Source of the DNA: Macrostomum lignano
Lineage: Eukaryota
Direction of reading: 5' to 3'
NCBI GenBank assembly: GCA_002269645.1
Contig: NIVC01001111.1
Location: 62,001 to 126,000, forward strand
DNA length: 64,000 bases
Position numbers and translations under genes: made by a program. Shown here piece by piece: positions 1-64,000 of the stretch. The notes under the pieces were generated by a model. The model did no database searches. It had not been told where the DNA came from and saw only the letters and a list, made by a program, of their open reading frames with translations. Every line of letters begins with the position of its first letter. The first letter of the stretch is position 1.

Positions 1-280
1 TTGCAACTTACCTAACCCTTTTGCGACTTACCTAATCCTTTTTGCGACTTACCTAATCCTTTTTGCGACTTACCTAACCCTTTTGCGACTTACCTAATCC
101 TTTTTGCGACTTACCTGATCCTTTTTGCGACTTACCTGATCCTTTTTTCGACTTACCTGATCCTTTTTGCGACTTACCTGATCCTTTTTGCGACTTAGTT
201 TGCTTCTTTTGCGACTTACCTAATCCTTTTTGCGACTTACCTGATTATTTTTACAACTTAGCTTGCTTCTTTTGCGAATT
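1..280. repeat. ~22-bp tandem repeat (GCGACTTACCTRATCCTTTTT), about 12 copies, truncated by the window start
   Basis: Directly visible; the minus strand of most units reads AGGTAAGT. Confidence 0.9.
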
Positions 281-3180
281 GTTTTTATTTTGCTTCACCA
301 TTTTCCCTGAACTGCTCTTTCTTTCGCTTTCCTCTTGCCTTTCTTGGTTCTTGTGTTTTTCGGTTTTTGGTTGACTCAATTTTGCGACTTACCCCTGGTC
401 AGCCACGATTTACGGTGGCCGGATCGGCCAGGTCGGCCAGCAGTTGCGCATGTATGATAGTACAATACTACTAGACTTTTGAAAATGCCAATAAAATTTA
501 TTTAATAGTTTAAACATAGATATTTATTATTAGTAGGCAACTTAGTAAGAACTTTAATAAAAGTTAAAAAAATGTTTTGTTGTTATTTTAATTTATATTA
601 TAGATCTTACTTTTCCATTTCTAAATGTCCTCACTTTGTTTTGTTGTAAAAAGTTAATTTGTGTTTTATGCAAACTATTTTTTAAATGACTTTTTACAAT
701 TTTTTTATAAATATAGCTAGCAATGCATTTTTTGATATGGGAAATTTATTAAAATAAAAATAAATGCAAAATAGCAATTGCAAAAAAATGTCTTTTCAAC
801 TGTTAGTAGTTTGTCTTTTTCATCCTTTTTATGTCAAAAAATGGATTGCACATCAGGTCTATAAAATAAAAACAAATTCTGTTTGATTTGCTATACACTT
901 GGCTAGAGAATATATCAAAGCAGGTGAGTGCTGGACTGTTTTATAATTTTTTGATATTTTCTATATCCAATATATTTCAACTAGATATTAGTTTGGAAAG
1001 TGCCCAATATATGTAAAGCTTCAAAACAACTTAATATTAAAAGAAAAATACTATATAAAAACAAAAAAAAACAAATTACAAACACTTAATATATTTTATT
1101 TAAATCTTTTAAAATAATAAAAGCTTCTTAAAATATATTCAGCTTTTTCTATATCCTTTTCTAAGTTCAAAGTATACCACATTTTGTAATTTTTCATTTT
1201 TGGGCTACTTGTTCAGTTTCAACCCATTTTGGCAAAGAAATTTTTAGCAAAAGTCAATAATGGAAAAAATAATTTTGCAGTGACCATTTTGTCTAAAGCT
1301 AGCCATTTTGGCAAAAGATTTGTTGAGATAAATCCAAGCTTTGGCAAAGAGTGAAAGTTTTTTATGTTTTAGAAAAAATCAAAATGAAAAAGATGAACTT
1401 TGTAATGACTGTTTTATAGTCAAATGTTTTTTATTCTGTGGTAATTTTTTATCATTTGATACATAAAATGTTGTGGCAGTCCACTGCTACCAACTTATTA
1501 ACATAATGCGGACTGCAGAGCTATGCCTAAATGCCTCTTACTGTTATATCTATGGCCCAAATAGATGGTCAAATTGAGAAGCCAGGCCAAACTTGAGGCC
1601 TGGCAAGTGGACTTTCTTTTCTCACTTGCACAGCCTTAGGTGAGCTGCTACAATATTGTTTTATTGGTGTCATTCTATTACGGCGGAATTTCAAAGTATT
1701 ATTTAGGAACTGGAGCAGTTCCAATCACACAAGATCACCACATCATCATTCCCAATCCATTGGTTACACTTTGAATATGCATAACATAGCTACCAACTAA
1801 GTTGTGAGTTTCTAAATTTACCAACTGCAAATATTTCCAAGGTAGTCAATGATCAAATAATTTATTAAAAGCTACAATCATCAAAGTGCTATATTTAAAA
1901 TTATAAGCAGCCTGTCTTTTTGCCAAAATGTATTATTTATCTATCATTTAAACTACAAATTCATTTTTGCAAAAGCATCTTTTGCGAAAATGGATTGTAC
2001 TCATTTGTTCACTCTCTCACTGAAATGCTTATAGTGTTAATATTATTAGTTAATAATTAGTAGGGATTGATCATAATCAGTCACAATCACAAAAACTGTG
2101 ATCACAAGGATAAAATCATGCATGGTTTTTTCCAAATCACGATTTATGAATTTTGTGAATTAAATCTTACTTTTTTTAAATTATAGCATAACCAAAATTG
2201 TAACAAATCAGTGTAGATATAATAAAGCCATATAATAAAATATGGTCAAACAATAAACATAATAAAACAAAAGCTTAAAAATCAATAAAAATTATTAGAC
2301 TTAGGTATCCAGTCAATCTGGCAATAGGACGATCTGGCAACAGACAATCAGGCGACAATTAAAATGGTGGCAATCAATCCGGCAACAAGGTATTAAATTG
2401 GCTATTTTACATTTAAACAGATTAGAGAGCTTTTACATGTATTATCATAACTATTATAATTGTTATATATAATTGTTAAAAATATTTATTAATATATATA
2501 TAATATACCCTTTTTTTATTTTTAATAAAATGCATACAAAAGTTTTACATATTGAAATTTAGCAGGTTTAAAATCCATGGGTTTCAACAGCTTGTTTTCC
2601 TGTATAATGATGACATTGATTTAAAAAAGTAAACTGCATTTAAATTGATCATTTTGATGCATTCCTTATTTCTAGTAAGGGATGCACACGAGTTTTATAA
2701 TCAGATGCTAACCACCCACCAGTTATTTTCCATGTTGTAGTGTATTAGAGATGTCAATTGGAAAGCTCTAACAACTGTCACATATATAAAAAATTGACAA
2801 TATAATTACATTAAAACATTTGACATGACACCCTAAATTATGTCAGAAATATAGCCAAAATGTCCAATTTTTATTAGAAAAGATACCACCCTAAAATGAA
2901 TTTTTTTATACATAATAAGCAGGTGGAGATTGTTAGCGAGCAGGCAAAGAGCAGTGCTGGGAGCTGGAGTATATAAGATAAAAAACTACATGTAAAGTTC
3001 TATTTGTATCTAAATTCTATATAAAATCTACAATACAAAATATGTCATCAGATCATCTATTGCTACTTGACAATGTCAATGACCAAAAATGTAAGGAAAG
3101 AACAAAAATATAAGTCTGACAAGAAGTTATAACAATACAAATGTATTCAAATTTACCTAAATTCCTAATTTAATTAATTT

Positions 3181-3700
3181 CTTTGTTTATAACAATGATC
3201 ATGCAAATGTAACAACTTATTACTAATAAACTTTAATAATGAATTGAAATTGTGAACTTTATTGCTTGCATATAAGCATGAATCACTTTGATTCACTTAT
3301 TTCCCAATCTTTTGTAACTTTCTACTATGCCTGTTAATTAATGCTACTGAAACAACCTGCATATTTGCATTTTATAATCACTAATAAACTTTCAAGTTTC
3401 AAATAAAAGAGTTAATTCTTTTACCATATACTTATTTAAATTATATATTTATTTATAAAAGTATTTTATATGTCATAAGTCATAGGTTTTTTAAATTATT
3501 ATTTATTAGGACACCTTTTTTAGCTTGTAAATCTTTTAGATGACCTCAGTGTTTCACTAAAAAGGTGGAAAAGCAGACAGTGCATTAGAAAGTCTGTTTT
3601 GAAAAAAAGTGCAAGAATGTTCTAACTTTGAAGTATCTAATAGATTAATGCTTATTAACAATTATAAATTAATATTAATAATCTTAATATAAATTAAGAG
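3181..3700. repeat. Diverged dispersed repeat, copy 1 (copy 2 at 7349-7772, same orientation)
   Basis: Shared blocks such as CATGCAAATGTAACAACTTATTA, AATCACTTTGATTCA, TTTCCCAATCTTTTGTAACTTTCTA, TAGATGACCTC. Confidence 0.8.
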
Positions 3701-3858
3701 TGATTAAATTAAGATTTTTTTGTTTTAATGCTAATGGCAATGCTTTTGCCATTAATGGAAGTTAAGATTTTCATTAAGTGTTCAACACTGTGGTCTAGTT
3801 CCAAACGTGCACAAAAAATCACAGTTGGTCAATCCCTAATAATTAGTAATTATCATTA

Positions 3859-4644
3859 GGCTCATTCCATATAAGCATGGTCGTAACATGACAGGTTATT
3901 TTTACTTATAAAATGAAATCTAAAAATAGAATATACTAAACCAATATTTTAAATGAAAGATTATTTTGTCTAGAATATATTTATAGAGTTTCATATAGAT
4001 ATCATCATTAGTATAGATGCTATTAAACCTTAAATGACACTTATGGTCGTAACGACAGGATTTTTGACATATAGAAACTAAAAGGTAAAAGTCTTATAAC
4101 ATTTTTCATTTTTGATATTTTGCAATACATTTTTAAAATTTGACTAAGAACATCTTTAGAAATCATACTCTTTTATTAGAATATATAAACTCAAAAGGCA
4201 ACAAAGATACAAAAGAAAAGGCAGCCTTATGGTCGTAACATTATGGTCGTAACATATTTTTTTCTGTCAATTCAGTAACTTTGAGGTACTAATACATTAA
4301 AAATATAATAGATTATTTAGTCACCAATGCTTTTATCTGATGATGCAAGTACTATACTTTTATCTATAGTTTGTTTCAACCTTCAAAAGCTTTCTATTTG
4401 TTTTTAAAAGGTACAAAATCTTAATGATGTCTTTTGCTTCGAAAAATGTCCAAATTTTTACAAAAATGACTTTTTGCCAATTGATAACATACTAATCCAA
4501 CATTTTACCATTCCTTTATTCTTAGATTGTATATATTGCACAATATAAACATTTGGTAAAAAAATAGGCTAATTAGGCAATGGCAAGCAAAAATATTGAC
4601 TTTTTTCTATTTTCCAAATATGTCCATCTTATATGGAATGAGCC
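3859..4644. mobile_element. MITE, 786 bp, 17-bp perfect TIR, ATTA target duplication
   Basis: GGCTCATTCCATATAAG at 3859 and CTTATATGGAATGAGCC ending 4644; ATTA on both sides; internal ATGGTCGTAAC x4. Confidence 0.85.
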
Positions 4645-4934
4645 ATTACAATGACATTTTTTATTTATAAATTATTATTCATTATTTAGCACCAGCAGAA
4701 AAATAGTCCACTGCCACTAAGCCTAGTCATTTAAATAGTCCAGCAAACAAATTGTCCTGGATCCTAAACTTTTGATCTTTTGATAAAAGTTCTATAAATT
4801 AGTCAAAAGGTAAACATGTCTTTATACTAGTAATTTGACAGGTATTAATATAGGCAAGAACACTGATTAAAAGTTAATCTTTAAGTCAAAGCATTGACTA
4901 AGAATCCACTTATACAAAAAGAAAAAATCCTTAC

Positions 4935-5043
4935 CCCGACTGGCAGAAAGAATCATATTTGGAAATTGTGGATTAGTAGCGATCTGGGTTACCCAGCCAT
5001 TGTGACCAATGAGCTGGCCCTTGTATTGCATGTGTTCTGCCAT
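4935..5043 (-). CDS. RACK1: RACK1 (GNB2L1) coding exon 1; remaining exons are left of the window
   Basis: [36 protein letters not shown] followed by a G|GTAAGG donor; 109-nt phase-1 exon as in other animal RACK1 genes. Confidence 0.93.
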
Positions 5044-5717
5044 TGCTTTATTTTCGATCGTTGATAAAGATTCGAAAGTAACTGTATTGCTGATTGCAAA
5101 TGCAATAATACGATAATGGTAAAAGATCGCGCGAGACAAAAGCACAATGTAATTTAAAATGTTTATAAGACTAGCAATAAAAAAGTAACTGAAGTATTTT
5201 TGTACAAAAGTAGTTCTAAAAAATATTTTGAAAGCAAAGAGGATTGACTTTGTAAACAAATCTATTTAGGAGCTGTTAAGAACAGTTTTTGTTTTAATTT
5301 TTTTAAAGTTAAACAAAATCTTTACAAAGTTATTAATCAAAAATGTTAAAATTTAAAATTTAAATATTAATATTTTCAAAAAAAATTTAACTGTTGTTTT
5401 CATCATAAATAATGTCTTATTTTATTTTTTCTAGGAACTACTGATAAAAACTTTCAAAAACATTGCTAACTTATACAGATTTACGTTCTCTCTAACTGTC
5501 TTCGTCTGCCTGTCTTAGTTGATAAAAAATATTTATTAGGGCAGAATTTTAGAAAACAGTAAACGCCTTTTAGAGACTTTAGGCTCACCTTTTGGCTGCT
5601 TGCAGTTTTGGAAGACCTAGTAGTACACTGAATAAACTTTTTGTTTTTTTTTAAATAGTACTAGATAAGTCTTATTAACATATTGGTATTGATATTCTAT
5701 AATAAACTTCAACCACA
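5044..5717. promoter_or_regulatory. Putative bidirectional promoter of RACK1 and PP2A-C
   Basis: Divergent ATGs 674 bp apart; local CpG cluster at 5050-5136; minus-strand TCT-like GATCTTTTACC and TCTCGCGCGA (5127-5136). Confidence 0.6.
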
Positions 5718-10014
<4,297 letters not shown>

Positions 10015-10387
10015 AAGATTCATTGTACTCTGTTGTTTATTAACAAAAAACTTGTTCTGTGTCGCTTGGTTTGTTTGTTTCTGTCTGATTAAAACTCTGA
10101 AACGTGTTCCCTTTAGTTCTATGTGACGCAATCATCTTTCACTTGAATTGTTGTGCGTTAAAAAAATTGTTATTTTTTATGTCTACACCCTCTTAGTAGT
10201 GCCCCGGTCATTGTTAGCAATTGATTTCTCAATTTCTCACTTACTAATGCTTGAGGAGTTTGTATTTTTCTGCTTTGTCAGTGTTTTCTATATATTATAT
10301 TTAATGTTCCCATTGCATCCAGCGCATATCCTCAAGTCGTATTAAAAGCATATCTACTTGCTTTTTTACACAGTTAATCGGATCCTG

Positions 10388-10862
10388 CTTAGGCGGGGCC
10401 ACAGATACTATTGTACAATAACTGGATGGGCCACTCAGGCATATACTTAGTAAAACAGCTTTCTACTTTCAGTTCAGTAGCAAAGAAGAATACATAAGCT
10501 ATTTTATAAAAAAAGCCAGCTAAAACGACTTTGATAAGTTTAGAACCCCAAGCTTGCAGGCGTAAACAACTTGCTAATTGGTTCAGCAATAATGTACATT
10601 AGCCAGTCCACTGAAATGTACATGGCAGCTTTAGGCTGGAATTCCGAGACAGGCAATAAAAATTGGGGCGGGGCGGGGGTAGTGTGGAAAGTCGCGGTTG
10701 GAGGCTTTAAGCTGGGGGGGGGGGTAAGAGCCAATCAAATGAGCCCTGGCTTTAAAAATACATTAAAATGCTTCAGTTTAACTTACTACTGACCTGAAAG
10801 TAGCTTACACGCAAATGTGCTGAGTGGCCCATCTAGTTATTATCGTATCTGTGGGCGGGGCA
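10388..10862. mobile_element. Diverged MITE-like element with ~45-bp imperfect inverted ends
   Basis: CCACAGATAC..AATAACTGGATGGGCCACTCAG versus CTGAGTGGCCCCATCTAGTTATT..GTATCTGTGG. Confidence 0.55.
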
Positions 10863-12278
10863 AATGCTGCGCAGTTTGCTTTGTTTCAAGCTAATTAGAT
10901 TATCCCGAATTCGCTAACCCTTAACCTTTGTTGTGGCTTCCTGTAAAGCGAGTGCATGATCATTTAAATAATAATAATAGCAACGGATAATTAGCTTAAG
11001 ACGTTGCAAGCTAAATTACTCTCCGTGTTTCGCAATCAGTCTTGCCCCACTTCTAAATAACATGCTGTATAAAAATTTGCTTTTAAGTTGTTTTATTTTA
11101 TTTCAATGAGAATAAAGTTTGCTTTGTCTGCTGAGCTTATGGTCTGCTGGGTTTGGTTTAATTAAATAACAATTTAATTGGGTTTTTCTTCTTGCTTTGC
11201 TTCACAGTTTGCTCTGCATGTGGGCTGTGAATGAAGGTGTGAACACTGTGGTTTCAATTGAAGAGGCGCGGTTTTTTGTCCCGCAGTGCTCTTGCTATGG
11301 CTGCCTAATAAACAAATTATCTTAACGTTTTTTAGTTGGTTAGCTAAAATCTCAGCATGGACTTCTATGCCGAGTGGACAGGGTGTGACCTGGATTGGAA
11401 GCACTTTTCTTCTGAATTTAAGCTTACGACGCCAATTTGGACAAAACACGTGCTAACGATGGCAGAGTGCAATTTAAAATGTATATCTGGATACATTTAT
11501 CTATAAAATGCGTGCCAGTCCTGATGAGTCCTGTTCGAATATAATTGACGACAAAATGACTCAAGTAGTTAATGTCCAACTTGGCTGTCTAGGCCTTAAA
11601 CTCGTCCTTAAATTGATTTATTTCTCGTTGTCATGGAACTTTGCGAGGAAGCAGAGGGTTCTATGGTGCCAGTTTAACTAAAGGCCATAGACTTGTAGCG
11701 ATCGATCGATAGAAGTTTGTCAGGAAGCTTTTTGTCACAAAGCCAAGCATTAGCTGTGTTGAGGCAACTATTATAGGCATTGTACCATGACCTTTGTGCC
11801 CGCTGGGCACTTATTCTTGCCTTTTAATGCCATAAACTACATTTAAGCCCGCTTGCAGGAGTCACACTTACTTTAATGCAAATTAGCGGGCAGTTAATGG
11901 ATAAATAATCAGCGGTCCCAGTGCGTGACAACGATTGTCTGGCGAGCGCCGGTAAAGGCGCCCGAGGATTTCTCATTAACGCCCGCAAAGCATGGGTATT
12001 AATGTACTACTAACCTCGCTTGAACTACTATACGAAAGTCTACTTCTTAAGTCTTCGCATTGCCCGCTCTTGCTGTTAACTATTTAGCTATTATTAGGTG
12101 AAAAGCAACTAGAAAATAGTGTGTTGTCATTCTCCATCAATTTCAGTTCCTAGCGATTTGGCCACTTTCAATTTTCGTTTCGATATATCTATAAAATTTA
12201 CAAGCTACGAGCGTAGTGTTAGTCTGTGAGAGCTGCAAAGCATTGATTGGGCTTTAAGACAAGTTAATTGCAGACAGC

Positions 12279-12977
12279 CAGGCGCCTCGCCTCCGGAGGG
12301 ACAGGGGGAGCTGGGGCTTGTTCCCCCCACCCCTTGTGACCTGTTTTGGAAATCAATAATTTTGCTTCAGGGTGACAAAATATAGCACCCGCGGCCCCAA
12401 AACGAGTGCCTGCGGCGCTAAAACGAGTGCCTGCGGCGCTAAAATGAGTGTCTGCGGCGCCAAAACGAGTGCCTGCGGCGCTAAAATGAGTGCCTGCGGC
12501 GCCAAAACGAGTGCCTGTGGCGCCAAAATGAGTGCCTGCGGCGCCAAAACGAGTGCCTGTGACGCTAAAATGAGTGCCTGCAGCGCCAAAACGAGTGCCT
12601 GCGGCGCTAAAATGAGTGCCTGCGGCGCCAAAACGAGTGCCTGTGGCGCTGAAATGAGTGCCTGCGGCGCCAAAACGAGTGCCTGTGACGCTAAAATGAG
12701 TGTCTGCGGCGCCAAAACGAGTGCCTGCGGCGCTAAAATGAGTGCCTGCGGCGCCAAAACGAGTGCCTGTGGCGCTGAAATAAGTGCCTGCGGCGCTGAA
12801 ATGAATGCCTGCGGCGCCAAAATGGGTGCTATGCGGCGCTAAAATGAGCACTGATAACACCGGTTCAAAAAGGTAGAAAAGGGGTACATGTAGGAAATTA
12901 GTCATATACACGTGCATGTAGAATTCTGGGCTTTGTCCCCCCCCCCCTAAGTTTCGAAATCCATGGCGACGCCCATG
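12279..12977. mobile_element. Non-autonomous hAT-like element with an internal 21-bp tandem array (12390-12845)
   Basis: Ends CAGGCGCCTCGCC / GGCGACGCCCATG; 8-bp TSD CAGACAGC/CAGACGGC; G/C-run subterminal tracts. Confidence 0.7.
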
Positions 12978-13784
12978 CAGACGGCCTTTTCGAATCCTGT
13001 GTTTTTTTTCAGTTTTCTTGCGCTCTCCTCTATAGTAGAATATACAGAAGGGAAAGCTGATTGTTGAAGAGGACGCTCACGTGTGTGCTATAATTATAAT
13101 CCATCCCTAAGCTGAGTTGTCTCCTTTCCTTTAATTATGCAGATCTTGAGCAGCGGGCATAGCCATCTGCAGCCGAGTGATCAAATGGACTGAGCTTGCT
13201 TCGCTGTCCCTGCCACACCTCACTGCTCTGCTTTGCTGGGAAAATAGGCTTCTGCCTCATCTCTCTCCGCATCCATGAGTGCGCTGCACTGTAGCCTCTG
13301 TGCCTCTCTGCGCGCCAACAACACTTATTGTTCCAATAGAGTTTATCGCCATTCCATTCTGCTAGCTGTTACGCTCGGGTTGGCGCTCGCATGCTTTGAA
13401 TACAAAATGAATTAACTGAACCTGTCCGTCGGACGTCTCTCAGCACCCTGGAGGAGCGTATGCATGTGACTGTGCTGCTCTCTTTGCCCTGTCCCCCAGC
13501 TATGAATTCTACCGCTGCTCGCCCCATGGTGCCAAAAGACAGCAACCCCCCCCCCCCCTATGGCGCACGTATAAGAATGCATGCCGCACTCGGAGGGCAT
13601 CTCGGGCGAAATTCGGTGCAAAGCCTGGCGCCGAAGGGTTAGAAAAGTTTTGTCCTGAAACCCGAGCTGCAGAACTGCGGCGATTCAAAGTTTAATAATT
13701 CCAAGTTGTAGGCGGAGGCGAAGCAATTGGCAGTCTCTCGATCTCTACACTCGCTGAAAGATTCAATGCCAGCAACTGTTAGCG

Positions 13785-15156
13785 ATGCAAGTCAAAGCGA
13801 CGGCTTCAGAGCTTAGCTGGCATTGCTCAGGGCAGCGCCGATCTGCAACGGTTGCCAACTGCGCCTCGCCAGAGTCCGCCGGCGTCAATGGCGGCGAAGC
13901 CGATGACGAAGGACTCGGCCGGGAGGTCAGCGAGGAGGAGCACAACGCTCTGACGGATGCTGCGGCCCAGCTGCACAGGGTAGGTGGCTGGGGGGAATGC
14001 TATATAGGTATATAGCTGCAGAGGTCCAGTGGGAAGAGTTCGGGAGCTGCAGTGTGCTGAGGGACAGGAGGGAGAGGCAGCTGCAGAGGTCCAGTGGGAA
14101 GAGTTCGGGAGCTGCAGTGTGCTGAGGGACAGGAGGGAGAGGCAGCTGCAGAAGTCCAGTGGGAAGAGTGCGTGAGCCGCAGTGGGCCTAGATACAGGAG
14201 GGAGAGGCAGCTGCAGAGGTCCAGTGGGAAGAGTGCGTGAGCCGCAGTGGGCCTAGATACAGGAGGGAGAGGCAGCTGCAGAGGTCCAGTGGGAAGAGTG
14301 CGTGAGCCGCAGTGGGCCTAGATACAGGAGGGAGAGGTTAATGTAGCCAACAAGAAGACCTAGTCAGAACTTTAAACGCTCTACATCAGTTCAGTATTCA
14401 TCGCATTTTTACCCCATTTTTCAGGATGCGCAACGGTCTGGTTCAGAATCTCAGTTGGACGCCGTTACGACTCCCATTGTCGAGTCAAACAATGTACTGC
14501 TTAGACAGTTCCCAGTCGCCGAAAAAGTAATATTTGAACCTATCAATGGGGATGAGGACGCGATGGAGGCGGAGGCTGAGCCGGATGAGGCTGCGATAAT
14601 TGTCCCTCTGTCTCCATCGGCCGGCAACGCGATGGACGAGCCTTCTGAGGCTTGCTGTCTCTGGTCGATCGCCGAAGACTCGCCGAGGATGCCAACCGAT
14701 GGCACCGCAGATCCGCCGGCGTCCTCCTCCGCTTCGTCGGTCGGCAGCTCCCAGTCCGTCTATGATAATCTACCAGCTGAGCCGGCGCTGGCCTCCTGGC
14801 TGCTGGCCGACTCAGCCGATGCCGCCCTGGCCGCCGGCCTCCAGGACCGCTGGAGCCAAGTGCTGGACTGTGTGCAGCGGGAGCTGGAGTCCTTGATTGA
14901 CTACGAGCCCGAGGATTGTTCGCACAGAGCTGTCCAGATAGCTAAGCAGATTTTACAACTGCTCGTGTCTGGTACCAACTCTCGTTTCAAATTCGTCACC
15001 ATGGTAACCCTGGCCAAGGCCGGCTCGCCCGAGTCCCGGTTCCACCAGCTGTGCCGGAGCGCCGCCGACAACAGCCGGGATTTCAGCCGGGTGGCCGCTT
15101 GCCGGGGGCGCGCAGTGTGCGCGCTGGTCAGCTGCCATTTCTTCCGGCTGGACTGA
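13785..15156 (+). CDS. Tctex-1 (dynein light chain)-domain protein with long acidic N-terminus; exons 13785-13979, 14425-15156 (308 aa)
   Basis: Phase-0 GT-AG join; C-terminus DYEPEDCSHRAVQIAKQI..RFKFVTMVTL..CALVSCHFFRLD resembles the Tctex-1 pattern (Y..C...A..I; YKF.VQVTI; F.VA.V.G.Y.E). Confidence 0.55.
14013..14338. repeat. ~65-bp intronic minisatellite, 5 copies
   Basis: AGCTGCAGAGGTCCAGTGGGAAGAG...ACAGGAGGGAGAGG repeated. Confidence 0.9.
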
Positions 15157-15339
15157 CCGCCCCCCCCCCCCCCGGCTGAGTAAAATCTGCGGGATTTCAT
15201 CGTGGGGGAATTTTCCCATCTTCCTCATTTCCCCATAATCGGCGGCATACGCGGTGCGATGTCTGTCCTACTCAGTTTGACGCATCTGGAATGGACTCTA
15301 GCGCCAACAAAGCTTATAAGTTGGCGAGAGTAGATTATA

Positions 15340-15560
15340 TTTTGGCGCCACCAATTTTTTTTTGGCGCCACTAGATTTTATTTTGGCGCCACTTGATGAT
15401 ACTTTGGCGCCACTTGATTAGATTTCGGCGCCACTAGATTATACTTTGGCGCCACTAGATTACATTTTGGCGCCATTATATTGCATTTTTGCGGCACTAG
15501 ATTTAGCATCATAAAATCTTGTTTTAGCGCCTTTGAGTCTCGTTTTGGCGTCATCGAATC
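15340..15560. repeat. Degenerate ~20-bp repeat with TTTGGCGCCAC core
   Basis: Directly visible, about 8-10 cores. Confidence 0.8.
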
Positions 15561-16239
15561 ATCGAGTTTTGCAAACTTACGGCCCCCATGACACCCAATG
15601 TAGCGCGCAGACTCGATGCCACTTTGGTGCCTTTCTAAGAACCTCAGAGTTGAGGACTAAGGGGGGGGGCGCAACACCGCTTGAGCCGCGAACCCCCTGT
15701 TAGATGCTAGTCGGCAGATTTACTGTATTTGTATAGATTTCTCAGTTTTGTAATGCAACACGATTTTAATACCTACCGCTATGTTTGCACACCTTTTGAT
15801 TTCAATTCAATTAGCTTAGCCTTTTCCCCCTGTCAATCAGGGTTATTTTTACCGTTCTATTGATAGATGCATTCCTCTGACGGCCGAACACAAGCAAAAA
15901 TTGTTGATAATATTCATTTCTTCCTACTAATAGTAGAACAATTAGTGACGCCTTTTTTGATGAGCTCAGGAATTTTAGAATTTGCATGAAATTTCTATAG
16001 TTCGCTGGTGTACTCGTACGCAAGTGTAATTTGCGCCTTCGATGAATTTTCTCATTAAATTCTCTATCCATTATATACGGCTCGTACATGCGGATTTAAT
16101 ATGTTCATCTTTTATGATTGATGCATTTTATCGTTAAGACAATTGCACGTCTCTCAATTGCTGACTTTGCGATTCAAAAAGATGTCATTTGCCTGCCAGA
16201 TTTGAACATCGCCAAGATGGAGAAATTGCCCATTACCTC

Positions 16240-17490
16240 CCCCACTACGTGTGTCTCACCCTCACTTCTCTCCCCCACTCCCTGTGTCTCACCCTCACTT
16301 CTCTCCCCCACTCCCAGTGTCTCACCCTCACTTCTCTCCCCCACTCCCAGTGTCTCACCCTCACTTCCCACTCCCACTCCGTGTGTCTCACCCTCACTTC
16401 CCTCTCCCACTCCGTGTGTCTCACCCTCACTTCTCTCCCCCACTCCCAGTGTCTCACCCTCACTTCCCTCTCCCACTCCGTGTGTCTCACCCTCACTTCT
16501 CTCCCCCACTCCCAGTGTCTCACCCTCACTTCCCTCCCCCACTCCGTGTGTCTCACCCTCACTTCCCTCCCCCACTCCCTGTGTCTCACCCTCACTTCCC
16601 TCCCCCACTCCCTGTGTCTCACCCTCACTTCTCTCCCCCACTCCCAGTGTCTCACCCTCACTTCCCTCTCCCACTCCGTGTGTCTCACATTCACTTCTCT
16701 CTCCCACTCCCTGTGTCTCACCCTCACTTCCCTCTCCCACTCCCTGTGTCTCACCCTCACTTCTCTCCCCCACTCCGTGTGTCTCACCCTCACTTCTCTC
16801 TCCCACTCCCTGTGTCTCACATTCACTTCTCTCCCCCACTCCGTGTGTCTCACCCTCACTTCTCTCTCCCACTCCCTGTGTCTCACCCTCACTTCTCTCC
16901 CCCACTCCGTGTGTCTCACCCTCACTTCTCTCTCCCACTCCCTGTGTCTCACCCTCACTTCCCTCCCCCACTCCCTGTGTCTCACCCTCACTTCTCTCCC
17001 CCACTCCCAGTGTCTCACCCTCACTTCCCTCTCCCACTCCGTGTGTCTCACATTCACTTCTCTCTCCCACTCCCTGTGTCTCACCCTCACTTCCCTCTCC
17101 CACTCCCTGTGTCTCACCCTCACTTCTCTCCCCACTCCGTGTGTCTCACCCTCACTTCTCTCTCCCACTCCCTGTGTCTCACATTCACTTCTCTCCCCCA
17201 CTCCGTGTGTCTCACCCTCACTTCTCTCTCCCACTCCCTGTGTCTCACCCTCACTTCTCTCCCCCACTCCGTGTGTCTCACCCTCACTTCCCTCTCCCAC
17301 TCCCTGTGTCTCACCCTCACTTCTCTCCCCCACTCCGTGTGTCTCACCCTCACTTCTCTCTCCCACTCCCTGTGTCTCACATTCACTTCTCTCTCCCACT
17401 CCCTGTGTCTCACCCTCACTTCTCTCCCCCACTCCCTCTGTCTCACCCTTACTTCCCTTCCCCACTCCCTCTGTCTCACCCTCACTTCCC
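16240..17490. repeat. 33-bp pyrimidine-rich minisatellite, about 38 copies
   Basis: CCCACTCCGTGTGTCTCACCCTCACTTCTCTCC; gives periodic 11-aa ORFs in all frames. Confidence 0.97.
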
Positions 17491-18157
17491 TCTTTGGCAG
17501 CCCTAATTTATCCTAATTTTTATCGCGTCTCTTTTTCACCTTCCCACCAGCTTCCCCGCAGTCTCACTCTCTCCATCCATCCCCTCCATATGGCTGGGAT
17601 AATAATTGGGGCGTGAGGACAGAGGCGCAGGCAGGGGAGAAAGCACCGAGCGAGGCTTTGAATAGATAATGGGGAAGAGGATGTTGGCCACCAATCCTAA
17701 TCCCCATACTTGAGCCCGCCAGCTCGCGCCTGGTTCATTCCCTGCAATCATCAGTTCAATTAAGTGGGGAGGTCTGGCCGCCCATATGTCAGGCGTATAA
17801 GATAGGTGCTCACACTGTTGAGATGGAAAATCTGATCAGTCTCGTCCTCGGCAGGCAGTTTATTTGCTTATATTTCTTCACTGTCGCATGGGTCTGATTG
17901 GCACGGAGGCTGGATTTGTAGCCACGGCCACTCACTATGCTGCTACTTCGCTTGAAGAATCCCGAAGTCGTTGAGCTTCCTAAGAAACGCAGGAAAATAT
18001 CCATCATGAATGTATAATACCCATTGTACCTGTGCTCAGCGAGACCCAAGCACTTTTGGGACCGATTTCATCAGGGACTTTGGGGAATCATGTTTGGCGT
18101 TCATTATTTTACATTTTTGCGCACTAGTTGAACTCCAACCACATATCTTTCGCTTAA

Positions 18158-19274
18158 CAGTAGGAATACCAAGCCATTTTTCCGCCCGTCGAACTACCAA
18201 GAGGGGGGGGGAAATTTCCCCCCCCCTGACAATTTTTTTTGCTGCGCCGGAACGGAGCAACGCAGGCACACGAAATTCAAGAACACGGGCTAACTTTTTG
18301 TTGCGCACCTTCTCAAACAAGAATCAAGTCGCCAGCCCTTCGGACCGTCGAGATATTCGACGATTCTGCCAGAAGGTCGGATTTTTCCCATAAGTGCTAG
18401 TGTATTCAGTACACCCCTGTGCGCCAATTAGCACTGCGCCTCAGTGCAGCCTTGCCAAGTCTCCAAATTTCATCAGCACGTCGAACACATGTGTCTGCAT
18501 CAGTTCTGACTTCGTTGGTCACTAGCCTTCACCCAAGTGGAGCTGCTGGACCCTCAACAGCTGTGGCACCAGGTGACTATGGACACCCTGATGCGGATTT
18601 CTCTAGTTTCGCCGATCAAGCCTCGACAGTGGGCAAGAATCAACCGCCAGACATTCTCAGCTAGTCTCTCAAGCATTCCGTCATCATCCCGACGCCGTCG
18701 GCTCCTTCAACAGATTACACCAGGTGACTATGGACATCCTGTTGCAAATATGTCCGGTTTTTCTTATCAAGCTTCAATAATGAGCAAACCTCAACTGCTG
18801 GACATCCTCAGCTAGTCAGTCAAGCATTCAGCCATCACCCCGACGCCGTCGGCTCCTTCAACAGGTGGCACCAGGGGAGTAAGGACACCTGAGCGTGATT
18901 TTTCATCATGCTCTTAACATTTCTGAATCATTAAAAAATGAAAAAAACCGATTGAATTTACTGGCTTCTTAAAAGCATAACCCTTAACCCTGAAATTTGG
19001 AGACTTGGCAAGGCTGCACTGAGGCGCAGTGCTAATTGGCGCACAGGGGTGTACTGAATACACTAGCACTTATGGGAAAAATCCGACCTTCTGGCAGAAT
19101 CGTCGAATATCTCGACGGTCCGAAGGGCTGGCGACTTGATTCTTGTTTGAGAAGGTGCGCAACAAAAAGTTAGCCCGTGTTCTTGAATTTCGTGTGCCTG
19201 CGTTGCTCCGTTCCGGCGCAGCAAAAAAAATTGTCAGGGGGGGGGAATTCCCCCCCCTCTTGGTAGTTCTACTG
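18158..19274. mobile_element. Non-autonomous DNA transposon with ~280-bp near-perfect TIRs, flanked by TTAA
   Basis: Arms about 18190-18470 and 18990-19270 are reverse complements; outer ends TTAA|CAGTAG ... CTACTG|TTAA; internal ~180-bp direct duplication. Confidence 0.8.
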
Positions 19275-19898
19275 TTAATACACATTATTTATGAATCATT
19301 TGCGACAAGAAAGTCAATATATAAAATACTGTGAACCAGAACTCTTAAAAAAACGAAAATTAATTTCATAATTGTAAATAAATTTATTTATATCAGTAAT
19401 ATCAGTAGAAAAGTCGTCTCAGAACAGAAACCTCTTCATCAAGTCTCAGGGCCGCATCAATTACAGTAAGAAAACTTACTTTTAGTGCAAGTCCATATTT
19501 TCAAGTTTTTTTTAGATTTCGCATCGTCTCTAGCCAATATCTATAATCCCATTGGCTTTGCCTAGGGCGGCCAATCACGCATTGCGCCAGCATTGGTACC
19601 GTGACATTTCTCCTACACTTTAACCACCAGCTAAAAGACAGACGGCTCAAGCTCGTCAACTGGAGAGCCCAGACGCCAGCGAGCCACGATATTCTAGGAA
19701 AAAAACTTTCCACTAACAATCGCTGCTTAACGAACCCAGCGAGGATCTGCATTGAAATTTTCTGATTTTCAATTGGCAGGCCAGACTAATTTTTTAAATC
19801 AATAAACAGTAAAAAAACGTGTCCCAAATTTCAGGCAAGTGAAAGTTTTACTTGCATATTTTTTATATTACCGCTCGCACAGCTTCATAACACCATTT

Positions 19899-19958
<60 letters not shown>
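19899..19958. repeat. (AGTT)n microsatellite
   Basis: Directly visible. Confidence 0.95.
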
Positions 19959-19959
<1 letters not shown>

Positions 19960-19975
19960 CACACCCCGAGGACGG

Positions 19976-20518
19976 ACCACTGTAGTGTAACAGGACATAA
20001 AACTCAAAGAACGTGTAAATTTTTGAAGGCCGATTTCCTGGGAAAAAAATACACTGCGGAGATAGGAAAAAAGAAAAAAGTGAAAGTTTCCTACTACTGT
20101 TTTCTTTTTACTTCATAAACCCAAAGTGAATATTAGTAGGAATTAATATTCATTGGAATGGAATCATACCTACAATGATGGCTTAAGAGTACCTGGATGC
20201 AAAATTTATTACAAATATCCTGGATTCAATTAAGAAGGAACAAAACAAAAGGTTAAGCTAATGACAATTGCGAATATTTACAACTTGAGGCTTCTGTAAC
20301 AAAAATAAAACAATATTAAAATGAAACTTGCACTACACAGCTGTATAAAATACAACAGAGTAACATGTTGCGCATGCTAAATTGACAAAAAATGCAATCA
20401 TAGATTATGTGGTAAAAAAAAGGTTTTCTCCTATCTCCGCAGTGTATTCTTTCCAGGAAATCGGCCTCCAAAAAATTACACGATCTTTGAGTTTTGCGTC
20501 CCGTTACACTGCAGTGGT
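19976..20518. mobile_element. MITE with ~95-bp imperfect TIRs
   Basis: ACCACTGTAGTGTAAC...AATACACTGCGGAGATAGG versus CCTATCTCCGCAGTGTATT...GTTACACTGCAGTGGT. Confidence 0.7.
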
Positions 20519-21579
20519 GTTTGAGCCTGTTATGGAGTATGCCGAAAGAAATCCGCTAAGCTTAGTTTCGGATTTTCAGTCTTCATCCAGTGGAAATTAG
20601 CGGTTTTCAATTTGCCCGCAAGGTTTAGCCCCGGCAACAGCAAATAATAAAAGAACTCCGCCCTTGCCCGCTGGTGAAATTCCGCGAAATATTGCCGCTG
20701 ATTGAAAAATCGGGGGACAAGAAAAGAGCTTGGGGTACAGAGAGGAATGTCCGAGTCTCAACTGCTCTCCCGATTGACTGATGGGCTCCTGGAGGGTCGG
20801 GCAGGCGGTGTGACTTCAAGATGACTCAGAAAGAGCTGGAAGGCGGGCGAGATCCATGCCAAAGAAAATATGATCCTCCACATCTCAGCGCAGCTCAGCC
20901 CATAGCCACTGCAGTTCTGGCCCTCATTTATCCATTCTCATTGCTAGTCAAATGGGCCCCCCCGTGCTCGACTGCGCCAGAAAGTTCGCCGCATGCACCG
21001 GTTGGGGCGCACAAGTCGGGCCCGCTTCCTATGGGCACCAATTATTGCCCGAGGCCTTTCCTACAATTAGAACCGGCCATCTCCGCGATGCCCAGGGGCT
21101 GGCTGGCCTTGACCAGTTTTCAAGTCCGCGAATTTTTTTTCAAAAGTGTGAAGAAGAGAGACGAGCTTTCCCTATGCTCCTCCTCCCCGACTCCTCATTT
21201 CCACCCGGCAACAGCTCGGCCAGAAATTTATGCGCCGCCCCCCCTCAGAAAATGCACTAATTCTCCTTCGTCTCCTTGGCTGCTTTTTGTTCGGCAGTGG
21301 GCTGACTTTTCAACTGGAGTTCCTTAAATCAAAATTAGCCTGGGGCTCGGCTGCACAGTTCAAATGACAGCCATTGCGGAGATGCCAGACTCCGACAGTC
21401 TCATCCAGGACAGCCGCTTCCTTCTTAGTCCTCTAAAAAGGCCATGGCCAAATTATGAAGCTATTATCTAGTCTGAGACGTTCTGTCCGGAATTAGGTTT
21501 TAATTTTAATTGAAAGTATGTTGGGTACTAACTAGCTCTGAGTTGGGAGGGCAGACGGCCTCAAATCTTACATCACATT

Positions 21580-21992
21580 AGCTACTTCAGTAGGTGGGAC
21601 ACCCAGCACATTAGCCAATTGAGTAGGAGGGGACACCCAGTACATTAGCTAATTGAGTAGGAGGGGACACCCAGTACATTAGCTACATGAGTAATAGGGG
21701 ACACCCAGCACATTAGCTACTTCAGTAGGTGGGACACCCAGCACATTAGCTAATTGAATAGGAGGGACACCCAACACATTAGCTACGTGAATAGGAGGGG
21801 ACACCCAGCACATTAGCTACGTGAGTAGGAGAGGACACCCAGCACATTAGCTAATTGAGTAGGAGGGGACACCCAACACATTAGCTACGTGAGTAGGAGG
21901 GACACCCAACACATTAGCTACTTGAGTAGGGGACACCTAGCACATTAGCTACATAAGTAGGAGAGGAGGCCCAGCACATTAGCTACTTGAGT
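21580..21992. repeat. ~37-38-bp minisatellite upstream of the K2P gene
   Basis: GGGACACCCAGCACATTAGCTACGTGAGTAGGAG, about 11 copies. Confidence 0.9.
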
Positions 21993-22070
21993 ATTCCTAC
22001 CCATACTACTATAAATAATCCTGCAATGTCAAGTCTCAGGTGCTCAAGTAGAGTCAAACTATCTCCCTAA

Positions 22071-31906
<9,836 letters not shown>

Positions 31907-32696
31907 CCTGTTAATATAAACTAGAGCACACTGAATTTTGAGGAATTTTTGTCGCGAGAACGGAAGCCCCAGGCTTGCTCACAACGCATTAAGAGTGTGT
32001 TTTGCTTTGAGAGAAAATGGGAGATTTTCCTGTCTGAATATCTTTTAAAAGAGCGCAATCCGCAAGCTTAGCCGTGTTTTCGCTGGCAAGCAGCTTGATG
32101 CAGCCAGCTTCTAGCAGCAGCTGCCGCCCCCCTCTGAAGCTGCCGCCCCCCTCTGTAGCTGGGGCCCCCTCTGTAGCTGGGGCTCCCTCTGTAGCTGGGG
32201 CCCCCTCTGTAGCTGGCGCCTGTTCCCCAATAGCTGCATGGTGCCCCTTAGAAAATTCGGGGCAAGGCGGGAGTTGGCGGGGTAAACCTCGGAGCCCCAC
32301 CAAAAACCTCTAAGACCAGAACAACTTTACAACTGCACTCGCATAGAAATAAAGCAATATTTGCCAATCAAACTAAAATGCAAGCTGCCACCTCGAAGCA
32401 ACTTCACAGAGCTGTCGCTTGAACTTAACCACTTTGGATTGGATGTGTCCGATATTTCCGTTATCTGCAGTCGAACCCAATAAGGAGGCCAGTTAAATGT
32501 GCAAATTAGTATTAACTGTGTGAAACAGTCGTACTCTTAGTCTCACGCACTACCGAAGCGCAGTATTTCATGCCAGCTAAGTTCAATAGCATGTATATGT
32601 CATTTCAATTCAAAATAAATAAGCCATATTTGCCTTTCATTCTGAACTAGATGAAGCTGACCCTTCATATTTTATTTATTTTACAGTAGTAGTACC

Positions 32697-33681
32697 TAGG
32701 GATTAAAAAAGCCCGGTCTTTTGTCAATCCCGGGATTATCAATCCCGGTAAATCCCGAGTATTTGTAATTCCAGGATCCCGAAGAATTCTTCTCAATCCC
32801 GGGATCTCGGAGTACTCGTAGAATTCAAGACCGCAGTAGAGATTTAACAATTACCAACTGCATTAAACCAGAAAAAGATTTCATGAGCTATCTGTACTTG
32901 TTGAAATTATTGTAACGTTCTACCTTTCTTGTGTACTTAATTAACCTGTAGATTTCTTTGTACAGCTACATGCTGCCGCAACAAGTCCACCAATTTATTC
33001 TAAAAAGTAACAATAACAAAAGTTCTATAAATCGATATTAATCGATTATCGATTATCGATTAATCGATATTAATAGAGAATAGGAGGTTGAGACTAAGAC
33101 TCAAGAGGTCTGACAAGAAAGAAAGATTGCTAGAGAGAGCAGAGAGAAAGGGAGGAGTAGGAGAGAAGAAAGAGGAGAGGAGAGAGAAGAGAGAGGTGAG
33201 GAGAAAGAACTTGAAGAAGAGAAAGAGGAGAGGACACAGAACAATAGGATTTTGCTAAAGGGCTAAATGGCAACGTTAGTCAAATACTTTTGCTCATAAT
33301 CGTACTGCAGCTCAGAATTAGGAACAAAAAGTCAAGGGCATTTAGAAGAGATGGAACGAGTATTCGGTATTCGGAAAAAGTATGAATCATAAAATAAAGT
33401 CTAAAAAATAATCACATGGAAGATGGAATATTTTGTATGGTAAAGTTGCTACATAGAAAGTGATAAAAAATTATGAAAATTTAGTTTTTTTATTCTTTCG
33501 TTTTCTTAAGAACTTAAGTTCTCCTCAATCCCGAAAAATCCCAGGATTCATAGATCTTTACCACGGGCTCCCGAATCCCGGCAATTTGTAATCCCGGAAC
33601 GGAACTATCAATCCCGACTAATTTTAATCCCGGGATTCGAATCCCGGAATTTGGCCCCTAATCCCGGGATTGCAAACCCTA
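32697..33681. mobile_element. Non-autonomous hAT element, 985 bp
   Basis: Ends TAGGGATT / AAACCCTA; perfect 8-bp TSD GTAGTACC; subterminal ATCCCGG repeats at both ends. Confidence 0.85.
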
Positions 33682-34197
33682 GTAGTACCCCTAACACAAC
33701 GGTGTCCAGAGAAGCCTATACCAATTCAACTGACTGCTTACCAGTCCTACCTGATCGGCACTCCAAGGCTGCACTGCGTATCGAAGAGGAGAGACCATCT
33801 GTAAATTTTATCTGGTCGAAAACCGTATTGGATTCCAGAAATGGGCCCAGGCTATACTGTATAGCCCCTTGAAGATAAGGCAGCGCCTGCGTACTCTCCC
33901 ACCGTTCTGTCCATTCCTTCTACCCCCGGCAATGTACATGCTGTCCGCCTAAGGCATTATCGATCCGTTTTCATACCACCGCCTCTCTCCCCTCCTCACC
34001 CCTGCCCTGCCTTGTTGACTCTTGTTATCTGCCCCGCTGCCGCCAACCCCCTTCCTCTGCTCTAGGCGGGAGTACGACAATTAAAGGATCAAAAATGCTG
34101 GAGGTCCCGAATTTAATTTTTTAATTTTTGTTTTAACTTTTTTACGCTTACGAGTTGTTTGATCAAAGAGCAAGCTATTTCAGCTCATGGTTCAGTT

Positions 34198-34979
34198 TAG
34201 GGATGTCGATTCCCCGGGGAATTTTTTATCGGGGACCCGGGGAATTTACTGTCATTCCCCGGGGAAAAGAAAAAATAAGTAAAAAACGGCGGATAACTTA
34301 GATCTTAAGTGGAATTTTTTACTTTGATTTAAGCTTTAGACTACATGTTCAAGGCGCAAGGTTAAAAACTTAAACAATGTTTATTTAAAACTGTATTTGA
34401 CAACGTGGCAGCACCAAATCGTGCGCGCACCAGAAAGAGTCCAGACTCTGGAGGCGGAAAATGCATGCTTAGGAGGATAATTAATGAATGAGACTACTAT
34501 TTTTATAATCGGAATTTTTATTTCTGCGATAAATCACCATTTTGTCCTTTTCTAATACGGAGTATTTTGTTATTGTATGACACCCCCTATGCGTCAGTGA
34601 CTGACGCAGGAAGCAGCGCTGTGCCTGCGTCAAATGCGTCAAGCCGTCAACGCAGACCAACACAATAGTCAGTAAGGCTTCTTTTTCCTGACGGGTTTCT
34701 ACGTGCAATTTGCTTGATTGAAAGACTAATAGTGAGAAAACATTTAAACGTGTGTTGTTTGAAATAATACATTGAAATAAGCAGTTTTGCGGTAAAAAAA
34801 GCATAGACAGAATTTTCAATCAGCTTTCTGTAAATGATTTTCTTATTTAAATGGCAAAAAAGTTAATAATGCATTTTTAAAATATTTTTCCCCCCGGGGT
34901 CCCCGGTTCTATTCCCCGAAAAGCTCCCCGGGGTCCCCGGTTCTATTCCCCGAAAAGCTCCCCGGGGTCGACATCCCTA
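34198..34979. mobile_element. Non-autonomous hAT element, 782 bp
   Basis: 12-bp TIR TAGGGATGTCGA / TCGACATCCCTA; TSD GTTCAGTT/GTTCGGTT; CCCCGGGG subterminal repeats. Confidence 0.85.
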
Positions 34980-35812
34980 GTTCGGTTCTTTTCGGCTGTA
35001 TGAGTGCGCACTGCATACATTTCTTATTGGTTGTTTCTATCTGTATGCCTCCGTACTTTCAGTTATTGTTTCATAGTTCAATTAATTCTTTTACATTTTT
35101 AATGTTTTGTAGCTCGTACGTATAGGCCATTGTTTCAGATTTCGATCTCTACAGACAATAAATCACTACGCAAACTTTGGCGGGCACTGCTCGCCCAATC
35201 GCTGGCTTCGCGTCGACTGTCGCATTGAGAAGTACACCAGTAACTTTCTTTACTACTCAACACCGCACAAGTAAGTAGTAATTAGTAAAGAAATTGACAA
35301 TAAAGTCCAAAAGCCTAATTAAATTATCCGATTGACAGGTGTTTAAAAACTGTAGCCAAATGATCAGCAAACGTTTTATTAATTTAGTTTTTGACAGACA
35401 CAAAACAATGGGAGAGGCCGAGCTTAAACTTCAACGTAAATTCAGACAAAGTTAAACAATAGCTTTAATAATAAATCAATGAAACAACTCATTAGATCTA
35501 GTTCAATGTGGAATCGCTCTTGGGTGAGTGAGGGGATACCATTATGCATTTATAACCGCAAACCAGAGAGACAGAGAGAGAGAGGACAAACAACAGATAT
35601 TGGTATACTATGACGAAAAAAGCATTAAAACAAATATAAGCATTGCCAAACCTATTCTTTTTTACTTTCAAAGCGGGCAAACTTATTTATTGTTATAGTT
35701 TATAGCCCGCAGCACACTACTAACAGTAAACAGTTGAAACAGTAGTAATTTATTAAGGACTGCTAAATCTAGTCAGCCAGTCTGGATTAAACTAAGTCAG
35801 CCTCAGCTCGGA

Positions 35813-38800
35813 TCAAACCACCCTGAAGTTATCGGCGACCAGACGGCAATCTACTGAGAATTTTACAGGCGAATCGCCTTCAAGCCGAACCACTTTGTCA
35901 ACATCGATGCCAACTAAACTCTGCTGCGACGTGAACATCACGCCGACAGGGAAGAAGCTGTCCTCGCTGGCACCGCCGCCGCCAACCAGCAAGTCCAAAT
36001 TGCCTGTAGGATTCTCCTCCGGGTCAATGAGCGGCAGCGACCATTCCAACAGACTCTTGCGGGCATCTACGCGGTAGTCCCCGTCGCACTGGTTCACCTG
36101 GGTGGGAGACAGTGGCGGCACATCAATGACACTGGCGAGGGTCTGTGGCGGGACATCAATGACACTGGGAAGGGACAGTGGCGGCACATCAAAGACACTG
36201 GGAAGGGACAGTGGCGGGACATCAAAGACACTGGGGAGGGTCTGTGGCGGGACATCAAAAACACTGGGAAGGGACAGTGGCGGAACATCAAAGACACTGG
36301 GAAGGGACAGTGGCGGCACATCAAAGACACTGGCGAGGGTCTGTGGCGGAACATCAAAGACACTGAGGAACAGTGGCGGCACATCCAAGACACTTAAGTT
36401 GGACAGTGGCGGCACATCAAAGACACTGGGGAGGGACAGTGGCGGCACATCAAAGACGCTGGGGAGGGAAAGTTGCGGAACATCAAAGACGCTTGAGGGA
36501 CAGTGGCGGCACATCAAAGACGCTGGAGGGGGGACAGTGGCGGCACATCAAAGACACTGGAGGGGGGACAGTGGCGGCACATCAAAGACACTAGGAAGGG
36601 ACAGTGGCGGCACATTAAAGACATTGGGGAGGGACAGTGGCGGCACATCAAAGACACTGGGGAGGGACAGTGGCGGCACATTAAAAGATACTGAGGAGGG
36701 ACAGTGGCGGCACATCAAAGACACTGGAGGGGGGACAGTGGCGGCACATCAAAGACACTGGAGGGGGGACAGTGGCGGCACATCAAAGACACTCGGTAGG
36801 GACAGTAGCGGCACATCAAAGACACTGGAGGGGGGACAGTGGCGGCACATCAAAGACACTGGAGGGGGGACAGTGGCGGCACATCAAAGACACTGGGGAG
36901 GGACAGTGGCGGCACATCAAAGACACTCGGTAGGGACAGTAGCGGCACATCAAAGACACTGGAGGGGGGACAGTGGCGGCACATCAAAGACACTCGGTAG
37001 GGACAGTAGCGGCACATCAAAGACACTCGGTAGGGACAGTAGCGGCACATCAAAGACACTGGAGGGGGGACAGTGGCGGCACATCAAAGACACTGGAGGG
37101 GGGACAGTGGCGGCACATCAAAGACACTGGGGAGGGACAGTGGCGGCACATCAAAGACACTCGGTAGGGACAGTAGCGGCACATCAAAGACACTGGAGGG
37201 GGGACAGTGGCGGCACATCAAAGACACTGGAGGGGGGACAGTGGCGGCACATCAAAGACACTCGGTAGGGACAGTAGCGGCACATCAAAGACACTGGAGG
37301 GGGGACAGTGGCGGCACATCAAAGACACTGGAGGGGGGACAGTGGCGGCACATCAAAGACACTGGAGGGGGGACAGTGGCGGCACATTAAAGACATTGGG
37401 GAGGGACAGTGGCGGCACATCAAAGACACTGGGGAGGGACAGTGACGGCACATCAAAGACACTGGAGGGGGGACAGTGGCGGCACATCAAAGACACTGGA
37501 GGGGGGACAGTGGCGGCACATTAAAGACATTGGGGAGGGACAGTGGCGGCACATCAAAGACACTGGGGAGGGACAGTGACGGCACATCAAAGATACTGAG
37601 GAGGGACAGTGGCGGCACATCAAAGACACTGGGAATTAACCGATCAAGTAAAATATTTGATCAGCGATGGGTATACCTTGGTCTGCGCGCCCTGCGGCAG
37701 GGGAATGCTGATCAGAACATTCTCCAACCGAGGCGTGCCAGGAATCAGCTCGTACTCCACCGTCACCTCGTAGCTGCCAGACGGCGCCTGATTCGGCCAG
37801 CAGTTGATAGTCAGTGGCAGCAGGGCTTCGTCGTCGCCAGCCATGCGCCATTTGACAACGTTGGCCTCCTGGTTGACTGGGAAGCCGCGGCCTGTAATGA
37901 TGGGGATCGGGACCAATCGATTTTAATTGTTTAACATCACACTGTAATAACTACTGAAAAGTACTAATGAGTAAGTATTGCGCATATAATCCTGTTTATA
38001 TTGTATATGTATACATGCCAATTGTCTCGCAAATTTTAAATATTTATATATTTGTGTATATACGAGGTCCTCTTGATTTCATCAGATCTTTATTCTACCA
38101 ATACAAGATTAACGTTAACGCAGAGGTCCACTGCTGCCATTTTTTAAACTTAAAAATCTATAACTTCTCACTTTTGTCTGACAAATGGGATTGTCCATCT
38201 GGCTGCCTGTCTGCCTGCCTTAGTTTCAGTCAGTCAGTCTGTCTGTCTGTCTGTCTGTCTTTCTTTCTGTATGTCGGCTTGCTTGAATCCTGTCTCTTTC
38301 TGTCTGCCTGTCAGTAAGTCTGTAAAGGCTGCAAAGGGAAAACACTCACCAGCCGCCTTCATCTGAATCCAGCTGTTAGTCTGGAACACTTTCTTATCAA
38401 TATTTGGGTGAGTCTGCACTTGCACAGCTCTGGCCCTCGGCCCGCTAGCCTGCACCAGGTGCAGCCGAACAGCGTCCTCATTAGCGCAGGTGATGTGCAG
38501 CAGTCCAGTTAGTTCAAGATTGCTCACACCGCCGCCGCGACCGGCCTCGCAGTTGAATTTCTCCTCCAGGCGAAGGTGGACAGCCTCTCGTTGAGCAGCG
38601 GGCATCGCGGCCGCTGCAGCCGCTGCGGCGGAACTGCCTGCCCTGCCGGCGCCGAGGCCGCCAGCTGGTGTGTCCACCAACTATTTTTTTTAAAAGGAAA
38701 AAATTAAAATACATGTAGAACACATGTAAAGGAAACATGAATTAACATTTACAGGATAATTAGTGTATTCGAAGCTGCAACAATCGCCACTGGCTGTTTA

Positions 38801-40531
38801 CCAAGCAGAACAATCAAATTAGCATCTTCTCCCCGTTTGAAGCTGCACCCAAATCCAGTGCGTGTGCACAGCGAGCAAGAGAGACCTGGCACCCCAGCCC
38901 GATAAACAGTTTGGCTTTCCTCTTGCCTGCTTGTGTCTGACTTTGACCTCTCTCCTTACTGTTCTCTTATTGGTTGAGCTAGATTGGGCCTGGCCCCAGA
39001 CTAAGTTTCGTTTGACTTTGAACTCTCTCCTTACTGCTCTCTCATTGGCTGAGCCAGATTGGGCCTACCCCCTAGGGTGAGTTTTGTCCGTCTGACTTTG
39101 ACCTCTCTCCTTACTGCTCTCTCATTGGCTGAGCTAGATTGGCCGGCCTCTTGGGCTGTTTCCTCCGTCTTGCGTTCACTTGTGTACACCGAGTTAAATG
39201 CTTGATGTTGATTCTCAACCCTATAGGCTCCTGAGGCCGCAAACTCAGAGGAAGGAAAGGAAATGTTAGCTGTCACATTAAACTGAAGTGATAATGCGCA
39301 GACAAACTACTAAAAAAGAATAGAAGCTCCACTATTTCACAACTTTAATTGCAAGTGACACATTCAGTTGTTATATCATCTGTAAACAAATCTAGTGAAT
39401 TATTAGTCTGATTGCAGCAAGGCAGACTATATCGCTGAAGGACAGCATCTTCTTTTAGCGATATAGCCTGCTGACACACGCGTTTTTGAAATTCTTTCAA
39501 CTATCATTGCGCAACTTTTTTAACACACTGTAAAATATTCTTATAACATTCCATTATAGCTACTCGTTAGTAGGAGATTTCTAATAAGCCTGACCGGAGC
39601 AGGATGAACTGTAGCTTAACTTGATTTTGCTTTAAAGGTGAGTGGCTGTGACGCAACACGCAAGCCGATAATTAAGCTGCATACTAACCGCGACCAACTC
39701 TGCTTAACTGGGTGACTGCTAACTAAAAATTAAACACAAATAAGAAAATATGCAACAAACCTGTTCGCCTTCCTCCTTGAGCTGATCAACAAAATAGTCC
39801 ACCTGCTTGGCTCGGCTGCCCAATTTCATTGCCTTGCCGCCGCCAGCCGCCTGGGCAGCCGGCCTGGCCCGATTCGGCTCCGGCATCGTCGACGTCAGCG
39901 TCGGCGTCGTGTCGACGTATCCTCCGCCGCCGACTCCGCTGCCGCCGCCCATGCCACCGCCGCCGCCGAAAGCGGCCATCCGACCACCGCCGCCGCCGCC
40001 ACCAGCCCGGCGCATCTCCTTGTTCTTCAGCGTGAGCTCCTTAGCCTTCGCCCGCATAGCGGCTTTGGCCTCCTTCTCCTGAGCAACCCGAACTGCCAGG
40101 AACACTTTCTCTTCGTGCGAGTCCATCTCAGTGAAGGTCTTAATCTGGGCCAGATTGACGCTCTCCCGATAGCCCAGAGCGACAATTTCGTCGAATGCAA
40201 ATATCAGCTGGAAGGCGTTGTCCAGCAGATCTTTCTCCTCCATACCGGACGAGTATTCGGGAATTACTCTGGCGAATAGGCGAAGAGTCTCCAGATCCTC
40301 CAGTATGTTGCTAGCCTTAGTGGTTAAAAGCAATACGTAGAGCTTCTCCAATGGCTGATAGACGTAGCGCACGCTCTCAGTCTCGATGAAAGTGTGCTGC
40401 TTGTCTGTTGACATCAGCTTGGGGAAGGCGGCTAGCAGGCCTTCAATGCGGGAGCGCGTCATCTCCACGAACTGGCGGGAGATGAGCGTCTTGCCCGACT
40501 TGTTGCACACGGCGGCGGCTAGGAGCACCAT
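35813..40531 (-). CDS. ARCN1: Coatomer subunit delta (archain), 533 aa; exons 40531-39761, 38680-38350, 37891-37677, 36097-35813
   Basis: MVLLAAAVCNKSGKTLISRQFVEMTRSRIEGLL longin domain plus MHD (THPNIDK, FPVN..V.KWR, INCWP); GT-AG introns, phases consistent (1602 nt). Confidence 0.96.
36105..37632. repeat. 32-33-bp minisatellite filling delta-COP intron 3, about 45 copies
   Basis: GGGACAGTGGCGGCACATCAAAGACACTGGAGG. Confidence 0.96.
38935..39145. repeat. ~75-80-bp repeat, 3 copies
   Basis: TGACTTTGACCTCTCTCCTTACTG..ATTGG.TGAGC.AGATTGG at 38937, 39012, 39092. Confidence 0.85.
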
Positions 40532-42385
40532 CAATGATGGCATTGGAGATTATTCATGACTAATTAAGGGATTAATGCTTATCAATAGTGATGCAACCAA
40601 ACACAAAGTAAAATGCAAATCTGATTCCTAATAAGAAAAAATTATTTTGGATGTCCTATGACCAAGAGCTAAGAAGAACTAAATAAACTGTCTACTGGTC
40701 TGACATGTTTGCTACTAAATTAAGTAACCAATATAAAGTGTAATAGTATAGCCAGTATAAAAAATAGTCAAAAAAGCCCTCTTCTTTTTAAAAATAGCTT
40801 TAGAGAAATTAGTAATAATAAAACAGCATATATTATTAGTGATTTCAAAACATTTTACTACTAATTATAAAACCTTTTAGTATATTACTTGACAAAACCA
40901 AATTATTGTCAACTTTAAAATAAACATGACCAAAACAAAGTAATTATTTTGCATATTTTATGCAATAATGCCATAGATTTCAATGCTATTGTATGCCAGC
41001 CACAAGCTATAACAAGTATAGCTAAGAATTGTATAGTAATGATTTTTGCTAAAAAGTTAAATTTCCTGATTCTCCTAATCATTCTAGCTAAAGCTTATAT
41101 ATGCAATTATTTTCTAGTATTTACTTATGTGTTATATCTTTTATAATATAGACCACTTGCTTTCATTTTCTATGAATTCTAGAATTTTAACAAGCCATTA
41201 CTATAAAAAGATAACAAAGTTTATCATGATGGTCATGCTTATAATTAGTATAATATATCCAGTGAATCTGGCAGCAAGAAAATCTAGCAATAGTCAATTT
41301 GGCAATAGTCAATGTAGCAACAAGGTATAATAGATTTAATTAGCTATCTAATCAACTATTTAGCATTTATATCCTAGATTATTAGAGCTATACTATTATT
41401 TTTTTTAATATTATTTAATTTTTCAAATGTTTATCTATATAGAATTTGTTAAACTTAATGGAATAGTTGACTATATATTACCTTCTATATTTTATAGACT
41501 ATTTATATACATAGAAATTGCAATGTAACTAGCAATTTTTTGAATCTTTGATTTTCAAATATTGTTAAAAAACTTTTAATCATTAATTGCTTAGAAACTT
41601 TTATATATTTGTATAGTTTATGTGTAGCAACAAAATAAATGAATATGAGTTCCAATTTATATAGGACATATAGACATTAAATATTTGCATTATGTAATAA
41701 ATTGCTTTACTATATTTTTACTTAAAAGGTAAAATTAAATTATTAGGCCCTACAGTAATTTTATTTAATTGAGATTGTTGATTTATATATCCTAGATTTA
41801 AACAAGAGTACTATATGCATACAGTATAAAATATTAGATGCAATTATAAAATCTGTAATCTATAAAAAATATATTTCTATATTGCCTATTGCTGCTTTGA
41901 TTGCTGGATTGTGATCTATAAAAATCAATCTTTTTAGATCTATGAAAAGTAAAAAGGGCTTATTTTTATATATAGCCCAATTTTATTTCTTTCTTTGAAA
42001 AAATAATTTCCTTTTCTTTTAAATATTTGCTTATTTTATGCAATTTTCTTATGTTGTAGTGTTATTATTTATTTGCAAAGTCAAATAAACTTTTTTTAAA
42101 TTAAAAATTGTCTTTTGTATGCATATTGGCTAGTTATAAGACCCTAACCTAACTAAAATTCATTTTTACTAGGCCCTTAGCTAGATGCCTAGATAAAACA
42201 AACAAGAGCATAGGGAATTTGTTATATAATACCAAAGCTTTGTCTATTTCATTTTATGATGCCCCTTGGCTTGGTATTCAATAGACTTTTTAATGTTCAA
42301 AAAGTAAGAAAAAGGTAGGTTTTAAATCTAGTTTAGTTAGTCAAGTGGATCATGAAAAAATGTTATATTGTTATTGACATAGTAT

Positions 42386-42589
42386 CAGGCACTGCGGAAG
42401 GAGTTTTTGCCAGGGGGGGGGCAGGACCAAGTTTCCAAAACTCAAGCCCAGACCCTGTCTTGGACAATGACCAAAAATTTGAGCAAAATTATGCTGTTGA
42501 ACAGTATTTGAGGGGGGGGGGCAATGCCCCCCCCAACTCAATGTCAGGGGGGCAGCTGCCCCCCTGCCCCCCCTGTTCTGTGGCGCCTG
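42386..42589. mobile_element. Short hAT-type MITE, 204 bp
   Basis: Ends CAGGCACTGCGGAA / TTCTGTGGCGCCTG; TSD CATAGTAT/CATAGCAT; G/C-run subterminal tracts. Confidence 0.7.
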
Positions 42590-42989
42590 CATAGCATAGA
42601 CTTAATCAATTTTATTTAGGCCTAATGTAAGAAATTTTAGCAATATTGTGAGCATTGAATTTTAAAAATAAAGATAGAATCATCCCAAAGATAAAAGAAT
42701 ATTGTAGGCCTAATATTGTTATCTATCAGTAAGTTTATTGCTTGTTTAGTGGCAAAATAGTTACTAATAACAAAAAAGCTTAAGTCGGGGACAAAACCAT
42801 CTTTTTATTTTATAGCCTAAGGCTAAGCCATCTGGCCATGGCGATCCATCTACCTGGATGGCTGGATTGAACTCTGTATGTCAAGTCAATCAAGCCAAGG
42901 CTATATTAAAACTATGAATCGTCATGGTATTGACTACTGTTGAAAATTTTGTCAGTGTTCTATGCTTTACTTCTTCAAAAAGTTATACT

Positions 42990-43620
42990 ACAATAGCTTT
43001 TACGCTTGAGGACGACGGACGTGGACGGAAGCAATCTGATTAATGCTAAATGCCAAGGCGCGATTTTGCCACATAAGCACAGTTTAAATGCGTGCCATTT
43101 TACATTTTAACTGTATTTATGTAATTATTTTCGCAACGACTTTAGAAGTCTATTTAACTGCATTTGGCCTAGTTATAAAAAGATGTATTAACGTATATAA
43201 CACTGGAGGTTGCGTAAAAGCACAAACTTAATTCGTTTAACCCGTCAGCATTGCTTCAATAAATTTTTCTAACTAATAAAGTCTTGTCAAGCGAGGCGTT
43301 GCAAGACTACTGTCACTGTATTAATTTTTTGAGAACGTACTGTGTTAAACATGACGAGTGACATTTAAGCTTACATTTATATAGTATGAGAAACAAAGAC
43401 CGTGCCGTGAGTCTGGACAAGTTAGAGAAAATATTATACAGTACGCATGCAAGGACAGTGGTATACACTGATATTTTACACTGATAAACTAAGAGGGCGA
43501 TCATTTTCACTACATGTTTAAGTTTACTTCGGCTACTTACTAGGGGGGGGGACTTGGTTTAGATTCATTTACTTATACACGGAATTTCTCGCGATTGGAT
43601 AAATTGCTAGTTTTATAATT
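42990..43620. promoter_or_regulatory. CpG-retaining segment, candidate delta-COP promoter region
   Basis: Abrupt CpG cluster after a nearly CpG-free zone; TCTCGCGA at 43587-43594; no TSS evidence. Confidence 0.35.
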
Positions 43621-44464
43621 TGTTAATGTTCTTTTAACAAAAAGAATAATGTAACCGGCCTACATACATCTAATGAAATCTCTATAAAGTCATAATTAAT
43701 AGGCATGGATTAAGACCGCAGGCGATGTCATCATGCAATTACGTTACCCGATTGTATGTACTAATGTACAGTACATCCATGCATTACGTACAAATTGGTT
43801 TAATTCATATAACAGCTCTTATTCTCTGCGCGCACCTGTGCACTCGCTCATTATTAAATTCGAACTAATTTTCGAATATATGCTAAAAACTACTTGTAAT
43901 TGAGAGCCTAAATAATTTTGCACGTTAAAAGTCGCATTAAGGCGAAGAAAAGAATTGTTTATACTAAAGGACCTGATCGAGCTCTCCAAACTGAGGCAAA
44001 GAGAAACTTACTTTTTCTCACCCCCTGCTGTCCTGTCGCAGAGTCGAATTTGAGGAGCCCATGGTCATTCAGGGGTGGTGGGGGTGAAAGCATTTCGCTT
44101 AGCTTAATATAGGGCTTTGCTTTCATGCTCTGTCGATCCAACGCCTTGAGTGTCCAGAGCATACAAAACACATGCAAGTGAATTGAACTCGTTAACTCGC
44201 GGAGAGCCCGGCACAATTCTCTAAACAGAAAAACTAGAGGGATTTTTACGGATCTGCGGAGGTTCCGGGTGAGTATATTGGCGATCAAGCCAGAGGCTTG
44301 ACATAAACTCTCTTATGGTACAATGGAAAAGTTAAATGCTGCATGATGTGTCTAAATAAGGATTGAAATTTTTAAGATCAGCTCAATAATTGGTTACTTC
44401 ATTTACCACCTTTTGTAAGTTATCGCTACAAGTTCCTAACTTCTTGCAGAAGCAGCGGAGCTGC

Positions 44465-45215
44465 AGTGGAAGGGGCGCCGTAGGGTGTCGGAAGGGAAGG
44501 GGCGCCAGAAGGGAAGGGGTGCCGGAAGGGAAGGGGCGCCGGAAGGGAAGGGTTGCCGGAAGGGAAGGGGTGTCGAAGGGCGTCGGAAGGGAAGGGGCAC
44601 CAGAGGGGAATGGGCACCGGAAGGGAAGGAGCGCCCGAATGGAAGGGGCGCCGGAAGGAGCGCCGGAAGGGAAGGAGAGCCAGAAAGGAAGGAGAGCCAG
44701 AAGAGAAGGAGAGCCAAAAGGGAAGGAGAGCCAGAAGGGAAGGAGAGCCATAAGGGAAGGAGAGCTAGAAGGGAAGGAGAGCCAGAAGGGAAGGAGAGCC
44801 ATAAGGGAAGGAGAGCTAGAAGGGAAGGAGAGCCATAAGGGAGGGAGAGCTAGAAGGGAAGGAGAGCCAGAAGGGAAGGAGAGCCATAAGGGAAGGAGAG
44901 CCAAGGGAAGGAGAGCCATAAGGAAGGAGAGCCATAAGGGAAGGAGAGCCATAAGGAAGGAGAGCCATAAGGGAAGGAGAGCCATAAGGAAGGAGAGCCA
45001 TAAGGGAAGGAGAGCCATAAGGAAGGAGAGCCATAAGGAAGGAGAGCCAGAAGGGAAGGAGAGCCATAAGGGAAGGAGAGCCAGAAGGGAAGGAGAGCCA
45101 TAAGGGAAGGAGAGCCATAAGGGAAGGAGAGCCATAAGGGAAGGAGAGCCAGAAGGGAAGGAGAGCCATAAGGGAAGGAGAGCCAGAATGGAAGGAGCGC
45201 CGGAAGGGAAGCGAC
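44465..45215. repeat. Purine-rich minisatellite (GAAGGGAAGGAGAGCCA-like)
   Basis: Directly visible. Confidence 0.93.
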
Positions 45216-45316
45216 TGTCGGTCTGCACGCATGTACACCAACAAGCAGGATAAATGCTGCATTATTGAGATGATAAGCATTGTAAATCATTAACAACGAT
45301 TCAGCAGAGCAGCAGA

Positions 45317-47961
45317 ATGTCCGACGAAGACAGAGAAATGGCGATGATGTCGGACGAGGCCGACGAAGAAGGCGAAGCCGACCGGCTACTCCAGTTGGCG
45401 GCACTAGGGATGACGGCGCCGAGTGGGTCTGGTAGCGCCGGCGCTCAAGCCAGGGAGAAGCGCATCACCAGATTCGACGTGATCGATCCGCGGAAGCCAC
45501 CGGTCAGCGGAGCCGCGGTGACAGCAGCTCGGAGTCTCTACCGGCTCAAGCAGCCGCACTCGGACTCGAACCTGCGTTGTGCCAGGCGGCTCAAGCAGCT
45601 GCAGGAAACGCAGGAGAGTCGCTCAAGGGAGTCCATCGCTGCTGCCGCTGCTGCTGCCGCGCCCACACTGCGGTTTGAGTTGAGTGACCGGATTTGTGCT
45701 GTTAGTGGGTGGGGTAGTGGGTGGGGTAGTGGGTGGGGTAGGGGGTGGGGTAGGGGTGGGGTAGTGGGTGGGGTAGCGGGTGGGGTAGCGGGAGTGGGTG
45801 GGGTAGTGGGTGGGGTAGCGGGTGAGGTAGTGGGTGGGATAGTGGGTGGGATAGTGGGTGGGGTAGCGGGTGGGGTAGTGGGTGGGATAGTGGGTGGGAT
45901 AGCGGGTGGGGTAGTGGGTGGGATAGTGGGTGGGGTAGCGGGTGGGGTAGTGGGTGGGGTAGCGGGTGGGGTAGTGGGTGGGGTAGTGGGTGGGGTAGTG
46001 GGTGGGATAGTGGGTGGGATAGTGGGTGGGATAGTGGGTGGGATAGTGGGTGGGGTAGTGGGTGGGGTAGCGGGTGGGGTAGCGGGTGGGTAGTGGGTGG
46101 GGTAGTGGGTGGGGTAGTAGATGGGGCAGTGGGTTGGGCAGTGGGTGGGTTATTGGGTGGGTAGTGGGTAGGGTAGTAGTGTAAATAACATCTTTTGGGT
46201 AGTGGGTACCAGCAAAAATGAGCTGCAGGTGTTCAATTAATGGCGGTCATCTCCAGAGGCTCCCAAAAAGGCCTGCCTATACGAGCGTAGTTTAGTGGAG
46301 CCCAATGCCCAATGCTATACAGAGCAAAGCAAGTATACTGCAGCATATTATTGCAATTCCTTTGCAACGGTAGGAATCTACAAAACTTTTCTCTTTGTAC
46401 AGGAAATGCCAGCTAAGCGTTTTAGAGGCTTATAAGCCATACAAATGTCTAGGCAGAAGTTTGGCAAATGTATTCATTATGCAAGTACGGACAGAGTATT
46501 AATGTAATGAATGACTGACACCCCGGGTGTTATGTGGAAGTTTGTTCCGGGTAGAATTTGTTGGATAGCTGCTTTGCTTTGACAGAATTTATTATGCAGA
46601 AGCGTTTCTGCAAAGCGGTGAAATTCAGCGCTGGAATCGTTTATTTCTGATTTAAACAAAATTGTTCATATATTTTCTCTTATTGGGCCAGCTAAGCGTT
46701 AGCTTGAACTCTATCTAAGATAAAAGATTTCGTAATGACTTCCTGGGCACGATATTTTTTTCGTTCAAAGTTGTGCCAATTCGGACCTCTAGAAGTATAG
46801 ATGGACGGGAAACTTTGTTTCTTGGAGAAGTTTAGATTTTTAGCCAATGCAGCCAGCAGGTGTTTTGTCCGAGCTGCGCTCACAAGTTTATCAAGCTGTT
46901 TTTTTCATGAACTGCTGCCGGAGACCGGCAAGCAAGCAAAGTTGCGGCGAGATTCCAGCTGCTCCTGTCTCTGCAGTGTCTCTGCAGGACGGATTTGTCT
47001 ATGGCCAAACCCCACTCAGCGCTGTGCTGAACAGCAGATCTTTAGGTAATCTTTAGGAAACCTTTAGGAAATGTTTAGGAAACTTTTAGGAAATCTTTAG
47101 GAAATTTTAAGGAAATTTTTAGGAAATCTTTAGGAAATGTTTGGGAAACCTTTAGGAAATGTTTAGGAAACTTTTAGGAAATCTTTAGGAAATTTTAAGG
47201 AAATTTTTAGGAAATCTTTAGGAAATTTTTAGGAAATATTTAGGAAACCTTTAGGAAATCTTTAGGAAATCCTTAGGAAATCATTCGGACCCTAACCTAA
47301 AGCTAACCCTACTCTAACTCTAACCCGAACCCCTCCTGCCGGCAGCCAGCAGAGTTCCGAACCGGTGGTGGACGCCCCGGCCTCCCCAGCGATTCAGGGA
47401 CCGTGGGGCGAGGACCTCTGCCAGCTGTGCAAGACCTTCAGGTCCGGCCACCTCAACCTGGACAGCAGCGGCGCCGCTACCGACTCCGGCGTCGGCCTGC
47501 AGCTTGATGACCGGCCTGGCGTCATCCGCTGGCGGAAGCTGCCCTGCCGCTGCCCGGACCGCTACCTGCACGTGACCTGCCTGACCAGCGCATTCTTCGA
47601 CGAGGCCGTCTATTCGCGCGGCCGACGCCGGTTGAACATTCAGTGCGCCGTCTGCGCCGAGAGGTTCGTCGTGACGCACCATCGAGGCCGGCGCTCCTGC
47701 GACAGCGTCGCCTGCACGTCGTTCAGTCGGCACCTACTGCTGGCTGGCGTCACGGCCGGCGCCCTGCTGGGCTTCGGCCTCTGGTCGATGCTGCACCCCA
47801 TCGAGGGCCGCGCTCGCCTGGTCAACTGCGGCATGGTGGCGGCTGGCTGCCTCATCCTGGTGGTCTTCGCCATGTACGAGGTGTGGTTGCTGTACTGCCG
47901 ATACGAGTTCCTCATCAATAGAGTCGATGGCGGTGGAGAAAGAGTCGTGGTCAAGAGTTGA
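45317..47961 (+). CDS. MARCH-like RING-variant (C4HC3) membrane E3 ligase, 323 aa; exons 45317-45672, 47346-47961
   Basis: CQLC...PCRC....HVTC...CAVC followed by two hydrophobic TM segments; phase-2 CG|GT...AG|C join. Confidence 0.75.
45703..46180 (+). repeat. G-rich 12-bp repeat (GGGTGGGGTAGT)n
   Basis: Directly visible; G-runs of 3-4 on the sense strand. Confidence 0.93.
47040..47280. repeat. ~12-bp TTTAGGAAA repeat
   Basis: Directly visible. Confidence 0.9.
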
Positions 47962-48006
47962 CGAGCGTTTGTGTCTGGAGTCTGAGCTTACTGTTCTTGG
48001 ACACTT

Positions 48007-48376
48007 TTATTCGAGGCAGGGGGGTTGTGTGCACCCTGGCGCAATTTAAGCGTCATTGGCACACAACCGGCGAGAGGCATTACTGCCCATTCCGCCGACT
48101 CCCCTGAGCAGGCATACAAGCGCGCGGATACGTTACACAGGCACACACTCACACAGGAGTGTACAGCGGCCCTAACTTTATCAATTGTTAGGCATGTACA
48201 CTTCACTGCGCCTTGGGGGGGGGGGGGGGGTTGGCTCTCAAGGCCGTTAATTGCACAAGCGAGCCAAGCCAATATTCCAATCCAGCCCCAAATTAATGTG
48301 GCTGCACTTGGAATCGAGCCTGGGTCGCGGCACACCAGAGCAGCTGCGCTACCGCTGGGCTACGGCCCCCCTCTTC
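48007..48376 (-). mobile_element. Full-length tRNA-derived SINE, ~370 bp, 13-bp TSD
   Basis: Minus-strand A box TAGCCCAGCGG (48352-48362), B box GGCTCGATTCC (48310-48320); TSD TTCTTGGACACTT at 47994-48006 and 48377-48389; second copy at 8.1-8.3 kb. Confidence 0.88.
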
Positions 48377-48434
48377 TTCTTGGACACTTGTAGCGGACTC
48401 TCTGCTGGCTTCTAATAGTAGTGCAAATCCTTGT

Positions 48435-49210
48435 CTAGTTGTCCTTGTGTCCACCTACCGACCATCCTTGTGTCCACCGACCGACCATCCTTGTGTCCAC
48501 CGACCGTCCATCCTTGTGTCTACCGATCGACCATCCTTGTGTCCACCGACCGTCCATCCTTGTGTCTACCGACCGACCATCCTTGTGTCCACCTTTCCTC
48601 CAATCCTTGCGTCCACCATCCCGCCTATCCTTGTGTCCACCTTCCAGCCTATCCTTGTGTCCACCTCCTCTCCAATCCTTGTGTCCACCTCCCCGCCAAT
48701 CTTTGTGTCCACCATCCCTCCAATCATTGTGTCCACCTCCTCTCCAATCCTTGTGTCCACCTCCCCGCCAATCTTTGTGTCCACCATCCCTCCAATCATT
48801 GTGTCCACTTTCCCCCTAATCCTTGTGTCCACCTCCTCTCCAATCCTTGTGTCTACCTCCCCGCCAATCTTTGTGTCCACTTCCCCCCTAATCCTTGTGT
48901 CCACCTCCTCTCCAATCCTTGTGTCTACCTCCCCGCCAATCTTTGTGTCTACCTCCCCTCCAATCATTGTGTCCACCTCCTCTCCAATCATTGTGTCCAC
49001 CTCCCCGCCAATCTTTGTGTCCACCATCCCCCAATCATTGTGTCCACCTCCTCTCCAATCCTTGTGTCCACCTCCCCGCCAATCTTTGTGTCCACCATCC
49101 CTCCAATCATTGTGTCCACTTTCCCCCTAATCCTTGTGTCCACCTCCTCTCCAATCCTTGTGTCTACCTCCCCGCCAATCTTTGTGTCCACTTTCCCCCT
49201 AATCCTTGTG
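48435..49210. repeat. 24-bp minisatellite CCAATCCTTGTGTCCACCTCCTCT
   Basis: Directly visible. Confidence 0.93.
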
Positions 49211-49501
49211 TGAGCTGTCTGCTTGTCAATTTATCGATGGTATCCGAGTACAAAAAATATGTAGTGAGAACTACTATTTAGTAATATAGTAGTATGTAGT
49301 AGTAACTTCAAGTAAAAATAACATACTTAAAAAACAACACAGAGAGCTGTGGAGTTATTAATATCCAAATAGAATCAAAAAAAATCAGAAATTTTTCCGT
49401 CTCAACTTATTTCCTACTGCTAGTAGTTGGTTCAGACGTTAATTTAAATTAATTCTGAATAAACAGCGCCAATTTTTTCCAGATAAATACAAATTAAAGC
49501 A

Positions 49502-49866
49502 AGGCCTGTAATTGAGGCCTGTAACTGAGGTCTGTAACACTGAGGCCTGTAGCTGAGGCCTGTAACTGAGGTCTGTAACTGAGGTCTGTAACTGAGGCCT
49601 GTAACACTGAGGCCTGTCGCTGAGGTCTGTAACTGAGGACTGTAACTGAGGCCTATAACACTGAGGCCTGTAACTGAGGCCTATAACACTGAGGCCTGTA
49701 ACTGAGGCCTATAACACTGAGGCCTGTAACTGAGGCCTATAACACTGAGGCCTGTAACTGAGGCCTATAACACTGAGGCCTGTAACTGAGGCCTATAACA
49801 CTGAGGCCTGTAACTGAGGCCTATAACACTGAGGCCTGTAACTGAGGCCTGTAACTGAGGCCTGTA
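49502..49866. repeat. 13-15-bp repeat GAGGCCTGTAACT upstream of FoxA
   Basis: Directly visible. Confidence 0.92.
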
Positions 49867-50041
49867 AGTGAGAGAGGGGCCTTTTCATGTGTAAAGTTGG
49901 GAGGGTTCAAGCAGCCCAGACTCTAACAGTCCAAGATCTCGGCCTCATCCAATGCGGCCAGCCAATGAGAAGCGAGTTAGCGTTCTCTAGGGAGAGTCAG
50001 CCTGAGGTAGGTCCCGGTGCCATGCAGCTGTTGGGGGCCAC

Positions 50042-50049
50042 TATAAATA
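50042..50049 (+). promoter_or_regulatory. Candidate TATA box for FoxA
   Basis: TATAAATA about 85 nt upstream of the ATG; CCAAT near 49962. Confidence 0.45.
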
Positions 50050-50133
50050 GAAAGCCGCTCAAAGGCACAGCTGTCAAAGCTTCTCGGATACTTATTGACT
50101 GTCATTACATTCTAGTTTTAAACAAAGCTCAGC

Positions 50134-51024
50134 ATGTCATTGTCTGCAGCACCGGCCAAGCCTCCCTACAGCTACATCAGCCTGATCTGCATGGCCATCG
50201 AACGGTCGCCAGGCAGAATGGTCACTCTGGCCGAAATCTACCAGTTCGTGTCCGGCAATTTCCCCTATTATCGACAGGAGGCTGGGCGGCGGCGCTGGCA
50301 GAACTCCATCCGTCATTCGCTGTCATTCAACGACTGCTTCGTCCGGGTTGGCCGCTCGCCGGCCGCCGAAGGAGGCGGAGGTGGCAAAGGCGCTTATTGG
50401 ACGCTGCATCCGGACAGCGGGAACATGTTCGAGAACGGCTGTTACCTGCGGCGGCAGCGGCGCTTCCGCGACCCCCACAAGGCCAAGGATCGTTCGGACA
50501 CGCCGGCAAAGCCGTCAGAAATTTTCGAGACCCTGTCGACTGCGTCCGGACACTCCGAGGAGAAGCATTCGGACATATTCCGACAGTCAACGGCTCCTCG
50601 GACAGATACGCTGCCGAGCTTCCAGCCGAATTCGAACGAATCCGGACAATTTTCGGACATGTTCGGACACGTCGAAAACAAGTCGGACAGCTTCGATCTA
50701 TTCCATGGCGATGCTGCTGCCGAATTTACCGCGACATCGGCCGGACAGCCTCAGACTCTAGTTCCGGACACATTCGGACAAACTCGGACACCAACGAACG
50801 CGCCGTTGATGGAAAATCTGGAGTCGCCTCAGAGTTCCTCGTGGCTGCAGCCGGGGTACCAGCAGCAGCAGCAGCAGCAGTTGGTGTACGGCGGCTGCTG
50901 CTGCGGAGCCTGCCAGCCGCAGGTTGCCCCAGCCGCAGACTTCTATGGCAACTACTGCTGCTCCTACGGCTACCCGCACTATGCCGACTGCACAGCTGAG
51001 CTGACTGTCGCAACTGGATTCTGA
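50134..51024 (+). CDS. FoxA: FoxA-class forkhead transcription factor, 296 aa, intronless
   Basis: [60 protein letters not shown] is diagnostic of FoxA. Confidence 0.92.
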
Positions 51025-51560
51025 AAACTCTAACTTATAATATCCATAGAGTCTGCATCATGTAGCAACACTTTTGCTTGATTTTTTGCTTCTGTTCTGC
51101 TGCCTTTTTTCGAGCTTTTTATGTTTCATGTGCAAAATTTGCTTAATTTAATGCTGCGCCTGACCAGATGTACTCACATAGTTACTCAAATTTTACCTGT
51201 CAATTATAATATACTCTTAATAAATAATGATACCTGCTCACGATGAGAATAGCTCAGCTCTCAATCAGTTTAATTAAGCTATCGTTGGTGTGAATTAATC
51301 ACCGACTCGGGACACAATGCCATTGGGCCAGCCTGCTCCATCAGTGAATTGCCCATTGTTCTGCCTATTGTGAGCAACTTAGTTAGCCAGAAAAGTGCCA
51401 ATTCAGCCGCTGGCTGACTGGCTGAATGGCATAATTAGCATTATCTATTTGCGAGGACTATCAGAACTGTCAAATCCTGTTCTCATCGCTGCGATCTCAG
51501 AAAATGGAAATAGTCCAGTTTTCTGCTGAGCGTGGAGGGGGTCAATGGCGGCTTTGGGAA

Positions 51561-52266
<706 letters not shown>

Positions 52267-53544
52267 TTATTTTTTATCGATAGCTGCAGCATCCCAGAGC
52301 CACTTGAGAGCATCATCCTGGGCCACCCGAAGCCCACCTATGTGGTGGGCAGGCAGCCACCTGTCTCCTCTCCAGTTGCCGACTGTCTGCGCGGCAACTT
52401 CTCAGCCAGTCAGCGCAAGCAGCCAGTCTGTCAGACAGACAAAGTGAGACAATGAGGCCGCGTTTTGGATGCAGCAAGCAAAGAAGGCGGTATAAAAAAG
52501 CACTGCTAAGCTATAATTGGAATTCGGATCGGAACCATCCCCTTGCGGTGCCAATGCGGAGAGGGGGGCAACGAAAGACGGTTAAAAAAGGCCTCCTCAG
52601 ATGGAGAACCATTTAGTTAGCTATTCGATGCGGTGGTTCTGGGCAAGTTGAATCAAAATGAGAACCAATGAGCAGTGATAGTCAACAACAAAGACTGCGA
52701 ACTTTCGAGTAGGTAAGAGTCCGTGCACTGTTCTAAATATGGTGTGCGGACACAGAAATCTCGATAATAGATGTCTGGATTACATTATCTAGGATTTCAT
52801 GCCTCAGCCGAGCTTCTCGGATGGGGTTGGGTGGGGTCAGCTGTCCCTCTTGACCCCTGGATCCGAAATACACTGTACCTATAAAATTGAAGTATGAAAC
52901 TACCGAAATGCGCCCCATCATAGATGGTTTTCCCATTTCCTAAAGGCTCATGACTTCCTTTTACAAATTTCTCGGGGGAGACGTCACCCGACCTCCCCCC
53001 ACTGACCGTGACCTCAAGCTAGGTAGATTGATCTCGCTCATAGGATTCTGTCAGATGGCAGAGATTTCCATTCCAATGGCAAATATTCGAACTCCGTGGC
53101 GCGGGAGGAGACCGAGCCACAAACTCAAGTGGTTTTTTGCCTGCTTTTTTCTTCCTGGTCGCCTCTCCCCGGGGGTTATCGGGATTCAGCCGGTCATCGT
53201 CTTCGTTAGAAGGGCCGGCCAGGGGGGGGGGAACTCAGCGGACCACCCGTGGCGCCGCGCCTCCGCCCGTGCAGACGGAGCCAAAGAGTTTTTCGTCAGT
53301 CCTTTTTAGCTTTGCCGACAGGCGAACTCGTGGGAGTGGGGAGGGTGGGGTGGGTGCGGGCCGGCCATTGTTGAGACTGCTTGATGAGGCGCGCCTGTCA
53401 AAGTGTTTTGACAGGTCGGGGCTGAGACAGAGAGTATCTTGTTGCTTTGATTTTATGCATCACATGTGGGTCTCACAGCTTTTCCAGCGCGGCTCTTTCC
53501 CGGTTGAAAAAAATACTGGATTAGCCCATTGAAATTGGCCCGCT

Positions 53545-54995
53545 CATCGGCCACTTCGTGTCAGAAAAGCCCGCTCTAAAAGCCCGCTCATTTTTCCAAA
53601 TCAACGAGTCTCTCAAATCGGCCCGCTTCTGGGCCCGCTGGCTGGCCCGCTCACTGGCCCGTTCTAAACCGGCCCGCTGGCTGGCCCGTTGTTTGGCCCG
53701 CTGGCTGGCCCGTTGGTTGGCCCGCTCACTGGCCCACTCATTGACCCGTTCTAAACCGGCCTGCTGGCTGGCCCGCTGATTGGCCCCCTCATTGGCCCGT
53801 TCTAAACCGGCCCGCTGGTTGGCCCGTTGGTTGGCCCGCTGATTGGCCCGTTCTTAACCGGCCCGCTGGTTGGCCCGCTCATTGGCCCACTCATTGACCC
53901 GTTGTAAACCGGCCTGCTGGCTGGCCCGCTCATTGGCCCGTTCTAAACCAGCCCGCTCATTGGCCCGTTCTAAACCGGCCCGCTCATTGGCCCGTTCTAA
54001 ACCGGCCCGCTGGCTGGCCCGTTGGTTGGCCCGCTCACTGGCCCACTCATTGACCCATTCTAAACCGGCCTGCTGGCTGGCCCGCTGATTGGCCCCCTCA
54101 TTGGCCCGTTCTAAACCGGCCCGCTGGTTGGCCCGTTGGTTGGCCCGCTGATTGGCCCGTTCTTAACCGGCCCGCTGGTTGGCCCGCTCATTGGCCCACT
54201 CATTGACCCGTTGTAAACCGGCCTGCTGGCTGGCCCGCTCATTGGCCCGTTCTAAACCAGCCCGCTCATTGGCCCGTTCTAAACCGGCCCGCTCATTGGC
54301 CCGTTCTAAACCGGCCCGCTGGCTGGCCCGTTGGTTGGCCCGCTGGTTGGCCCGTTCTAAACCGGCCCGCTGGTTGGCCCGTTGGTTGGCCCGCTGGCTG
54401 GCCCGCTCACTGGCCCGTTCTAAACCGGCCCGCTGGCTGGCCCGTTGTTTGGCCCGCTGGCTGGCCCGTTGGTTGGCCCGCTCACTGGCCCACTCATTGA
54501 CCCATTCTAAACCGGCCTGCTGGCTGGCCCGCTGATTGGCCCCCTCATTGGCCCGTTCTAAACCGGCCCGCTGGTTGGCCCGTTGGTTGGCCCGCTGATT
54601 GGCCCGTTCTTAACCGGCCCGCTGGTTGGCCCGCTCATTGGCCCACTCATTGACCCGTTGTAAACCGGCCTGCTGGCTGGCCCGCTCATTGGCCCGTTCT
54701 AAACCAGCCCGCTGGCTGGCCCGTTGGTTGGCCCGCTGGTTGGCCCGTTCTAAACCGGCCCGCTGGTTGGCCCGTTGGTTGGCCCGCTGGTTGGCCCGCT
54801 CACTGGCCCACTCATTGACCCGTTGTAAACCGGCCTGCTGGCTGGCCCGCTCATTGGCCCGTTCTAAACCAGCCCGCTCATTGGCCCGTTCTAAACCGGC
54901 CCGCTCATTGGCCCGTTCTAAACCGGCTCGCTGGCTGTCCTGTTGGTTGGCCCGCTGGTTGGCCCGTTCTAAACCGGCCCTCTGGTTGGCCCGCT
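53545..54995. repeat. Subterminal repeat array (TGGCCCGC and TTCTAAACCGGCCCGC units) with higher-order duplication
   Basis: Directly visible; begins about 45 bp inside the candidate terminus. Confidence 0.9.
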
Positions 54996-55319
54996 GAACG
55001 AACAAAAAAAATAAGTAAAGAAGCAAAATAAGCATGAGATTTCTAAGTCAGACCGATGAGCCGTACAATTAGCTTTTTTATAAAAACCGGGAATATACAT
55101 CATCGGATCTGGTAAAAACAAAGAGATGTTAAGGTTAAAATTGAATACTAGTATTTTTTCATGGTGGCACGAATAGCTAAAAGAGCTAATATAGCTAATA
55201 GAGCTAAAAGAGCTAATATATATAAAAGAGCAACCCTAGCCTCAGAGTCTATTCTCAACCCAAAGTAATGTTTGCCAGCATAGTGAAAAATTGTCACCAC
55301 AATCGAGGCCTAGTCTCTA

Positions 55320-56990
55320 CTACTCGCTTTCCTCTTCATTTTCTGCGCAGGCGCCACTTTTCGCAGACGAACTCTCCCGATCCCGTACGGTCCTGGCTGT
55401 ACGGCGGAAGACCTCGCCGAGTTCGGCGTCTGTGAATAGTTTTTTGTCCTCCTCTGAGACCAGTTTACTGGCCAGGTAGGACCGTATGGCCGCCTTCTTG
55501 GAGCTATCCAGCTCAACCCGGTTGGCCGCTTTCTCTCCTTTCACCTGTCGACCAGCCCAAGATGCGGTTCGCAGGTCTTGCTCAGGGCACACAGCAAGTA
55601 TGACTAGCCGAATGGCTCGTCTGCGAATCTTGTTATTGTTTGCGGCTTTTCGCATTTCAACTGCTGCGGCTTCCAATTTTGTCAGGGCCAACGGACAAAC
55701 CGTGACACCGGGAAATGCAGCTATCAGCGGCACACGTTTCGACGACTGGTTGCCCATCATGGAGGTCGATATATTTGCGATTGCCGTCGCAATGGCGTGG
55801 CTCACAAATCCACTGGTAAGCTGCGATGACGTCGAGCCACTTGGCTCGGCATCGATGCCGATATCGGCAGCAGCTGATGACGACTCTCCGGGTGCAGTAC
55901 TCGAACCAGCGACCAACGTTTCGTAGTCACTAATAGAGCGCACCAGACTTTCGAGGTGGCTGCATGATTCTGTAGTTCTACGTGCCACCTCGTTGGCCGA
56001 CCGCGCCTGCGCCGTGACGAACCGTAGCGTCTCAAGTATCTGAGAATTCGCATGCATGGAACTTGCAAGACGGGTGTCATACTTTTGCAGCACGTCATCT
56101 TTCTGTGCCAGTTCCTGTTTCAGCTGCTCATTCTCAGACCGAATGGCCTCATTCTCAATCTTCAGGTTGGCTGCATCAGTTTCAGCAGCCCCCCGCTTGT
56201 CCGTCTCTTCTCGATTTGCCTCACGTAGGTCACGACATTCGATGTCGAGGTTCCGGCAGCGCGGGCATCCGGCATCAGGGTGATTTATAACGGGTTGCAC
56301 GCGCCTATAGGCGCCTGCAGAGCCCGACCCCATTAAAGTTGCCGATTTGGCCAGGTTGTCCCGGGCAGCGTAGGCGGACTTCCTATCCGGAAAAGGCCCG
56401 GCTGTCAGGAAAGCGTCGAAAGTTTTTGCACTCGGGCTATGGCCAGTCCGTACTTGTACTTTAACGCCGACTGTTCGTGTTACGGGGTCCGGGTCGACGA
56501 TGCACTTTTGGTCGATGGCCATAACTTTGCCGGTGTTAGTGTACGTGAGCACCCACCAAATAGCTTTGTGGATGACCATGACACGGGGCGCCTTAGCCTT
56601 TGGTGGTCCACCGGCCCTATTGCGATGCCGCATCTCCTTTCTCGACTCTAGATCTGGCTCGCTCGATGAGTCAGATAGAGATTCGCGATGCCGATGCCTA
56701 TCGGCATTGGCTTCGGCTTTCCGTTTTGTAGTAGAGCCGGTCGGCTCCGCGGACACGGCCGTGCTCATATCGGAGCCGATTAGCGCCGTTGAAGTGGCGT
56801 CGTGGGCTTTAGGGAGCGTCGTGGGCTCATCTCTGCCGTCGCCATTCAGCTCAGCAGGATTTTCCTGGACGTCAGCAGCTGCAGTTGTTAGGCCAGTATT
56901 GGCATCTTTATCTTTCCGCTTCTCTTTTTCGGCCCGATTCTCGTGATCCCTCTTCTTATTCATTCTATCTGTCTTCTTTCCGTCTCCCAT
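55320..56990 (-). CDS. Transposon accessory protein: beta-rich N-terminal domain, CxxC plus coiled coil, C-terminal BEN-like domain (~556 aa from MGDGKK)
   Basis: Long clean ORF; LRTASWAG...LDSSKKAAIRSY...LGEVFRRTARTVRDR resembles a BEN domain; CATTGCAG acceptor 4 nt before the ATG at 56990. Confidence 0.65.
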   Translation of the reverse strand: MGDGKKTDRMNKKRDHENRAEKEKRKDKDANTGLTTAAADVQENPAELNGDGRDEPTTLPKAHDATSTALIGSDMSTAVSAEPTGSTTKRKAEANADRHRHRESLSDSSSEPDLESRKEMRHRNRAGGPPKAKAPRVMVIHKAIWWVLTYTNTGKVMAIDQKCIVDPDPVTRTVGVKVQVRTGHSPSAKTFDAFLTAGPFPDRKSAYAARDNLAKSATLMGSGSAGAYRRVQPVINHPDAGCPRCRNLDIECRDLREANREETDKRGAAETDAANLKIENEAIRSENEQLKQELAQKDDVLQKYDTRLASSMHANSQILETLRFVTAQARSANEVARRTTESCSHLESLVRSISDYETLVAGSSTAPGESSSAAADIGIDAEPSGSTSSQLTSGFVSHAIATAIANISTSMMGNQSSKRVPLIAAFPGVTVCPLALTKLEAAAVEMRKAANNNKIRRRAIRLVILAVCPEQDLRTASWAGRQVKGEKAANRVELDSSKKAAIRSYLASKLVSEEDKKLFTDAELGEVFRRTARTVRDRESSSAKSGACAENEEESE

Positions 56991-57380
56991 TATTCTGCAA
57001 TGAGAGCGGGAAAGGTTTCTTTCTAAATGCGGTTTCATATGACATGCGTCATATGACGCAAGCATGCGTCAGTGTCATGCTAATGAAAGTAAGGAAGGAT
57101 ATTGAATTCCATAACGAAAAATGCAACGCCTGTGCATCTTCTATGTGCAATCGACGCTGACAAGTCGACGCAAGTATACTTTAGCTATGAGACGTTGATG
57201 GCATGGAAGCTGGCAAGCTACTGCTGGGAGAAGCGCTACTATAGTAGTACTCGCTACACTACTCATGACATTGAGCCGGCTGGCTCGACTAGAAGTATTT
57301 ATATAAATAGATCTAGATCTAATAGAGTAGTTACAGTACAATATTGTCAATTATTAACAGTGACGTACAGCCTATGCTGC

Positions 57381-58316
57381 CTACAGCTTCTTATCCCGTG
57401 TGTTAGACGGCCCGGCGCTAGCACCCGTCAGTGGACGCATGCGCCTCTTGCCTAACCTCATGGCCTCAAAGGGCGCTTCTGGCTGAGTGTCAGGCATTTC
57501 GATTTTAAAAAAGTTGGGGTCGCGCTTCTGCTGAGGCTGATTACTGCGGTGCCGCCCGTGCTCTTGCAGCCGTCTCTGCTTTGTACGAGGTGACAAATTC
57601 GAAAACCAGGCCTCACAGTCAGGGCAGCAGTGCGGGTCCAGTTCCTGCCGATCCGCCCGTTTTCGAACAACGCGTACGCAAGCGTAATTCTTTTGATTCG
57701 GCGGGTCAGGCATGCGGTTATACTCCGCGCGCAGTTTGTTCAAGTTCTCAGCCGGCTCGTAGTCTCGCGCCGCGGGCTGATCGTCACTGGCGACGTTCGC
57801 AGTCGAGCCAGCCGGCTCAATGTCGTTAAACAGAGACGGCGAACCGAGCTGGGTCTCGGCGTTGTAGCGAAGCTGATCGTCGTTGGCGTCGTTCGCAGTC
57901 GAGCCAGCCGGCTCAATGTCGTCAAACAGAGACGGCGAACCGAGCTGGGTCTCGGCGTTGTAGCGAAGCTGATCGTCGTTGGCGTCGTTCGCAGTCGAGC
58001 CAGCCGGCTCAATGTCGTCAAACAGAGACGGCGAACCGAGCTGGGTCTCGGCGTTGTAGCGAAGCTGATCGTCGTTGGCGTCGTTCGCAGTCGAGCCAGC
58101 CGGCTCAATGTCGTCAAACAGAGACGGCGAACCGAGCTGGGTCTCGGCGTTGTAGCGAAGCTGATCGTCATAGGCGTCGTTCGCAGTCGAACCAGCCGGT
58201 AACCGGTAACCGATCAGGTCGACAAGAGTCGGCGACATAGTTCGCGCCACGTCTCGAAGGAGGTCATCCATGATGGCGGAGAAGTTAACTCCTCTAGGGC
58301 TCAGGTCGTTCGACAT
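57381..58316 (-). CDS. CtIP/Sae2 C-terminal-domain protein with four 32-aa repeats (311 aa)
   Basis: [23 protein letters not shown]...RHR...PNFF.IEMPDTQ matches the CtIP C-terminus [23 protein letters not shown]...RHR...ENFWEVGFPSTQ; 96-bp repeat; TTTTCAG acceptor 2 nt before the ATG. Confidence 0.8.
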
Positions 58317-58396
58317 GTCTGAAAAGCAAGTATATGTCGTCTGTTATGCACACGCAAGTTTGTCCGACACACATCTGAGCTTGGAGAATCAATACC

Positions 58397-58467
58397 TATC
58401 TATCTATCTATCTACCTATCTATCTACCTATCTATCTATCTATCTATCATCTATCTATCTATCTATC

Positions 58468-58534
<67 letters not shown>

Positions 58535-58552
58535 ATCTATCTATCTATCTAC

Positions 58553-58593
<41 letters not shown>

Positions 58594-58610
58594 ATCTATC
58601 TATCTATCAT
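58397..58610. repeat. (TATC)n tract flanked by a 28-bp direct repeat
   Basis: ACACATCTGAGCTTGGAGAATCAATACC at 58369-58396 and 58611-58638. Confidence 0.92.
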
Positions 58611-59127
58611 ACACATCTGAGCTTGGAGAATCAATACCATGCTGCTGGGCTGTGCAGTGGGAAATTGTTAACTATTTATTACTATTACGTTACTAGTAAG
58701 TAGAGACGCTTGACAAACTTGATTAGTGAACGAACGATGATTGACCTGATTGGCCTGTATACGCCACAAATCGTATATATATATGTATATATGAGCAAAA
58801 TAAGCAATATAAACTAAATAAGCAGTGCGAAAGCAATATAATCAATACAAAGGCAATGTAAGCAATATAAGCAGTATTAGCAATATGAGCAATATAAGCA
58901 ATATGAGCCGACTGGCTCGATTTCAAAGGGCCAATTTGTCCAATTTCTCCAAATTGCCGTGCTCTTTCTAAAACGTGGCGGTCTTTGTACGGTTTAAGCG
59001 GAATCTAATCAGATTCAATAAACTCTATATTCTGTTATACTCTCTTAATTGTGGTGGGCAGAAACGACTAGTGATTGAAGCTGCGGCTAACTACACGTTC
59101 CGGAATTACTAACGTGGCCTACATTAA

Positions 59128-60450
59128 TTACTTAAACCGCACATAGGCCGCCCACGTCCCTACAATGGCGACGGCCAGAGTCATGTATAGGACATTCGAT
59201 TTATGTCCTAAGTACACCAGCCGGTACTCCTGGGCAGCTCGACCGCGTCGCCTTGACTTTTTCAGCACCTTGACCCGATTTTGCACCGGTGGCGTGACAC
59301 CGGCGGATCCGGCGTGCTCATTAACGGTGCTCACGGCTCGGTCGAAGATGGCCTGGGCGTCGAGCGACAACTCGGTCTTCGCGCCAGCCGGCGCGTCTAC
59401 GATTCCGCTGTCTCTGAGGTGCGAATACAACGTGCGGACTGCATTAGTCCAGCACGTTGTTTCGCATCCCCGGGACCACAGAAAGATAAAGACACAAACT
59501 AGTGTCAAGATGGCATTGCCCATGCTGTCCGAAAATAGTATGCTGTGTTCAGACTCATACTCCCGTAGTTTGTAAGAAGCAGCAGTCATGAACGTCTGCA
59601 TATCTGTATGCCAGCAGTATGGCCAGTTTTTTCCATTCGCGTACAGCTCTCTGCACCGACCGCAAATGCCAGAGTAATTTCCCGTCGCGCCGAGGGTGCC
59701 TTCGGCCTGCTGAGCGGAATCGCTCAGAGGCTCGTTGTACAACGACATGTCGCGAAGCTGTTTGACTACTCCTGTGGCAGCAGACGCAGCTGGGACACAG
59801 GTCGAGCCGGTTGGCTCGACACGACCCGTCGCGCCGAGGGTGCCTTCGGCCTGCTGAGCGGAATCGCTCAGAGGCTCGTTGTACAACGACATGTCGCGAA
59901 GCTGTTTGACTACTCCTGTGGCAGCAGACGCAGCTGGGACACAGGTCGAGCCGGTTGGCTCGACACGACCCGTCGCGCCGAGGGTGCCTTCGGCCTGCTG
60001 AGCGGAATCGCTCAGAGGCTCGTTGTACAACGACATGTCGCGAAGCTGTTTGACTACTCCTGTGGCAGCAGACGCAGCTGGGACACAGGTCGAGCCGGTT
60101 GGCTCGACACGACCCGTCGCGCCGAGGGTGCCTTCGGCCTGCTGAGCGGAATCGCTCAGAGGCTCGTTGTACAACGACATGTCGCGAAGCTGTTTGACTA
60201 CTCCTGTGGCAGCAGACGCAGGAACACAGCTCGAGCCGACTGGCTCAACTGTAGCTCCGGCGTCGTCACTACAGTCGTCGTCCCAGTTGCTGCAGGCGCG
60301 CGATTTAACTAGCCGTTGCTGCTCGGCATGGGCTGCGTGGATGTCATCCTCACAGTCGTCGCAGTGAGAGGAGCGACAAAAAAAACAATAGTCGGCGAAC
60401 GCGAAGTATTCCCGCGAATTGCATTTGGGGCATGGTTGCTGGTCCGGCAT
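59128..60450 (-). CDS. B-box-type zinc-finger protein with 48-aa tandem repeats and a second Cys/His cluster (440 aa)
   Basis: C-x2-C-x11-C-x2-C-x4-C-x2-C-x4-H-x2-H fits the B-box1 consensus; 144-bp repeat x3.5; CGRC...CWH. Confidence 0.6.
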   Translation of the reverse strand: MPDQQPCPKCNSREYFAFADYCFFCRSSHCDDCEDDIHAAHAEQQRLVKSRACSNWDDDCSDDAGATVEPVGSSCVPASAATGVVKQLRDMSLYNEPLSDSAQQAEGTLGATGRVEPTGSTCVPAASAATGVVKQLRDMSLYNEPLSDSAQQAEGTLGATGRVEPTGSTCVPAASAATGVVKQLRDMSLYNEPLSDSAQQAEGTLGATGRVEPTGSTCVPAASAATGVVKQLRDMSLYNEPLSDSAQQAEGTLGATGNYSGICGRCRELYANGKNWPYCWHTDMQTFMTAASYKLREYESEHSILFSDSMGNAILTLVCVFIFLWSRGCETTCWTNAVRTLYSHLRDSGIVDAPAGAKTELSLDAQAIFDRAVSTVNEHAGSAGVTPPVQNRVKVLKKSRRRGRAAQEYRLVYLGHKSNVLYMTLAVAIVGTWAAYVRFK

Positions 60451-61064
60451 TGTGATGTCTTAATCTTAATTTGTTTATTTGTCCTTAATTTGTACAAATT
60501 AATTTCTTTTGCTGGTACTTCTTTGTCAGTGGGTCGACTGAAATTAATGCGAAGTAGGTGCACGATTATTGGAACAAAAGGACAGCTGCGTACCGGTTGT
60601 AACCTACTATATTGTCAGGTAGAAATAAAGGCGTAAAGGAAGGCAACATATGGATATAGACGTCATGTGACCGACGTTTGTTACTAAATATAAATATAAT
60701 TTCCTATGATACCACATAGCAATGTGCAGTAGTAAGCAGTATAAGCAATATATATATTATATATAAAAGCAATAAAAGCAAAACACAGTTGAAGAAGGCA
60801 TGCTGGAAAAGAGCAATTATGGCATATCCCGTCCCGTTTGAGCGAGGGTGTCCTCTAGCCCTCACCCCTTGTTGTAAACTGTAGTCATAAGTTTTGAATG
60901 AACAGGTGACATTTCTACTCAATTTAAAAAGCTTTAGAACTCTCGAATGTTTACTTACTATAGTGATGTGAGTTCTAAGAAATTATATTGCTTTACCAGA
61001 AAGCCTGTGCAACGATTTTTCCTTCTTATTGGGACACCCTACGTACAATGAGTACATACAATTC

Positions 61065-63845
61065 TCACGCTGCGTAAGAAAACTGAATATGGGGGAGGAA
61101 TGCTACGTAGCGGTCGTTCACACAACACGTAGCGAGTACGTCGTTAGCAGGGATTTCGAAGTAGTATTTGTCAACTGCGCAAAATGGATTGGCACGCAGG
61201 CGCCGAACGTGTGCGACTGAGCATCCGCCGTGGTCCGGTTCGCCAGTCAAGCGGTACAACGGATGATTGTCCTCGTGCGGCTCCACAGTCAGAAGGCGGC
61301 GTAGGCGAACCCATGCGCAATTGTCCCGGAGTTGAATTTCCTCAATTCGTGCGAATTCAAACGGCTGACGACAGTTAGGGATGAGGACAGTAACAAAGCA
61401 CGAGGCGGCGCGCTGGTGGATCAGGCGAGGCAAGAATATTTCAATGCGTAGCCCGCTGGTCAGTACTGCTTTGCCATACCGTGTGTCACCGCCCGCCAAT
61501 TGGCGGCGAATAGGATTGCGCAGTCGCACACCATCCGGCAGTCGAACCTCACCATTTGGTGGTCCCTCGCTGAAGATGTTGGGGAGTTGCAATTCGGCCA
61601 TCATTTGCCTTCGCGCCAATTGGCGCTGTAGGAGGCCGGCAACTTCGGTGTCAACATTCCTGGAGCCGTGAATTTTGGTGCGAAGATTCGCATGCGACGA
61701 CTCAAACAAGCCCGCAGACATCCTCCACATTGGCCCGTATAAAGTTACGTACGATACAAAGTGCTCACAAACTTGGTGTGCATTGTACGTAAGGGCCATG
61801 TTGGAGTACATCTGAGGCAGCTGACTGTAAAAGTAGTGCAGAAGCCGGCTGGCTTTCATCACTTCCATTAGAGGCGCTCCATCCAATGTAAGCCAGAACA
61901 TGGCCGTGGACAGTAGCTGAAGGTGCCAGTAGTAGCGGTCGGGCAGGATGCCTTCCATCACCATAGGGCCGTAGACGATTAACCATGCCTCAAGTTCGTG
62001 GCCCCGAAACATGCCGAGTTCATGGAAACTTCGGGGAGCACGTTGATGAGACAGGGGTACGTGAATCCGCGAAGAGGCAAGGTCCACATCTGCACGTCGC
62101 GAAACTAGATTGGGGTTATGCGCGTGGTACATGTCTGGTTTCTTAGGATGAAACAGCTGTTTCAAAATCCAGTGAACGAGTCCAAGATAGCACTGATGAA
62201 GCAGACACGGTGGACACCCATGCATGTAGTCGAAACCGTTTAACTGGTCCAACACTGACACGCACATAACGCCCAGATAGTTGTCCTTGCCGACCGGGAT
62301 GTTGTGCGCCAGTAGGCGCGTGTCTCGCAAGCTACGAGCGTGCGGTGTAATACAACCGACTGCGGTTGCCAGCGCAACCGCCTCTTCTTTGCCACTGACT
62401 GGGTACCGATTGGCACCCAATGATCTCTGCGTCTTCACATAGCAGTTGTCGCAGCCGAACTCTGCATTGTGACGCTTTAGACCGACAACCTCAGCTCTCT
62501 GTGGGGCATCCAAGACGAATAGGTACGGGTGCAGTCGAAGAAGACCAGGCGCGTCGCCTTCAGTGCCACCACCTGTGCTGTAGGTGATCCCGATAGACCG
62601 GAGCTCATTCAGCTCTCTAACAAGGCCGGGAAGGAAGGTGGATGTCTTGACTTTCGACTTTGCAGCCCAGAAACCACATACGACGATGAAACGCGATTTC
62701 ATTGCTTCGTGTACTTCGTTGATACTCAAGTACACTGGGCACATTTCCATCAGCGCGTCTGCAAATACTGGAAAGCCGTCGATGTTCACAGTATACGACA
62801 GATCTTGCTTCAAGTGTAGCCGAACTGAACGCTTGAAATGCCGATACTCGTCGCAACTGGATACTGAGACAAAATTACGATCTTCAGATGACAAATCGAC
62901 AGGGAAAGTTACGCTCTGTAGAAGCCGGCACTGTTCAATTAACTGTCTGATTTGCAATTTAAAGTCGGTGGTATAAAACTTGGATACGCCGGCCGGCGAC
63001 AGTTCCTTGTTACAATAAGTGCAATTTTCACGGTTCTGAGCCTGTGCTGACGTGACCTCAGCACTACAGGAGGAACAGAACAGTCGGGGTGGCGATGTAA
63101 AGTCGTTCGCGAATGCCTGGACTGTTTTCCGTAGTAAATATACACTACCAGGCAGGTTGCTACCGACTGGCACAGCTGCATGGAAGAGGCGAAGCAGGTC
63201 AGCTATGCCTTTCCTTGGCAGAGACTGGCGCTCGCTGAACAAATGCACATAGGCCGCAAACGAATCGTAGGTCAACGGAGAGTCTAGGAAAAGTGCGGCT
63301 CCATTTCTCCTACGCGGCTGCATATCCATAGCTTCTGGGTTATGGGTGGCTCCATTGCCAACACACGGTACATCCTCATCCTCTGGTGGGCGGTCATCTT
63401 CAGTGAAGTCCTCACAATCGTCGCACTGCTCGATGGCGTCCAACGCCATTGGAGCGCCACTCCAATAGTCGTCATCTGGAGCTTCTTCGCCTGGTTCCTC
63501 AACGATAGATCTAGAAGATACGTCCTCATCGTCGTTGTCTGAATACTGCGAGCCGGTAGGCTCGACGACCATGGGAGTCTGGACGCCACTGCTACATCCA
63601 CCTGTTGCCAATGCTGGCTGCCAGCTGCTGCCAACACTGGCTACACTGTTGCTTGTTTGCGCGTCATGAGTGGTTGGTACGTCATGAGTGGTCCGAGTTG
63701 CAGTTAGTAAATGGCTCACTGAAGCTTCTGCTCGTGTCGGACGGGCTGTCGCCGCAACTGTCTGTCTGAGTGATTCTTTGAGTCGACTGAAGCGCCGTGC
63801 GATGGCAACTGACTTCTTGTCGAGCTCTTTTAGTCGTTCAAGTGA
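61065..63845 (-). CDS. CACTA/EnSpm-type (Transposase_21/tnp2-like) DDE transposase; large exon from an acceptor at 63846-63847, 5' exon(s) not resolved
   Basis: Uninterrupted frame; CxxC..CxxC, NIDG, LDAP.RA.V.G.K.H.A.FGC..C, LLH...LG, FESSH motifs (D, D, E candidates present). Confidence 0.88.
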   Translation of the reverse strand, partial: SLERLKELDKKSVAIARRFSRLKESLRQTVAATARPTRAEASVSHLLTATRTTHDVPTTHDAQTSNSVASVGSSWQPALATGGCSSGVQTPMVVEPTGSQYSDNDDEDVSSRSIVEEPGEEAPDDDYWSGAPMALDAIEQCDDCEDFTEDDRPPEDEDVPCVGNGATHNPEAMDMQPRRRNGAALFLDSPLTYDSFAAYVHLFSERQSLPRKGIADLLRLFHAAVPVGSNLPGSVYLLRKTVQAFANDFTSPPRLFCSSCSAEVTSAQAQNRENCTYCNKELSPAGVSKFYTTDFKLQIRQLIEQCRLLQSVTFPVDLSSEDRNFVSVSSCDEYRHFKRSVRLHLKQDLSYTVNIDGFPVFADALMEMCPVYLSINEVHEAMKSRFIVVCGFWAAKSKVKTSTFLPGLVRELNELRSIGITYSTGGGTEGDAPGLLRLHPYLFVLDAPQRAEVVGLKRHNAEFGCDNCYVKTQRSLGANRYPVSGKEEAVALATAVGCITPHARSLRDTRLLAHNIPVGKDNYLGVMCVSVLDQLNGFDYMHGCPPCLLHQCYLGLVHWILKQLFHPKKPDMYHAHNPNLVSRRADVDLASSRIHVPLSHQRAPRSFHELGMFRGHELEAWLIVYGPMVMEGILPDRYYWHLQLLSTAMFWLTLDGAPLMEVMKASRLLHYFYSQLPQMYSNMALTYNAHQVCEHFVSYVTLYGPMWRMSAGLFESSHANLRTKIHGSRNVDTEVAGLLQRQLARRQMMAELQLPNIFSEGPPNGEVRLPDGVRLRNPIRRQLAGGDTRYGKAVLTSGLRIEIFLPRLIHQRAASCFVTVLIPNCRQPFEFARIEEIQLRDNCAWVRLRRLLTVEPHEDNHPLYRLTGEPDHGGCSVAHVRRLRANPFCAVDKYYFEIPANDVLATCCVNDRYVAFLPHIQFSYAA

Positions 63846-64000
63846 CTGAAAATGAAGAAATTGAATACCTGTGTGACTAGGAGAGAATCCGTACTAAAAT
63901 TGTTAATTAACAAATACCATCATTCTACTATCAGTTTAAATCAGTTTGCTATCTTAGCCCAAGAGCCAACAAAGGGCGAAGCAATGGTTTCACACTAAAC

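Follow-up and report, generated by a model that had tools for sequence, protein, structure and literature searches.

The element and its genes

The window analyzed here, a 64 kb stretch of Macrostomum lignano DNA, contains a CMC/CACTA-type DNA transposon with four ORFs, all on the minus strand (Table 1); the analysis covers this one genomic copy. ORF1 is 100% identical to an M. lignano UniRef protein and has 4955 relatives; hits among relatives are to PF02992 (Tnp2 family), DUF4218 and DUF1258. The mechanical ORF spans 61065-63719, and its frame remains open further, as far as a TTTCAG acceptor whose end is at 63846. The spliced leader of M. lignano ends in ATG, and at this acceptor that ATG would be in the ORF1 frame. 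A TTTCAG acceptor also lies directly 5' of the ORF3 ATG, the likely start of ORF4 (the ATG at 56990) is preceded by a TTGCAG acceptor, and overall a TTNCAG acceptor-like motif is found 5' of 4/4 ORFs. The C-terminus of ORF3 matches PF08573 with 26.6-28.3 bits (cutoff 19.8). A satellite beyond ORF4 probably represents the subterminal repeats of the element; in gene model P0001 the same satellite array lies before ORF1, in the opposite orientation.

Table 1. Features of the transposon and positions of its palindromes (window coordinates).
Feature	Position	Strand	Description
ORF1, CMC/CACTA (Tnp2-like) transposase	61065..63845	-	UniRef match, relatives' Pfam hits
ORF2, 440 aa	59128..60450	-	N-terminal Cys-rich zinc-finger-like segment, four 48-aa repeats, unassigned C-terminal half
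ORF3, 311 aa	57381..58316	-	32-aa repeats, then C-terminal SAE2/CtIP domain
ORF4, 581 aa	55320..57065	-	Basic N-terminus, coiled coil, helical C-terminal domain
Satellite, probably subterminal	53620..55000	.	12-, 27-, 51-bp units (GGCCCGCTGGCT...)
Palindrome site, ORF1 variable N-terminal tail	63550..63563	-	V-E-P-T-G-S-Q (GTC GAG CCT ACC GGC TCG CAG)
Palindrome site, diverged first unit of 144-bp array, ORF2	60233..60246	-	V-E-P-V-G-S-S
Palindrome sites 59804, 59948 and 60092, each in its own 144-bp unit of ORF2	59804..60105	-	V-E-P-T-G-S-T
Non-coding palindrome site, 210 nt downstream of ORF2 stop codon	58905..58918	.
Palindrome sites 57805, 57901, 57997 and 58093, each in its own 96-bp unit of ORF3	57805..58106	-	I-E-P-A-G-S-T
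Perfect 24-nt inverted copy of 96-bp unit core, with non-coding palindrome site 57273-57286	57267..57290	.
Palindrome site, ORF4	56734..56747	-	A-E-P-T-G-S-T
Palindrome site, ORF4 between coiled coil and C-terminal helical domain	55834..55847	-	A-E-P-S-G-S-T
Second in-frame palindrome, CGCCAATTGGCG	61494-61505 and 61614-61625	-	ORF1, both R-Q-L-A, 120 bp apart

A palindrome of fixed geometry recurs through the element

The original prediction drew attention to a palindrome, GAGCC-N4-GGCTC (GAGCCNNNNGGCTC), that recurs in all four genes and two spacers. Counting exact matches to this 14-base motif across the window, we recovered 13 sites, at all 13 of the coordinates predicted (span 55834-63563), and none in the remaining 53 kb. 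Dinucleotide-preserving shuffles of the 64 kb window yielded a mean of 0.06 sites and a maximum of 1, in line with the expectation of well under one by chance. Tolerating one mismatch gave 19 sites in the window against 1.79 expected, with 55605 the sole site thereby added within the element. Among spacers of 0-12 nt, none other than N4 occurs; the swapped arrangement (GGCTC..GAGCC) was found at 0 sites; and isolated half-sites are barely enriched, at 2.3 per kb in the element versus 1.74 per kb elsewhere. Thus, the unit of selection appears to be the whole inverted pair. Coding and non-coding parts of the element both carry the motif at a density of about 1 per kb. The N4 centers (AAGT, GACC, GGCT, AACC, AGTC, TACC) are near saturation with differences, and the 10 arm bases are constant.

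Many copies had been said to extend to TCGAGCC-N4-GGCTCGA. An extension on at least one side is present in 12 of the 13 sites, the exception being 56734, but the full 18-mer occurs only in three 144-bp units (59804, 59948 and 60092), where it forms part of a full 8+8 palindrome, GTCGAGCC-AACC-GGCTCGAC. A looser consensus is gtcGAGCC-rryy-GGCTCgac.

Part of this recurrence comes from tandem duplication. The 96-bp array in ORF3 (57776-58199, 4.4 copies, 97% matches) and the 144-bp array in ORF2 (59681-60246, 4.0 copies, 98% matches) carry four sites each, one per unit as predicted, with the diverged first unit at 60233 included in the latter. Collapsing both arrays leaves eight sites, six coding and two non-coding, and GAGCC-N4-GGCTC is still the commonest 5-N4-5 pattern. 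The predicted figure of about eight independent sites therefore holds in number, although two of them, 57273 (in the 24-nt inverted copy of the 96-bp core) and 60233 (in the 144-bp array), are not fully independent; merging 60233 into its array reduces the coding sites to five, plus the two spacer sites. Both spacer sites do lie between ORFs, in regions where the short frames are stop-bounded on both strands. Site 57273 follows the stop codon of ORF3 by ~95 nt and precedes the likely ORF4 start by ~280 nt, and 58905 is directly followed by a 9-bp tandem array.

Each spacer palindrome carries the N4 of its nearest upstream coding copy (AGTC at 58905, identical to 60233), and one of them belongs to a perfect 24-nt inverted repeat, so the spacer copies could be neutral templated copies. 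More generally, the palindrome could be a hairpin-prone hotspot for replication slippage, template switching and templated insertion that spread short copies and seeded the two arrays, with selection merely removing protein-damaging frames. The array boundaries fit such an origin: the 144-bp array starts exactly at a site (60246), and the 96-bp array starts inside a degenerate site, with a half-site, GAGCCGGCTG, following at ~57755. The 24-nt copy lies 510 nt from its template, a configuration typical of templated insertion, which is established for polymerase-theta end joining. Moreover, the element encodes a CtIP/SAE2-like protein, and this family processes hairpin-capped ends. However, coding copies from separate ORFs lack homologous flanks, and their N4 differ at about half of the positions next to intact arms, which argues for long-term constraint rather than recent copying. 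A 5-bp arm is also too short for cruciform extrusion, and the first copy in each gene is left unexplained. We consider this by-product origin quite improbable.

Synonymous positions and peptide both appear constrained

As predicted, the coding copies all read E-P-x-G-S, encoded as GAG, CCN, NNN, GGC, TCN. The six coding sites use one of the three possible frames, giving [V/I/A]-E-P-x-G-S-[T/S/Q]; the third positions of the Glu and Gly codons and the Ser codon family are invariant, and variation is seen at the third base of the Pro codon and in the x codon. By exact enumeration over the six peptides with the codon usage of the element, the arm pairs are complementary in 30/30 cases versus 22.05 expected (P = 1.5e-4). 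Given EPxGS, palindromic arms have a probability of 0.16 per site, or 1.8e-5 for six sites and 1.1e-4 for five. Complementarity beyond the 5+5 arms is no more than the peptides predict (P = 0.15). Because the synonymous arm positions are fixed and two copies are non-coding, we conclude that a nucleic-acid-level constraint exists besides the peptide, and that the motif is more than the shared peptide named in the original prediction as the alternative.

That alternative nonetheless captures part of the pattern. EP.GS is the only four-residue gapped pattern common to all four ORFs, which indicates a constraint at the level of the peptide or of tolerance. Were frames free, a single frame at all six independent coding sites would have a probability of (1/3)^5 = 0.004, and x is limited to S, T, A and V (0.30^6 = 7e-4, with a post hoc grouping). 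The single frame and the restricted x thus suggest that the peptide is constrained as well, or at least strongly filtered by tolerance, and the two kinds of constraint seem to operate together.

Could the peptide be the primary object of selection? The sequence [V/I/A]-E-P-[S/T/A/V]-G-S-[T/S/Q] would then be a motif for docking or modification, placed in the disordered parts of all four element proteins and recruiting one common partner (a host or element protein), with the tandem repeats of ORF2 and ORF3 giving multivalency and the palindromic encoding and spacer copies being secondary. EPxGS is observed six times versus 0.025 expected by composition, flanking residues are limited as well, and the sites lie outside conserved cores; the ORF1 site, for example, corresponds to residues 53-57, and homology to relatives begins only near residue ~140. 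Like short linear motifs (SLiMs), it has four or five defined residues, sits in non-conserved tails and linkers, is multiplied in tandem and is common to functionally linked proteins. SLiMs differ, however, in having unconstrained synonymous sites, no inverted-repeat encoding and no recurrence in non-coding DNA, and selection on a peptide gives no reason for a perfect inverted repeat, for arm synonymous positions that stay constant next to a variable Pro third base and x codon, or for the two spacer copies.

Comparison with relatives points the same way. One relative, P0005 (39% identical), carries APSGSD four times at the same N-terminal position, and APSGSD cannot encode the GAGCC-N4-GGCTC palindrome in the same register, as might be expected were the peptide selected. 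Yet this case is within chance: [EDA]P.GS was seen 5 times versus ~3.8 expected in 114 kaa, with four of the five in one tandem array. Across 149 transposase relatives the peptide is neither conserved nor enriched (P.GS at 0.176 per kaa versus 0.182 expected), and it is absent from the closest M. lignano paralogues. We know of no documented motif specific for EPxGS; the USP7 MATH docking pattern P/A-x-x-S fits it loosely and carries little information. On balance, a primary peptide motif seems unlikely.

A candidate double-stranded DNA recognition site

From sequence analysis, the palindrome is probably a nucleic-acid recognition site, for a putative binder, overlaid on coding sequence. It combines two-fold symmetry, fixed spacing and a variable center, as DNA sites bound by dimers usually do. 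With constant arms and a variable center, recognition of two half-sites fits better than an RNA element defined by structure only.

An RNA reading would have the sense transcript form a hairpin, with a 5-8 bp G+C-rich stem and a 4-nt loop, recognized by an RNA-binding protein. Such hairpins would tag each cistron and two intercistronic regions, with roles in, for example, polycistronic precursor processing, export, translation control or targeting. Operons are frequent in M. lignano, and with a TTNCAG motif 5' of each of the four ORFs a common precursor RNA is plausible. The hairpin is predicted with a pair probability of at least 0.98 in 6/8 contexts of 134 nt, isolated stems have predicted energies of -8.6 to -14.1 kcal/mol, a sixth pair is available on the sense strand at 6/8 sites when G-U is allowed, and the 24-nt inverted repeat could pair the ORF3 3' flank with the ORF3 repeats. 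However, in two contexts the predicted hairpin is out-competed, the stems carry no compensatory or G-U variation, the arms being identical in every copy, and the loop, usually what is recognized, is the variable part. An Rfam search returned no match, and the histone stem-loop has its arms in the reverse order. An RNA hairpin is therefore improbable in our judgment.

We instead tentatively favor, with a chance that we put somewhat below even, recognition of the palindrome as double-stranded DNA by a dimeric factor, with coding copies tolerated in a frame that suits linkers. The palindrome would be a two-fold symmetric, sequence-specific recognition site private to this transposon family. Its putative binder would be a homodimeric factor encoded by the host or by the element; we infer the DNA target, the dimer and the function alike. 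Sites are placed about once per kb, with at least one in every gene plus two of the three intergenic spacers within the window, and those in genes fall in poorly conserved, probably disordered linkers or tails. There, the only frame tolerated may be the one giving a harmless flexible peptide, E-P-small-G-S, so that the palindrome would also resemble a peptide motif. Such a site could serve to mark, regulate or condense the transcription unit of the element, which possibly comprises four genes resolved by spliced-leader trans-splicing.

The original prediction had proposed a dimer-binding operator for the BEN-like protein or the transposase. Symmetry, fixed spacing, codon constraint and the non-coding copies partly support this operator reading, although regulatory operators normally lie in promoters rather than gene bodies. 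The proposed roles in autoregulation, anti-silencing and synapsis are speculation, and synapsis is weakened because the subterminal satellite of 12- to 51-bp units (53620-55000) is a more plausible target for the transposase; CACTA proteins bind subterminal repeats.

Comparison with known systems

Protein-binding DNA sites inside coding sequence or a mobile element are known from duons, which are exonic binding sites of transcription factors, and from internal transpositional enhancers such as the internal activation sequence (IAS) of phage Mu. As here, binding constrains codon choice, but duons and the Mu IAS are single loci or heterogeneous sites, whereas this element repeats one identical palindrome in four genes without a change of frame. 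AP-2 family sites, GCC-N3/4-GGC, resemble the palindrome, which contains GCC-N4-GGC; their consensus, however, lacks its invariant GA...TC, and the palindrome lacks GCC-N3-GGC variants. Maize En/Spm, also of the CACTA superfamily, has an element-specific short motif in many repeats and both orientations. These 12-bp subterminal motifs are bound by the element-encoded accessory protein TnpA, with inverted pairs as preferred dimer sites. The En/Spm motifs are non-coding and subterminal, where the M. lignano element has its separate satellite, whereas the palindrome is internal, lies mostly within ORFs in one frame and is a strict 5-N4-5 inverted repeat.

The label of ORF4 as BEN-like could not be sustained: ORF4 gave 0 Pfam BEN hits, 0 PDB sequence matches and 0 Foldseek matches with an AF2 model (pLDDT 54), in which site 55834 falls in a low-pLDDT region. 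The equivalent region of a paralogous family gave a sub-threshold BEN hit (E = 0.0045, 17.6 bits versus a cutoff of 23.2), and ORF4 has no significant similarity to that BEN-hit paralogue. BEN-solo factors, such as Drosophila Insensitive (CCAATTGG), are dimeric, combine a coiled coil with a C-terminal BEN domain and bind short palindromes (PMC4281564, PMC6317261). In ORF4, too, a coiled coil precedes a helical domain at the C-terminus, but CCAATTGG is unrelated in sequence to GAGCC-N4-GGCTC.

As a separate observation, the Insv core is present in the other palindrome of the element, CGCCAATTGGCG, which occurs twice in ORF1.

A recurrent palindrome in a CACTA-type element

The original prediction described 13 copies of the palindrome GAGCC-N4-GGCTC, two 5-base arms around a 4-base spacer, and a search of the 64-kb window with the pattern GAGCCNNNNGGCTC returned the same 13 exact matches, all of them within 55834–63563. 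Dinucleotide-preserving shuffles of the window gave a mean of 0.06 matches and a maximum of 1. Allowing up to one mismatch raised the count in the window to 19 sites, against 1.79 expected, with the sole extra site within the element at 55605. Among spacers of 0–12 bases only the 4-base spacing was seen, and the swapped-arm version of the pair had zero occurrences. Isolated half-sites were barely enriched (2.3 per kb in the element versus 1.74 per kb across the remaining 53.5 kb), which, together with the single spacing, indicates that the enrichment applies to the inverted pair as a whole.

Eight of the 13 sites lie in two tandem arrays, in ORF2 and ORF3. With each array masked to one unit, the motif was still the top 5-N4-5 pattern of the element, with 8 copies. 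Two of these eight are not fully independent: the site at 57273 lies in a perfect 24-nt inverted copy (57267–57290) of the core of the 96-bp unit, and, in the 144-bp array, 60233 lies in the first unit, which is diverged. The independent set thus comprises six coding sites (conservatively five) and two spacer sites, 57273 between ORF3 and ORF4 and 58905 downstream of ORF2. At both spacer sites the frames are short, with stop codons closing them on both strands, and motif density is about 1 per kb in the coding and non-coding parts of the element alike. A proposed extension to TCGAGCC-N4-GGCTCGA is complete, as the full 18-mer, in three 144-bp units and nowhere else; at most other sites it is present on one side only. 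We conclude that the recurrence of the palindrome is real and far beyond chance.

Features of the element and its surroundings (window positions)
Feature	Position	Strand	Description
ORF1	61065–63719	minus	CMC-superfamily transposase, by transitive homology
ORF2	59128–60450	minus	Cys-rich N-terminus and four 48-residue repeats
ORF3	57381–58316	minus	32-residue repeats and C-terminal SAE2/CtIP domain
ORF4	55320–57065	minus	Coiled coil and helical C-terminal domain
Satellite	53620–55000		1.4 kb, downstream of ORF4; units GGCCCGCTGGCT / GGCCCGCTCATT / GGCCCGTTCTAAACC
TTNCAG acceptor-like motifs	63846, ~60540, 58322, 56995	minus	0–100 nt upstream of ORF1–ORF4
96-bp array	57776–58199		4.4 copies, 97% matches, 4 sites
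144-bp array	59681–60246		4.0 copies, 98% matches, 4 sites
9-bp unit arrays	58789–58908 and ~60700–60830	minus	TGCTTATAT / TATTGCTTA; in two intergenic spacers
Clathrin-adaptor small-chain domain ORF	39719–40543	minus	

Genes, termini and transcription of the element

The element has four intact ORFs, all on the minus strand. ORF1 itself has no direct Pfam match. It has 4955 relatives at E ≤ 0.001 in a representative library, and six of ten sampled relatives match PF02992 (CACTA/En-Spm transposase), three of them reaching the 28.6-bit cutoff; DUF4218 and DUF1258 matches also occur among the sampled relatives. On the strength of these matches in its relatives, ORF1 is classed as a CMC-superfamily, Tnp2-type DDE transposase. 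It is 100% identical over 500 residues to a UniRef protein of the flatworm Macrostomum lignano, the species from which the window comes, and its closest relatives (33–43% identity) are further M. lignano proteins and proteins from metagenomes. The C-terminus of ORF3 (57381–57770) matches PF08573 with 26.6–28.3 bits against a cutoff of 19.8. Since hairpin-capped and blocked DNA ends are substrates of CtIP-family proteins, this domain may be relevant to repair after excision. No homologue of ORF4 was found in 5.8 billion proteins.

Profile searching with ORF1 plus the six relatives nearest to it recovered only the gene model P0001, and an alignment-based metagenome scan gave 119 matching stretches, none of them a relative. 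Queries for contigs encoding P0001 or any of the four ORF proteins (two alternative starts each for ORF1 and ORF4) gave no match, and the relatives from the representative library (P0003–P0009) were read as proteins. In the rest of the window, blastn and tblastn found no other copy or fragment of the element, only microsatellite matches. Window positions 1–53000 consist mostly of minisatellite arrays with periods of 11–65 bp, several of which exceed 1 kb and are strongly strand-skewed; long GACA, TCAG and ATCT microsatellites and AT-rich blocks (1–8000 and 40000–44000) are also present.

The element continues beyond the window, whose end at 64000 lies upstream of ORF1, so that at most one end of the element is within it, and a putative terminus is near 53460–53540. 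In the protein of gene model P0001, the satellite repeat (PAGWPVLNRP...) precedes ORF1 and reads in the same direction as ORF1; in the window, the satellite gives this reading on the opposite strand. This opposite orientation suggests that the element is flanked by inverted subterminal arrays in a CACTA-like manner, the satellite probably being one of them.

In M. lignano the last three bases of the spliced leader are ATG, and the consensus for its acceptor sites is [T/C]TNCAG (PMC8629364). Joined at 63845, the spliced-leader ATG is in frame with ORF1 (M-SLERLKELDKK...). A trans-spliced, possibly polycistronic or operon-like transposon transcription unit is plausible from these motifs.

Coding copies share one reading frame

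All six independent coding sites fall in one of the three possible frames and read [V/I/A]-E-P-[S/T/A/V]-G-S-[T/S/Q]. EP.GS is the sole four-residue gapped pattern common to the ORF1–ORF4 proteins, and its composition-expected count in 1944 collapsed codons is 0.025. The coding sites lie outside conserved cores: the ORF1 site is at residues 53–57, and homology to relatives begins at about residue 140. The 55834 site is in a segment with pLDDT below 50 in the AF2 model, which is weak evidence. As for short linear motifs, then, the peptide is in frame and in disordered or non-conserved regions.

We did not find the peptide kept in relatives with its codons varying. The nearest M. lignano paralogues do not have the peptide, and P.GS occurs in 149 relatives of the transposase at 0.176 per 1000 residues versus 0.182 expected from composition, a count that rules out a family-wide PxGS motif. 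The N-terminus of P0005, a relative from a metagenome, contains four APSGSD copies, a number within chance for the data set; this peptide cannot encode GAGCC-N4-GGCTC in register. The single frame backs the alternative raised by the original prediction, a shared peptide motif, and peptide-level constraint, or a tolerance filter, is visible at the coding sites. If the palindrome is a peptide motif only, it would be a new docking motif common to four transposon proteins.

Several known explanations for such a peptide, or for its repetition, were set aside. A 2A-like skipping peptide (D-[VI]-E-x-N-P-G-P) was ruled out by the absence of NPGP, and the self-cleaving G↓S-T motifs of pyruvoyl enzymes were dropped because they require a folded catalytic domain. 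Excision footprints were also dropped, as one shared sequence and one frame would not be expected of them.

Arm codons are frozen beyond the needs of the peptide

We then asked how often the peptide alone would give palindromic arms, taking codon frequencies without the motif codons and without extra repeat units. Because the element uses GAG for 56% of Glu, GGC for 44% of Gly and TCN for 66% of Ser, the probability of palindromic arms given EPxGS is 0.16 per site, or 1.8e-5 for six sites and 1.1e-4 for five. In an exact enumeration of the synonymous encodings of the six observed heptapeptides, complementary arm pairs were 30/30 versus 22.05 expected (P = 1.5e-4). The arm codons are invariant within the element, and positions free of constraint vary freely: the Pro third bases are A, G, G, A, A and T, and the six N4 spacers are AAGT, GACC, GGCT, AACC, AGTC and TACC. 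This variation rules out copies too young to have diverged.

A wider symmetry is visible in the consensus gtcGAGCC-rryy-GGCTCgac. At the amino-acid level alone, V at −1 (GTN) is already complementary to T at +1 (ACN), and beyond the arms complementarity is no higher than the peptides predict (P = 0.15), so we dropped the outer-flank symmetry and the RRYY centre, a real pattern, as a discriminator. Each spacer copy has the N4 of the nearest upstream coding copy; the spacer copies may have been copied locally from a template rather than selected independently.

The element thus has half-sites with two-fold symmetry, a fixed spacing and more conservation than coding needs, as would be expected of a dimer-binding DNA operator. 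The synonymous-site and non-coding evidence supports the idea, put forward in the original prediction, of a site that acts at the nucleic-acid level, and we conclude that both peptide-level and nucleic-acid-level constraints are visible. One way to join them, which we consider improbable, is a dual code in which one 14–20 nt sequence would be selected both as a DNA (or RNA) palindrome for a dimeric element factor and as a V-E-P-x-G-S-T peptide tag in all four element proteins. The element would then label both its genes and their products with one signature, which might serve self-recognition or cis-preference, for example, or help the transposition machinery to assemble on the DNA of the element, and a second in-frame palindrome, CGCCAATTGGCG (two copies), would be a further instance of the same design.

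Double-stranded DNA as a candidate recognition target

The palindrome could also act as an RNA hairpin on the sense transcript. For six of eight contexts of 134 nt, the predicted probability of a 5–8 bp stem with a 4-nt loop is 0.98 or higher, which makes such a hairpin physically plausible, and isolated stems have predicted energies of −8.6 to −14.1 kcal/mol. The stems, however, show zero compensatory or G-U changes and the variable part is the loop, both of which speak against an element recognized by structure only. Nor did any Rfam covariance model match at E ≤ 1 in 53000–64000, and a known RNA family was dropped; a histone stem-loop was ruled out because it has the two arms the other way round. 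A homodimer on double-stranded DNA typically leaves a pair of identical half-sites, always equally far apart, with a centre whose sequence does not matter. This layout leads us to favour, only moderately, double-stranded DNA over RNA as the recognition target, and the palindrome as a candidate dimer site.

The BEN-like character of ORF4, one of the binding proteins proposed at the outset, was not confirmed. ORF4 has no Pfam BEN match even at E ≤ 10 and no PDB sequence match; its AF2 single-sequence model (pLDDT 54.5) has no Foldseek match at E ≤ 0.001 and is too poor for the fold comparison to carry weight. In a paralogous M. lignano family (P0006 and P0157–P0162), the corresponding region has a sub-threshold BEN match (E = 0.0045), and an apparent similarity of ORF4 to the C-terminal part of this family, noted by eye, gained no significant support from BLASTP. 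Gene models of the family fuse the transposase to a zinc-finger, a coiled-coil and the weak BEN-like region. The family also has E-P-A-[A/T] four times, as AEPATE, TEPAAP, PEPAAN and SEPAAT; read from the protein, EPAAP could encode GAGCC-N3-GGCTC.

By analogy, the transposase more likely recognizes the subterminal satellite than the internal palindrome, so synapsis through the palindrome is not the economical reading. The first ORF2 site and the first intact ORF3 site are about 200 nt downstream of the ATG, and the first ORF4 site about 240–320 nt downstream; the start of ORF1 is uncertain. As an observation rather than a sign of function, this placement, early in ORFs and in two spacers, would be compatible with a mark on every cistron of the transcription unit.

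Relation to known systems

Binding sites for a transposon's own proteins are known from transposon ends, and occasional transcription-factor sites are known from exons. By superfamily, the closest system is the TnpA-binding motifs of En/Spm, which, unlike the palindrome described here, are subterminal and non-coding. By architecture, the closest are BEN-solo sites such as CCAATTGG (PMC4281564, PMC6317261), with which neither the site sequence nor the protein assignment agrees. Short linear motifs fit the peptide side, but the frozen codons and non-coding copies do not fit them. Exonic transcription-factor sites and internal transpositional enhancers are conceptual relatives. In the literature we found no description of one palindrome in a constant frame in all genes of a DNA transposon that has several genes, with no variation at synonymous positions, and a paper on M. 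lignano transposons covers LTR elements only.

To our knowledge, no such in-frame, transposon-wide palindrome has been reported. Judged from the sequence of a single element copy, the finding would be of the cis-acting-site type of mobile elements. If the palindrome is a binding site, it would illustrate compactly how protein and DNA codes can overlap and would give a handle on the regulation or recognition of a large CACTA-type element in a flatworm. Because M. lignano transgenesis exists, recoding experiments are feasible.

A second palindrome and other internal repeats

ORF1 contains a second perfect palindrome, CGCCAATTGGCG, at 61494–61505 and 61614–61625. The two copies lie at a distance of exactly 120 bp, each reads R-Q-L-A in frame, and the window has no others. 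Two identical 12-nt palindromes in 8.8 kb would be expected about 5e-4 times, by a rough, post hoc estimate. The core of this palindrome, CCAATTGG, is the published site of the Drosophila BEN-solo factor Insensitive (PMC4281564, PMC6317261).

The 24-nt inverted copy in the ORF3–ORF4 spacer is 510–798 nt from four 96-bp units (57801–58112); it could pair with these units in a common transcript or could reflect templated insertion. Finally, the first of the 9-bp arrays begins at the palindrome at 58905, and these arrays may serve the next gene as promoter or processing elements.
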